The position numbers and the translations under genes are program-made. A DNA stretch of 62,201 nucleotides, the filler included, from Basidiobolus ranarum (taxonomy: Eukaryota), in NCBI GenBank assembly GCA_040143965.1. It is 13 parts of 13 records of this genome, joined end to end, with 100 filler letters (N's around TTAATTAATTAA, not from the genome) between each part and the next. Parts side by side here need not be neighbours in the genome. Positions count along the whole stretch, not along the records: positions 4,807 to 9,512 come from JASJQH010008732.1; 12 more parts are not named here. The stretch is one strand, 5' to 3'. Below are positions 1 through 62,201 of the stretch, piece by piece. Below the pieces are notes generated by a model. The model did no database searches and had not been told where the DNA came from. It saw only the letters and a list, made by a program, of their open reading frames with translations. How positions within the stretch are numbered: the first letter of the stretch is position 1; each line of letters begins with the position of its first letter.

Positions 1-1065
1 CCGGAGAAACTCTATCTTGTCTTGGCGTTTGTCAATGGCGCGGAACTGTTTCATCATTTGCAACGTGATGGGAGATTTGACGAGAAAAGGAGCCGATTCT
101 ATGCTGCAGAGTTACTGACTGCTCTGGAGCATCTTCACAGCTATAATGTTATTTATCGGTAAGCAAGCAAATTCGTCGCTCTTTGAAGCATCTGCAAGCA
201 ATATTAACCGAGTGATTTTACCATCGAAATTAGAGATTTGAAGCCTGAGGTTAGACTAAATTGAGTATTAATCACATCCTGGTATCTTACATTCTTTGTC
301 ATATAGAATATTCTATTGGATTATAATGGACATATCGCTTTATGTGATTTCGGTCTCTGCAAACTCAATATGACGGAAAGTGACACCACCAATACATTCT
401 GCGGCACACCAGAGTACCTTGCTCCCGAATTACTTTATGGAGAAGGCTATACAAAAACTGTCGACTGGTGGACGTTCGGTGTACTTTTATTTGAAATGCT
501 TACAGGCCTTCCGCCGTTCTACGACGAGAATACTCACGAGATGTATAGGAAGATCCTAGAGGAGGAATTGAGGTTCCCCGATCATGTGGGATCGCATGCT
601 AGATCCCTCCTGAGAGGAGTAAGTAGCTCACATCCTTACTACATCGTTATGAATTCTCCGTTAATTCAGGTTCATAGTTACTTGAGAGGGATCCTAATAA
701 AAGACTGGGCAACAACCGAGCTGACGAAATTAGACGACATCCTTTCTTTGCGGAGATCGACTGGCCCAAGCTTTTAGCCAAGAAATATCAACCGCCGTTC
801 AAGCCTAATGTGGTAAGTTATTTTTGAAATCTACGCAAAAGTAAGGATAGAAAGTAATCTATTGCTATCGTAGGCCTCTGCTTTTGATACTTCAAATTTC
901 GATGAAGAGTTTACTTCAGAGATCCCGCATGATTCTGTAGCGGAAGACTCTAAACTCTCAGAAACCATGCAGAAGCAGTTTGTAGGCTTTACTTACGAGG
1001 GAGATGGGGCTTTATCGCTAGCTACCAGTCTAGGAGGACTGGGATTGGGACGAAGTATTAATTAA
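1..1065 (+). CDS. YPK1: AGC Ser/Thr kinase, YPK1/Gad8/SGK family (5'-truncated, spliced)
   Basis: Exons 1-158, 234-249, 307-618, 678-812 and 874-1065 with GT-AG introns translate to [86 protein letters not shown] (turn and hydrophobic motifs). Stop at 1063-1065. Confidence 0.93.
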
Positions 1066-4000
1066 AGTGAATTCACCATAAATCCTCGAATTGGTGGGAA
1101 ATTGTGGTAGAATGCAATTACCTTTCCAAACGATTCAACACTGGAAATAATAGTACATTTAGGAAGTTCTCTATCCACCTGCGTTCATCCATCTCCCCTA
1201 TTTGATTGATGGAATCTCACATAGCCTTTCGTGAAGAACTATCATTCCTCCACGAGTTACCACTATTCCTATTCCTACCCTTTGTGTCTTATTTTATACA
1301 AATCTCAACATTAGAAAGAAATGCTTCAATGAATGATGCCAAATATTTTGATGGAATATTGATGATAAAAGCATGCCTTATTATTGTAGTTCATCAGGTG
1401 ATTTCTCTTCGCAAATGAGATGTAAGTGGGGCCTGGAAGTGCGATTCTTCTCAACTCTACCTATAAAAGGAATAGTTTCAGGGTGAGAGGAGTCACTCAG
1501 CTTGCCTGATATGACAAATCGGGATCTTTAATGAAAGTAAGCCGGCGGTTGGTACTTTATTCTGTTTCTGCACAATCCATGACTTTGTTCAAATTGATTT
1601 ATGTATGTAATTTGAAACTTCATATGTGTTAGAGTTAGTAATCCTTTATACTGGTAATAACACCAACGGGTTGAGCACTTCTAGACCGTTACTCGGCTTC
1701 TTTACTGTCACGATGCGAGGCTTATTGGTTGTCTTTTTGTAAGTTATACCAACCTGGTGTGCTCGACTCCTATCATAGCATATTTATTGCAAATATTTCT
1801 CAAATTTTCAGATATGGCAGCCCAATACATACCTATTCTCTTAAGAGTGCTATTTAATATAAGCTGATATACCAAGTAGAGTTTGATAATTAAAGCACAC
1901 TTGACAAATGTAACCTAAAAGATATAAGATAATCAGCATTTGAATATTCTATAGTGGAAGAAGACCAGGCTCTTGGTTAAAACCATGCTAGAGAAATGCT
2001 AAGCCAACCTCTGAGCATATCATATTTATACACTTTGCTCGTATAGATACCAGTAGATAGGCTACTGTATCAATTGTGATGACTCGTAGCCAAAAACTCA
2101 CAATTATATATAATACACAAGGTAATACTAATGCTTATTGAATGTAGAGCTACAGATAGCCTACTTCTCAAGGAGTATGTTTTGCTAGAGCTAGTAATAT
2201 TATTCGGAGAGGAAACTTCTGTTCAGAAGTTGGGGGGAGGTAAACATAACCTAATTAGATTAAACCATAGAGTCACAAGAATCTCCCGTTGATAAAGATG
2301 GAAAAACAATGTTCATAATCATCATTTGTATGTTGCCAGTATTGCATCTACCCTTACTATCTAATCTAATTAAGATAATGATCGTTGACAATCCAACCAC
2401 AAGAGTGATCTCTATTCTTGGGCATTTATTTCTATAAACTGTGCAACCGCCGTAGACCTTTCTTTAATGAAACAAGCTGAGATTCATGTCAGTCAATCAT
2501 TGAGACCAAAGTACGAAACGGAACGATCATACGGCAAGACGCATATTCACTCGAGTCGAGATGCCTCCAATAGGGAAGTGATCATTCAATTTGATACAGA
2601 GTGTGTAGCCCCTCTAAGCTTAAGCATGGAAGCAACATCCGGATCAAAGTTTACCTCGTCAAAACAAATATCCAACCATCATCTAGAGAAGGGCGGTGAT
2701 CGGAGTTGGATAACCCGACGATGTTTCAAACTTAAAGTCAATGCTATTTCCATCTAGTGAGTGTTTCTATCCCTATCAAGTAAGCTTTCATATTTGAATT
2801 GATGTTCCAAAATTCATGTTGGCATGGTTTCGGAGCTCCAAGGAAACTGTTCAAATTTGCATTTTAGCTCGTTCATTTCCTGTCACTCAGTTCACATTAT
2901 TTGTAAATGTTTCTGAGGTTGTAATGGAGGCATTGAAGAGTGTACCCTGAGTACTTTGTATGGTAATATATCGATGTACCTTATACACTATATATATGAT
3001 GATCCTTCTGAGTGTTTGCTAGCCTCCAGTATTTATCATAATCACTACTACCTCGCAATATTCACGTACCAATGTCACTTAAATGAATAGAGGTTCCATC
3101 TTTCCAGTGTCTGTGGACGGACTAAACCAGGGGGAAACTATTCAATTATTAGTTTTGAGACTAGCTCATGCAACTGCTATCTGTTGCTCTCGTGTATAAA
3201 AATCTCAGTAATATACTTCAATTGGGCTTGAAGGGATTACACCTCCGAGTTGAAATACCTCTCCTAAAGAAATAAAATGTGCGTCGGAAAGCACTGTACC
3301 TTGCACTATGGATCACCTTCGGAGCCCTGGTCTTCATTTTAGAAGCTTTGTACTTTCTAGATTATATATGGTTGAATTCACCATAAACAATAGAAAAGTA
3401 CTTTACCATATTGGTCAGAAAGCCGCTAATCGGAATAGCGGTCAATCCTGCATGCAAAGTATAACTAGAAATATACTCGGAGTAGCGGCCTGATTACGCT
3501 AGCTTTCTAAGATTGGTATTTTAGGGAAGCCGGCAGAGTATTTTGAAGCAGTTGAGGCTAGATTCAAGGAACAGTTGAGTTGTCACAGTAGTCAAGAGCC
3601 AATGTGAAGATGAAAGGATTTATGCTGGGGAACAATGTCTTTGTATGATGATGATCAATCAATACGAATCAATACTAAATCACTCTAGACTAATTGGCTT
3701 CTAACACCCTCGTGAAACCTTAATTTTGGCGCCTGCACTAAAAATGGCCTGCCTGGCAGTGGAGGAAGAGTATTATCCACAGAGCCTACTAAGAGACATT
3801 GATCAAATACCTGTTTGTCTCAGACAGGGTCATGCAGCACAATGTATGAAGTAGAAAATATGAGGTGACTACATTCCCTTAAGGATCATAGCTAATGCAT
3901 GATAAGCGTAGATTTCCACTTTATTTGCCCAAAAGAACGGTTACCATACTAGATATATTCAACTATTCCAGCCCACTGAATCCGTACTAAACAAATTCAC

Positions 4001-4706
4001 GATCGCTTGGAAATAGATCTCGGATGGGAATCCCCTCTTCTAGCTCCCTCTAATCCCGTACCTCTACTATTTGTAGAAGATAACCAGATTTTAGTCATGA
4101 AACAGCGTTCTCTCGGACTGGCGTTATTATGTGATTTCGCCAGTCATTTGGTATAGTTGAAAACACGGAATTCTGACCTGTTTCAATCTAGTGTAGTGGG
4201 CCCATTCAGTAATTTATTATCACTGAAACTTGAATACTCACATCAAATGTGTCCCACTCTCTCCCCCAATGCCAACCAGTATGGAGCACAAAACTACATT
4301 AATCACGGACAGTCGCCAGCTTGTATGTATTGTATGGTCACAATGACTGTAGCCCACAATAGTGTTACTTGATTAATCTTACCCACCATTCCCTTGTCTT
4401 GAAAAGTCATTTAGTTTGTTATAAAAAAAAGCGAGGGACCGTTTAATTAGCCAAATTCCTATTTCAGACTCGTGACACACCGTCCGATCTTCTATTGTCC
4501 CAAGGATTGGTTTACCATAGAGCCTTCAATATAAAAGTGCCACTGATTCCCCTACTCATCGATGCCAAATACCCCTCGAGGAGCTTCCTCCTGTTCATAA
4601 AAACCGGGTTTGGGAATTCAACTGTATCAACTCCATTTTAACTCCATCCCTTTTCCAAATACACATTGACATCACCCGGGTGCAGATTCGTTTCTCAATA
4701 ACCTTC

Positions 4707-4806
4707 NNNNNNNNNNNNNNNNNNNNNNNNNNNNNNNNNNNNNNNNNNNNTTAATTAATTAANNNNNNNNNNNNNNNNNNNNNNNNNNNNNNNNNNNNNN
4801 NNNNNN
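4707..4806. other. Artificial contig linker (44N-TTAATTAATTAA-44N), one of 12
   Basis: Identical 100-bp spacers at 4707, 9513, 14316, 19115, 23912, 28708, 33501, 38292, 43080, 47866, 52650 and 57428. The core has stops in all six frames. Intervening contig lengths do not increase (4706, 4706, 4703, 4699, 4697, 4696, 4693, 4691, 4688, 4686, 4684, 4678, 4674). Confidence 0.99.
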
Positions 4807-4807
4807 T

Positions 4808-5152
4808 CCTTACAATAGACAAGACCCGTCTATGCGCCAATTTGGAAATGATCCTTTCAACAGACAAGACCCTTCTATGCGCCAATTTGGAAATGTTCCT
4901 TACACTAGACAAGACCCATCGGTACGCCAATATACAAATGCTCCTTTCAACAGACAAAACCCGTCCATGCGATTTGGAGGTGCTCCTTTCAACAGACAAG
5001 ACCCGTCCATGCGTCAATTTGGGAATGCTCCTTCCAACACACAAAACCCATCTATGCGCCAATATACAAATGCTCCTTACAACAGACAAAACCCATCCAT
5101 GATTCAATATCCAAATGCTTACTACAACAAACAAAATCCATCGATGGGCCAG
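4808..5152 (+). repeat. 45-bp coding minisatellite, ~8 units
   Basis: Recurrent CCTT(A/T)CAACAGACAA(G/A)ACCC-TC-ATGCG-CAAT every 45 nt (one unit of 42 nt). Confidence 0.92.
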
Positions 5153-5215
5153 TTTTCAAGTAGTCCATCCGAATTCCAATATTTAACCGCCCCTGGGAGG
5201 GTTATGAACCTTTGA
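4808..5215 (+). CDS. 3' end of a protein made of 15-aa tandem repeats (P-F/Y-N-R-Q-D/N-P-S-M-R-Q-F/Y-G/T-N-A), function unknown
   Basis: Frame is open from the contig edge to TGA at 5213-5215. About 8 repeat units differ partly at synonymous positions (e.g. CCG/CCT/CCA, TCT/TCC/TCG) and by one in-frame 3-bp deletion, consistent with coding constraint. Confidence 0.7.
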   Translation, partial: PYNRQDPSMRQFGNDPFNRQDPSMRQFGNVPYTRQDPSVRQYTNAPFNRQNPSMRFGGAPFNRQDPSMRQFGNAPSNTQNPSMRQYTNAPYNRQNPSMIQYPNAYYNKQNPSMGQFSSSPSEFQYLTAPGRVMNL

Positions 5216-6146
5216 TGGCATGAACAGCCCTTAGGCAAAACGGTTAGGTAATGAAAATTGTCAAGATTCTTATCGAATGGTTGGTAATATATTTACTCTG
5301 AGCCCGTCAACACAAACTATGGCAAATCACAGCCGAATAAAGTTTAACTACTAATTATGTAATACATAATGGCAACTTGGAGTTAAATCTTATAGTACAT
5401 GAATTGATATCTTAACTTCATGCTTGCTATAATAAATTCCACGATAATGCTTAAAATATACGTCAGAGAGGCTTTAAATTTGGAATTACTATATACCTTC
5501 ATATTAGATTCAACAGTTGAAGTTACATTACACACTTTATAAGTCACATTCTATAATCTAAGCGCCATTATCATCAATTTTTAGGCTTTCTGGCTTTGTG
5601 TTGTTATTAGATCAGATACCTGGTATGTATATAATGCATATTTACGTAAAAGCGTTGATTTAATTTAATATTAAAATAATGCGACTTGTTAACACCATAC
5701 ATTGTGCAGACTCACTTGATCAACCACTTTATACATCAATATCTCTCTCAATCTTTGGCACTTGGCTTGACACTAGAATATTTTTCCTGGCTCTTTGTTT
5801 AGTGTGTAAAGCATAATAGTCCTACCTGTTCAATTCTCAACTGCCTACAATAGATATTCTTGCCAATGCTAGATGATGCTGTATAGATGGTATAGGTCCA
5901 AGTTTTTTAAAATTTAAATTGCTCAATTGGGTAGATAGAGTTCGGATATATCGGCAAGCTACGGATATTCCCCACGAACGCTGCTTTAAGTATTAAGAGT
6001 GATACAAGTGATTAAACCTTTTGTTTTACCACCCAACCATAATGTAACTTTAATAAATAAGCTACCACGTTATACGAAATAGCCTTCCACAACTTTAGAA
6101 ATTTGGTATGACGTTACGGCGGGGAAGCTAATGGAGCACTCAAATT

Positions 6147-7109
6147 TTAGAGCGGGACTGGATGACTGAGGGTAATGGCACAGTGACCCTCCAGGTCCGT
6201 CCACCAACATGCGAGCTTAAAACCGGCAGCTGCCAATTCCGAACGCAGTCCTTCCTCGCGGAACCTGTACGAGAACCCACAATGCAGCAGCTCCTTATCC
6301 TCGAACATAACTGTCTGCTCCGGTTGAGAGAGCGTGACGTTGAATGAACGACGGGCCCGTAAACAGCTCTCAACGCGCTCTTCTTGTGAGTTCCAGACTG
6401 TGACATGATCAAAGGAATCTGGATCAAAGTTGGCGCCCAGCTCGTAGTTGAGAACAGTCAAGCTATTCTTTAAGAATGAAGCCATAGTGCCCTCGTCGTC
6501 ATTGTACGCAGATACCATTGTCTGCTCATTTCTCAACAGGTTCGTTCCAAGAAGCAGGGCGTCACCAGGATTCAGCTGGGAGCGAATTGAAGACAGCAAG
6601 AGGTGACGTTGCGTTGGTGTATGATTTCCGAAAGTGCCACCAAGAATTGTCACCAAAGTGGGTCCATTCTGGGGGTTCAGGTTTAGAGATGTATTGAAAT
6701 CTCCGACTACGGACTGGATGACGAGATCCGGATAGTCTCTACATAATGTAGAAGCGCCTTTCTTCAGAGCGCTATGACTAAGATCCACCGCGGTGTAATG
6801 AGAGAGAGAGCCTTTTTCGTGAAGTACGCCTATTAAATGGTAAGTTTTTTCTGAAGAGGCAGAGCCGAGATCGACGAGGATACGGGCAGGAATGGATGCC
6901 GCTATATCGACCGCGTGACGTCTGAGAATCTCATGTTCGACATGGAGGATATAGTACCCGGGCATGTTGACGAGGGCATCAAAGAGTTCGCTGCCTCGGG
7001 AGTCATAAATGTATCTTCCGGGAAACCTCTTCGGAGTCTTAGCCAGTCCTGAGCGCATATCTTCCCGCTTCAAGGCGTCTAAGTTGACGGATTTATTAGC
7101 AATAGGCAT
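6147..7109 (-). CDS. egtD: EgtD-like SAM-dependent aromatic amino acid N-alpha-methyltransferase (Methyltransf_33 family), intronless, actinobacterial type
   Basis: 320-aa ORF with YDSRGSELFD..YY, LVDLGSASSEKT (SAM-binding loop), LGGTFGN, LNPGDALLLGT, AYNDDEG, WNSQEERVE and ELAAAGF..WWTD. It is colinear with mycobacterial EgtD as recalled and lacks the sulfoxide-synthase domain of fungal Egt1. Confidence 0.88.
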   Translation of the reverse strand: MPIANKSVNLDALKREDMRSGLAKTPKRFPGRYIYDSRGSELFDALVNMPGYYILHVEHEILRRHAVDIAASIPARILVDLGSASSEKTYHLIGVLHEKGSLSHYTAVDLSHSALKKGASTLCRDYPDLVIQSVVGDFNTSLNLNPQNGPTLVTILGGTFGNHTPTQRHLLLSSIRSQLNPGDALLLGTNLLRNEQTMVSAYNDDEGTMASFLKNSLTVLNYELGANFDPDSFDHVTVWNSQEERVESCLRARRSFNVTLSQPEQTVMFEDKELLHCGFSYRFREEGLRSELAAAGFKLACWWTDLEGHCAITLSHPVPL

Positions 7110-7757
7110 CGTGGAGACTAATTAGTAGGGATAAAGCTGGATGCAAATAAGGGGCAAGTTGCATTATGCCATTAACTCTTTCTCTATTTAAACCTATTTG
7201 CGAGAAAATGGTGTAACTACTTCCTAATATTGTAAAAAATAGGGGGAAAACGTAAGTGGGTCTAAACACGTCATTCGTTAAACGTGTTCCTTCAAGCTCG
7301 GGGTGGTCGGGTCTTTCTTGCACTGATGGAAAACGAGCTTATACCAGATTGACCCGTATCATATTTAGACTACTCGATCTAATATTCAGCTCAACCTGGC
7401 CAATAAATATCGTTCAACTAGACACACAGTAATATACATGAGAGTATACTGAGGTTGAATGAGAATACACTTCACGCATGCTACATCTGGCAATTTCTTT
7501 GCATGCAGCAATGCATGAATGAATTAGGAATGCTAACAAGCTCATTGTCACAGTTTGAAAAAACAAGCAAGTTGCAATGTTGAGTCGGAGATTTCAACTT
7601 CATGTATTCAATAGTGTGAGGAAAGATATTTCAACCTCCAAGTGGTACTCTATATTTCATTTTGAACACTCATTGCAAGGTTTCTCTTTCAAAATATAGC
7701 ATTATTTCTAATCAGAACTCATATTGCTAGATTTTTATTAGCAGCTTATCTATTTTC

Positions 7758-8105
7758 TGTTAAAGTATTTGGGAGCCTGTTGGAAGTGGTTTAGAGAATT
7801 AGAGGAACTGGTGGTTTTCACTTATTGATTTGTTGAGTAGAAAGTTGACATTTATAGTTCTGTCAAGATATAAGTAAGCCAACATGTAGAATTTGTCAAG
7901 GAAGGTCCCAGGAACATGTGTGCAAGGTTTGGGGCTTCTAGCACAAGCTTGAAAAATCTATATATCTGAGAACTTCTAAGTTGGTAAAGTTATTCCACAT
8001 AAATTCCAATTGAGAATAATGGATAATTTCTGAGTGAATTATAAGATAACCAAGTACTAAGCTATATATGACTATATAGGTGTTTAGGTAATGCTAATTT
8101 CAACA
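7758..8105 (-). repeat. LTR family A (~348 bp)
   Basis: TG...CA termini. Related copies at 26173-26501 and 32512-32858. Confidence 0.88.
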
Positions 8106-9512
8106 CTCTCCCACAACTAAATAGTCATATAAACTAATCCTAATAAAGGTCTAAATTTCTCAAATTTCTATCTAGCTAATGATTTGGTTAACATATCAGC
8201 AATCATGTCTTCTGTAGAGCAACAAGTTAAGTCTATAAACTTATTTTCTGTAGTCTCTCTAATGAAGTGATGCTTAATTTCTATGTGTTTGCTTCTATTA
8301 TGAAACATGGGATTTTTAGCTGATTTGATACAACTTTGATTATCTTGAAATATTGTAGTTGGTGAATTTTGAGAATAACCTAAATCTGTTAAGAGTTTTC
8401 TTAACCATATTGCTTCTTTTGTTGCTTCACAGGCAGCCTTGAATTCAGCTTCTGTTGTTGAAAGTGCTACAGTAGATTGTTTCTTTGAATTCCAATAAAT
8501 AGCTCCATTACAGCAAAGAAATAAGTATCCTGTCATAGATCTCCTGTCTTCAATATCTCTTACCTAATTTGTATCTGAATATCCCATCAGCTCAAAGTTT
8601 GATCCAGAAAATGTGTATTTTAAGCACAGATTCTCAGTACCTTTCAAATATCTGAAAATCCACTCAACTGCTATGATTTGATCAGATCCATAATTTTGAA
8701 GATATGGCACCTAACTCTCACACAATATGCAAAATCTGGCCATTTTCCAACCATGATATATATCAAACTACTAAACATTGATTGATGAGGAAAATTCTGG
8801 CTTTCATTTGAATGCAAAATCATCTTATTTGAGCCATTTTTGGTCAAGTTAAGATTTGTCTCCATTGGGGTAGATACTGGTTTACATTCTTCCATTTGAA
8901 ACTTCTTTAGTATATTTAGGATATACTTAGACTGGTTTAAAGTTATTGTTTTGGTAGTTCTATCTATCCTAATTTGGATTCCAAAATAGTATATCAGTTC
9001 ACCAGCTGGATTTGGTTTTCTCCAAAGTCTTCAAGTCATTGGTTGCTGTAATAAGGTCATCTACATACAAGGCTAATAAAACTGGGTTTGTCTTATCTGG
9101 CCTGAAGTAGATACTATAGTCAGCATTACTCTTTTGGAATTTGAGTGTTTCCAAAAAAGCATCTATCTTGCTATTCCAAGCTCTTGGAGATTGTTTTAAG
9201 CCATAGAGTGTTTTCCAGAGTCTGCAAACTTTTGTAGGGTTTTCTGGGTCCACAAAACCATCTGGCTAGTCCATATAGATCTCCTCAGCAAGCTCACAGT
9301 TCAAAAAGGTAGTTTTAACATCCATTTGATGTATAACAAGCTGATATTTAGCTGAAATTGCTAAAATCAATCTAATTCAATTAAACTTTGCTACAGGAGC
9401 AAAAGTTTCTGTTTAACCTATTCCTTGTGTTTAGGAATAGCCTTAGGCTACTAGTCTAGCCTTGACCTTTCTATATTGCTATCAGAGTTGTATTAAACCT
9501 TGAACACCCATT
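7758..9512 (-). mobile_element. Decayed Ty1/copia LTR retrotransposon, 3' half (RT, RNase H, PPT, 3' LTR family A)
   Basis: Interrupted frames encode LYGLKQSPRAWN, LALYVDDLI, KPVSTPME, SKKQSTVALSTTEAEF and DMIADMLTK. A polypurine tract (GTGGGAGAG on minus) abuts the LTR. Confidence 0.95.
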
Positions 9513-9613
9513 NNNNNNNNNNNNNNNNNNNNNNNNNNNNNNNNNNNNNNNNNNNNTTAATTAATTAANNNNNNNNNNNNNNNNNNNNNNNNNNNNNNNN
9601 NNNNNNNNNNNNC

Positions 9614-9889
9614 GCCATATTTACCACTTTTCTTGCTTGTGGTATCTTGGTCATTCGACTCGCCATATTGGCTTCTAACATAAGCTGGACCATATTTCTT
9701 GACGCTCTTGACTATCTCGCTAAGAGTTTGTGGTCTACGCCAAAAAATGAAACAGAAGCGAATTCTAAGGAGAACAACCCAAATAAAAGCCCGAAGGGTG
9801 TTAGCCTGGTATCAGTCATCTCGAAGAGACGTATATCTATAAGAAGAGCCCAAAGTGACCTGGCCTCAAGCAAACCAAGTACACTTTGA
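9614..9889 (+). CDS. 3' end of a hypothetical membrane protein (5'-truncated)
   Basis: Open frame from contig edge: AIFTTFLACGILVIRLAILASNISWTIFLDAL, then a polar tail to TGA. No family recognised. Confidence 0.45.
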   Translation, partial: AIFTTFLACGILVIRLAILASNISWTIFLDALDYLAKSLWSTPKNETEANSKENNPNKSPKGVSLVSVISKRRISIRRAQSDLASSKPSTL

Positions 9890-10412
9890 GGTTGAGAAGA
9901 TATCTGGTCTCAGTATACAGGGAATAATACTTGCTTTCAATATATCACCTTAACCATTCGTGATGTTGTACAGTTGACATTTACAAATGATTATCAGTAA
10001 ATTACTTAATATCGTTTGTTTTGACTTGAACTTTATAAACAAGATAGCCTTGATGCGTGGACTACATTCTACTTGGTATAGTCGCACGTAGTCTTGGATA
10101 TAAAAGACCAACGCCCTTAACTAGAATAAATTTAACTTTACATGTAAATCCATGTAACGTGCATGTTGACTATAGTATATTCTCCCGTTTTTCGAATGTG
10201 AAGAGCAAGTCACAATTTACTGATTTACCATGGTACAATTATTTCCCATATGCTTTGAAGAATAGATGATGAGATCATCGAAATCACACCTAGAAACAGT
10301 GCCTGTTCATTGTAAGAAGATTTATTACACCGGCCTATCAATAACCAAGTGCTGGATTCAAGTTAATTAAGGTTGATATAAGATATTTCAAATGAATAAC
10401 TTCTTCTTGAAT

Positions 10413-11287
10413 TTATTCGTAACGAGTCTTCCACAAACAATCTCCAAGATAATGAATGTTATCTACACCAACTCCCTTGTTCTTCATTTTGCTAGAATTT
10501 AAGTGAATTAGATGGTATGATCTGTCTTCAAATACTCACAAATCTACTTACATATCTTCAGTCGACATCTTAGTATGGCCAATGGCAAGAATGCTCTCTT
10601 TACCTTCGGCAACGATAGCGACAACGGTGTCCTCAGGAAGTGAAACATCCATGCGAGCACCTGGTGAAGTAAGACCGGGACACATAATATTTGCTCCAGA
10701 GAGAACAAATCTGATGGCTCCACGATCCACCTGGAGACGGGGGAGCATGTCGGGGACTATATTTCAAATGTTTAGTATCACTTCTGACCATTATCTAACG
10801 ACCGACTACTTACATTGATGGGCCAACTTAAGGGTAGGATAATATGGACCATCATAATGATTGAAGAAGAGAATCTCGTTATTCATGGTGACCAAATTGA
10901 CATGTTCGTGACTTGAGAGATTTCAGGAAATTCGTTAATACTACTGGGGATTAGTTTAAAAAAGCATTTGATAAGAGAATAGTACCATTTTACTAAAATA
11001 AGTGGGGTTTTCTTTGGCATAAGGGTATCAATGACAGATTCGAGGCTAGGATACCGTTCCAAAATCTTGGAACGAATACCTCTTTGAACTGAGGACTTAA
11101 CCTGACTTTGCGTAGCAACGTCCTCCTTGATATTGAACCTATTGAAAAAGTCACAAAGGATTTTCACTTAGTTATCTTCCCTGAAGACTAAATATTCGTT
11201 TGAAAGTATTGATATAATCCCGAAAGACCTACCAATAATAACGTACGAAGATAATTGTAAAATAACGAATGCTTACTTCTTGAACAT
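10413..11287 (-). CDS. TMA20: Translation machinery-associated protein 20 (MCT-1/MCTS1, PUA domain), spliced
   Basis: [88 protein letters not shown] at 11287, TAA at 10413-10415. Confidence 0.95.
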
Positions 11288-11673
11288 TTAAAGTTTTCTT
11301 TTTGGAACTGTTGTCGAAGCTGAAAGAACTTGACACTGACTTGCGTAGCTCAAGCTTTTTGTTGATAATCCACCTGTATCCTAGTCATGATGATGGAAAA
11401 AAATTACGAAGAAAAAAAGGGAATCGCTTTCAAGGAAATAGCGTAATCCTATGAATACTGGTATATTGAATACTTTACTAGATGATTTAGAGCTATTCCA
11501 AATTATTTTGGATCTGGAAAGATTAACTCTGTAAATGGATTATACTTACACAAGAAAGATATTCAATTTCCAGCTTATTAAAGTGTCTTTGTTGGTCTTT
11601 TCACTTCCATTTTAGCCACCAAGTTTATTTGTTGAGCCTCTCACTCATACTTCAAGTTCTATAATACTAAAGG

Positions 11674-13264
11674 ATGGGCACGAAATCTGTTTTAGATCGT
11701 TTTAGAGGCCTAGACGGTTACGCTAAAACTCTAGATGACTTTCGTATCAAGACTTTGACTGGAGCTACAGGTACATACAGCTTTTGATACAGTATTAAGA
11801 GTCCCCTTTTTGCTAAAAATTCACTTCTCTGTAGTTACTCTGGTTAGTACTTTTCTCATCCTCATACTACTGATTTCGGAGTTTTCCGTGTACCGCTCGG
11901 TACAGATGAAGCCATCTTTACTGGTGGACAAAAGTCGCAAAGAACAACTTGGCATTAACTTCAACGTCACTTTTCCTAAACTGCCCTGCTATCGTAAGTC
12001 TTTTTAATATGCAAAGGGTTTAAAACAGGCTAGACACTAATCCCCGTACAGTTCTTAGCTTAGATGTTATGGATATTTCTGGAGCTCATCAGGAAAATAT
12101 CAACCACGACATTTACAAAGTCAGATTAGACCCTTCTGGAAATGAAATATCTAAAGACAAAGAATATGGTACTTAATCCTTCATAATTATTCCCTAAATG
12201 CAGCGTCTAAATCTATGGATGTGATGCCTTTGTTTTCGTTTTACTTTCATCAGAGTTAGGAGAAAAGGCTAAAAAAGCCAAGAGCGCTTTCGAGAGCGCC
12301 CAGGCCGATGCGGAAACCCCTTACTGTGGCAGTTGTTATGGAGCCGAAGAGACTCCTGATGCTTGTTGTAATACGTGCGAATCTGTTCGTCAGGCTTATA
12401 TTAAAAAATCTTGGAGTTTCGACGATCCTGACAAGATTGAACAAGTAAGTGGCTAATTCGCCCCTAAGTTTTTATATGATTTCGGATATTCATTATTGCT
12501 TCTGAATTTAGTGTGTTAGAGAAGGTTGGACTGAGAAAATGAAGGAACAAGCTCATGAGGGATGTAACGTTCACGGATACATTCAAGTAAACAAAGTTGC
12601 TGGCAATTTTCATATTACGTCTGGTGAAAGCTTTACATCTGGTGGCATGCATGTTCATAATGTCCATAACGTTCCTTATCTTGAGGAGTTCGATTTCACG
12701 CACAATATTCATCATTTGTCGTTTGGAGAAGAAGTATCTAGTATTGTCAACCCTCTTGACAATGCTGATCAAGCTGCGCCTGAAGGTGATTAGAGTGACC
12801 ATATTGTAGTCACTAATTAGCACTTCAAATTCTAACTTTCCTTTCCAAATTTTAGGAAGCTACCAGTTCCAATATTTTCTCAAAGTGGTTGGTACTCAAT
12901 TCAAATATCTAAGTGGGAAAACCACCTTCACCAATCAGTATTCCGTCACTGAGCATGGACGCGGGACTAGCCGCTCCGCACTGCGCGGGGGCTCTGGAGG
13001 GCTGCCAGGTTGGTAGTTTATATCAGATATATGTCTGAGCATTCCTGTCTAAACAGTAGTTTATTTCCAGGTGTTTTTTTCAATTATGAAATCTCCCCAA
13101 TGCTCGTTGTCTACACTGAATTTCGACAATCATTTACACACTTCTTGACCAATGCATGCACTATAGTGGGTGGTATATTCACAGTGGCTGGATTGATTGA
13201 TGCCGTCATTTACCGGGCAGAAAGATCGTTGAAGAAGAAACTTGAATTGGGCAAGACCAATTAG
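11674..13264 (+). CDS. ERV46: ER-derived vesicle protein Erv46 / ERGIC3, spliced
   Basis: LDGYAKTLDDFRIKTLTGA, NVTFPKLPCY-LSLDVMDISG, YCGSCYGAE..CCNTCESVRQAY, EGCNVHGYIQVNKVAGNFH, LPGVFFNYEISPM, FLTNACTIVGGIFTV and C-terminal KKLELGKTN. Confidence 0.95.
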
Positions 13265-14046
13265 TTATGCTTCCTGACGTATCATACTTGCACTCTTTGG
13301 AGTCTTATATTCGATGTTTTCATTCTATCGCACGCTATCTCTGATTCCTTTTTCATTGTTCTTTCATGCTTTACTCATTGATGATATGATTCCCCTTTTT
13401 TCTGGCAAGAATTGGTGAACATCGCCAATAAATAATATATCCCGCATTATTATAAGGCTCATAATCAGGAGTAATCTATCGGTATTTACAAATAATCAAT
13501 AATCCTCTTCATACCTGACAAAGCTATCAGTAGTTCTTTACTTTTGACCAAGTGTAGCAGGAGGCTGGGCTGCTATTGCCGTCCTAGTACGTATAAGTGC
13601 TTTATTTGTGACTGTCTCTTGGCTACATTAAACTTCGCCGCGTATTGTCAGTAAATGAGCAAAGTTTCCCCTTCAGCCTCAATTGGGAGCGAGTTTATCA
13701 TGAAATTATCATGAACGAACCGAGGGAGCTTGATCACCACTCGTGATTTTCTTACCTAACAGCAAAGTCAGCAAATATAATTGGATAATGATGGAATCTC
13801 CCACAAAGGGTATGGAGAAGAAACTTGAATGTATCCTGGAATAATGATCGGGGATTGGCTTTGAAGAGATGGAAAGCGGGTTACTAGGGATTGATTTGTT
13901 GACTGGCAGTGATGTGCAAATGCCAAATTCAACCTTGTGCATGATAAAGTGACTAAGCCACCAAACTTATCGAGTGACATATGGATTGTTTATTCTGTAA
14001 TCCTTTACTACTTCTGACAAGCATATATATATATATATACAAATGA

Positions 14047-14314
14047 TTAGCCTAGAGGGATGTTCCTTTTCACAATGACCAAAAATCGAGAATCCCCGTC
14101 ACCGAATGACACGCTCTTTAGACCCCCAAGATCAAAAGCCTCATGATGCATGAATTTTCGATGATAACTACTCAGAGATATTGGACACCGCATAGCACAC
14201 GCATCATCGTCCCACCGAAATCTTCGCAAAGCACATCTCAATGAATCCAACGTAAATCGTTCGGGGTTCGGATTGGTACCTGTGTGATAGTATTGCTGTA
14301 ATGTAGAAAATTCC
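14047..14314 (-). CDS. 3' end of an R3H-domain protein (5'-truncated)
   Basis: Open frame from contig edge ending PISLSSYHRKFMHHEAFDLGGLKSVSFGDGDSRFLVIVK, matching the R3H pattern (RxxxH..GL.S.S.G.G..R.lvi.K). Confidence 0.75.
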
Positions 14315-14416
14315 GNNNNNNNNNNNNNNNNNNNNNNNNNNNNNNNNNNNNNNNNNNNNTTAATTAATTAANNNNNNNNNNNNNNNNNNNNNNNNNNNNN
14401 NNNNNNNNNNNNNNNG

Positions 14417-14575
14417 AAGGGTACCTCGTTGCAAGGACCTCCCAAGTACTTCTTCTATTGTGCTATTGGTCTTGTTGCCAACGGAATCTTCTGTTTCTTG
14501 GCTACCAGATATACCTACAAGGAAGACAGGGATGTTAAAGTTAAGAATGACGTGACCAAGAAGTCGGACTACTAA
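14417..14575 (+). CDS. 3' end (last TM helix) of a POT/PTR peptide transporter
   Basis: KYFFYCAIGLVANGIFCFLATRYTYKEDRD resembles TM12 and tail of SLC15/PTR transporters. Same strand and similar codon bias as the downstream PTR gene. Confidence 0.65.
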   Translation, partial: KGTSLQGPPKYFFYCAIGLVANGIFCFLATRYTYKEDRDVKVKNDVTKKSDY

Positions 14576-16987
14576 GAGTAACTATTTACTTATCGTAGTA
14601 TCTTAATTATACCTCCTAATTTATTCCTATAATTTTGTGATTTTGTTGAAGTTAACTCATTGATGTTTCTTTATCCTCATAATAGTTTAAAACAATTTAA
14701 AGTGAGACTAAATCCCAAATCCCGATATCCCTTGATTACTCTTTGGTAATTAACTATTTTCATCTCACGTGCCAATAAAATTTGCTGTAACTCATTGCAA
14801 TTCTGTGGGCAATCTTATACATACGTGTTCAGATGAATTCGACCATAATCTTTTGTACCATGTTAACTATCTCTGCTGGAATGGATCGAGCAATCATAAT
14901 CACCTATCATGTGATGTTCTGCGTGAATTTTGTCATACATTTTCAAGTAAGATTGTTACCAAATTTCTTGATATGAAACCTAGAATCGTACAAGGAGCTT
15001 CGAAAGGTCTTTATACTGATAAGTTTCATTGGTACTGCGACTGTACTCTTTCATGGTATTACCGGCCAGAGCGAGCTTCATCACGCCATGTCGTTGGTAA
15101 AGTATGAATGCCATTTCAAGATATATCTTGTGATATAGATATCATTTATTGCTAATGACGAGGATTACATATATTTAAGCATCTTGTCTGACAGTAGTAA
15201 AGTCAGACCATAAGAGACCACGTAGGATAACCTGCTGTTAAGAGTCATAAGAATACAGCATTGACAGAAGCTGGAAGTAATAGACGCAAGCTCTAATATC
15301 TAATATTCACGGAGCATATGGTGGTATTCTCTCTCTTGGAGCGCTAAATATGCAACTCAACCAGATCCTCCATACTGTATTTTGTAGCGGCTAAACATAT
15401 GCAAAGAGTAGATGAAGAACCTCAGTCTCCAGATTGTTCGAAAGATTAATCACATCAAATTATTTCAACGAGATAGTTATTTTGTCACACTATTTGTGGT
15501 AGCATTATCTTAGGCTAAATTGAATATTCTAGCTTACTGCTTATATTTGTGAATCTTATTGTCAAATCAAGTTACACATCCTTAGTAGCTTACATCATTC
15601 GCGCAATAAAAGTTGACAGCATATTAAAATGAAATAAGTTATAGGATCGCAGCATACTCATATACGTTTACTCCACCACCTTGAAGAACTTTATCTTAAT
15701 CCAAGAATTGTCATCATGGACCTAAACTCACTTTCTGTAGGCATTTTATCACCTCAACCTGATCACTGACCCAAGTATTTTTTAACGTTTGGTGGTACGC
15801 CTTTAACTTAACTCTATTTCGAAATATGCATATGGATTGGATGCAACATTGGTGGGATACAAGGCTACACTTCACAGGATTCAGCTGACATTAAGAAAGC
15901 TCTCACCTGACCCATTTATTTTCACGGAACCTAGAAATTTCCTCAATAGGTCTTTTATTCTCATTCGGATTAGCGGTGATTTCACCAAAGTTGCGCACCA
16001 GCTGAGGTCTACCTAACACTTCATTCTGGTTGCTCTCTGTTTCAAATGGTAACTGACCGATTTAATTGGGCACCTACTTTAGAATACACATATCTTCTAA
16101 TCTGCTTAGCTTAGAGAGTATCCGTAAAGAACCGAGTATCTTCAAGAATTATCTCAATACTCCGTACATAAATAGTGATACCGACTGTTATCGATTGCAT
16201 GGATAAAGACCAGCCAATAGAGGAAGATCCAGCCAATTTAACTGTATGTTCCAGCTTTCTTAACTTGTGAAATATCCACAAAGAAAGTATTTCCTTTTGA
16301 AGAACTCAGTTGTCGATTGAAATATAGATCTTAACTCCATCGACATCTAAGTACTGTGAGGGTATGGTAAATGAGTAAGTATGAGTCCCTGTGCAGTTTC
16401 GTTGCACTTTTGGGAATTGATTTGCAATTCACGCTTGGTAAATCTGTATACATTTTTATATTTGGTCAAATAATCTTAAACCAGAAAGTGAACTTCGTTG
16501 ACGCAATCTATGGCATGGCAGATTTAAGGATATGCGACAGAGTTCAACAAGAACAGACTATATATACCACAGTAATAAGAGAATATCAGACCATGTTACT
16601 TGTTGTAGCTAAAGCTGTATATTTGCCCGAAACTTGCCCGGAACCTGACATAGTTTAGATACGTGTCTCCACTTAATCCTCCAGCCTTGTAAAATACGCT
16701 CATACCTGCATATATATAACGTAACTGACTTGGTAACGTGGAGATTTCCAGCTTTAACAAGATGACTACACCTCTACAAGAGTTGCTCTTGCTTCATACA
16801 TTTCTCTATGTGCCCGAGAGCTGATTAACATACTAATATTATATACTTCTATCTTATCGGTAATGAAGCGACATATGTTCAAAATTACAGTGAATGTGCA
16901 GTTAAACATATTTAATGGCCATAAAACTCTAGAAATAAATAGGAGTAAAACTACCATTGCAATGATCTTTCTCACTTCATAGTCAAA

Positions 16988-17093
16988 ATCAAAGTTCCCA
17001 AGGTCGTTTTGTTCATCATCATTAACAAATTCAGCAAAGGTTTGACGCTCTACAATATCCAAAGTTGTTCGACCACACATCAAAGTTATTGGG
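16988..17093 (+). pseudogene. Degenerate fragment of a POT/PTR transporter gene
   Basis: IKVPKVVLFIIINKFSKGLTLYNI aligns, also at DNA level, with DKVPKAVWFIIPNEFGERFTFYGI (starting ~18559) of the intact copy. The ExxERF motif is destroyed. Confidence 0.65.
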
Positions 17094-18356
17094 TTTTCGA
17101 TGGAAATTTACCACAAAACTAATACAATTGAATTTGAACAACCAGTCACCAATATTCCCACAATGCCATGTCGATTGTAGGCCATGATGATATGAAACTG
17201 ACTTTATACGGTTTGAGGAGAGTATGAGGACTTCAATACGGTTGGCAGATGTGCGTGCGAAATCCCACTCACTATTTGTATTGTGGCTACAAATGTTTTA
17301 CGCGAAAGATCCAATAAAGGAATAAAAGAGAAAATAACTTGCAAATATAGAATATAAGTTGTTATATTTCATTGCACATTCCAAAGGAATAAAAGCCTGT
17401 CTATTTGAGTTATCCAGCTCATTAATACACATATCCCAGAAGTAGCTTTCGGTATAGAACTTTCATAAAAACCTCCTTATGGGCTACTCAAGTAAAATGC
17501 ATATATATACTATTTAGGCGCAAATGGACGTTCGGTTCTTACTAAACCGCTATCAAATGGTTCTCTGTGGAACCATCAATGGCTAATTGTGGGAGCAAAG
17601 AGTACGAATGCAATCCCATGATACTATGTGAAATCCGGAAATATTGAGTAAAAGATAAATATGCTTTTGAGTTTGACTCAGAAATAGATATATATCAGCT
17701 AGATAGCTACCAAATGGATCTACTCTAACTTGGTGAGAATATTTATTCTATTTGTAATTGTAGCTGCCGAAGGTGTCGAAATCTAGTTGGAGATTACTCA
17801 CTTATTGTACCACAAACGCACGCGATTCAAAAAAGTCATCCACAGTCTCGTAATTGCCAACAGCTAGTTGTAGTATGAACACTGTAGTGTTAGCCAATAA
17901 TTAAGTATAGTATCGATGTATAGATGAGACGTTAGTTTTCCAAAAAAAATCAACGGATTAAGTTAAAGAAACACCTATACACCCAATTCCGATTTTTATA
18001 TCTATATTAGGTAATTCAACACAACCTAGTAAGCTCCCACATGACAAAAACCTAGAAATTGATGATTTCGCCAAAAATCAAAACCCAAGTGCAAAATCCA
18101 CAGCTAAGGATCAAACCGGTTAACATCAAAAATTCTCATGACTGATTTAGACCGATACATGCTCACGCTATAATCGGTCGGATCAGGTTTGACCTGCCGT
18201 TCTCCAGGTAATACATGAAATGCAACAGTCTAGTTTTCTGGGACCACACAATGGTTGCACAATACACTTCAACTTAATCTGGATATCAGGTGTTAGAAAT
18301 GAGTGTATTATCTATCTATCGCAGTATCTGCAATTTCAACCATTATTGTTGGAAGC

Positions 18357-18363
18357 TATATAA
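18357..18363 (+). promoter_or_regulatory. Putative TATA box of the POT transporter
   Basis: TATATAA about 45 nt upstream of ATG 18409. Confidence 0.4.
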
Positions 18364-18408
18364 GAACCAGAGATTTGCAAGTAGACACCATCATCAGTTC
18401 AACTAACT

Positions 18409-19114
18409 ATGACTACAAACGAGAAAGACATTCACGAGCTCCAACAGATGGAAATCGGCGCTGCTGATGAAGAGCAACTCACTGAACGTGAGAAAGAACT
18501 TCTCCGCCTGGAGCGTGAGTTGAACGCAAAACTCGATCAACAGCTTCTCGAAAATCCCGACAAAGTCCCCAAGGCTGTTTGGTTCATTATTCCTAACGAA
18601 TTTGGTGAACGTTTCACCTTCTATGGTATCAAGAATCTTCTCCAACAATACTTCAAGACTGCAGTTGGTCTCAATGCTATTGATGCCAAGGTACAAACGC
18701 ACGCCTTTACCATGATGGCCTACTTCTTCCCTCTTCTCGGAGCTGCTATCTCCGACTCTTGGTTGGGTAAATACCACACAATCGTTTACCTTTCTATTGT
18801 CTACTTCCTCGGTACTATTCTTCTGGCTGTATTCTCCATCAACGGATTGATTGCTCAATTCGGTAACTATCCATTATGGACAGCCATGGTTCCATTGACA
18901 TTCATTGCACTCGGTACTGGTGGTATCAAGCCATGTGTATCGTCTCATGGTGGTGATCAATATCTTCCTCACCAGACCAAGGCTTTGGATTGGTTCTTTG
19001 CCATGTTCTACATTGCTATCAACACCGGTGCTCTCCTTGCTCAGTACATTACCCCAGCCATCAAGACTAACACCCAATGCTTCGGAAGCATGTGCTACTT
19101 TGGAGCTTTCATTC
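18409..19114 (+). CDS. Proton-dependent oligopeptide transporter (POT/PTR, SLC15/PepT1-like), 3'-truncated
   Basis: NEFGERFTFYG (ExxERF motif), GAAISDSWLGKYHTIVYLSIVY (PTR2_1), ALGTGGIKPCVSSHGGDQY and FYIAINTGALL (PTR2_2). Confidence 0.95.
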
Positions 19115-19216
19115 NNNNNNNNNNNNNNNNNNNNNNNNNNNNNNNNNNNNNNNNNNNNTTAATTAATTAANNNNNNNNNNNNNNNNNNNNNNNNNNNNNN
19201 NNNNNNNNNNNNNNAG

Positions 19217-19459
19217 AATCTATACCAATCTCAACAACCAATTAGTCTAGTATTACCACATCAGTCACAATATTCAGCATACCCAGCGCAACCACAATCT
19301 ACCGGTCCTCAATCACAAAATCTGCAACACACTGATCCTGTTGTTCAACACCCAGTTAATCATGACTCTTCACAAGCCAATACCACAAACATATCGCAGT
19401 CCGCTCCAAGCAATTCTAATACATTGGCTGGAGTGCCCGGCCAACTGCCAAGCCAATAA
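19217..19459 (+). CDS. 3' end of a Gln/Pro/Ser-rich hypothetical protein
   Basis: Open frame from contig edge (NLYQSQQPISLVLPHQSQYSAYPAQPQSTGPQSQ...LPSQ*). Confidence 0.5.
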   Translation, partial: NLYQSQQPISLVLPHQSQYSAYPAQPQSTGPQSQNLQHTDPVVQHPVNHDSSQANTTNISQSAPSNSNTLAGVPGQLPSQ

Positions 19460-19867
19460 CTAGAGATATAACCTTGCTGCTTGCCCAAAAAGGAAATGAA
19501 GCGAACCAACTATACGGAAGATCGTGTAAATAAGTTTGTTTAAATCATAAATAGTTTTAGTATTAGTCAACTTTAGTTGCTTTAAGAAATAGTATTAATA
19601 AATAACTCATGACTTCTGCACTTATTTTTATCACAAAATTTGTAATGATGTTTAAATTTCACGTTCAGAAAACAAGTTACGCGTTTAAGTTGAAGTATAT
19701 CGCAGCATACTAAATCAGATCACAAAAACAATCCTTTTTAATTCGATTTCTTTGCTCTAATTGAATTAAATTCATAGTACCACTATTTTTAATGCTTTGC
19801 TTAACCTAGTGTCATTTTCACCTTGTTTTATTTATTTCAAAGACCGCGAAGATTCTGAAAGCGATAA

Positions 19868-21978
19868 ATGAGTTCTCAAGCAGCACAACTTTTACATCAT
19901 AGACAGCAAATGGCTCAACTTGGCCATGCTCAAGCTGAAATAAAAGGACAACAGGTATGTAGATAGTATTTGTGCTATTAGGTTATTTATTATAGTGAGT
20001 GTGCAAAACTTAATTACGTTTTCTATAGCAGAATAATGGAAAACGCCCTAGTGAAACTGCAGGTTCAAAGTAACTTCTGTTTCGTTTAAAAGTCGATCTA
20101 AGATGGATATTAATGCACTCTTTTTGTCAATCCTCTCCTTTAGTAATGTGAAAAGAAAGCCAACTGATCGAAATTTACCTTCAAAAGTACTTAAACCATC
20201 CACACAATTCCTATTTCCCTGATTAATAATACTTTGTATAGATTGAAAGTATTATCCCAGAAGCCAAACTATACACTCAACTTCAAGCACAGGAGAGGAA
20301 ACTGGACGCTCTAGTTACTCGTAAAAGACTCGATCTCCAAGATGCTCTCGCGAAGCCTTCATATGTAAGATATAATTTTCTTTGCTCTTATGCGCGTATG
20401 GCTGACCTTTCTTTGCGTAGACCAAAAAAACGTTGAGAATTTTTGTGTCAAATTCAGCAACCGATCAACCTTATATGATTGACCAAAGTCTCACCTCTTC
20501 TGGGGTACCATCCTGGATATTAAAAGTCGAAGGAAGAATCGTAGATGTACGGAGATGGAATTCAATTAGTTTCGTTAATCTCTACATGATATGGCGCGTT
20601 TTAACTTTCTATATATTGAATATAACAACAGAGTACCGGGAAATTGATACCTGATCAGCCGAAATTTTCGTCTTTTATTCATTCCATGAACATCGAACTT
20701 GACAGGGATCCTATGCTTTACTCTGAGGGGAATAAAATTGAGGTATATATGAGGTCTAGCATCAAAGCTGGATCGTTAAGATATAAATGTGGTCGAGTAT
20801 TTGCTCACAATTGATTTCTAGTGGAGCAAACCCAGCTCAGGTCAGGAAACGGATGGCTTCGAAATCAAACGACGCGGTGACACTGATGTTCGAGCAAAAA
20901 TTGAACTCACATTGAACAATCCAGCCGAAACATACAAACTCTCTAAAGCACTTGCTCAGCTATTAGGGTTTGAGACTGGGTCGCAGTCAACTGTTATTAT
21001 GGGGTTGTGGCAATACATCAAGGTTCATTGTTGGTTTAAATAAGAACTTTCACTTCAACATGTCCTAACCACATACAAATGATTTGATTTAGTTCAACTC
21101 CCTGCAGGATCCACAAGAGAAGCACTTTATCAATAATGACGAGCATTTGAGAAATGTGAGTTTGAAAGCTGAACTGAAATATGGTTCTTGTATACTGAAC
21201 AATCTTTCTGTTATTCAGATCTTCTATATGCCTAAGATGGCCTTCCCGCAGATTCCAGACTTAGTCAAAAGACACCTTTTCCCTTTAGACCCCATCATAA
21301 TAGAGTACACAATCAGGTAAATGACCTTTGACCAAAGCGATCTCCATCAAAGCTCATCGTTGAAATATCTCTAGAATCGATCAACCAGAGTTTAGGCCAA
21401 ACCAAGCTTATGACATCCAGGTCGATGTCCCTGACGAGTATAGAGCGAAGTTAGAGAATATGCTATCAAACACCGAATCACAAAAAGAGATTGTTGCTTT
21501 AGATGAAAAAGTAAGTCTCAACTTGGTGGGCTTTTTGCATAATTTGGATTTTAACTGTATACTGTTTATACAAGATTGTCCAGTGCGTACACGCGCTCCA
21601 CAACGCAAACATCAAACGTGACTTTTTCTTTGGATTCTCCTCCAAGCCAACTGAATTCTTCGAATCTTGGATCGGATCTCAAACCAAAGATCTTGAGGTA
21701 TATCAATAGCACTGTATGGATGTCATTACTGTTGAATTCTTCACTGACTTCGTATTATTCCAGACAATATTGGGCGATTCGTATTCTTTAGAACTGGATG
21801 ACCCACGGAAGACTGATTTGTTTAGTAAGCCTTGGATCAACGAGGCGGTGTTCCATTACCTGAGTACTAAAGTATGCTATTTCATTCCATTACATCTCTT
21901 CTCTTGCCCAGTTCTAACCAATTAAATGATTAGAGCCAAAACCAGCCCATGGAACCACCAAGGCCCAGTGGCTACTGA
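19868..21978 (+). CDS. SNF12: SWI/SNF-RSC subunit Snf12/Ssr3/BAF60 (SMARCD), SWIB domain, many short introns
   Basis: KRKPTDRNLP, IIPEAKLYTQLQAQERKLD..RKRLDLQDAL, KTLRIFVSN, WILKVEGRIVD, DGFEIKRRGD, YKLSKALAQLLG..LWQYIK..LQDPQEK, WIGSQTKDLE and PWINEAVFHYL. Stop at 21976-21978. Confidence 0.93.
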
Positions 21979-22182
21979 GCCATCACACTTCTCATGCCCA
22001 ACATTTTAGGTTCACTTAGATATTTGAATTTAAGCTATTTTTCTTTATTCGAATTTGCGTAAGTTCATAAATTTGTAAGCAATTATGCGAACGAACCCTG
22101 TAGCAAGCCATAGCAAAGCAATATCCCTTGAAGAGTAAAAATAAATTGAAAAAAGGAAAGATTGGACTACTTGGTCTCAAAT

Positions 22183-23151
22183 TCAGTCTTTTTTACCTGA
22201 CTTCTCCTTTTCAGCATTATTGGCAGGTGACATACCAGCTGCCATTCGAACTGGGGTGACAAGAGAAGACCAATCTTGTTCGGAGCATCCATTAGCTTTG
22301 GCAGCAAGTAAATGCTGGAAAGCTAAATCTGCTAATGGAAGTGGGCATTGAGATTCCTGTGCTAATCTACGCATATGACCTACATCCTTAAGGCCTAGAT
22401 CAACGGTGAAACCGACATCATCAACAAAAGAATCCTTCACCATTTTGGATGAGTATCCATTGTATGAACCAAATGGAAACATCAAGTCTATGAATTCCTT
22501 GATCTTTTCACGCGAGACTCCTGATTTCTCTCCGAATGTCATTCCTTCAGCCAACGCCTCAATCACGCTGACAATAAAGAAATTTCCCACAAGTTTGGTT
22601 TTGGCCGCGGCGGCAGGGTCCTGACCGAGGTCTAGAATGGCTCTTCCAATCACTGGCACCAAGTGAGGACGTATCTTTTCAAGGACCTTTTGAGACCCTG
22701 CAGGTACTAATATTAATTGTGCGGCTTGTGCAGCAGAGGTAGCTCCAAACACAGGCATAGATAAAAATTCGCATTTTTGGTTGGGTTTGGATATTTCTTC
22801 GCATCGTTTCGCGAGTTCTTTTACGGTATCGGGATACAGTGTACTAGTTTCAATTATCATTGAATCCTTGTTTTTGCTCTTTACAGCTTGAAATATTTCC
22901 TCATAAACTTTGAGAACAACACTGTCGTTAGCCAAGGAGACGAAAACTATATCACTTTGGCTTACAAGCTCAGCCACTGAGTCTATTTGTCTTCCACCAG
23001 CTTCTACCACTGGCTTGCATTTATCCAGAGTACGGTTCCAGACTAATACCGAAGGTAACTGTTCCTTAGCAAAATGCTTCTGGAGATTAAGTGCCATCGC
23101 CTGACCCATATTCCCCATACCGATAATTCCATATGTACTTTCCCCAGTCAT
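22183..23151 (-). CDS. NAD(P)-dependent beta-hydroxyacid dehydrogenase (3-hydroxyisobutyrate/6-phosphogluconate dehydrogenase-like), intronless
   Basis: GIIGMGNMGQAMALNL, WNRTLDK, IIETSTLYP, PVFGA, KLVGNF (catalytic Lys) and GFTVDLGLKD. Confidence 0.9.
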   Translation of the reverse strand: MTGESTYGIIGMGNMGQAMALNLQKHFAKEQLPSVLVWNRTLDKCKPVVEAGGRQIDSVAELVSQSDIVFVSLANDSVVLKVYEEIFQAVKSKNKDSMIIETSTLYPDTVKELAKRCEEISKPNQKCEFLSMPVFGATSAAQAAQLILVPAGSQKVLEKIRPHLVPVIGRAILDLGQDPAAAAKTKLVGNFFIVSVIEALAEGMTFGEKSGVSREKIKEFIDLMFPFGSYNGYSSKMVKDSFVDDVGFTVDLGLKDVGHMRRLAQESQCPLPLADLAFQHLLAAKANGCSEQDWSSLVTPVRMAAGMSPANNAEKEKSGKKD

Positions 23152-24011
23152 CTTTGTAAAACTTCTCGACAGTCAGTCAACACTATGACTTGCCTGTAAA
23201 GAATCCTTATACTTATACCAAATGTTCATGACGCAAACTTACGTGACCTGTTATGATTACAAAACATGATCTTAAAATAGCATATCATGAAAGAACAAAA
23301 GAATCCGGGATTTCCCGAATAATTATCTTCTAAATATTGTTCAGGATTCCGGGTAAAATAGGAAGATTCCACCAAACTCTCAAGGTGATCCGAGATATTT
23401 CTGAAATCGACTGAGTGATTGAATATGGATATCGGTACACCAACAATCTATTCCAAAATCTAGCATACGTAATATGCAACTGGAGAGAAGTATAGAGTAT
23501 GCTAGATAGAGTTTATCCTACCAAAATTTTCAAATTCCGATTTTAGAATGTGAAATTTATTCAAATATTCAGAAGTGATTATTCTCACGATTGAATCCTA
23601 ACATAACCACAATCTAAATACTAAAAACCGTGGCAAAATCTTGACTTCAAAATTCAATCAACTGATTTGTGACCGGTCCCAGACACCAATGAATCTTCAT
23701 TCCCCTTAAATATTCACACGCTTATACACCTGAATTGCTCACCAAGTAACACAAGATAAACTGTTGTCTTTATTTCATCATGGGATGACATGGTTGTATT
23801 CTCCACATATAAACTTCAACAACCGAATAGACTCCTTTATCGGCTTCTATCTGTAAAACAATCATGTCTCTTCTCAGAACTTCTACATCTCGCACCGTTG
23901 GGTTATTGAATNNNNNNNNNNNNNNNNNNNNNNNNNNNNNNNNNNNNNNNNNNNNTTAATTAATTAANNNNNNNNNNNNNNNNNNNNNNNNNNNNNNNNN
24001 NNNNNNNNNNN

Positions 24012-24283
24012 TTACAACCATAGCATAAACCTGGTTTCCTTCTTTTGTAACCTTTGTACTTGCCAAAGCTACATTTTCCAGCTCCAAAAAGAGCCACTTC
24101 CTCAGATTCTTTTTCCAAATTCTTACTTCTGAGATGTTGATCCATTAGCCTTGCTACCACAAACTCCAAAGACAACTTGTCAGATCTTGCTTCTAAAGCT
24201 GTGACCAAGTTTGAATATTGTTCTGGTAGACTACTTAGAAGACAGTTCTCTGATGATTTTGCAATATAGAAGGGTGGATCCAA
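24012..24283 (-). mobile_element. Ty1/copia gag fragment (separate element)
   Basis: LLSSLPEQYSNLVTALE..LSLEFVVARL..CYGC (UBN2-type gag and start of zinc knuckle). It lies downstream of the protease of the neighbouring element, so it is not part of the same ORF. Confidence 0.75.
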
Positions 24284-24517
24284 TCCAGCTCAAATCAATT
24301 TTATTTTTGTTAGGGGATCAAGTGTCACCCTTTCCAGTACATATGCAGCCAGTTTGTTTCTTCCAGCTACCATGATATCCAGATTTTCTATTTCTTTATA
24401 GGCATGCATTATGTTTGTTTTGTTACACATGTGACCACTTGCACCAGAATCCAGAATCCATACATCAGCAGAGTTATTTCCTGATTGAGAGATTGTCATA
24501 AGTACATAGTGGTCTTT

Positions 24518-24832
24518 TGTGGATATTTAATCTTTATTCACCATCTTAGTTAACTTTAGAAATGATAAATATATCAGAAACCACAAGCAAGCTATTGATA
24601 GCCCCTATATTCCAAACAGGAATATATATGTATCTATATAATAAGTATGTCTAAATACCCCCACTTATCTATTATATCTTCTTACACCAACACCTGAATA
24701 TCTCAAACAATTGATTTACTTCTCTACTATATAAGTCACCATACTCTCTTTAGAATAAAGTAACCAAAGACACTACCATCAGTTGCCTCTAACATACAAA
24801 GTCTACCCCCATTATATCAAGATTCTCTAACA
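24518..24832 (+). repeat. Solo LTR family B, inverted relative to host element
   Basis: Reverse-complement homologue of 25628-25941. Flanked by TCTTT/TCATT, a 4/5 match to a target-site duplication. Confidence 0.8.
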
Positions 24833-25618
24833 TCATTTCCACTTTTAATTTTGTTACATACTTCCTTTTTCTTTGAAACCCATTCCTTCTTTGATCTGCA
24901 ATATTATGCTATACCACATTTGTAACATTTCACAGTGCTCTTTTCTAGTTGGCTATTTTGAGAATAAAATGATTTTGTAGTTGTTGCTTCATCTGCAGGC
25001 TGACTTTTGTCTCTCCTTTTAAATTCTTCTTGATGTAGATGAGTGATCAGATGGTGCTGAGTAAGCTTATCCCCAATTGATTCCACAGTAAGCTCTAGGG
25101 CTGAATATGATTCAGGGAGACCATTACCTATGGTAAAAATTACATCCATTTCAGGTACCTCATAATTCATTGATTCTGGCTGTTGGGCAAGTTTCCTGAC
25201 ACCATTCACATATAGCATAATGTCAGAATTTTTAGACATATGAGAGTTATAGAATTTTCTTTGTAGCATCATCAAGTAAGCAAGTTCTTTTTGCTCATGA
25301 TGTTCCACTGGGATTTCCCATGCATTTTTGGCAGAGTTAGCATCTCTGACTAGCATAAGTTGTAGTGATTCTAGTCTTAGACATATTTCTGTAAATGCCA
25401 ATCTGTCATTTTCTTTAGTTGCCCTGGCTTCTTTGTTTCAGTGTAAGAATCTTTACTCTCTTCTTCAGATGTTTCTTCTTCAACTGGTTGAACTACTTCC
25501 CAGATATGTTTCTCTTCAAGCATAAGTTGCATCTTCAATTTCTATTCATGGGAATCTTCCCTATTGAATATTGGAATATTAGTAATCTCCTTTTGGGAAA
25601 AAGATTCTAAATCACTTG

Positions 25619-25627
25619 CTGCTACCA
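25619..25627 (-). promoter_or_regulatory. Primer binding site (tRNA-iMet type)
   Basis: TGGTAGCAG immediately after the 5' LTR on the minus strand. Confidence 0.65.
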
Positions 25628-26065
25628 TGTTGGAGGATCTTGACATAATGTGGGTAGACTTTGTATATTAGAGGCAACTGATGAAAGTGCTTAGCTACTT
25701 AATTCTTAAGAGAATGTGGTGACTTATATAGTAGAGAAGTAAATCAATTGCTTGAGTTATTCAATAGTTTGACTAGCAAGATATAGCAGATAAGTGGGGA
25801 TAATAAGACATACTTATTATATAAATACATAGATATTGCTAATTATAATATAGGCACTATAGATATGTTGCTTTCTGTTTCTGACATAGGTATCATAACC
25901 AAAGTTAACTAAGATGCTGAATAAAGATTAATTATCCAACAATTTCCCAAGCATTCTTGTAGAGTCAGCATTTCTGACTAGCATAAGTTGTTGTGATACC
26001 AGTCTCACATATATTTCCCTAAATGCCAATCAATCTTTTTCTTTGAATATTGCCCTGGTTTCTTT

Positions 26066-26562
26066 ACATGTTTGCTGTGACCTTCCTTATCACATTTTAC
26101 ATGTTCTTTTGCTTATATCTTGACAAAACTTTCAATGTCTACTTTCAACTCAATAAATGCATAAGTAGAACCAGTTAAGGTATTTGGGAGCCTGTTGGAA
26201 GTGGTTTGGAAAGTTAGGGGAATTGGTGGTCTTCACTTATTAATTTATTGACTAGAAAGTTGACATTTATAGTTTTGTCAAGATGTAAGCAAACTAATGT
26301 GTAGAATGTGTTAAGGAAGGTTCCAGAAACATGTGTGCAAAGTTTGGGGCTTCTAGCACAGGTTTGAAAAAGCTATATATCTGAGAACTTCTGAGTAAAT
26401 TCCAATTGAGAATAATGGATAATATCTTTGTTCAACATAAGACAACTAAGTACTAAGCTATATATGACTATATAAGTGTTTAGGCAATGCTAATTTCAAC
26501 AGAGCCACCAACTTCTCTAGCTCTGCAAACCACTTCCAATAGGCTCCCAAAATACAGTAACA
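26066..26562. repeat. Solo LTR family A (26173-26501) nested in an oppositely oriented family A-like LTR
   Basis: 26066-26172 and 26502-26562 join into a continuous reverse-complement LTR-A sequence. The insert is flanked by GAACC/GAGCC. Confidence 0.8.
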
Positions 26563-27719
26563 ATCAAAACTTACATTAAGTAACTAGGGAGTACTGATGT
26601 AGCTTTATAAGAGGAAGTTATTGTTGTTGCACTTCTAAGTACTTTTCCTGAGAAGTAAGCTAATTTGAATGTTGCTTGCTATAAATGTATCTCAAGCCCA
26701 TGACAACAGAAGAGTTGGGTTACTTTTGTTTGGATATTAAAATGAGGAATAACATAATGCGAAATTTAGTTCCATAATATGGAAATCAAAATATCGAATA
26801 GCACTCTTTTATTGGCAAGAATCAGTTAAAGTTATATATATATAGGGAGAACTTGTTGGTATGCTATTCATTCACCAACTAATCACTGGCAAATAATTGG
26901 CCCTGGATGAATTTCAATTTAAAAATAGGGTCTCGATTCATCACCTGAATGGTAGAGATACAACTAATACGAATTAATTATTAGCTAATTTATTCTATTG
27001 GGTTTGCTGCAGGAAATAATAAATGTTTAGATGTTTGTGATTGAATCAGGCTACTCAAACATAACAGGCAATAACGAAGTCGAACTCTTGTATGTCATAA
27101 ATTAGCATTGCTCCAAAGCTTTGGTGTTAATACTCTTAGAACTGGAAATTATAATATACAGCCGACCCACCCTTATTCAACATGAAATTCTCCTACTTTT
27201 TGGAAGAGATTCTAGGTGGTACTGGCGATTTTGACCAAATAAACAAGTTCTGCAACTTCAATTTGTATAGGCCCTACGCCTAGTCCAAGCAATCTACGGA
27301 TATGGTGCGTGCGATCTCGATATAGTTATCTGGTGTGTCCCCCCACTCAATAAATCAGCCTCTGCATTGCAGCTGATCCAACACTGTACTTGTTGCCATC
27401 TTAAATATAAGAAAGTGCCGCGATAAATAGTAGTCACATATGTACCATGATCCAATGGTTTAATCAGCCCTAAAAATAGAATCTCCTACTTCTCCCTTTA
27501 AACAGTTATTTTACCACAGAACCCAAACAGTACACTATTTATAAATCAATCCTGACTTTCGTCTTCATTGTCTCTGTATACATCACCTCTTTGGACGAAA
27601 TTATTAAAAGTCAAAGGTTTTCCACGGTCGGCCCAAAATCATTGTTGATATAGTTCGCTGAGATTACAAATCTTCTATATCGTTTTTTCATAGCGACTGG
27701 CATCTTCAACACACAGGTT

Positions 27720-28707
27720 ATGCTACAAATACACGAGTCCCAAAGTAATACATTTCCAAAAGTCGTAGTAAGTGCTGATGGAATAAGTTTGGATTTGGAA
27801 TACCTAACGAAGTTCGTTCACGTAGTACTCGTGACTGTAAGTGTATGTATCAAAATACGAAATATGAATATCTCAGTTTTTCATTCTCACCTTTCTTTAT
27901 TTTCTTCCGCCAGTCTTTACACTGCCCTATTGGACCTCAGCTTCTAAGAATCCTGAAGTTTATCGGATTAGAGAATGACGACCCAAATCGCACTTTCACA
28001 GATCCATTCACTGGGACCATTTTAACCACCACACAAGAGGACTTGGAGGTAACAAGTATTATTTAGTGGAGTACTATGATTCTATTGAACTAACACCATT
28101 GAAGCTAAACCGAATACTACTCCGATACGACACTCTGTTTTTGATACTGCTCCCTGGTAGTTTACAAGAAGTCTCGGATGCTAAATTGCACTACAATATC
28201 GCTAATCACTCAAGTGAAATGAAGGGCAGAATAGAGCTTTTGGCTGATGGAGAATTGAATCTGGCACACAACCTCGGATTGACTATGTCAAATTCTTATA
28301 TCCATCCTGCGATATTTCATATACGGCCCAATACACTCCATTTAAATCCAATTAAGATTGGCCTCTCACCCGGATACTATGGATATCATTCATTAATTTC
28401 TTTTCTGACCGCTACACGATTAGAGATTGAGGTGAGATCGCTAAACGCTGTTGTAGAGTCCGAAACACGTATCGAAGAGCTGGATAGAAGACGTGGAAAT
28501 GGCATCGCCATTTATTATCCAACTTTTGGATCCACCAAGAGCTCCATCTTTCCTAACGAAATTATGGAGAATATCTTCTACTTTCTGAGCACTAAAGAGT
28601 TGGAGAGAGTTAGTAAGCTATCCGATGAATGGCACCACATAGCCATCTATGTATGGCGTAATAAAGTTAGCAGAATTACTAATGTGGGCATTAATACCCT
28701 GCCTAAA
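27720..28707 (+). CDS. F-box domain protein, spliced, 3'-truncated
   Basis: GT-AG introns near 27837-27913 and 28049-28104 join an open frame containing IFPNEIMENIFYFLSTKELERVSKLSDEWHHIA (F-box). Confidence 0.7.
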
Positions 28708-28807
28708 NNNNNNNNNNNNNNNNNNNNNNNNNNNNNNNNNNNNNNNNNNNNTTAATTAATTAANNNNNNNNNNNNNNNNNNNNNNNNNNNNNNNNNNNNN
28801 NNNNNNN

Positions 28808-30381
28808 ATGGGCCTTGGTAGCTAGCATCTTAGCTACAGTGTGGTGGAGAGTAGCAGTGGGTGGAACATCATAAATGGGTGCGTGATCCTACATCACATA
28901 TCGGGGTTAGTCAATTTCATGATTGTCCATTCCAAGTAGACTCGGAGATACTTACAGCCCCATGCTCCAGACCTTGATCCATACGAATCTGTGAGATGAA
29001 CTGCAGACAGGTACCATGAAGTATGGATTGTCGGTAATTCTTTTGTATATATTGCTATGTAAAGACTGACGGTTAGGCCATGGTTTTGCCAACAAGTCTA
29101 TTTAGTCACATACCTTTACATCAGATAACGATATGTTACCCAATACACGATCAGATGGATCCACAACAGCAACAGAAGACAATCCTGAGCGAACTGGTGA
29201 TTAAAATGATGTCACGTTAATAAATCAACAGTTCAATGTGACGAATTAGGGGTAACTAGAGGTAATTCTAACTTAGTAAAGCCATTGCGTCAACTACTGG
29301 TCGATCAGTGTTGATAGAGATAACCTCGGATTTTCCAATATTCAGCTCTGGTAACTATTGCATAGCTGCACGGTCAGTATAGTCAACAAAAGAGAATCTG
29401 ATGTCAGTCAAACTTACAGTTTTCTTGAAAAGAGCTTGAAGATCCGGGTAGCTCTGAAGCTAAGTTGTACCAAGTAAAATATTAATAACGTACTAGAGCT
29501 ACATAGAACATACGAAAAAGAGTACGCACTCTAGTGAAAATATACTCGACTACCAGAGATTGTGATAGAATTCCCTGAGTAGAAACAAGTTAGTGATTCT
29601 GAACCATAATATGTTCCTAACAAGGTACATACTGTGAGGCTTCCTTGATTATTGGCAACCACCACTGAAATGAATTTAGATTAGTCCACTTCAAAATTAA
29701 GGCAATGGTGTTAACATTCGATAGTTTACCTCTTTGAACAGAGGTACTTAGTAAATCCAAAATCTGTATCAATGTTGTATCCTCGGTGATGGAATAGAAA
29801 GGATTGCGCTGTGATAAATCTGAATGCCGTAAGGCGTTAGTTGAAAACCCAGTCTTTGTCGATGGCATACAAAGAGTTACCTGAAGCCATCTTCACAGGG
29901 ATGCTTTCTGCATTAGATACTTTTCTAATCAGTTCAGCGATCTCGGGTGAGGGTACTTTTTGAAGTATAGTGCTTCGTTCTTTAACAGCCAGTACATAAG
30001 TGAGCATATCACGGTAATCGAACATGCCAATGAAGTTGTTGGCTTCTTTGTTGTAAATAGGTGCTGAGCTAACTCCTCCCTGAATCAAAGTCTATTGGGT
30101 TGGAAACCTGATTAGCATGCGTAAAATAACCGTATGAGCGCACGAAAGGAAAGTACCTGTACGGCAGACTCTAAACTAGCCTCTCCATCGCTATTCAAAG
30201 AGGGATAGATTAATTTACGCAAGATTCATTAAGGTCACAAGGACCATAGGTATAAAACACTTTCATCGTACATAACTATAACCTTCTGAACGTTAATAAA
30301 TTCTTTGGCTTTGATCATACCCCAGTCATTCTGAAGTTCAGAAAGACCGGCACGATGCGCGGAATAGTTGTTTAGACTCAT
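28808..30381 (-). CDS. SDS23: CBS-domain protein Sds23/Sds24 (SNF4-related), spliced, 3'-truncated
   Basis: GVSSAPIY..FIGMFDYRDMLTYVL, DLSQRNPFYSI, GILSQSLVVEY, GLSSVAVVDPSDRVLGNISLSDVK and DHAPIYDVPPTATLHHTVAKMLATKAH. Confidence 0.82.
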
Positions 30382-30788
30382 TTGAATGGTAAAAGCGGAC
30401 GGGTAACAAGAGTTCTATTTGATGAATACGTAATATTCAACGGTTAAGGCTTATTTATTGACTGAATGAATGACAGATGTCAATCCTTCTACCGCATTAG
30501 AATCCAATGATTGGTCACAGATTGCGGTCTAACTCGTTCCAAATATTGAGCCGGGGTGAGATGTAATCTATTTTTCCAAAAATACCACGATAGGTTGGAT
30601 TTACATGTAACTTGTGACCTCACACACACGGTCCTCCCATAACAATTCTTATCATTGTCACGCGCATGTAGGCTCTGAATCATATTGTTGCCCACAAAAC
30701 ATCAAAGGGTAATATACCATGAATTTCGCACCATTTTATTTTGTTCCATGAAAAACGTACAAGGTAGCGCAAAGGATTTGGCTTGACA

Positions 30789-31611
30789 TTAGTTTACTTT
30801 TTTAACACTTCGGTACGTGAGTGATAGACGTGTCGTTCTTTCCAGTACACAAGGTACCATATCATGTGGTAGATTTAGCACACTCTTTTCGGATAAATCA
30901 TCAACAGTAGTTTCGTCAATCCCATGCCTGTAGTTCAGATACATATTTTCAGTTAGTATTACCAGACTTCTTGGTTCAAGAAGCAAGGAAAATTCAGGGG
31001 AACTGGTGCCATCTCGCAATGGATAGAAATCCAATAAAGTATGTGATCCTAAAGAGATGGTAGCCACTGTAGGATGATAAAATGCTCCATCTTCATGAGG
31101 CTGTCAAAGCAGTTAGAGATTTACCCAAGTGATTCAAGAAAGCAATTAGTTACCATTATTCCCTGTCCAGCCAAATATTCATTGATTAGAACATGATTAG
31201 CTTCACCCCCCATATTCTTAAATACACCAAGTCGTTCGAAGCGCGCAAAAGGGGCCTTTAGCCAAGGTTCAAGCTCCTCAGAGGTCATCCCCTCCACACT
31301 AGGAGTTCCGCCTGAATTGAATAGTCAGAAGTTTATTGGAAAAAATGCATTTTCTGGAATTCATAGGTACCCCAACTTTGAAGTCTACGATTACGGAGTC
31401 TAACCCAACGATTACCGGGAGCCAGGTACACCTAAATATTTATTGATCTTTAAGTTTATAAGGTATTTACTTTACTTGAAACAAACGATAATGAGCTTGT
31501 AGTCAATAGTACCTGTTTTCGAAGATATGTTTCTTCTATTTCCGTTATAAAATCTGGGATATAATATGCCGTGGCCGGTGTGCCTTTGACTTGATAATCT
31601 GTAAGATTCAT
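30789..31611 (-). CDS. ALKBH6: Fe(II)/2-oxoglutarate dioxygenase, AlkB homologue 6, spliced
   Basis: [46 protein letters not shown] (HxD), VATISLGSHTLLDFY, LLLEPRSLVI, YRHGI and RTTRLSLTYR. Confidence 0.93.
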
Positions 31612-32511
31612 TATGAAATTCCTATTAAAAGGCTACAAGCCACCTCCATACCTTTTGTAGTCATTTTGTAATTTATTTAATACGTCAGCCATATGGGGAG
31701 TCACCCCGAAATCTCCAAGATAGCAGTTGGTATCTCATAATTATCAATGAATTAGTTCACTCTAATTATTGATAGATTTTATCCAATATTGATAGAAATG
31801 ATTGTTTTCTAACTCCAATTTGCATTAATATTAGGTCTGTAAGCTCATTTTTCTCTGCAAAAAGAGTAACTCATCTCACTTATAGTTAACAGAAATTTAT
31901 GCTTCATTGGATTCGCTCTATGAACAAGTTGAGGGGGACGGAGAACACATCATGATGCAAAATTCATTTTATTTGGCTATTGCAATTACAATCATGGAAT
32001 TATGTCTCTCACTGTTGCCCAGAACTGATTCGCTTTTTTGCAATTATATTTACAAATTGTATGCTTCAACTTGGAACCGACTTGTCAAGCTCAATCCTCT
32101 CATATCTATTTGCATCTATTGACCTAGCTCTGAAAGTATGGTGCTGTCTGATCTCCATTTCAATGCACTATCAAAGATTGCGATCTCTAATTGACTGATT
32201 CTGCTTTGAGCTCACCAATTTTTTGCTTGGGATGATGATGATGGCTTCATCCTTATCTTTAATTTCCTTACAGGTCTTTTTATATTGGCTTCATTAGTAT
32301 CCATCATATTTGTCAGCCACACTATTGGCTAACAATGTTTGTATTAGCAAGCTAGCTCAATATTAAATTTGTTTAACAATGTCTGGTAATGGCCAAGTTA
32401 TTGTTGAAGTTAGCAGAGCCTAAGCATCTACATGGTCATGTATATTGAAATTAGCATTGCCTAAGCACCTAGATAGTCATATATAGCTTAGTATCTAGCT
32501 ATCCTATATTT

Positions 32512-33370
32512 TGTTAAAGTATTTGGGAGCCTGTTGGAAGTAGTTTGGTGAATTAGAGAAATTGGTGGATTTCACTTGTTGATTTATTAAGGAGAGAGTT
32601 GACATTTATAGCTTTGTCAGGATGTAAACAAACTAAGATGTATAAAGTGTTAAGAAAGGTCCCAGGAACATGTGTGCAAAGTTTGGGGCTTCTAGCACAG
32701 GTTTTGAAAATCTACATATCTGAGAACTTATATGTAAGTAAAAATATTCCAAGTAAATCTCAATTGAGAATAATGGATAATATCTTGGTGAAATATTAGC
32801 AACTAAGCACTAAGCTATAAATCACTAAGTAGGTGCTTAGACAATGCTAATATCAACACTCTCTCTCAACTATATAGTCATACTAACTTATCCAAAGGAG
32901 GGTCTAAATTTCTCCAATTTCTGTCTAGCTAATGGCTTGATTAATATATCAGCAATCATGTCTTCTGTAGAACAATAACTTGAGTCAATAAACTTATTTC
33001 CTATAGTGTCTGCAATGAAGTCAAGTCTAATATCTATAAGTTTGTTTCTATTAAGAAGCATGGCATTTTTAGCTAATTTGATACAACTTTAATCATCTTA
33101 AAACATTGTAGTTGGCAAATTTCAAGAATAATCTAAATCTGTTAAGAGTTCTCTTCACCATATTGCTTCTTTTGTTGCTTCACTGGCAGCTATGTATTCT
33201 GCCTCTGTTTTTAAAGTGCTATAGTAGGTTATTTCTTTGAAATCCAAGAAATAGCTCCATTATAGCAAAGAAATTAGGATCCTGTTGTAGATCTCCTGTC
33301 TTCAATATCTCTTCCCCAATTTGCATCTGAATAACCCATCAGATCAAAGTTTGATCCACAATATGTGTAT
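32512..33370 (-). mobile_element. Decayed Ty1/copia 3' end (RNase H, PPT, 3' LTR family A 32512-32858)
   Basis: GYSDANWGRDIEDRRSTTG and DMIADILIKPLAR. LTR homologous to 7758-8105. Inverted LTR-A starts lie at 32402-32511. Confidence 0.9.
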
Positions 33371-33600
33371 TCTGTTGAAGTTATTGTCGTTATCATATTT
33401 GTTATCTCTATCCTTATACACCTAACTATTTCATATATCACATATAAGTTAGTTAACATTACTTAGTCAAATATCACTTAGCTGAAAATCGGAACATATA
33501 NNNNNNNNNNNNNNNNNNNNNNNNNNNNNNNNNNNNNNNNNNNNTTAATTAATTAANNNNNNNNNNNNNNNNNNNNNNNNNNNNNNNNNNNNNNNNNNNN

Positions 33601-33829
33601 GAGCTTCGTCACAGTGCAACCCGAAGCCCCTCATTACCGCATCATTTTACCAGGATTCAGCCGAAACCCCAAAACTCGAAAACTGATCATGAACCAATCG
33701 ACATACCACTAGGAGCACTAGGGGAAAGATTTGTATGAAGATTTCTATGGGATAGCCAAACATATTTCTAGGGTCTCGTGAGGTGAGGCTAAAATGTAGA
33801 GACGTAGCACACTCAAATACTGACAACAT
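33601..33829 (-). CDS. Possible first exon of a secreted/membrane protein (runs off contig)
   Basis: Hydrophobic MFGYPIEIFIQIFPLVLLVVC followed by a possible GTAAAA donor. No family recognised. Confidence 0.25.
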
Positions 33830-34545
33830 GGCGCTTCTCTTATAGTTAATGTAGCAATCCCATCTTCCCTTTTATATTATTGACATGAATAAACTAGTAT
33901 TTATCAACTGGCTTCGACTCTTCATCGATATGCTCCTTTGAATATCAGACCCTTCTAATGAGTCACTCTAGCTCTTGTACTAGGATTCATCTCGGATTAT
34001 ACAAGACCAGTCAATGTTTAAATATTCTAAAGGTCAATGATGACCCCTCTCTTTATATCGTGATAATTGCGGAGTATGATGTGGGTGATATTCCTAATGG
34101 TCTCCAATTTACCTCCAGGGTAGCTGGAGAGAAGTTGGAGGTATATGGATTAAATACAAAGTTAACCCAACTTGTTAACTTGTTATTGAGCAAATTGAAT
34201 GATTGGAGTAATGAAGGAAAATAGACCCGATATCTTTCCAATTTTCCAACTAAATAATTGGATTAAAATTAAACCGATAATGTTGTTGGAGTTTACAAAT
34301 GAGATAAATCAAAAGTGATGTGACTTTCTTCCATGGCAGGAATTTTTTTTTCTTAAATAAATCCATCTATTTTTGAAGAAAGAAAAAAAAATCCATTTTT
34401 TGTACAAGTGAAAAGTCTGCTTAGATTTTCTCATTTATATACATATACATATATTTGTTTTTCCTGCTTTTGTATTCATCCCAGGTCTTGTAACCGCGTT
34501 CACTCCTTTCCCCTCCATTCGTGATCAAAGTTTCAATAGAATATC

Positions 34546-35553
34546 ATGGCTACTGTTTTCAAGAATGCCGCAAGAAAGAATGCCAGAGCTTCTGGTGATG
34601 ACAAGCCTGTAATCAGAAACAAGCAAAGAGTTATGATGCTCACTTCTCGTGGTATCACTTTTAGACAGAGACACATGATGACTGATTTGGAGGCTCTTCT
34701 CCCCCAATCAAAGAAAGGTTAGTATTGGACAATTTTACTGTAGGATATTTGTACTTTAGTGTAAACGTCGAATCCCGTGCTAACTTTCATATCTGTTATT
34801 TACAGACGCTAAACTCGATTCTAAGTCCAAGCTTTACATCCTGAACGAACTTGCTGAACTCAACAACTGCAACAATTGTATATACTTTGAGTCTCGTAAG
34901 CATCAAGATCTTTACCTTTGGATCTCCAAAACTCCCAATGGTCCTAGTGCCAAATTCCATGTTCAGAACAGTGAGTAGTGTTCATGTTTCCAAAAAAAAC
35001 TCCCTGTTGTGCTTGCTAACTTTATTAACTTTCAAAACTAGTTCACACCATGGATGAATTGAAGATGACCGGTAACTGCCTCAAAGGATCTCGTCATGTT
35101 CTCTCCTTCGATAAAAATTTCGATAGTGAACCACATTTGGGTCTCTTGAAGGAGATGTTCACTCAAGTATTCGGTGTACCCAAGAGCGCTAGAAAGCTCA
35201 AGCCATTCATCGATCACGTGATCTCTTTTTCGATTGTTGATAACCGTATCTGGTTCCGTAATTACCAAATTGTAGAGAAAGATTCATTAGATGGCACCCT
35301 AAAGAAAGAAATGAGCTTGGTCGAAATTGGTCCTCGTTTTGTTCTCAACCCTATCCGTATATTCCAAGGTAGTTTCGGTGGAGCCACTCTCTACGAGAAT
35401 GCCCAATATATTTCACCCAATGCTGTGCGTGCTAGTCTTCGTCGCCAGAAGGCAACTAAGTACACCACCCGTACTGCTGCTCAAAAGCACCGTGAGGCCA
35501 AATTATCTGATGCTCAGCTTGAAGAAGATCCTGTGGATCAAGTTTTCGCATAA
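34546..35553 (+). CDS. BRX1: Ribosome biogenesis protein Brx1 (Brix domain), two introns
   Basis: NKQRVMMLTSRGITFRQRHMMTDL, ELAELNNCNNCIYFESRKHQDLYLW..PNGPSAKF, HTMDELKMTGNCLKGSR, KPFIDHV..IWFRNYQI and EIGPRFVL. Confidence 0.97.
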
Positions 35554-37344
35554 AATCATTTAATAAATAGTAGAGATTCGGGATTTATAATTTATAATAT
35601 AAAGAATAAAATCAATAGAAAAAGGCTCGTATGTTACCTAAGATAGTTGGGTTCGAATCATTATTCTTCAAGTGGCTAGTTCTGTGATTGCAAATGCATT
35701 CAAGACAAACAAGATAAACAACGTCGCTACCTAATACATGGCCATTTAATGATCTGCTTCTATGTTCAGGTGGTTAGGAGAAAGGAGAGACTCGGGCTGA
35801 CAGTAAGTTTACATATGATATGACGCTACTCATCGGGGATTTATAATCTTGCCAAGACTGCTGAATGGTGGAATTTTCATTTATCCAACATACGTGTCCA
35901 CTTCACCACAAACACTGGAGCACGCTCTACGGTCCAGCCAGAAGAAATCAAACAATGTCTGAGATGCCCTGCTTTGACCCATCTGATACACAACTGCCAG
36001 AATTGCTTGCCATAATCTTTCGAGTTGGTGAATTTAATACTTCAGGCCCCATCGCCAACCGAGGGACCTGTGAGGTGCAACAGGGCGTCCAACCCTGAAC
36101 TGCAAGTGTCGGAGAGGCACAAAAACGAGGCGACAATCCACCGTCCCTTGATTTACACACACTGATGTGGTGGACGTCTTGGCCTAATGGGAAGAAAATC
36201 GAATGTCATATCATATCGTTTGATTATTGCAAATGATTCATATGGGTGTTGCAGTTCATTGGCTTGACGGCGAAGCTCTAATTTTATGACGATCATGTGT
36301 GAAAAGAATCATGTTTGTTTCAGTCATTGAGTTCTATCCCATTCTTGGGGAACGCCGTTTCACAGACAACATCGATGGTTTATTATGGCGGTACACATGA
36401 GACTTGGGCTTCACCCACTCATCTTCTCCCTTTTATTGGGTTGGAGTAAGTGAAAACACAAACCAAAATATTGACTCAGAAACATCTCAGAGCGTCCTGT
36501 TTTAAATGTCAGCGCGGTCCAAATCGCAATATAATGCATGCTTGATCCGTGTTTACTCGGCCAGCAGACTCGAGAGCTAATCAATCAGCTCAGATGCATT
36601 GTGAGTATTTATAGCATTAATATGAAGCGGTGACTTAGAACCATGATTTCAAATTCATTGGCGCGGAAGTGGTTAGGTTTAGTTGATTCTTCCGGCATTG
36701 CTGTTAGAATTTTTTAGAGTCACTTTAAAACCCGAAGAGTTTGACCTAACAACGGGCTAAAAACAGAGTGAACGGAATAAGAGTAGAGTTGTATATCACC
36801 ACTAATTAGTTTCGTCTTATGACACCTCATTTGTGAAAAAGCCAAGGGAAGAATTGATTCGACGAGTAATCTAGTGGACATGGAACCATTGATGCTGGTT
36901 GATTATGTCTCTAAACCCCGCCCCCGTCTCTTCTTTTATAATGCAAAACATCATCTGTATGAAGGGATAATGTACCAGTCACAATGTTCATCACATTAGA
37001 TACCTAGAGATGATTCACCCCTAATATCTGAATCTATTAAAGCAAGCGATTTCCCTCAGCAAACCCAGAGCCATTGATTCTGAACACTGCCCACTCCAAC
37101 TTCCCTACATCTATTTATTGTCCATCAAGCCTTCGTGGCAATCCATTCTCCCTTCCCAATCCCACTTGCTACCTATTTCCTAACCCCCGAAGTTGAACCT
37201 CTCTCAACCTAGAGGCCATCGATCTATTAAATTGCAGTGGTTATAAATGAGTCATCTGCTGACCTATATATTAATAACCCATCTGCTCTTCATTTCGTGA
37301 TCATATTACCCGCTGTACCTTTCTAGTAGCGGACCAAACATAGC

Positions 37345-38291
37345 ATGTTGTCTACGGTGCCTGTCTTCTCTGGCGTAAATAATCAGTATGGATCAGTGTT
37401 TACCGCGGCACTGGCCGCCAACAGCATCTCGATGGCCTGCTCAGCAACTGCTTTCCTAGTGTTAATTGGGCTAAAATACTACGATCGAAGTTTGGTAAAT
37501 CGAGTTTCATTGAGAATTAACAAATGGATGGCATTGGTAGATGTCGGGTATTGTGGGGCTCAAATACTGAACGTACAGAACAATAACGACACGATCTGGT
37601 GCATGCTGAGTGTCTGGCTTATCGTGTGGTTCACCCTGCTTTATTTATTTTTGAATACTATGATTGCATTTAATTTGCAAATAGTTTTCGTTCATGGAAA
37701 GAGAGATACTACCAGCTACGTCAAATACTACTATACCATATCAGTCTTCTTATCCCTGTTGATTAGCATCACTCCGTTCTTTGAAGGCAAATACGGCTTC
37801 TATACAATCTCTCAGACATGCTGGTGGACAAATGGGTACACCCCCAAGACCATTCTGTGGGAATGGATGACGTATCTTGGCTGGATCGCTGCAAGCGTGA
37901 TTTATTGCTTAATTGCAGTAAGTCTAGTAACATACAAATTAATTAAAGAGAGTCGGATCATTCGTGAACAAATCCAACATACCATTAGCCAAGAGCTTGG
38001 CTCCGAGTGGCAAGGCAAGACCAACATTGACAGGGATGTTCTTAAGGCTGTGAGACGTATTGTGCTATACCCCATAATCCCAATATTTACCCAAGGAGTC
38101 AACATCATTCAGGAAATGGACATCTACATGCACCGTAGAGCCAATTTCTACTTGTTTTTTCTAGCTTACTTTGCTGGTGCATTGCAGGGTACCTTCAACA
38201 CCCTAGTGTTCTTATTTGATCCGGCGGTTGTGCATGCTTGTAAGCGCATACAAGCTGATTTCACCGATCGTTACGCCAATTCTTTATCTTC
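37345..38291 (+). CDS. 7-TM G-protein-coupled receptor, cAMP-receptor/Git3-like, intronless, 3'-truncated
   Basis: Seven hydrophobic segments with NRVSLR after TM1, Cys at TM3 start, CWW in ECL2, RRIVLYPIIP and LQGTFNTLVFLFDP. Confidence 0.85.
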
Positions 38292-41200
38292 NNNNNNNNN
38301 NNNNNNNNNNNNNNNNNNNNNNNNNNNNNNNNNNNTTAATTAATTAANNNNNNNNNNNNNNNNNNNNNNNNNNNNNNNNNNNNNNNNNNNNGATTTGATA
38401 CCGAAGCACTTCAAACAATTATGTAATTGGGTGGATTCTCCCCATTAGCCCGCATTCATAGCCAGAACTGGTCTGGAATGTTGAACAATCTTTAACACAC
38501 ATTACTCCAACAAAACTGTAATACTTTTACGTACCATTGATTTCCCTTTTTAAATTGGGATTACATATGACAGCACGCAAATAGATATCGTCCACCAAGA
38601 GGTTGATTGTACTTTAAATCGGCGAAAAATACTACGGTGTCCGTAGCCATTATGACCGATATCTCAGATACTCTATTGTAGCTCATAATCGGAGCCGCAA
38701 GCTCCTGAAACCATTCACTATCCGCACGTTTGCCTATTGTTGGAGGTCAACTTTTTCTTTTTGCTGACACTTTGCCACCTTTATGCAAGAGTAAAACTGG
38801 GTTTTATAACACATAAAATGGAAACCAGTCTTCAGTAGTTGGGTGTGAATTAAATGCTAATGAGGATAGCACATTGGTATTAGTTCAGCAAAATTGAAAA
38901 CCTAAAGCCTGACCAAATCGAGACTTGCAATTGAAATTCTCGTTGGCTCCCGATTCATAATCATCTGATCTACAATGATGATTTGTACATCTCAAAAGCG
39001 TTCTTTGGTTACGCTTGGCGAACTTCAATATTCTTGATGACAAGACCGTCGTAACTGCGTTGGACAGTGATATGAGCTGCTACAGTACCCTTCGCCAATA
39101 TACAAGGTCTCTAGTATTCTTCCTCTACTACACATCTTCAACATGCTAGACTGGACCCAGTAAAATTCAAGTGAATACAGGAACATTCGTAAGTTTGCTG
39201 AGATTCGCCAGGTAGTCAGTCACTTTGATTTACCCGGAATGCTTAAGAAATATATTGGTTTTAATTTCGTCATGGATGAGTAAGGCATCCATTGGCTAAA
39301 GTGAAATCATCTATCGATCAAGATACTCAAATATATTCTGAAATCTGAGAACTGTCTTGCTTGTATCTTGGGTACTTCTCTTGTTACTGTTTGCTTTCAT
39401 TGGTATACTTCAAGCTCAAGTGAAAAAGATACATGTATAGTGTACAATACTAGTTGTTTCATCACTGTTTATAAGAGTAAATATTATCTGTAGAGCAGCT
39501 ATGATGAAGAAGGTTTGAAAGGCTTCTACGTTAATCTTAGAAGCTGTCACCATCGATCCACGTGACTTATAGTTACAATCACAAGATTATATCAAGGAGT
39601 TGCACTTTGTATTTCACTGCCAAATCGTCAATCAGACGATCTCTGAGGTATGTAATTTCTGGAAGTGACAGATGTAAGTAAAGCTCGAGTTATCAGTATT
39701 CCGCCAATTAAATAGGCTAGAGATTTCCATATTATTTGGGAGAAATCATGAATGTCTAGATGTCAAAATAGGTAATTATCCCCCAATCTTGTCATTGGAA
39801 TTGCATGTAATAGATGATAAACAACTTATCATGATTATTATGGGTTCACTGCAGTTAGCGATTGCATTTTTTTTCATATTTCCAACAAACCTCCATTCAA
39901 TAAACTATTAGAGAATTACTAGAAGAGGGATTGATTGATATATACGGCATTCCAGCAAAAGGCACCAAACCCATCCTTTTATATCATTGTTTATATAGGC
40001 TGAATGTCAATGCGTAATTAACATCTTCGCCTAATATATCTAAAAACCGGAAAACTAACACCATCAAATCTCCAATCTAGGTTAAGTGTTACGGATTGTA
40101 TACAGCAAGCCAATTGGTCGGCGGCACAACCATAGGGCTGAGCGTGCCAGAAGGTTCATGAATTTCACTTTTCACCAAGTTACTACTGATTATAGCTTTT
40201 TGAATTTCTAGGCTACTGGCCCTTCCTCGCCTTTTCTAGCAAGATTGGGTTAATTCGAAAGTCTCTGGGGTTTCCTTGTACGAGTTAGGAAACTCCATCT
40301 TTAATGAGATTTTTTTGCGAAAATTCGTTCTTTAAAATTCCTAGACCATAAACTTTCATATCGTCTCTTGAGGGCCTGAATGTCAAACTGTATAACATCG
40401 TGGTGCAATAATGAATGGAGAAGGCTCTAAATTTTGGTTGTAGCATCAAGATGGCATCAATTTCCCCTGCATACGTTACACAATGTTAAAAAGTTTATCC
40501 TTTGTCCAGTAGGTCAGTTCGATTCGGGTTTGATTGTGCAAGTAACAGCATTAATTATTGTCACGGGGTACTGTTTGAACTCACTCCAACATCGAGGTTG
40601 ATGCTGATAGCCAGTGTGGATAGACGAGAGTATTCTTCCTATCATTTCTGGGGAACGTGCAATCAATTTACCAAAGTCTCTAGCGCCAACCCTCTCCACT
40701 GCTCAGGCCCAAAAAAATGAATGCTGATGGTTTAGCCATAGTTCCGATGTTCAAGTGAAATGATCAATTGTTGGCTTGTTCTGAGGTGATTAGTATCTTT
40801 GTTTGATGGGTATTGCCACGAGATCATTATGGTAGTACTGTAGGTTTGTAGAACCTGAACAGGTCCCTGATGCAGGTTTTTCGATTCAATTAAACTGGCT
40901 TCGATACAGGATCCCGAGTATCCGGGCAATTTTTAATGAGATAATTGGGTCTTTCAACCACCTGATTTTGGTGATATAATAGCTGAAACATTTATGGGAG
41001 AGCCACCAAACCGACTCATTCAAGAACGATTTATGACCACGACGAGAAATTAGTATGTGTCTTGCTTGCTTTTTAAAAACAACTTCAATTTACTTTGCTG
41101 ATTTAACGTAAAATAAGCCAGTAAATACACAGAAAAGGTACTTATAAGTGTCCGGTTACTACACATATGGAGGAACTTAAGGCAGAGGCAGATGCCAACT

Positions 41201-42444
41201 CCACGTGTGAGTCTCGAAGATATGATTCTAATTGTAGTCAGTGATCACGAAGATTGTTGAAGTGTTCAAAAATCTAGAGCCTTAGAGCTTCAGGGTGAAA
41301 GCGGAAATTGTGTGGGAAAGCTCTGAGCCGTCAAGTGGCTGATATTAGACAAAACTATTTGAATAGCCTAATTGCTGTAGATTTCAGGCTGAGAAGATTG
41401 CCTGATGGAATATAGCTAATGCATAAATCAAGCCCACTAGTGTAATGAAAGCACCATTCGTATCACCTCATGCACCCACCCAAATCTAATGATCTAATCG
41501 ATTGTATGCCTTAGTGTCAAAATATCAACACTTTAGAGGTTCTCTCACCCCAGTAGAATGGTCCTGTGACTGGACGGTGAAGCCGCATAGTGAGATGTTT
41601 CCATGGTTCTGTTGCAATATTGATTACGGGGTTTCAATTATGAAGGGTATATATATTGGAGATACAGCAAGTATATTTTGACTGTCTGCCTAGATCGAAT
41701 CAGTGAGTATGACATACGGAACTTGTCGTAAGGATAAGCATAAAACATATGCGGCCATCACCCAATACTACAAGTGTTGGTTTCAAGCACTTGAAGTAAT
41801 CCAGCTACCAATCATCTTAATTTCTGTATGGCTACCTCCATTATGATCTCCTCAAGGTGCTTTCTCTGTTCTCTATCTCATACACTTATCAGTCACAGGT
41901 ACTTTTTGGGGTGGACAAGGTAAGACTTGTTTTATTGATGAGTCTTTTGATTTGGAGTTCAGAGTCTATTATGCACTCAATCTTTGGCTACTTTCTACTG
42001 TTTGGGTGACTTCAATCTTATAATCAGTGAAGATTTACTACAAGTGATTACCTTGGTATGAAAATAGAATGAGTTCAACATGCATTAATTCATAGGTGAG
42101 TCACTCGACATCTGCACGTTTTTAAAGAGAATTGTTATGTATATTTATAGTATGGTTGTCAATCAAACACGTCAAGCTTTACTGAGTGAGATATTGCTTG
42201 TATTTTCCAAGTCACAAGATGCTCGATACTGGTGCTGGTTTGACCATGATTTCTATTCCTCCAATAATACTTCAATATCCAAGTCTTGAAAGCAGGTGAT
42301 TGGTATTAATGTGTTTTCAGAAAACACGAAGGGTCCAATAATATTTGACTTCTTGTTTCAAACTACCATTCGTCTTCTTACCCTTGCTATTCCATATACA
42401 ATTTTGTTGGTGGTTACCCTCGAGAACCTAATCTCTGTCATAGA

Positions 42445-43079
42445 ATGGAGTCGAGATCTTCTAGGTAATATTCAATTCAGTTGCTTCAAACTCATTTCCA
42501 CTTCAAAATTTCGACATATAACCAAGCTTATCAATAGAACCAAAAAAAAGCCTGACTATACTGTTACATGGGAAACAGAGGATTACTTGGAGATCAATCC
42601 TAGGAGTTACAATATGGCTGGTATTTTGTTCTTGAGCACCTATAGTTTTCACATCGAATTTACTCAAATGTCGCGATTTTTGCTTAGATGATCTAGAAGA
42701 TTTCCGTCTCGAAGGAACCGGACATAAAAAAATCCGTTCTTTAACTGTTAAAAGAGATCCCACGGTTGAGTACGGGGACTGTTATATTTTAATACTAAGG
42801 ATACCAATATTAATGCTTCTATCTGTAGTGGATCTAAACGTACTCATATATCAATAATGGCAAGGAAAGAACAAGAAGATCTTGAAAAGGCTCTCAAACT
42901 TTCATTGATGGAGGGGAATTCTAAAGTCGAAAGAAAACCAAAACGTACATTGATCACAGATATACAGACTGATTCGAGTATTTTAATTACGAACCCAAAA
43001 CATGCATCTCCTCGTCTCGGAGATCATTCTCGTTCTAAATGTAGCACAGAATCCACATTTGGAAGCCAGCAGAATTTGC
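42445..43079 (+). CDS. Spliced gene with UIM-like helix (RAD51AP1-like N-terminal architecture), 3'-truncated
   Basis: Exons 42445-42464, 42538-42620, 42688-42769 and 42829-43079 with GT-AG introns give an open frame MESRSSRTKKKPDYTVTW..DDLEDF..HKKIRS..EQEDLEKALKLSLME. Confidence 0.6.
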
Positions 43080-43225
43080 NNNNNNNNNNNNNNNNNNNNN
43101 NNNNNNNNNNNNNNNNNNNNNNNTTAATTAATTAANNNNNNNNNNNNNNNNNNNNNNNNNNNNNNNNNNNNNNNNNNNNCTGTAAATTTCCGAGGATATA
43201 TAAAGAGTTTAATTAACGGTAAGTA

Positions 43226-44088
43226 TTATGATGTCAGTCTATCCACTATCCAGTCAAGGCCCTCAAAGAGACTACACAAAAATCTTGATTTAGTATCGCT
43301 TTGAAAAGGAGTAAACTAGTCAAGACTTACCCGAATCCAGTAAGTGCAGAGCAGGCTTGGATATGCCATTGGCGATCAGTGAGAGAGGTAAGTGAGAGTG
43401 CCTCTGAAATCTGTGCAGCTGTAAGTGCACTCTGAAGATCCTGCTTGTTAGCGAGTATTAAAAGACTTGCGGTTTTTAGGGACTACATGCAAAAACAACG
43501 AGGGTATTAAAAAATGTAAAAGTTCTTTCACTAATTTAACCAGTAAATACATCACTCTCTAACATCTTGTGTAATTCTGCTTTAGCAAGATGTATTCTAT
43601 CCTTGTCGTTACTATCGATAACCATAATCACCGCCTATTAAAATTAGTTAGAATTCCATGTAGATGTATATCTTCAAATAGCTTGTATATGCAAAATCAT
43701 ACTTTAGCGTTAGTATAATAAGCTGACCAGGAAGCACGTAACGCTTCTTGCCCGCCAACATCCCACATTAAAAATCGAACATTTTTATATACGATTTCCT
43801 ATCAGCAAATACAGGTTAACAAACGTACGACTTCAGGTGAAAATAAAGAATTAGCATACCTCAACATTACTGCCAATAGTAGGCGTGGTGGAAGCAACCT
43901 CATTATACAAACTACAATATTGTTTCAAGGTAAGTGCATATCACCAAAACGTAGGGTCAATAGTCAATTCTCCCTTACAGTTTGTATAGGACTGTGGTTT
44001 TACCGGCATTATCCAAGCCAACGATCACAATTTTGTGCTCATCTTTGCTCCAAAATAACTTCCAAGCTTTACTGAACAGAATGCCCAT
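43226..44088 (-). CDS. ARL5: ADP-ribosylation factor-like GTPase 5, spliced
   Basis: [77 protein letters not shown] and [20 protein letters not shown]. Confidence 0.92.
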
Positions 44089-44818
44089 AATGAACTACTT
44101 TGGTCTATTGATCTGTAAGATAGAAAGGAAAAGAATACGAGGAGGAAGATATGCTATTGAACAATGGAAAGATTAGTTGACAAGGTCTTTGTGGTTGACT
44201 CTGGTTGAAGTTCAAGCCTAATTCTCGCCTTTAAAAAGCAAAGTAAGGAGTGAAAGGGGAGTATTCAAATCCGTTGTATAATGGAACTTTAGAATAGATG
44301 TTGAGCTGCTATCCCAATATATGGATCCAATGATTGGAGTTGGTTTAGGCTCCAATCAATAGGAAATCTATTATAGGTTGTAATCCTGCGATTATAACAA
44401 ATATTGGAGATTTTACCTGTCAGTATCCCGCTAAAACACTCCTGAAATGGTCAATTTGACCTGCAATTGCTTTGTTACATGAATTTGAGGGATAGCTTAT
44501 ATGTACTCTGCTTTTGAATTGTCACAAGACAAATCCAATGATTTCTATAAAATCTGAAGGATTGCTTGATTTCTATTCTAGGCTTTATCAATGCCATCAA
44601 TCACGTGAATTTATCCACTTGATTCGAAATTTTCCTCATCCTCATCTTGTGCTTGTAGCCACGTCTCTCTTGTGCATACGAAGAAGACCTACCTCTGCTT
44701 TTTTGATCTTATTCTTTGAAAGATTTTGACTATCGCGCTTGGGCATACAGATACATCGTGATTGTGGATCTTCTGTTGAAAACGAAAATTTGTACACCTT
44801 TTGAATAGACTACTAAAC

Positions 44819-45960
44819 ATGGTAGTGCCTCTCACTTTACTAATCAATTTTTTTTTACTTTCTTCTAATAAATCCTTGTATTTTTCTAGACTGACGCAGA
44901 AGTCAAAGAAAACTCTCGCTATTCCCATAGTGATGCAAGAAGAGATTCCCGAGATGATCTTTCTATTGACCAACTAAATAGTAACTCACAAATGGATAAT
45001 CGTCGCACTCATTCTCCCCGACGTGATGAGTCAAGTCGACGAAATTCTGTTGAAGAAGTCAACCCTGGCAACAATCTATTTATTACTGGTCTTTCTAAGC
45101 TTACTCGAGAGCAGGATTTGGAAGTGTTATTTACCAAGTTTGGAAAAGTAAGCCTATCTTAAGGTTACCTTTTGTTTTAATTTCTGATATTAATTTGAGC
45201 TTATTAAATTAGGTATCCAAATGCGAAGTTGTACGTGAGCCACATTCTAGAGAGTCAAGAAGATTTGCTTTTGTAGAAATGGAAAATTTGGATGAAGCTG
45301 AAGCTGCTATTAAAGCTATAAGCGGTCAAGATGTGCATGGCCGAATTATCACTGTTGAGAAGGTATATTATTGATTGGGAATGTGCAACATATAGCATTC
45401 TCTAAATCCATTGAATTAAAGGCTCGTCGTTCGAGACCACGTGATCCCACGCCTGGGATGTATGCTGGCAAGCCTAGACCAAGACGTCCAGGTAAGTGAC
45501 TAGTATATTTGAAGCATTCTTTGAAATCTTCTGATATCTTTTAAACATTGAAGAACGTCGTTACGATCCATATCCTCCACCTAGTTATGAGCCTAGATAT
45601 GATCGTATGCCATCACGCGAATATGAACGTCGACCATATTCACGCGATTATGATCGTTATGAGCGCGAATATAGTGGTGGTGGTGGTAGTGGTCGGTTTG
45701 ATCGCGTAGACAAGTATGATCGTTACGAACGCTATCCTCGTTCCTACGACTCATACGATCGTTATGAGCGTCCCTCAAGATACGATAGATATGAGGATCG
45801 TGACCGCAGACCCAGATATGACTATCCCCCAGCAGGGATGCCGCCAAGATCAAGGAGTCCACCTCCACGCTCTGATCGAGCCTACCCTGAGAGAAGATCT
45901 CGAAGCCCTCGTGGTGATAGGGGATCCTTTACCGATCGTAGATCCAGAAGCCCTCGTTAA
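44819..45960 (+). CDS. Transformer-2/SR45a-like RRM and RS-domain splicing factor, spliced
   Basis: ATG-only first coding exon (44819-44821, intron to 44889), NPGNNLFITGLS, EPHSRESRRFAFVEM, ITVEKARRSRPRDPTPGMY and an RY/RD/RS-rich tail. Confidence 0.88.
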
Positions 45961-47490
45961 CTTTGTTTAAGCTGCTCGACTTGAATTCACATTTTTATAT
46001 CACTAGTTTTTTTATAACAAACTTTCGAAAATTCTAATCGGACCAGTAGAAACAACCACGATTCTTCCAGTCTTTCAATTCTGAGGCGCACAAACAATCA
46101 CTATTAAAAATGCTCATAAAAACAACCAAAAAAATCAAAAGAAATAACCAAAACCAGAGAGAAGCAATACCAATCTCCAATAGTTTATTTTCCAAAACTC
46201 AACAAAAGCACAAACTAAGAACTCATCATCACCAGCTCAATAACTTTGTTGCTTCGTACTCAGCACTTTCAAATCGTTGCGGTACGAACACAACAAATAC
46301 ACCTAATATAATAAAAGGATTATCGACACCATACTACTAACGCACTCATTCGACTGCGAGTGGAGACTGAGATCTATATGTTTTGCTACCAATTGTATCA
46401 TATCCACATCAACCATCAACAGTTTCTTTGCTGCTCATTCGGAGATAATCATGAAAGCTTCGTCAAGTAAACATTCGCACTTATGAGAACTATATCTCGA
46501 AATTACCACTTTGACAATATCCGAACTTTCATATTATTTCAATTCACTCCATTTGATTAGGATTAGATTTCTACTCTTGATCTCAGCTACGCGTCCACTC
46601 ACAACAGGATCGATTCTCTCGGTAAGGATCATTCATATAATAATTACTTTCACTTTGATGAGGATTTAGGGGTTCGTATACTATCACTAGTGATGAGTGA
46701 AGGTAGTGATTATATTTCATGATTAGATTTTACGCGAACATCGTAAACTCTATAAAACAATAAACGGTAAGGTTCTTTTCACTTTTACTGCCTATATCCA
46801 TCAATCCCATACAGTCTTTCAACAACCATGGAAATAAAAACCATATATACCCTTAACGTGACCACTATTGTATACGAATTCATGAAGATATCATATATAT
46901 ACTCAACATATTCCAATATCAGATCTCTGTACATTCATATCTAAACGAGATTCATAATTTGCGGATGAATATTCAAAAGCAGAAACCCTTATCCCTGGTT
47001 AACCAGATCTCATCCTTTACTGCTAATATTTTCCAATGGAATAACTTTAATTTTGTTTCATCTAAATTAGGCACTGTAAACATATGGGTCAATGATAGCA
47101 GAAGAAGGACGGAGTGAAAAATGGTATTAACAGCACATTTCGATATCTTTAATGAATGGATATTTTTTCAACGAAATGAATGCAATTTCTTGAGGTTTTA
47201 CTATACATGTAATACATTTTCTTATTACGAGTAAAGACGAAAAAAGAGGAAGGGTAAAAAAGTAATTCTATACAAAAGTGGTTAGACAAACCAATCGAAA
47301 TGAAACGGGGGAGGGGAGAATGATGGATTTCGGTAGATTTGGAAGAACATCACCAAGTAGCAACTAAGAGATAAGGTCCACTGTAAGTGATAATGATTAA
47401 ATTAAGGGTATTACTATGGACAAGTACATGTAGCTATCTCTTGGTCACCCGGAGAGAGAAGTCCAATAGCTGGATTTTACTGTAGGAATG

Positions 47491-47865
47491 TTACAACTGT
47501 CGTATACTACGTTCACGAGTACGAGCACTTATTTCGGATGGGATTCCTTCAACTTCTTTGACGTAACTTTTTCCAGAAGACTTTTTCCATAATTTTTGAA
47601 GCAAGACTTTCGGTTGATATTGAAATATCTTTGTCAAAGTACTCTTCTGTTGAAAAAAGTACTCTGGTGAACAAGTGAATTCTTGAGGAGTTAACCACTG
47701 TCCACCTATACAAATTTTGGGTATAAACGAAATGAAAGCTTTTTTCGTCACGGTGTACGTTAATTTCCAAGAAGGTTTTTTAGAGGTTTTGACTTGAACT
47801 GAAAGAGAATTTTCGGTAATACTTGTCGTGTATCGCTTGGACTCTTTGGTCAGGTTGGGTGTAAG
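47491..47865 (-). CDS. Possible 3' end of a hypothetical protein
   Basis: Frame open for 375 nt from the contig edge to TAA. No motif recognised. Confidence 0.3.
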   Translation of the reverse strand, partial: LTPNLTKESKRYTTSITENSLSVQVKTSKKPSWKLTYTVTKKAFISFIPKICIGGQWLTPQEFTCSPEYFFQQKSTLTKIFQYQPKVLLQKLWKKSSGKSYVKEVEGIPSEISARTRERSIRQL

Positions 47866-47965
47866 NNNNNNNNNNNNNNNNNNNNNNNNNNNNNNNNNNN
47901 NNNNNNNNNTTAATTAATTAANNNNNNNNNNNNNNNNNNNNNNNNNNNNNNNNNNNNNNNNNNNN

Positions 47966-48704
47966 TCTGCTTTGTAGAGAATACTATATCTTCATGCCTT
48001 CAGAAGTCTGCAAGAAAATATACAATAAGACTCATGAGGATAGAAAGCGTGAATTGAGAAATAGGAATTTCGATTTGGGTACACTAGTCTCCATGGTAAT
48101 AGGGCCATAACCAGTAATAGTGCAAAGCAACTAACCATAGCACTTTCCACTTCAGAGGCAGAGTATATGGCTGCCTTTGCTGCTACATAAAAAGCTATGT
48201 GATTACGGAAGTTATATACAGACTTAGGATACATGCAAAAATGTACTATTAATATATTTTAAGATGATCAAAGTTGTATTTCATTAGCTTTGAACCCAAC
48301 ATTTCTTGCTAGAACAAAATATATAGATAGTTGGCATCAAATTGTTAGAGAAGTAATAGAGAATGATATAATTGAGCTTTCTATTGCCCATCTGAAGAAA
48401 TGGTTGCTGATATCTTAACTAAACCTTCAGCTAAAGCACAATCTGAATCATTAAGATATAAAACAGATTTAATAGAAATACAAAATAATTAGTTGAGTGG
48501 GAATGTTGAAATCAGATAAATAGCTACACATTATTTAGTAGCTAGTTTATTCATATTCTAATTATTTAGCCCTCAATTCTGCCATTCAAAAACATGTGTT
48601 TATGGCTCTAATTGATGGAAATACAAATTTGATTGCTTTTACCAATTTTCACTATTTTCTCAAAACTTCTCCAATTCCCCTCAAATTTTCACCCATAATT
48701 AACA
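47966..48704 (+). mobile_element. Decayed Ty1/copia 3' end (RNase H, PPT, LTR family C 48504-48704)
   Basis: IALSTSEAEYMAA and EEMVADILTKP. PPT GAGTGGGAA precedes TGTTG...AACA. Confidence 0.88.
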
Positions 48705-48769
48705 GGCATATTAGTTATGCTCTAAGTATGTTCAATAGTCCTATTTTATAGTAAACTATACATAGGACA

Positions 48770-49540
48770 TCTTCAATTCAATAAAGGTTAAATGTCTAAT
48801 TCACTAATCCAAATCTTGTCCAATACACTTTCAAATCTCCTAAACACTTGCATCAGTTTGGCTGCTCAGGAATAACTAATAATCTTCTGCCATTCCCACA
48901 CTACCAAATTTGTGTTGGGACTCTTTATAGCCTCCTGTACTGCTTTTGGCTCATCTGAAAAGCCTAAATTGGCACCAGGCTCCTTTGGTGAATGTTGGAG
49001 TAGTAGTACAAAGGGGACCTCATCCAAATAGACCTTATCAGATAGGAAATTTGCACTGCAGCTTCTGTTATCAAGTTTAAAAGTGAAATCACCTCAAGCT
49101 TGGTTGAGGAGACTACAGATAAGATACTTTTAATGATTTTCTTGCTGCTCAGGAGTTGGTGAGAGAAAGTAGAATTTTCAATGATTTTGGTGGTTTTTCT
49201 TGATCCTGCATTTTTTTGATTGAAAATTTTTCTTCTTCAACAAAGGCAACTCCCCATGGCTTAATTAGCCACTTATTCTCCACAACATATATCCTCTATT
49301 GTATTGTTTATTTGCAATAATCTATAAGATGTCATTTATGGTTCTGTTAGTTTAACTTTGACTTTTTTATATTTGGAATTGTTATATATGTAGGACTTCC
49401 AAAAACTCCGTGATCAGCCACATCAGGTTGACTTTGCTATAAAGCTTGATAGGTATCATGTCTAACAGGGACCTGTAAGAATATCTTTTCTAATATATAC
49501 TGCATTTGCAATAACAGTGTTTAGGCAAGTTGGAAGTGTT
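48770..49540 (-). mobile_element. Ty1/copia fragment (integrase C-terminus to start of RT)
   Basis: Degenerate VFGSPTY, EPKAVQEAI and K-VGCKCLGD-like motifs on the minus strand. Confidence 0.6.
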
Positions 49541-49659
49541 TTGGACAATATTTGGAGTTGTTTATTGGACTCTTGAGTTTTATTGAAATGAATATGCCCT
49601 GTTTTTCACTTACTATAAAATATAAGAATTTGTCATACTCAGATCATAACAAACAAGCC

Positions 49660-52190
49660 TATTAAGCATGGGTGAAAATTTTGGGCAATTTGGATTGGTA
49701 AAGTGAACTGATTCATATTTTGAGCAATTAGAGCAATAAATACACATTTTTGAATGGCAGAATCAAGTGCTAAATAATCAGAATAAGAATAAACTGACTC
49801 CTAAATAATGCGTGGCTATTTACCTAATTTCCACATTCTCATTCAACTGCTTATTTTGTATTTGCAATAAACCCAACTTGTGTCCTAATAATTCAAATTG
49901 TGCCTTAGCTAAAGGTTTGGTTAAGATGTCAGCAATTGTTTCTTCAGTAGGGCAATATGCAAGTTCAATTATAACATTCCCTATAGCTTCAACAATATGA
50001 TACCTAATTTCTATTTTTTTGTTCTAGCATCAAAGGTAGGACTTTTAGCTAATGAAAGACAACTTTGATTATGTTCATATACAGCAATAGCACACCATTT
50101 CATGCATCCTAAGTCTTTAAATAACTTCCTTAACCCCAAAGCTTCTTGTTTAGTAGCAGAGGCAGCCTTATTTGTTGCCACTGTAGTGGATAGTGGTATG
50201 GCTGGTTGCTTCTTACTATTCCAAAGAATGTCTCCATTAGCATTGAGAAAAGTATACCCAGTTATTGTTCTTCTATCATCAAGGTTTTTGCTCCAGTCTG
50301 CATCAGAAGTGCCAGAGTATTCCAGAACTTGGTCCACAGTTCTTCTCAAATACCCAATTATTTATCTCACTGTACTTTTGTGATTGGATCTTGGATTTTT
50401 GAAATATTGGCTGACAGTTCCAGTGGCCACCACAATGTATGGACATGTTTCAACCATTTTATATATTTAACTACCCATCATAGTTTGATAAGCAATCTCC
50501 ATGCTATGATTTGGTCACTTGGGGCTAAATCAGATGAAATGTTAAATAATTTCACATAGGGATCTATTGGAGTTGATACAGGCTTACTATTCTCCATGTT
50601 GGAGTGTCTTAGGATGTCTAAGAAGTATCTAGACTGATTCAGCATTTTTTTTGGATTGGTAATATTGCTCTTGATTTGGATTCCATACAAATAACATAAA
50701 TCACCCATGTCAGTAAGAAATTGGTTTGATAAGCTGCTTTGATCTGATTAAGTGCTTCTAGAATGTTTGTGGCTATGAGAAAGTCTTCCACACATATTGC
50801 CAACATAACAGTCCCATATCTGGTTTTTTGTTGTAAATTCTGAGTTCTGCTGTGCATTTTTGGAACTCCAGTGACTTCAAGTATGTATCTATCTTGTTGT
50901 GCCATGCCCTGGGTGTTTTCTTGAGTCAATATGGCAATTTTTGTAGTTTGCAGAGAGTATCTGGGTGTTTTGAGTTAACAAATTCATCTGGTTGGCCTCT
51001 CAAGATTGCTTCTTCTAGATTTCCATTAAGAAAGGCTGCTTTGACATTCATTTGATGTAAATAACTGTTATGGATGGCAGAGAGTGCCAGGATTGATCTA
51101 ATGGAGCAAAACCTAGCTACCAGAGCAATAGTTTTATCAAAATCAAATCGTGGAGTCTGGGAATAACTTTGCATGACCAATCTTGCTTTGTACCTTTCTA
51201 TGGTTCCATCAGCTTGGTTTTCAACTTTATATACCTATTTGCAGCCTGTGGGCTTTGTTCCTGATGGTCAAAGATGCAAACCCATATTTTATTGTTTTGA
51301 AGTGAAGAAATTTTGTCTTACAATGTTTTTTCCCACATTTTTGAGTTTGGACACTCCAGAGCTTGATCTAGAGTCTGCAAAAGCATAGACTTCATTTTTG
51401 AAACTGTTTAACCAGTGCCCTGGCTTAATCATCCTCCAGGTCCAAAATCTTTCTATAATGTAATTTGGGCTTGAATTTTGATTGAGTTGGGCTCAGATAC
51501 AGCTGGAATGTTGCCAGCCACCTCCTAGGCTTTGTACTAAATATCACATCTTGGTACTTGATTAGCTTCTGATATTTGGTATCAAACAGTCTGCAGGCCT
51601 TAGATCCATTACAGTAACAAAGAAATAAGCATTTTCTACATTTGAGTACCAGCTTAGGGTGCTTTTGAGCTGGAATTAGGCAAAATGCAGTGCAACCAAA
51701 GATCCTCAGATGATCCACATGTGGTTTTGCTCCATATTGGGCTTAAATTGGAGTAAAATTTTGTAGCAATCTTGTCATGCATCTGTGTTTGATCTAGACT
51801 TGGGGTTAGGAATCTTGTTGGGCATCTGTTTTTGATATAGACTGCAGTGGAGACAGATTCAGCCCAATATTGGTGATTTAACTTCTGATCATGTAACATT
51901 GATCTTGCCATCTCTACTATGGTCTTATTAGCACATTCTGCCACTCCATGTTGCTGTGTAGTGTAAGATACAGTAGTTTGTTACTTAAATCCAAGTTGAC
52001 ATCAAAAACTGGCATAGTTTTGAGATCAATATTCTCCACCATTATCACTTCTTATTACCCTTATTTTTTGTGCGGATTCTTTCTCCACCATTGCTATGTA
52101 TATATAAAAGTAGCTAAAACTCCAGATTGTGAAATAAGAAAGAATACCTAAGAATATCTTGTTTTGTCATCAATAAAGGTAATAAAGTAC
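49660..52190 (-). mobile_element. Decayed Ty1/copia element (integrase, RT, RNase H, 3' LTR family C 49660-49835)
   Basis: GVAECANKTIVEMARSML, YWAESVSTAVYIKNRCPT, HLRIFGC, RYKARLV, HQMNVKAAFLNGNLEE, SDADWS and WNSKKQ. The LTR is the inverted homologue of 48504-48704. Confidence 0.93.
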
Positions 52191-52249
52191 ATCAAATTTT
52201 GTATTGGCCATAAGCCTAAGATTATATAGCTAAAGGGGATCTGCTGGAG

Positions 52250-52560
52250 CCAGTGCTTCCCATTAGGCACTATGAACTTACTATTCAACAACATTTCAAT
52301 GGTACTTACTCAGATACATAGTGGAAAACTCAATATGAATAAGCCATTTGTGGTAGGATCAAAGTTTGAATTGATTGGGAAAATGCTTGAAAACATCAAG
52401 ATGCCATCATATTTTACCAGGATCCCCATTGATATCCACTCATCTATGTGTTTATTCAAAATCAAAGACTGGAAGTATTGGATTTGAATATATTCAAGTG
52501 GGTTTTCACATTGTTTGAGCACAATAACAGCAACAAAACCCAATCCATGGACACAGAGTA
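52250..52560 (+). mobile_element. En/Spm (CACTA) transposase relic
   Basis: PLGTMNLLFNNI..IGKMLENIKMPSYFTRIPIDI..FKIKDWKYWI*IYS matches the CACTA pattern D.MH.L.....P..F.R.P.......FKA.EW..W...YS. Confidence 0.6.
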
Positions 52561-54826
52561 AGTACCTTTATAATTGGACTAATTTGCTTGTGTGATAATC
52601 TGACGGTTTTTTTAGGAAAGCTGCAAGACAGACTTCTTGGTGAGATAGANNNNNNNNNNNNNNNNNNNNNNNNNNNNNNNNNNNNNNNNNNNNTTAATTA
52701 ATTAANNNNNNNNNNNNNNNNNNNNNNNNNNNNNNNNNNNNNNNNNNNNCCAAATATTAGATAAGCAGTGGTATATTCACTCATGAGTGATCCATAATCA
52801 GAGTATATAGCTAACTGTACCTCTAGGTTTTGCAAAACCTATCATCTCTATTGAGACAAATGATTAGGAGCCAGACTACTTGACACATAACCAGAGCAAA
52901 ACTTTCACGGCTACAATAGGTTTTTACATCTAATATGGTTAGAGGTGTCTGTTTGCTCAACTCTAGCATGCAATCTACATTAAGGTCAAAGTGTTGTAGA
53001 CAGAGAACACAATAAAAGGTGCCTCCAAGTTACACTTGATAACTTGTCATTATGAACTAACAAATGACTCAGACTTTCAATGTATAATGCAAAATACTTG
53101 CAGATATGAACTATTGACCAGAGCAAGGACTTGGCCACTACAATAGTGTTTTGCACCTAATATGGTCAATATGTGCTTATAACTCAATGACCAGAGCATA
53201 CCATTAGGTGCTCAAATGATCATTTAGTTGTGAGGTGAGGGGAATGAGACTTGCCTACAAACTAACTACCATACTCTTTTTCCATGTCAGTTGACTTCAA
53301 TTGAATGCAAAAAATTGATATAGTGTTAAAAGTGTTTAGTTTGTTAATTATTTCAAATGAAATGTGGTGCAATTGGTTTCTTACTGTTTCTTTAATTCTA
53401 GCTGAAGCATAGTATTGAGCAAAGTGAACAGCTCAAATGAAGTATACCATATTTTTACTAGAGGAGAATAATTTCAAACCTTTTGCCATTTACAAAACGT
53501 TAGATGCCTTAGTAATTGGCCATTACATTGAAAAAAAGAACAGTACGATTTTATTTCCACTATAGTAATATTTAGCCATTGATTTTAAAAATAAGCTATT
53601 TGAAAGTCTATAACTCCTGTGCAAAGTTTTCATTTGGTTTGAAATTTTGAGACAAGTTAAAGGGGTCACTACTATTAATAATTATGGATTTTTACTTGGA
53701 TTAAGATTGTACCAATGCCACAAATAGAGATCTAGCTTTAATTATCCATATGAAGAACTAGTTTAACTAAACTTTCTGAATATTTGGCACGTAACAAATC
53801 CTAAGCTATTAGTAATAAGCTGCTGGTCCTACTTAATAAAATTTAGCATATTCTGTCACGGATTGATGAAGCTGCTTGGCATTTAGTATAAGCCAAATTA
53901 TTGTTGCGCTATAATTTGCAGTATTAATGAGCAATTACAAAGTTATAGAAGTTTTAAACAATGATAACTCAAGCAAAAGCTGACAAAATTAAATGAAATT
54001 TGCTCAGCATTCAATTATAGCAATATTTGCCATTGTTTCTTAATTGTATATCTATAGCCCTTATCAGAAGAATGCAATCAGCTGCTAATGTTTATGGATG
54101 CCCTATCAGATCAAAATCAGTTTTGCAGGCCTAAAATTTGATATAACATTGAACAGTATGAAATGAGTCTGGTGATAAATTTTCAAGTTGAAATTGTCTG
54201 ACTTCAGGAAGTTACATCATATTTTGTCATGTGCTAACCAAGAATTTGGTTATTGACCAGTCATGGTTCCAATGCAGCTCATATGGTCAAGATAGCCAGA
54301 GCTATGCACTTGGTAATACTGAACCATATTTGTTGAAGTTTCATGACTTAATAGCTATACCAATATTGCAGCTGCAGTGTAAGTATTAGTACTTTTTGCT
54401 AATACAATAATATACTATGATTGATCTAATAAACACCATATTTGTGCAAAAATGGGTGATCAATTTTGTATGAAACCTAAGGTACAGATTAATTAGGCAT
54501 TAAAATGTTTTGTGTTAAAATTTAAAGTAAATTGCAGCTATTTTGTGAGAGCTACATGTTGTTATACATTGTACCAGATTAACAGGTAAGTATATCTGGC
54601 CAATCATATACTGACTATATATATTACTACTAAATCTAGTATAGCATAATTATAGGATGATTCCGGAATAGACTGGTAACATGCACTACAAATGTGAACT
54701 ATTATTTATAAACTTGCTTCTATTCAGGTTTTTAAAAAGAGGCTTGCATTTGTAGTGCATGTCAAAGGGTACAAGCATTTGTTTAAGCTACTTGGGGATA
54801 TATAGGTCACCCAATAATTCAAAGAG

Positions 54827-55480
54827 TGATCACATCCTCAAGCTGTAGCAACCCAATTCAATTGATATTTTGCACACCTTGAGATCTACATATGTTGTAG
54901 CTCTCCACCAAATTTCAGCATTGTAGCTTGATTTTCTGTGCTAGTATTACAACTTTACTGAGAGGCACCAGTTTCGCTAAATTTCAGCTACCATCAATCA
55001 GTTCTCCCAACTTAAAACATTGATAATGCAAGTTTGGGTTGATGGATCATGTACTCAGGCTGTGGCAATTCAATTCAATCAAAATTTTGCAAAACCTTGA
55101 GATTCACATATGACATAACTTTCCACTAAATTTCAGCATTGTAGCTTGATTTTTCATGCTGGTATTACCGCTTTACTGAGAGGCACCAGTTTAAATAAAT
55201 TTCAGCTACTACCAATCAGTTCTCCCAACTTAAAACATTGATAATGCAAGTTTGGGTTGATGGATCATGTACTCAGGCTGAGGCAATCCAATTCCATTGA
55301 AACTTTGCACACCTTGAGATCTACATATGACATAACTCTCCACTAAATTTCAGCATTGTAGCTCAATTTTTGTGCTGGTATTACAACTTTACTGAGAGGC
55401 ACCAGTTTCACTAAATTTCAGCTTCTGCCAATCAGTTCTCCCAACTTAAAAGACTGATAACAAAAGATTGGGTGGATGGA
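54827..55480. repeat. ~217-218 bp tandem repeat, 3 units
   Basis: CCTTGAGAT recurs at 54877, 55095 and 55312. Units share AAATTTCAGCATTGTAGCT, TTTACTGAGAGGCACCAGTTT and CAATCAGTTCTCCCAACTTAAAA. Confidence 0.93.
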
Positions 55481-56332
55481 TTAGTATGAAACTTGGTATA
55501 AATATTAAACGTTGTTTGCTGAACAAGATACTGAATTTTCATTTTGATTCATTGATCACAGCAAACACAGTGTGTACCTCTCTACTAACAATATGTAATA
55601 AAAAAATTAAAAAACATATGATAGTGCCCTTTGTAGTATGTGGCATATATAACCCAAAGTTTCATTTTACTGACTATTTTGCTGCTTGCATACATACAAG
55701 CAAATATTGAAAAACACAACCAATATATAAATATTACAAAAGTCAAACTATCAAACAAAACAGCAGGATTTTTATTTACAAACTGATTGTGCCTGAATAT
55801 GAAGTTATGCTTTTTCACATTTGTCTAATTCTTTGCTTCTTTCCTACAAATTGAGGTCTCAGCAATCTTTCTTGTTTTTGAACTTATCAATTTCTTATTT
55901 ACTTTCTTTATTTTATATTTCAATCTTTTTCAATATTTTGCATTAAACACAATTTTCTAGAAAAGAAGGAAGCCAAACATTTGGATATTATCAATCATGA
56001 GAATTTTAAGTTATCACATAGGTGTGCATCAGCTATCAATTAATAAAAGCTTAGAAATTAGAATTTTAATTCCAAGTATATAGGCCTACTTAAGAAACTG
56101 TTGGAAGTAAAACATATGAACATTCCAAGAAGATCAATTGTTGGTATGTATTATATTAATAATTCTCACAATATTTTGACAATATGTGAATTGCGTGAAG
56201 ACTTGATAGAGGCTTTGGGAATAGTTTCTTCTCAAGATTTCAGGCAAAGATCAGTAATCTGGCCTTTGGAAAATTTGGGCAAGCCCAATTCTTCCCATAT
56301 ACTAGTGACTTGAGTATATTGTGAGAAGGGTG

Positions 56333-56435
56333 TACATGGGGGATTGCATCCCCCAAACCCCCTGCTTTTTTTTTTACATGGGGGATTGCATCCCCCAGAC
56401 CCCCTCTTTTCATCCTTACCCTCCCTTACCCTTAC
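56333..56435. repeat. Duplicated GC-rich hairpin followed by CCTTACC repeats
   Basis: TACATGGGGGATTGCATCCCCCA(A/G)ACCCCCT at 56333-56363 and 56375-56405 (7-bp stem, 3-nt loop), separated by a T-run. Confidence 0.85.
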
Positions 56436-56539
56436 CAGAACATCTATACCCTTATTTGTTTAATAGTAGTTTATCTAGTTATTAAATAAATATTACACCC
56501 TGTGGTGTTTATCATCCCCCTAACCCTCAGTGAGTGACT

Positions 56540-56617
56540 TCTCAGTGAAATATGGAATAACTAGATACTAAGCTAATATATGACTATATAGATGTTCAGG
56601 GCTTGTTAATTTTAACA
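56540..56617 (-). repeat. LTR family A-like terminal fragment
   Basis: TACTAAGCTA-ATATATGACTATATAG...TAATTTTAACA resembles 8056-8105. It is followed by a C-run, which is PPT-like on the minus strand. Confidence 0.5.
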
Positions 56618-57527
56618 TTTGCCCCCCCTACTGACCTGAAGCCACTGTGCTAGAGGAGTGAATGATGCGCTGCATAGAACAGTTGCCAAACTTGCGATGG
56701 AAGCACCAAGGGACAAGTTTATTGATGTACTTTGATGCTGGGCAATTGAGAGCCAGAGTGCCGGTGATTAGATGTGTCATGTAATATGCTACAGCTTAGC
56801 AGCTGCCAGAAAACAAAAAGTTGGCTCTGACGGATGGTCTTATGCATAAGCAGTGGAAACTTAGATAGCAACTACTTTGTGAACTAATCCTCATTGCCAA
56901 CAAATAAAACAAGAAAAATTAATAGTTGCTTGATCTGAATCAGTTTAATTAAGAGATGAGAAATCATGTTTGCACCTGATTTACTAAGCCGTAAGTTACA
57001 AATTTATTCACTTAATTCACCTCGCAATTTAAATCAGTGCAAAGCGTAATGCTTATTGGAAAATCTCAGACTTACCAAGACACGTCAATGACCACTCCCC
57101 TTACATGACCCATCTGAGGCTTTTTTCGCTTCACATTATGTTTCAATGGTATTGGCTGCTGATGTGTATTAGTAAGACAAGGAACAGGAGGCAGATTCCT
57201 AATAAAAAAGCGCATACGGTCCATTGAATGTTATAATGATTGTTCTTTTCTTCCTGAGCCTAATAATCTTTCTTCTTTGGGATAAATATCTCAAGAATAG
57301 ACCGTACCGCCGTCCCAGCCATCAGGAAGGAAAGGAAATCCAAGGTAGGTAGCTGAGTTCTGAGCAGATAAAGTTGAACCATTCAAAGAGAGTGAGCAGC
57401 CTAGAGGAACAGTCTTGGCTAAGGAGANNNNNNNNNNNNNNNNNNNNNNNNNNNNNNNNNNNNNNNNNNNNTTAATTAATTAANNNNNNNNNNNNNNNNN
57501 NNNNNNNNNNNNNNNNNNNNNNNNNNN

Positions 57528-60500
57528 ATACCAGGGATAAGAATGTGTTCAAAACATCCAATTCATAGGCCTTATCTTGGTCAAGTACACTTCTTGTACT
57601 TAAAAATCTGGTGAATAAATGGTTGATCATATAAATTGGCCGTAAGCAATGGCATGCAACTCACCTCCATTGCAGTACCTTTGAATAGCAGTGCCCCAGT
57701 GTACAAATGCTTGATAGTAAGCCAAATAAGTTAGAGAGATTCACAACTGCTGTATAGTCAAGTGTGGAGGCTTCAACACCACCATATAAAGGTCTCAGGT
57801 AATTCAGTGAGCAATCATGGAGTTTGAACTCTCAGTAAAATAATGAACATTGGAAATTGAAAAGTGCCTGTAATGCATATGCATTTTGCTGACACAGTGA
57901 TATAAGATATTACATTTGGTAATAAATTAGGCTATACTGGAAAATAAGGCTGAACAACTGGATCCAAAGTTACATTGTTTCAAGAATATGATTTCAAAGT
58001 AAAATAAAAATGCATATGGGTGACAACTTATTTTATGGGAAACAGAACAGATGGCTGTTAAAAGCACTCTACAGATTAAGGTTATTTGTAGCAATATCTT
58101 AAATTGTATCTCACTTATGTAAGCTCACAAAAATATTGAGTATATTGTACAAAGTCCTGTATGCTTTTCTTCATTGATTGAAAAAGGTCAACTTGGGTAT
58201 TACTTCACAATTGAAACTCAGAAGTATGAGGTGTGTTAAAATAACTTTATTTGGTGATGTAGAAAGAAGCAGTGAAAGCATCAGTAATGCTGTTAAAGAA
58301 GCATATTATTACTCTAATAGATTTTTTTTGTTCTAAGGATGAAATTGCTTATCAAATAATTGTTTCCTAATCTCCACAGTATGGCTAAGTAGTGAGATAT
58401 TTCAATAGCCCCCTAGCTACAATGTGAAGAGTACCCTTATATGGTTGAAAGTCAGGATACTACTGTTGGGCTGAACTTATTTCTACTAAAAGCCAACAAG
58501 ATTACAACTCAACATAATTACTCTAAGGTTTTGTATAAATCAAATCAAATGGCAAACTTCTTATGATTTGTAGTTGCATCATCAGTTATCTCATTTCAGC
58601 CTTAAAGACTTAGTAGTAGGTTCTTAAGGTGGGGTAAAGGCTTACTTGATAGCTGCTGTGCAAGATCATAAGCTAAGAAGGTGTCTGATGTATGGAATCA
58701 GATGTTATGAATGTTGTGGATGTATATTTACAGAAGAAGAAGGTTTTAACTCTCTGTATTAATTTAATATTCAGTGAACCCAGTGCACACAGTTCTGAAC
58801 TGATATACAAAACTCCTGCTTTGTCTTGATCTGATATAGTTGAAAGTCTTGTGTAACATATCTTGTAAGATATTTCTGGATCAAAAAGCTCACTTAAAAG
58901 GAGAAACTGACCTAGAAAGTAGCTTTAATGTTAGCATGGTGATTAGTGTTCTTAGATGCTATTCATTGACATGCCCCCAACTCTAGATCAAGCCACATAG
59001 TACCTGGAATTTAAGTTCTAAATACTGGCCAAATAGCTTTCTGCATTGCAAGAGAATAAATGACATTCTGCCTATGTCAACAAAAGTTGAACCCAACATT
59101 CAATCAAGGAAAGTGTCACCAATTCATCATTTATTCATAAATAATCCACACAATCAATATTGCAGTGTCCTGGCACAGTGAATCATGCAACACCTGAAAA
59201 TATAAGGATTCCAAATACACAGAACTTGCAATGTTATAATAAAGCCTATTAAGCAAAAGTACTGGTACCAAAAAAGCACAGCTCAAGGATACTTTATCTA
59301 ACTAGTGGAGCTACAAAATATAAATTGCAAAAAGCCATCAAAAGTGGGGTTTGGGACAGTTTATGCTGAGGCATATGAAATTGCATAGCTAGGGAAGCTA
59401 TTGACTGACTAAAGAGACCTGCAATAAGGTGTTGTTATTATGTTTAAGACAAATGAAGTTTTATTTTGTTGGCTAAAAAGAATATGCTTCATTTCAATTA
59501 CTTACATCAGGGTCAAACCTTAAACTAAAGTATTATTGAAGTTAACAACAAAGAGCTTAGCTAAAGAATATAAAATGTAGTTTTTTGAGTGCATCTGCTG
59601 AAAACAAGTAAATAGCAACTCATTTTATTATAGTTTTGTTATCAATATGTGATCATTTATCACTCAATTTGAAGACATTGCAACACTGATACTTATATTA
59701 GAAGACCAAATCACAGATTGTTCTTATATTGCCTACTAGTGTGACTATTGCATCAAATTCTGATTACAATTTATTAAGTTGGCAGAGTGAGCAATTGTAA
59801 ATACAAGGCTCACAAAAACAATTTGGTCAAGTAATTTTAGATAAGTAAAGGGATATGTTAAAGTGGCATTGTGATGATTGGGTTATGATCACTTTTCATT
59901 TGATCCACTTTGACTTTATATTGGTAAATGGTGTTGCTACTGACTAATTCTATTTGCTATCTACAAGGCAAATAACTTCTGTATATGCCAATATACATTG
60001 AGGTATAATACTTTTTACTGATAGTAATAGATTTGGTATATAAGAAGTAACACTTCCACTGCTGCCTTTAGCAAGCCCTAACAGGCAACTGACTTATTTC
60101 TCAGCTAACTACAGCCTACATTTGTCCTCTATGCCCACTACACTTATTATGTCAGTGTGGCAAAGACCTATTATACTCAACAATACTTTACTACATTGCT
60201 CAATGAGTGGCATTGCTTAAATAGGATGCTGTAAAAGAGTGTAGTAAAGTATTAATTGTATAGAAGCCTTTGAATTTTTTTATGTGAGTATGCTTGCAGC
60301 ATGGGAAGCAGGGTCTTAAAAGCAGTAATATATTCAAAATACTGTATATAACTGGTGGCCTTCACATTACTGGTGAGTATTTGAAAGCTAAAGCTGATGA
60401 GCATAACAAATTGTCCACATGGCTAGGAAAAAGAATGTCAGACCTTCTTCTGTTGACCACTTTGGCAGGGATTTTTCTCAAAAAGTTTACAGATACTTTT

Positions 60501-62201
60501 CCAAACTATTGTTCTATAATCAGCCCTTTAGAGGATGTTAGTACTAGCTTACTACTGCTTACCAGTGTTTATGGAAAGTACTTAAGCTATGTTTGAAGAA
60601 ATAAATTGCCTAAGTCCCAAACTCCAACTAATATTATTTTGCAAGCAGTGATGGATAGTAAGCAGCTGCATGTTATTGATACCCCCTCTTATTGTCTCTA
60701 TCAAAGTATGAGCCATATTACTACTGTACTTTTGTATATTCATGTATTTGCTTTTCCTGCCTGAATCAATATCTAACCTCATGCCAGGTTGAGCTGTAAC
60801 ATCATCTAATAAAACACTGGTGATGGTAATGCACAGGTATAATGTTGTATAGAAAGACAAGGTTGGTCAAACATTTCACCTATGCAAGTTGTGGTCTTAG
60901 TCAGCATGGTAACCTGTAACGGTGTTAAGTACATTAATTCACAGATGATGTAAGGATATTTCATATTGTTCAGAACCCCGGAGATCAGTAGTGAGGCCAT
61001 TATTCAATTGTAGGATATACATGACTATATTAACTAAATTCCAGAATGTTTGCAATATTCACTGATAACTAATAGCACTTTAACTCCAAACATTTCATTA
61101 TGAACACACTTACTCTTGTACTTCAAAACAATCAAATAGACCGCTAACTTGCACAGTTTACTTCTTTAAGCTTTTACTGTATATTGTTCCATATCACTAA
61201 GCACAAACTTTTCTACTGCTATAGTGCCAGATTATGATGTATATGATTTATTAGATAAGTTATTCTATGTAGGCATTCATTATTGAAAAGCAAAGGTTAT
61301 CTTAAAAATGATAGTGAGGGTTTGCATGTATAAGCTAAGTTTGGTCTCACAAAGTTTAGTGATGGAGACTTACTCTATATCACTTGATGTTACTTTAGTG
61401 GAATATTTACCTTCATATTTGCAGAGATACAAGGGGCTTTTGCACTATAAGATTAATGTATAGACATATTGCTAGTAAAAAGACCATGCAGAAAGCTTAC
61501 AATTGAACTTTACAAGGGTATTGTGGCAATAATAACAAGGAGCTTCCAATATATGGAGTACTGATAGAAGCACTTTATAAATGCATGGCATTAAAAATTG
61601 TATGGGCTCTTTATCTTTGTACAACAGCATCTGGTGACTTGGGTCTGCTTCCTGTTAAACATGCTGCAAGAAAATCCTTTCTGACTAAAGCATTTATGAC
61701 AGGAAGTGCTTTGGTTGTCAATGCTGCATCAATTCCTTGCTTTAGCAATGTTAGTTTACAATAATTGCCATAAACCTTCCAGTTTAGAATTTGAATGGTA
61801 TCTTTAATTATATCTCCACAGAACTCTTGTTTCTCTTAACTTGCTGACATAAAGCATGTTGAGTGTTAAAAAATGAAACTAAAAAGCTTGATGAATACTA
61901 GTTTGATGTATATTGAGTTGAAAATATTTAGTGGTGAAGTTAACAGGTTTCCATGATAAGTAGTTTTGGAAGTTGAAGTATCCTTGGACCAAAGCATTAT
62001 GAAAAATTGGCTGATATTACTTGCCCAAGTAGCTTTGTGAATATGCACTTACTTCATCCATACCAATTATCAAAAAATAAACTCAATTGTCTGATTTTGC
62101 TTCTTTTTTAGTGTTTCAGATTGATTTTGGGTATTATTCAATCAGCTAAATATAGTTTTAATGGTGTTAAGTTAAGAAATGGTTGTTTCCTGATTTGTAC
62201 A
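57528..62201. mobile_element. Heavily decayed, CpG-depleted repeat-derived DNA of unassigned class
   Basis: No credible gene, only short interrupted frames. CG dinucleotides are nearly absent, as in the copia relics. Confidence 0.35.

Follow-up and report, generated by a model that had tools for sequence, protein, structure and literature searches.

The Methyltransf_33 family, of which fungi carry many genes, includes Egt1, EasF, TrpM and the aromatic amino-acid betaine synthases, and these provide precedents for substrates other than histidine. EgtD converts histidine to hercynine, and mutagenesis of the enzyme (E282A/M252V) reportedly switches it to tryptophan. According to a published account of EgtD (PMC8593015), Asn166 and Thr163 hold the alpha-amino group, and Tyr56, Tyr206 and Ser284 hold the carboxylate; in the M. 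tuberculosis enzyme, Thr213 holds the imidazole-binding water. Bacterial-like genes make up 2-5% of Basidiobolus genes, and Actinobacteria are their third commonest source (Tabima et al. 2020, PMC7466969); the passages of that text on Basidiobolus transfers make no mention of the Methyltransf_33 family. A literature search returned nothing on EgtD paralogues with altered E282/M252.

We analyzed a window of 62,201 nucleotides from Basidiobolus ranarum, which consists of 13 contigs of about 4.7 kb with N spacers between them. The contig at 4807-9512 carries a candidate methyltransferase gene whose substrate, judging from the encoded sequence, is probably an amino acid other than histidine. The features of this contig are as follows:

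4807..5215, plus strand: 3' end of a neighboring host gene encoding the tail of a tandem-repeat (NRQDPSMRQFGN-like) protein; the ORF is open at the contig end
5216..6146, no strand: downstream intergenic region between convergent genes, AT-rich (GC 0.34), presumed to hold the 3' UTRs
6147..7109, minus strand: complete, intronless coding sequence of a putative Methyltransf_33 amino-acid N-methyltransferase (ORF, Pfam PF10017, PDB matches and trees)
7110..7749, no strand: upstream intergenic region, AT-rich (GC 0.37), presumed promoter
7750..9512, minus strand: degraded copia-type retrotransposon fragment with an LTR-like end, an RNase H region and RVT_2 (3.7e-22)

The coding sequence begins with an ATG and encodes 320 residues plus a stop in an intact reading frame. 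Both sides of the ORF were bounded by stops, and its start and stop aligned with those of the bacterial homologues; an in-frame stop lies four codons 5' of the ATG, so that no upstream exon is necessary. The repeat-protein gene at 4807..5215 is convergent with the methyltransferase gene, and its tail matched no Pfam family. Within the 320-residue protein, Methyltransf_33 was the sole Pfam family above cut-off (2.1e-87; 293.5 bits, cut-off 23), with residues 15-314 corresponding to positions 2-301 of the 304-position profile. The Egt1 architecture, in which Methyltransf_33 is fused to a DinB_2/FGE-sulfatase sulfoxide synthase, was not found in the ORF. A PDB search gave mycobacterial EgtD structures as the best matches (E 1e-66 to 1e-69), and the predicted structure (Atlas model) was confident, with a pTM of 0.86. 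Upon comparison with canonical EgtD from Mycobacterium and Streptomyces (PDB 4PIM, 4UY6 and 7SCF), the fold and length were found to be shared, with 40-48% identity. The first-pass annotation had described an intronless, stand-alone, non-Egt1 protein with an EgtD-type C-terminal motif, a four-residue offset to mycobacterial EgtD and no egtA, egtB, egtC or egtE neighbors, and this description was borne out in each respect. The C-terminus, ELAAAGFKLACWWTD, fits the motif, and the offset is constant across the pairs N162/N166, Y202/Y206, S248/M252, G278/E282 and S280/S284. The egtA/B/C context of canonical egtD is absent: relatives of egtA, egtB, egtC and egtE were not detected by tblastn (E<=1) anywhere in the 62-kb window, although the contig extends over just 4.7 kb and genes of one pathway do not have to lie together in a eukaryote.

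The similarity to canonical EgtD covers the SAM site but does not extend to the residues involved in recognition of the histidine side chain. The codons concerned are the following:

6276..6278, minus strand: Gly278 codon (ccc on the plus strand, GGG), in the EgtD Glu282 column by column mapping
6366..6368, minus strand: Ser248 codon, in the EgtD Met252 column by column mapping
6483..6485, minus strand: Met209 codon, in the EgtD Thr213 column by column mapping
6624..6626, minus strand: Asn162 codon, the equivalent of the alpha-amino-binding EgtD Asn166 by alignment, conserved

In the alignment, the equivalents of Asn166, Thr163, Tyr56, Tyr206 and Ser284 were all retained, and the SAM, alpha-amino and carboxylate residues were kept both in the fungal proteins and in a set of Streptomyces relatives that we term NG-type. 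Methylation of an amino-acid alpha-nitrogen is therefore the most likely reaction. By contrast, the histidine-recognition set of Glu282, Thr213 and Met252 is replaced by Gly, Met and Ser, respectively. The Glu282 column contains Glu in 275 of the 311 rows of the family alignment and Gly in 20, and Gly is shared by the two Basidiobolus homologues and all seven Streptomyces NG-type proteins. At the Met252 column (Met in 257/311 rows), the Basidiobolus homologues and the Streptomyces NG-type proteins have Asn, and at the Thr213 column (Thr in 291/311 rows), both Basidiobolus homologues have Leu. M252N/S, T281V/C and E282G are derived states common to the fungal and NG-type proteins, whereas T213M/L is restricted to the fungal proteins. 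These replacements suggest that the substrate is probably other than histidine, a reading that leans on homology to the mycobacterial structures and on the E282A/M252V precedent. Additionally, the near-invariant Gly88 of the SAM motif is Ala in the window protein, a state present in only one of the 311 rows. Canonical EgtD shows 95% or more conservation at 40 positions, of which the protein matches 30; six of the ten changes are conservative, and the other four fall within or next to the side-chain pocket. Together with G88A, the 30/40 count means that activity may be reduced or lost.

NG-type EgtD paralogues are a group defined in the present analysis by their clade, by Gly at 282 and by the lack of Met at 252, and the window protein shows all three characters. 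The bacterial representatives (for example, WP_366116984.1; S. netropsis, S. jumonjinensis and UNOC14_S4; loci L002, L003, L007, L022, L042 and L078) share E282G, T281V/C and M252N/S with it at 44-46% identity, but differ in keeping Thr213 and in having Phe at 167. The NCBI label of these Streptomyces proteins is L-histidine N(alpha)-methyltransferase. With the egtD equivalog model (NCBIfam TIGR03438, cut-off 290.9), canonical proteins scored 369-382 bits, NG-type Streptomyces proteins 293-312 bits, which is just over the cut-off, and the fungal proteins 262 bits, with the window protein at 262.3. Its score against the EasF model (NCBIfam TIGR03439) was 154.4 bits, under the cut-off of 205.55; the bacterial clade is closer to it than EasF.

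When 1.84e9 representative proteins were searched exhaustively with HMMER, nothing exceeded 54% identity, and the two best matches were Basidiobolus proteins. The best 80 genome loci all belonged to Actinomycetota, and Basidiobolus was the sole fungal name among the 17 of 149 top representatives whose names were looked up. We built trees from sets in which named fungal Egt1, EasF and TrpM sequences were not represented. In the FastTree phylogeny of 311 rows, the fungal trio (the window protein, B. ranarum KAK9685403.1 and B. meristosporus ORX83412.1) had a support of 100, and the trio together with seven Streptomyces NG-type rows had a support of 99. In the IQ-TREE analysis of 71 hand-picked rows (LG+C20+F+G4 PMSF), the fungi (100/99) and the NG-type Streptomyces proteins (100/99) were joined as sisters at 100/100, and this joint clade was nested in a 37-row clade (98/98) in which all named rows were Actinomycetota. 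The joint clade persisted at 98 after 11 pocket columns were removed. The fungal rows were flagged for deviant amino-acid composition in the tree-row check, so that the support for their grouping could be inflated. Two further proteins, P0252 (916 aa) and P0157, were excluded from the IQ-TREE sets for their long branches. P0252 was the only protein recovered in a search for longer or fused relatives; its Methyltransf_33 domain is C-terminal, and the fungal Egt1 architecture is thus not matched. In raw identity, the window protein was no closer to the NG-type proteins (44-46%) than to canonical Streptomyces EgtD (45-48%), and the sister relation therefore rests on the tree, the derived residues and the synteny of KAK9685403.1. 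Descent of the gene from a bacterial source of the Streptomycetaceae type is well supported by these comparisons, and the actinobacterial origin proposed in the first-pass annotation was upheld by both the HMMER search and the nested position in the Methyltransf_33 phylogeny.

The genomic context of the NG-type genes points to the nature of the source. An LCM (PF04072/TIGR00027) gene was found directly upstream in six of six NG-type Streptomyces loci and in none of the 74 other loci, and a LuxR-type regulator was adjacent in three loci. In all six loci, the paralogue lies outside egtABCD, while these genomes carry their canonical egtD behind egtA, egtB and egtC; the ergothioneine egtD itself was probably not the source of the transfer. 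Of 401 Streptomyces genomes sampled (six first-look candidates scored per genome), a single one gave a match to the LCM partner at E<=1e-90, namely the search query's own source genome. In B. ranarum, the 498-residue KAK9685403.1 combines the C-terminal part of an LCM protein with Methyltransf_33, and its first 185 residues are 42-45% identical to the LCM proteins of the NG-type Streptomyces loci (E 1e-45 to 1e-50), although the N-terminal half of the LCM domain is missing from this deposited gene model, which may be an artefact. The fused LCM part suggests that a two-gene cassette was probably transferred, which contradicts the earlier proposal of a single-gene transfer. The window copy differs from both arrangements: there is no LCM gene directly upstream of it, and a search of the whole window, including 7110..7749, gave no match to an LCM gene or remnant with E below 1.

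KAK9685403.1 and ORX83412.1 (a 216-residue fragment) are 47% and 54% identical to the window protein, respectively, and share with it Gly282, Leu/Met213 and Gln/His167. This divergence goes far beyond that of a dehydrogenase on the neighboring contig, which is 81% identical to its B. meristosporus counterpart (next best 38-42%), and the two homologues are thus probably paralogues rather than orthologues. The dehydrogenase match also marks the host as a Basidiobolus-like fungus. Their membership of a single fungal clade with the window protein argues for an old acquisition with later divergence and does not agree with the lone transferred gene of the first-pass annotation.

The surroundings of the gene are fungal in character. 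The ORF has a GC content of 0.50, a GC3 of 0.53 and a CpG o/e of 0.98, compared with 0.37 GC and a CpG o/e of 0.56 for the whole window, and its flanks have about 0.34-0.37 GC and contained no bacterial ORFs. The first-pass annotation had regarded the gene as visibly GC- and CpG-richer than its neighbors. It is richer than the window, but other coding exons reach 0.40-0.49 GC, and a kinase exon has a CpG o/e of 0.97; the contrast is therefore mainly one of coding against non-coding DNA and CpG-free transposons, which drive the low CpG of the window, and the true GC excess over the other exons is only about 1-10 points. GC and CpG were accordingly rejected as signs of foreign origin. Basidiobolus coding sequences in general average about 0.49 GC and 36% are intronless (PMC7466969), so that GC and the absence of introns are weak signals here. 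The contig end truncates the copia fragment at 7750..9512, whose 1763 bp are devoid of CpG. As had been noted before, this element shares the contig with the ORF and its family recurs elsewhere: the LTR and 3' end (7750-8619) were found again on contig 7 (84.6% over 870 bp) and on contig 6 (83.9% over 347 bp), where an F-box ORF and a 2OG-Fe(II) oxygenase fragment were the only genes detected on the two contigs. Within the assembled sequence, the copia element ties the methyltransferase gene to the fungal genome. Nesting in a bacterial clade and fungal flanks, two of the signs that together with even read coverage characterize horizontally acquired bacterial genes in Basidiobolus, were both seen, and the gene resembles the bacterial-origin genes described by Tabima et al. 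(2020, PMC7466969) in being intronless, ameliorated, flanked by fungal sequence and of actinobacterial affinity.

Several other explanations were weighed against this history. Bacterial contamination or a chimeric contig might be suspected from a contig of only 4.7 kb; it is extremely improbable, as the ORF has 50% GC against 69-74% in the nearest bacterial genes, the flanks of 34-37% GC lack bacterial ORFs, the contig also carries a copia element of a host family, and related genes occur in both the B. ranarum and B. meristosporus assemblies. A vertically inherited fungal Methyltransf_33 gene, akin to Egt1, EasF or TrpM, would fit the abundance of this family in fungi, and our trees held no named Egt1 or EasF. 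Nevertheless, the protein scored 154 bits with the EasF model (against 205.55) and 262 with the egtD model, Basidiobolus was the only fungal name among the 17 representatives looked up, the clade falls within Actinomycetota (98/98), and the LCM synteny is that of Streptomyces; we consider vertical descent very improbable.

The function of the protein leaves more room for alternatives. The first-pass annotation had assigned it to EgtD and ergothioneine synthesis, and a true EgtD, acquired as a single actinobacterial gene, converting histidine to hercynine and feeding fungal ergothioneine synthesis, would account for the mycobacterial EgtD structures as best PDB matches, the retained alpha-amino and carboxylate residues, the 45-48% identity to canonical Streptomyces EgtD and the NCBI label of the NG-type proteins. 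This assignment did not hold up well: Glu282, Met252 and Thr213 are all substituted and the equivalog score of 262 is below 290.9, which together make an ergothioneine role doubtful. The sister paralogue, moreover, sits outside egtABCD behind an LCM gene in genomes with a separate canonical egtD, and an egtB- or Egt1-type partner is absent from the window, though this covers only 62 kb. We therefore judge a true EgtD to be unlikely. A decaying relic of an old transfer, intact-looking in frame but without a present enzymatic role, is about equally unlikely. The relic would explain G88A in the SAM-binding glycine motif, the alteration of 10 of 40 highly conserved columns and the loss of the LCM partner; however, the frame is open over all 320 codons, with ends aligned to those of the bacterial homologues, six of the ten changes are conservative and four are in or beside the pocket, and the Atlas model is confident. 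The ORF also stayed free of stops through an amelioration from about 70% to 50% GC, which argues for selection.

The reading that we prefer, and regard as likely when taken as a whole, is that this is a nuclear Basidiobolus gene whose source was a rare Streptomyces-type cassette of LCM and an egtD paralogue, and that it now encodes an N-methyltransferase acting on a substrate other than histidine. The tree and the synteny suggest that the LCM/TIGR00027 and egtD-paralogue cassette entered an ancestor of the Basidiobolus species sampled, that the transferred gene shifted in GC from about 70% to the host coding level of about 50%, and that the family then diversified into several copies, LCM-fused in B. 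ranarum and stand-alone in the window. Most likely, the window enzyme methylates the alpha-nitrogen of an amino acid one to three times, with SAM as the methyl donor. This substrate is probably not histidine but an amino acid whose side chain is larger or more hydrophobic, and the product would be an N-methylated amino acid or betaine rather than hercynine. With such a product, the gene would probably stand outside ergothioneine synthesis.

More tentatively, the whole Basidiobolus family derived from this cassette, with its B. ranarum fusion and the remodeled pocket of the window copy, might make an undescribed N-methylated amino-acid derivative, a joint reading that we consider conceivable without favoring it. 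The derivative could also be methyl-esterified by the carboxyl-type (LCM) methyltransferase, two bacterial genes would have become one fused gene in B. ranarum, from operon to fusion, and the pocket of the window copy would have been altered further (T213M, M252S and L167H) for yet another substrate. If so, the name L-histidine N(alpha)-methyltransferase would be wrong for the Streptomyces paralogues.

Since genes of bacterial origin have already been described from Basidiobolus, the transfer itself is unsurprising. What is new is its source, a distinct and rare EgtD branch that current annotation lumps with histidine methyltransferases and that is paired with a second methyltransferase throughout the sampled Streptomyces loci (6/6). 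The pair has apparently been kept as a fusion in B. ranarum KAK9685403.1 and as a solitary, further-altered enzyme in the window. These results caution that an EgtD-like match alone is poor evidence of ergothioneine synthesis. The family may offer a clean example of a bacterial operon accommodated by a eukaryote, as well as a lead to a methylated amino-acid metabolite common to Streptomyces and a gut-associated fungus.

The methyltransferase gene is situated on the second contig of the window, which is composed of 13 contigs of ~4.7 kb with N spacers and does not represent one genome stretch. The features considered here are the following:

6147-7109, minus strand: methyltransferase ORF, 320 codons, ATG start, second contig (4807-9512)
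4807-5215, plus strand: tail of a repeat-protein gene, left of and convergent with the methyltransferase gene
7750-9512: degraded copia element, right of the methyltransferase gene, RVT_2 at 3.7e-22
22183-23151, minus strand: 3-hydroxyisobutyrate/6-phosphogluconate dehydrogenase-like gene, intronless, 322 aa

An in-frame stop lies four codons before the ATG and the N-terminus of the encoded protein (the query) lines up with the start of its bacterial homologues; the gene is therefore complete and intronless. The Pfam family Methyltransf_33 spans residues 15-314 (2.1e-87), so that the whole protein is assigned, and its solved-structure relatives were mycobacterial EgtD only (E 1e-66 to 1e-69). 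As the first-pass annotation had noted, the query ends in ELAAAGFKLACWWTD and follows the mycobacterial EgtD numbering at an offset of four residues, which was constant in our alignment.

A word-indexed search of 5.8e9 proteins returned 81 matches, the top named ones being Streptomyces EgtD with 46-48% identity. When 1.84e9 cluster representatives were searched exhaustively with HMMER, 7955 relatives at E<=0.001 were found, with a maximum identity of 54%, and the top two matches were B. ranarum KAK9685403.1 (498 aa, 48%) and B. meristosporus ORX83412.1 (a 216-aa fragment, 54%), which also bore the only fungal names among the 17 of 149 non-self representatives looked up. One genome was scanned for each prokaryotic species, with patterns that came from aligning the fungal proteins with the bacterial proteins nearest to them and were thus biased to that type. 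This confirmed 235 relatives, and the best 80, which were retained, all came from Actinomycetota, mostly Streptomyces.

Positions in M. tuberculosis EgtD numbering were mapped via protein P0091, which within its first 321 residues shows Y39, F47, Y56, T163, N166, Y206, T213, M252, E282 and S284. The Met252/Glu282 pair of mycobacterial EgtD was found in 245 of 311 aligned family members and Gly at column 282 in 20. Gly282, Val/Cys281 and Asn/Ser252 were common to the query, its two Basidiobolus homologues and seven proteins from Streptomyces (the loci L002, L003, L007, L022, L042 and L078 and the cluster P0083), which we refer to as the NG type. On the FastTree phylogeny of the Methyltransf_33 rows, about nine changes were needed for Gly at the Glu282 column, and the loss of Glu282 seems to have arisen repeatedly within the family.

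In the FastTree phylogeny of 311 rows, the fungal trio received a support of 100 and its grouping with the NG-type Streptomyces proteins a support of 99. A careful IQ-TREE analysis (LG+C20+F+G4 PMSF) of 71 rows gave 100/99 for the fungal trio, 100/99 for the NG-type Streptomyces proteins and 100/100 for the joint clade, which was nested in a clade of 37 rows (98/98) in which every named row was from Actinomycetota. The hand-picked set of 71 rows contained every one of the ten clade members, the rows next to them in the FastTree phylogeny, the canonical copies of their genomes and a selection of other rows, with the long branches P0252 and P0157 excluded; the trees were midpoint-rooted, contained no named fungal Egt1, EasF or TrpM sequences, and had their fungal rows flagged for deviant composition. 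Convergence in the pocket does not lie behind the grouping, because the joint clade remained at 98 in a quick IQ-TREE run of the 71 rows with 11 pocket columns removed (fungal trio 99, NG-type Streptomyces 100).

The query retains the glycine-rich SAM motif except for G88A, as well as D113, D141 and F142; Thr163 and Asn166, which hold the alpha-amino group; and Tyr56, Tyr206 and Ser284, which hold the carboxylate. The roles of these residues in EgtD are described in PMC8593015. Their retention supports a predicted activity in which a free amino acid is methylated at its alpha-nitrogen with SAM as the donor. The imidazole side of the pocket is replaced:

Residues on the imidazole side of EgtD
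Glu282 (faces the imidazole): Gly in the query and in the nine other clade members
Met252 (faces the imidazole): Ser in the query; Asn in the other nine clade members
Thr213 (holds the imidazole-bound water): Met in the query; Leu in the Basidiobolus proteins, Thr in the NG-type Streptomyces proteins

The query also differs from EgtD at positions 58, 159, 167 and 253. Against the NCBIfam egtD equivalog (cut-off 290.9 bits), canonical proteins scored 369-382 bits, NG-type Streptomyces proteins 293-312 and the fungal proteins 262. The EgtD function proposed in the first-pass annotation is thus not supported, given the imidazole-facing replacements and the score. Vit et al. in 2015 reportedly converted EgtD into a tryptophan methyltransferase with the E282A/M252V substitutions. 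A review likewise mentions that EgtD structures revealed specificity determinants 'including for L-tryptophan'. Judging from the pocket residues, the substrate of the query is probably not histidine but an amino acid whose side chain is likely to be larger or more hydrophobic.

At all six NG-type Streptomyces loci, a gene for an LCM-family SAM-dependent methyltransferase (PF04072, NCBIfam TIGR00027) lies directly upstream on the same strand, and these LCM proteins share 71-87% identity; no LCM gene was found within the fetched flanks of the 74 other loci. A large LuxR-type regulator adjoins the NG-type gene at three loci (L007, L022 and L078). Three genomes contain both the NG type and a canonical egtD. 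In the two whose canonical copy was inspected (L005 and L040), as in the further genome of L008, this copy sits behind egtA (GCS2), egtB and egtC (GATase); at L005 and L040, egtB is DinB_2 plus FGE-sulfatase. Since the canonical copy of the same genomes occupies the egt cluster, the NG type represents a paralogue that is not part of the ergothioneine operon. Its Streptomyces members carry the annotation L-histidine N(alpha)-methyltransferase despite lacking Glu282 and Met252 and lying outside egtABCD, and this label is probably an over-annotation. The cassette of LCM and EgtD paralogue is rare; among 401 sampled Streptomyces genomes, one had an LCM partner at E<=1e-90, and this was the source genome of the LCM query itself.

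The B. ranarum protein KAK9685403.1 (P0082 in the alignment) is modelled as a single 498-aa protein, in which residues 4-85 match the LCM profile in its C-terminal part (5.5e-19) and residues 190-488 match Methyltransf_33. Its first 185 residues showed 42-45% identity to the LCM proteins of the NG-type loci (E 1e-45 to 1e-50); the alignment reaches the end of the Streptomyces proteins, and the domain order is the operon order. This LCM synteny does not depend on the methyltransferase tree. Because KAK9685403.1 keeps an LCM part in operon order, the LCM/EgtD-paralogue pair would have moved together from a bacterium to the fungus and then fused in the lineage of this homologue. The first half of the LCM domain is missing from this model; the fusion of the operon genes may be genuine, or the gene model may have been truncated or merged. 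In the window, a tblastn search found no LCM remnant (best E-value >1). The query shares 47-54% identity with the two other Basidiobolus proteins, which pair together in the tree. Compared with the 81% between the dehydrogenase of the host and that of B. meristosporus, these values make it more likely that the query, KAK9685403.1 and ORX83412.1 are old paralogues rather than orthologues; one acquisition before the split of the sampled Basidiobolus species, followed by duplication, would then account for the trio.

The host is evidently a Basidiobolus-like fungus, because the dehydrogenase, on another contig, showed 81% identity to a B. meristosporus protein, whereas its next relatives, from Mortierellaceae, reached 38-42% (Mortierellaceae and green algae overall, 36-42%). 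The DNA around the methyltransferase gene has 34-37% GC and contains no bacterial ORFs. The repeat-protein tail on its left, truncated by the contig end, consists of ~10 tandem copies of a 12-residue unit (NRQDPSMRQFGN-like) and matched no Pfam family. The LTR and 3' end of the copia element recur on contig 7 (84.6% over 870 bp) and contig 6 (83.9% over 347 bp). These AT-rich flanks, the recurring copia element and the related genes in two other Basidiobolus assemblies make bacterial contamination a very unlikely source of the ORF.

Composition is not a mark of foreignness. The ORF has a GC content of 0.50 and a CpG o/e of 0.98, compared with 0.37 and 0.56 for the whole window, but other coding exons in the window range from 0.40 to 0.49 GC, one with a CpG o/e of 0.97, and the essentially CpG-free copia copies lower the window average. 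Ordinary Basidiobolus genes have a mean coding GC of 0.4865, and introns are absent from 36% of Basidiobolus fungal genes (Tabima et al. 2020, PMC7466969). The contrast is therefore mostly one of coding versus non-coding DNA, and neither GC content nor the intronless state carries the weight that had been placed on it. The nearest bacterial genes have 0.69-0.74 GC, far from the value of the ORF, which implies thorough amelioration and an old transfer. Taken with the Basidiobolus homologues and the LCM part of KAK9685403.1, this does not support reading it as a lone, possibly recent single-gene event.

The copia-type elements contained 0 CpG in 1763 bp (7750-9512), 0 in 2589 bp (24012-26600), 0 in 927 bp (32445-33371) and 6 in 3301 bp (48000-51300), with an excess of TpG and CpA and a sharp CpG boundary at 7750; the CpG o/e of genes and intergenic DNA in the window was 0.64-0.98. 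This pattern suggests repeat-targeted cytosine methylation and deamination, or a RIP-like process, in the host fungus.

The literature covered contained no description of the NG-type paralogue group, its pairing with LCM genes or its counterparts in fungi; the supplementary gene lists of Tabima et al. may already include the B. meristosporus copy as a transfer candidate. The central proposal of the first-pass annotation, that a fungus has domesticated an EgtD-family gene of actinobacterial type that stands alone, holds. Such a gene is less surprising for this host than had been assumed, as 2-5% of Basidiobolus genes are bacterial-like, with Actinobacteria the third most frequent apparent source (Tabima et al. 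2020, PMC7466969), and genes are already known to have passed from bacteria into Basidiobolus.

Follow-up and report, generated by a model that had tools for sequence, protein, structure and literature searches.

The 62,201-nucleotide stretch of DNA analysed here (the window), made of 13 parts from 13 Basidiobolus ranarum records joined by filler (GCA_040143965.1), carries a gene for an EgtD-family enzyme, the residues recognising the imidazole ring having been lost and those binding the alpha-amino and carboxylate groups kept. On balance, we consider that this gene codes for a folded, probably active SAM-dependent alpha-N-methyltransferase, derived from a Streptomycetaceae cassette, whose substrate is most likely not histidine but an amino acid whose side chain is large and hydrophobic or aromatic. 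We infer its catalytic activity, the class of its substrate and the number of methyl transfers from the residues kept and replaced. As a whole, it is a known kind of enzyme in variant form, and not a new kind of system; what is new here is the grouping of Basidiobolus and Streptomyces proteins, the origin in bacteria of the E282G replacement and of the loss of Met252, the linkage to a gene of the LCM family, the absence of this partner from the window and the additional changes proper to the window copy, G88A among them.

The methyltransferase gene is found within positions 4,807 to 9,512, which come from JASJQH010008732.1, and it sits in one uninterrupted stretch between N blocks. These blocks, paired and of 44 Ns, recur about every 4,790 bases and were read as masks, not as assembly gaps. 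The features are listed below, the numbering of Mycobacterium smegmatis EgtD being that of the window protein plus 4.

6147..7109, minus strand: coding sequence of an EgtD-family (PF10017) SAM-dependent methyltransferase, protein P0001 (ORF and translation, Pfam, alignment, AF2)
6264..6626, minus strand: codons 162-282, from N162 (Asn166) through R282 (Lys286), with all the changed side-chain pocket positions inside (codon coordinates and alignment)
6276..6278, minus strand: G278, equivalent of Glu282, on the imidazole side (alignment; matches the engineered Ala of 4PIP)
6366..6368, minus strand: S248, at the Met252 position, where the remainder of the clade has Asn and the engineered enzyme binding tryptophan has Val (alignment)
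6471..6473, minus strand: L213, equivalent of Asn217 (alignment)
6483..6485, minus strand: M209, equivalent of Thr213 (alignment)
6624..6641, minus strand: loop G157-G-T-F-G-N162, corresponding to G161...N166 of EgtD, conserved (alignment)
6858..6860, minus strand: A84 in SAM-binding motif I, LGSAS and not LGSGS (G88A in EgtD numbering; alignment)

The ORF is intronless, with 320 codons at 7109..6150 on the minus strand followed by a stop at 6147-6149. Its product, P0001, matches Pfam PF10017 (Methyltransf_33, EgtD/EasF superfamily) with an E-value of 2.1e-87 and 293.5 bits for a cut-off of 23, residues 15-314 covering profile positions 2-301 of 304. A phmmer search of PDB sequences aligned it to EgtD with E-values from 9e-69 to 4e-66 (6 distinct sequences), the only gap being one residue close to the N-terminus. 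The structure prediction that the preliminary description had proposed as a check gave an AF2 model with a pLDDT of 92.9 and a pTM of 0.89, for which Foldseek returned a TMq of 0.95 and an rmsd of 1.6 Å against EgtD 4uy7_A, pointing to a predicted EgtD two-domain fold; the best match other than EgtD reached a TM of 0.42-0.52.

Concerning the pocket, all the residue pairs named in the preliminary description were recovered in the phmmer alignment to EgtD structures, and the span 6264-6626 that it had delimited corresponds exactly to codons 162-282 of the minus-strand ORF. The residue mapping is independently anchored, since S248 and G278 align to the engineered V and A of 4PIP, entitled 'EgtD-M252V,E282A in complex with tryptophan and SAH'; the proper alignment thus gives Gly and Ser, instead of Glu and Met, at positions 282 and 252. 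The residues kept are Y35 (Y39 in EgtD), F43 (F47), Y52 (Y56), G157 (G161), T159 (T163), N162 (N166), Y202 (Y206), F212 (F216) and S280 (S284), and the equivalents of the SAM-site residues D113 and D141-F142 are also retained. Among them, Tyr56, Tyr206, Ser284, Asn166 and Gly161 have been ascribed roles in the alpha-amino/carboxylate clamp, and the Asn166/Gly161 loop, which binds the alpha-amino group, is said to govern sequential methylation (both in passages of PMC8593015 and PMC9103826). Backbone-binding columns are near-invariant among the 235 aligned family sequences.

The changed residues are M209 (T213 in EgtD), L213 (N217), S248 (M252), G278 (E282) and R282 (K286). While the canonical T/N/M/E/K combination is present at these five positions in 151 of the 235 sequences, M/L/S/G/R is found in one only, the window protein itself, a pattern that goes beyond chance. 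According to passages of PMC8593015, Thr213 and Glu282, with Met252, are the imidazole-recognising residues of EgtD, Thr213 positioning a water bound to an imidazole nitrogen. Further changes, near the pocket or at conserved sites, comprise V220S, R253C, T281C, V283F, C285Y and L167H, together with G88A, D194N, K197R, R94Y and PEYYPTR to PGYYILH. The larger pocket that had been proposed is not established, V283F and C285Y adding bulk nearby. As for A84, it replaces the Gly of motif I in a column with a conservation of 1.0, Ala being found in the window copy only, and it might possibly weaken cofactor binding.

As for the origin of the gene, a careful tree of 44 rows, preceded by a quicker one, grouped the window protein with two Basidiobolus proteins, placed this trio as sister to 11 Streptomyces proteins and recovered the resulting 14-row clade, each with a support of 100/99; this clade falls inside a group of canonical EgtDs from Streptomycetaceae (17 rows, 98/97). 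Because the trio is sister to Streptomyces paralogues that are themselves nested among Streptomycetaceae EgtDs, the tree indicates a horizontal transfer of the gene from bacteria to Basidiobolus, an early-diverging, gut-associated fungus known for bacterial gene uptake. Gly is present at position 282 in 14 of the 14 clade members, and Met at position 252 in none. The E282G replacement and the loss of Met252 arose in bacteria, earlier than the transfer, and were inherited from the Streptomyces paralogues, in place of the rewiring of a fungal EgtD that had initially been suggested. A single 'Gly282 clade' including the metagenome proteins P0094, P0226 and P0157, seen in the quick tree, was abandoned when the careful tree placed these proteins elsewhere; Gly282 has arisen more than once.

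A gene of the LCM/TIGR00027-type methyltransferase family lies directly upstream of the EgtD paralogue at 6 of 6 Streptomyces clade loci vs. 0 of 4 other loci, one of the latter having an EgtC-like gene instead. Both a canonical EgtD and an LCM-linked paralogue are present in S. uncialis and in strain UNOC14_S4, and the LCM-linked clade is a paralogue distinct from the ergothioneine enzyme. Its pocket signature consists of Asn252, Val281-Gly282 and a small residue at position 220: the window protein has Gly282 and Ser220, but Ser252 and Cys281. Gly282 is common to the window protein, the Streptomyces clade and both Basidiobolus relatives, and position 213 is occupied by Thr in the Streptomyces clade, Leu in the two Basidiobolus relatives and Met in the window protein. 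The N-terminal 181 residues of one of these relatives, P0082, share 42-45% identity with Streptomyces LCM proteins (E-values from 1e-45 to 1e-50), which argues for a co-transfer of the LCM gene and the EgtD paralogue. No LCM homologue was found in the 62-kb window (best E-value of 1.1 with tblastn and 1 with the profile), nor any LCM remnant upstream of the gene, so that the window copy may have lost its pathway. Literature searches on EgtD homologues, tyrosine betaine and M252V/E282A returned nothing on Streptomyces LCM-linked EgtD paralogues or their function, the matches to PF10017 being gene identifiers of Plasmodium.

The neighbours of the gene in the window are an ORF with Q/N-rich repeats, a copia fragment and housekeeping genes; no biosynthetic cluster was found around the gene among the window ORFs. 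A bacterial contaminant contig was ruled out, given the uninterrupted stretch, the flanks at 34% GC, the proximity of copia fragments and of fungal genes split by introns, and the GC3 of the methyltransferase gene, 0.53 vs. above 0.85 for Streptomyces genes. Brx1, for its part, shares 94% identity with its B. meristosporus counterpart, again as in fungal DNA. The GC content of the methyltransferase gene is 50% vs. 43-45% for the other ORFs in the window, a difference that was not used as a signal of horizontal transfer; in B. meristosporus, a GC content of about 0.49 is given for both horizontally transferred and native genes by Tabima et al. (2020). Also, the B. meristosporus identifiers ORX83412/320271 and the PF10017 family names had 0 occurrences in one supplementary file of PMC11291939.

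Under the favoured reading, a Basidiobolus ancestor would have gained from a Streptomycetaceae donor a two-gene cassette, made of an LCM/TIGR00027-type methyltransferase gene followed by the EgtD paralogue. Since the cofactor site and the alpha-amino/alpha-carboxylate clamp are kept, the enzyme would still take a free L-amino acid and transfer methyl groups to its nitrogen and, with Asn166 and Gly161 retained, methylation may reach the betaine. Since other residues have taken the place of those reading the histidine ring (Met for Thr213, Gly for Glu282, Ser for Met252 and Leu for Asn217), the substrate would most likely be a different amino acid, one whose side chain is large and hydrophobic or aromatic, to be converted into an N-methylated or betaine derivative.

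It seems very improbable that the enzyme is still a histidine N-alpha-methyltransferase providing hercynine for ergothioneine, even though its best database matches are named EgtD, its best structures are EgtD, its top NCBIfam match is the EgtD equivalog TIGR03438, and its Streptomyces cousins pass the cut-off of that model (306.1 bits). P0001 itself scores 262.3 bits, below the cut-off of 290.9, and Thr213, Glu282 and Met252 are all replaced, S248 and G278 falling exactly at the positions changed in the 4PIP tryptophan enzyme, which makes histidine an unlikely substrate. Ergothioneine genes are fused as Egt1 in fungi, and the canonical EgtD relatives among the matches are fused to or adjoin such genes, whereas EgtB (DinB_2 and FGE-sulfatase), EgtC, EgtE and EgtA domains were found in none of the 116 ORFs of 70 aa or more scanned in the window; moreover, the Streptomyces strains bearing the LCM-linked clade also retain a canonical EgtD. 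The non-histidine specificity first put forward stands on the loss of the imidazole readers, the small residues at 252 and 282, the TIGR03438 score and the lack of ergothioneine partner domains in the window, while its aromatic part is what we infer; the dimethylallyl-tryptophan option fares less well, as the EasF model (TIGR03439, 4-dimethylallyltryptophan N-methyltransferase) gives 154.4 bits for a cut-off of 205.55. An active methyltransferase working on something other than a free aromatic amino acid is a rather unlikely but more serious alternative. Its substrate could be an amine, the N-terminus of a peptide, an amino acid with an aliphatic or sulfur side chain, or the methyl ester of an amino acid, as formed by a carboxyl methyltransferase of the LCM type whose gene lies elsewhere. 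The ancestral partner belongs to the LCM/TIGR00027 family, whose members methylate carboxyl groups, and this would hint at an intermediate in ester form. In favour of this alternative, too, are the charge reversal near the lid in the bacterial clade (T59-R60 to D-E/D), the pocket of the window protein, whose lining of Met, Leu, Cys, Phe and Tyr singles out neither indole nor phenol, and the flanks of the bacterial cassette, with regulators and transporters and without aromatic-pathway enzymes. The equivalents of the carboxylate-binding Tyr56, Tyr206 and Ser284 are, however, all kept, favouring a free carboxylate, and for small residues at both 252 and 282 the one precedent with an experimental basis, 4PIP, concerns tryptophan.

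Comparably improbable, in our estimation, is an orphaned relic, which would have lost its LCM partner after transfer and duplication and be catalytically impaired or drifting, with no enzymatic role or a non-catalytic one. Besides the missing LCM homologue, the window copy alone carries G88A, D194N, K197R, K286R and R94Y at columns conserved at 94-100%, no longer has the clade signature (S in place of N252, C in place of V281), lies about 1.5 kb downstream of a copia fragment and clusters with no other protein of the collection at 90% identity. It deviates at 9 of the 48 columns conserved at 90% or more, for a family median of 1, P0082 deviating at 8 and P0094 at 10. Yet, where the window copy alone has changed a conserved site, the exchange is conservative (D to N, K to R, G to A, E to D, I to L), all the backbone-binding and most SAM-site residues are retained, the terminal branch, of 0.45, does not exceed those of the relatives (0.37 and 0.56), and the predicted model keeps its high pLDDT. 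The frame is also intact across 320 codons: with a nonsense-to-missense ratio of about 0.05 for the window ORF, the probability of an open frame surviving is about 0.001 if the entire terminal branch was neutral, 1.5% in a simulation at 20% neutral divergence, and about 0.001-0.05 over 20-45%. This intact frame argues, as far as the sequence goes, against the long neutral decay that the preliminary description had named as contrary to its reading. A bolder version of the favoured reading, which we put forward tentatively, would have the captured Streptomyces cassette of LCM and EgtD paralogue making an undescribed N-methylated metabolite, and the window gene, as a duplicated orphan copy with a third pocket (M/L/S/C-G-F/Y/R), making a betaine-type product that is found neither in the donors nor in other fungi.

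To our knowledge, few routes lead to amino-acid betaines, the EgtD scaffold being one of them, and only a handful of its specificities (His, Trp, Tyr, dimethylallyl-Trp) are tied to sequence. Databases automatically annotate the Streptomyces paralogues as 'L-histidine N(alpha)-methyltransferase' despite the missing histidine-reading residues, and assigning a substrate would correct this systematic mis-annotation of the clade. Such a substrate could also reveal a new small metabolite in Streptomyces and Basidiobolus, and would provide a natural data point for the sequence-to-specificity map used in methyltransferase engineering.

Compared with known systems, the window protein belongs to the same Pfam family and has the same predicted fold as EgtD of M. 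smegmatis and M. tuberculosis (4PIM, 4PIO, 4UY6, 7SCF), with about 38-41% identity (Foldseek), an equal length, indels of at most one residue, and the amino/carboxylate clamp and the acidic and aromatic SAM-site residues in common; it differs by the replacement of Thr213, Asn217, Met252, Glu282 and Lys286 and by being a stand-alone fungal gene without ergothioneine context. The engineered 4PIP enzyme is likewise small at both 252 and 282, with Val and Ala where the window protein has Ser and Gly; while 4PIP keeps Thr213, Asn217, Thr281, Val283 and Lys286, the window protein has M, L, C, F and R, and these five extra replacements mean that its pocket is not simply that of 4PIP.

The Streptomyces LCM-linked paralogues (S. 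netropsis, S. jumonjinensis, S. syringium, S. uncialis and others) share 42-47% identity with the window protein, as well as E282G, the loss of Met252, a small residue in place of V220, P58I/L and E84D, but they have Thr213, Asn252, Val281 and an upstream LCM gene, where the window copy has M, S, C and no partner. The nearest relatives are two hypothetical proteins, KAK9685403.1 of B. ranarum (P0082, 48% identity) and ORX83412.1 of B. meristosporus (P0090, 54%). All three Basidiobolus proteins have PGYY, a hydrophobic residue in place of T213, Tyr285 and G276K. P0082 bears the C-terminal half of an LCM domain within the same gene model, which the window copy lacks, and both relatives retain Asn252, Val281, Lys286 and, where covered, the motif-I Gly, all of which are changed in the window copy. 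Finally, natural precedents for retargeting the EgtD scaffold to aromatic amino acids are offered by TrpM, EasF and the fungal tyrosine and tryptophan betaine synthases, the latter reportedly described by Vit et al. in 2015. TrpM of Psilocybe serbica, which acts on tryptophan, arose within fungi by a duplication related to ergothioneine biosynthesis, according to a passage of PMC11659798, whereas the window gene is of bacterial origin.

The methyltransferase gene is the only EgtD-like copy in the whole window:

7109..6150 (stop codon 6147-6149), minus strand: coding sequence of P0001, 320 residues, no intron required (ORF translation)

Residues 15-314 of P0001 match Pfam PF10017 (Methyltransf_33, the EgtD/EasF family; E 2.1e-87), and a PDB sequence search returned EgtD entries only (six distinct sequences, E 8.9e-69 to 3.6e-66). 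The span 6264-6626, for which the preliminary description had proposed a rewired EgtD pocket, is exactly codons 162-282. As a one-residue gap near the N-terminus is the only one in the alignment, M. smegmatis EgtD numbering is that of the window protein plus 4. The proposed superposition of a predicted structure bore out the EgtD fold: the AlphaFold2 model (60-sequence alignment; mean pLDDT 92.9, pTM 0.89) fits histidine-bound EgtD (4uy7_A) with a TM of 0.95 and an rmsd of 1.6 Å, while the closest non-EgtD methyltransferases reach only TM 0.42-0.52.

According to PMC8593015, EgtD holds the carboxylate through Tyr206, Ser284 and Tyr56 and the alpha-amino group through Asn166, and contacts the imidazole through a water molecule that Thr213 and the carbonyl of Ala205 keep in place, Glu282 being close by; Asn166 and Gly161 are described as critical for the sequential methylations (PMC9103826). 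All residue pairs of the preliminary description proved correct by PDB alignment and codon check. Kept in P0001 (P0001~EgtD) are Y35~Y39, F43~F47, Y52~Y56, G157~G161, T159~T163, N162~N166, Y202~Y206, F212~F216 and S280~S284, together with D109~D113 and D137-F138~D141-F142 of the SAM site. The changed positions are M209~T213, L213~N217, S248~M252, G278~E282 and R282~K286, the equivalents of Met252 and Glu282 thus being Ser and Gly. While the T/N/M/E/K pattern occurs at these five positions in 151 of the 235 aligned family sequences, M/L/S/G/R is unique to P0001. Further changes, absent from the earlier list, are L167H, V220S, R253C, T281C, V283F and C285Y nearby, as well as G88A (SAM motif I), R94Y, D194N, K197R and PEYYPTR to PGYYILH. 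The conversion of EgtD to tryptophan by small residues at 252 and 282, cited in the preliminary description, is confirmed by the title of PDB 4PIP ('Engineered EgtD variant EgtD-M252V,E282A in complex with tryptophan and SAH'), whose engineered Val and Ala align with S248 and G278. Because V283F and C285Y add bulk, the pocket need not be a bigger one. Judged by alignment and model, P0001 has the EgtD fold, retains the whole backbone clamp and most of the SAM site, and has lost its histidine-reading residues.

The window is eukaryotic: its GC content is 37%, three copia-type fragments are present, and introns interrupt housekeeping genes (protein kinase, PUA, ERGIC/ERV, R3H, PTR2, SWIB and Brix). 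Its source is a Basidiobolus species, since the exon of Brx1 shares 94% identity with Basidiobolus meristosporus but no more than 68% with any other named match. Besides the methyltransferase gene, the window carries:

8674-9265, 24014-25437 and 50929-51742, all minus strand: stop-broken copia-type LTR retrotransposon fragments (RVT_2, Retrotran_gag_2, Pol_BBD, SH3_retrovirus)
4807-5155, in an ORF to 5212, plus strand: 45-nt tandem repeat, 7.8 copies, 78% match, no Pfam match
22186-23172, minus strand: second long intronless ORF, 329 aa, NAD-binding 6-phosphogluconate / 3-hydroxyisobutyrate dehydrogenase-like (PF03446 and PF14833)
30792-31103, minus strand: ORF with a weak 2OG-Fe(II) oxygenase match (PF13532, 28.3 bits, under the 31.2 cut-off)
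37330-38292, plus strand: intronless ORF, 321 aa, several hydrophobic stretches, no Pfam match

About 1.5 kb separates the start of the methyltransferase gene from the copia fragment at 8674-9265 on its upstream side, and the repeat ORF follows downstream of the gene after about 1 kb. The repeat codes for a Q/N/P-rich 15-residue unit (roughly PxNRQDPSMRQFGNx), which recurs in the C-terminal part of that ORF. By eye, the product of 37330-38292 resembles a multi-pass membrane protein, possibly of receptor type. Twenty-four blocks of 44 N, paired 12 bases apart, recur every ~4,790 bases (4707-4750, 4763-4806 ... 57484-57527) and resemble deliberate masking more than assembly gaps.

When 5.8 billion proteins were searched through a word index, P0001 matched Streptomyces bacillaris EgtD best apart from itself (48% identity), and all named matches among the 81 found were bacterial. 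Among 1.84 billion representatives searched exhaustively, 7,955 matches reached E ≤0.001, none above 54% identity, headed by P0082, P0083 and P0084; the highest identity (54%) was that of P0090. Exact look-up identified P0082 and P0090 as hypothetical proteins of B. ranarum (KAK9685403.1) and B. meristosporus (ORX83412.1, a 216-aa fragment), respectively, and P0083 as a Streptomyces protein cluster. A clade-alignment profile search scoring 8,000 candidates gave no fungal name among the best 120 matches listed; P0082 and P0090 are themselves not among these, and the gene may therefore occur in other fungi too.

A careful tree (IQ-TREE, 44 rows, LG+C20+F+G4, without fungal Egt1 domains; supports as ultrafast bootstrap/SH-aLRT) grouped P0001 with the two other Basidiobolus proteins (100/99); these three rows were flagged for deviating letter composition. 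The trio is sister to 11 Streptomyces proteins (100/99), and the resulting 14-member clade (100/99) joins the canonical EgtDs of Wenjunlia and two further proteins (98/97), followed outward by canonical Streptomyces EgtDs (89/87). Three Gly282 metagenome proteins that a quick tree had joined to the clade were moved elsewhere by the careful one, so Gly282 arose more than once. These sequence affinities indicate a bacterial origin of the gene. Signatures of horizontal transfer are reported for 2-5% of Basidiobolus genes, with fewer introns in the genes concerned and Actinobacteria as the third commonest donor group (PMC7466969).

Concerning the order of the pocket changes, P58I/L, N217V/A, V220G, M252N, R253A, T281V and E282G fall on the bacterial stem of the clade, whose immediate outgroups have a fully canonical pocket. 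The histidine-reading Glu was therefore lost before the gene reached the fungus: the ring-reading residues are indeed replaced, as first described, but the loss of Glu282 is inherited from bacteria and is no fungal invention. The Streptomyces members additionally show F47Y, T59D and R60E/D, and the fungal ones Leu or Met for Thr213 and Phe, Cys or Leu at 217. By the substitutions found in it alone (N252S, V281C, K286R, G88A, D194N, K197R and R94Y), P0001 later diverged further from its own clade.

In six of six Streptomyces clade loci (64-98% identical to P0234), a gene of the LCM methyltransferase family precedes the clade member in the same orientation and ends ~35 bases upstream of it; its product is recognised by PF04072 and by NCBIfam TIGR00027 (171 bits). 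This gene is absent from the four other loci returned, one of which has an EgtC-like amidotransferase gene instead. Large AAA_16/GerE (LuxR-type) regulators flank the pair (about 9130-10990 in loci L001-L006) in all three loci scanned, with a SARP/NB-ARC regulator and an MFS transporter also present in one; no NRPS, PKS or aromatic-pathway genes were seen in these three. P0082 combines, in a single gene model, the C-terminal half of an LCM domain (profile positions 104-186 of 187) with an EgtD-like domain, its first 181 residues being 42-45% identical to Streptomyces LCM proteins (E 1e-45 to 1e-50), which indicates that the two genes travelled together. The N-terminal half of the domain is missing from residues 1-185 of P0082 (start at profile position 104 of 187), the model being truncated at a contig or mask edge (contig of 4,075 bases) or the LCM half degenerate. 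No LCM homologue was found in the window (tblastn best E 1.1; profile best E 1). Gene order and domain content thus document a former pairing of the P0001 lineage with an LCM-type methyltransferase.

As for the canonical family members among the matches, they are fused to EgtB (DinB_2 + FGE-sulfatase), EgtA, EgtC or EgtE domains. In S. uncialis and strain UNOC14_S4, a canonical EgtD occurs alongside a clade member, which marks the clade as a paralogue with a separate job. The Streptomyces paralogues are database-named L-histidine N(alpha)-methyltransferase in spite of lacking Glu282 and Met252, and they score above the TIGR03438 cut-off (306.1 vs 290.9 bits).

The predicted substrate of P0001 is a free L-amino acid, though not histidine, whose alpha-nitrogen would receive between one and three SAM-derived methyl groups; a pocket lined by Met, Leu, Cys, Phe and Tyr, with Ser/Gly at the 4PIP positions, would favour a large hydrophobic or aromatic side chain. 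Such an alpha-N-methyltransferase is, on balance, the reading that we lean towards. Histidine itself as substrate, the activity for which the paralogues are named, is very improbable with its reading residues gone. Activity on a different kind of substrate, e.g. an esterified amino acid, is rather unlikely for a protein whose backbone clamp is kept. The idea of an impaired relic receives similarly little credence. P0001 is off consensus at 9 of the 48 columns that are ≥90% conserved (family median 1; P0082 8, P0094 10). The substitutions peculiar to it are of a conservative kind (D to N, K to R, G to A, E to D, I to L). With a nonsense/missense mutation ratio of 0.047-0.053, neutrality along all of the terminal branch (0.45 changes per site) would leave the frame open with a probability of ~0.001; of 400 frames simulated under AT-biased mutation, 12% were still free of stops at a protein divergence of 10%, and 1.5% at one of 20%. 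As the frame is open despite these odds, long neutral decay appears unlikely; a recent loss of function is possible.

In the published literature searched, neither the LCM-linked Streptomyces clade nor the divergent orphan copy encoding P0001 is described, and no account was found of the transfer into Basidiobolus, although the supplements of PMC7466969 may list the B. meristosporus homologue among transfer candidates. Compared with EgtD proper, P0001 is predicted to work alike, but differs in equivalog score, ring-reading residues and gene context; EasF is set apart by its family model, which P0001 fails. Retargeting of the EgtD scaffold to aromatic amino acids is already known. Fungal Tyr/Trp betaine synthases, reportedly described by Vit et al. 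in 2015, use the same scaffold on aromatic amino acids, 4PIP is the engineered precedent, and TrpM of Psilocybe is presented in PMC11659798 as a natural one.
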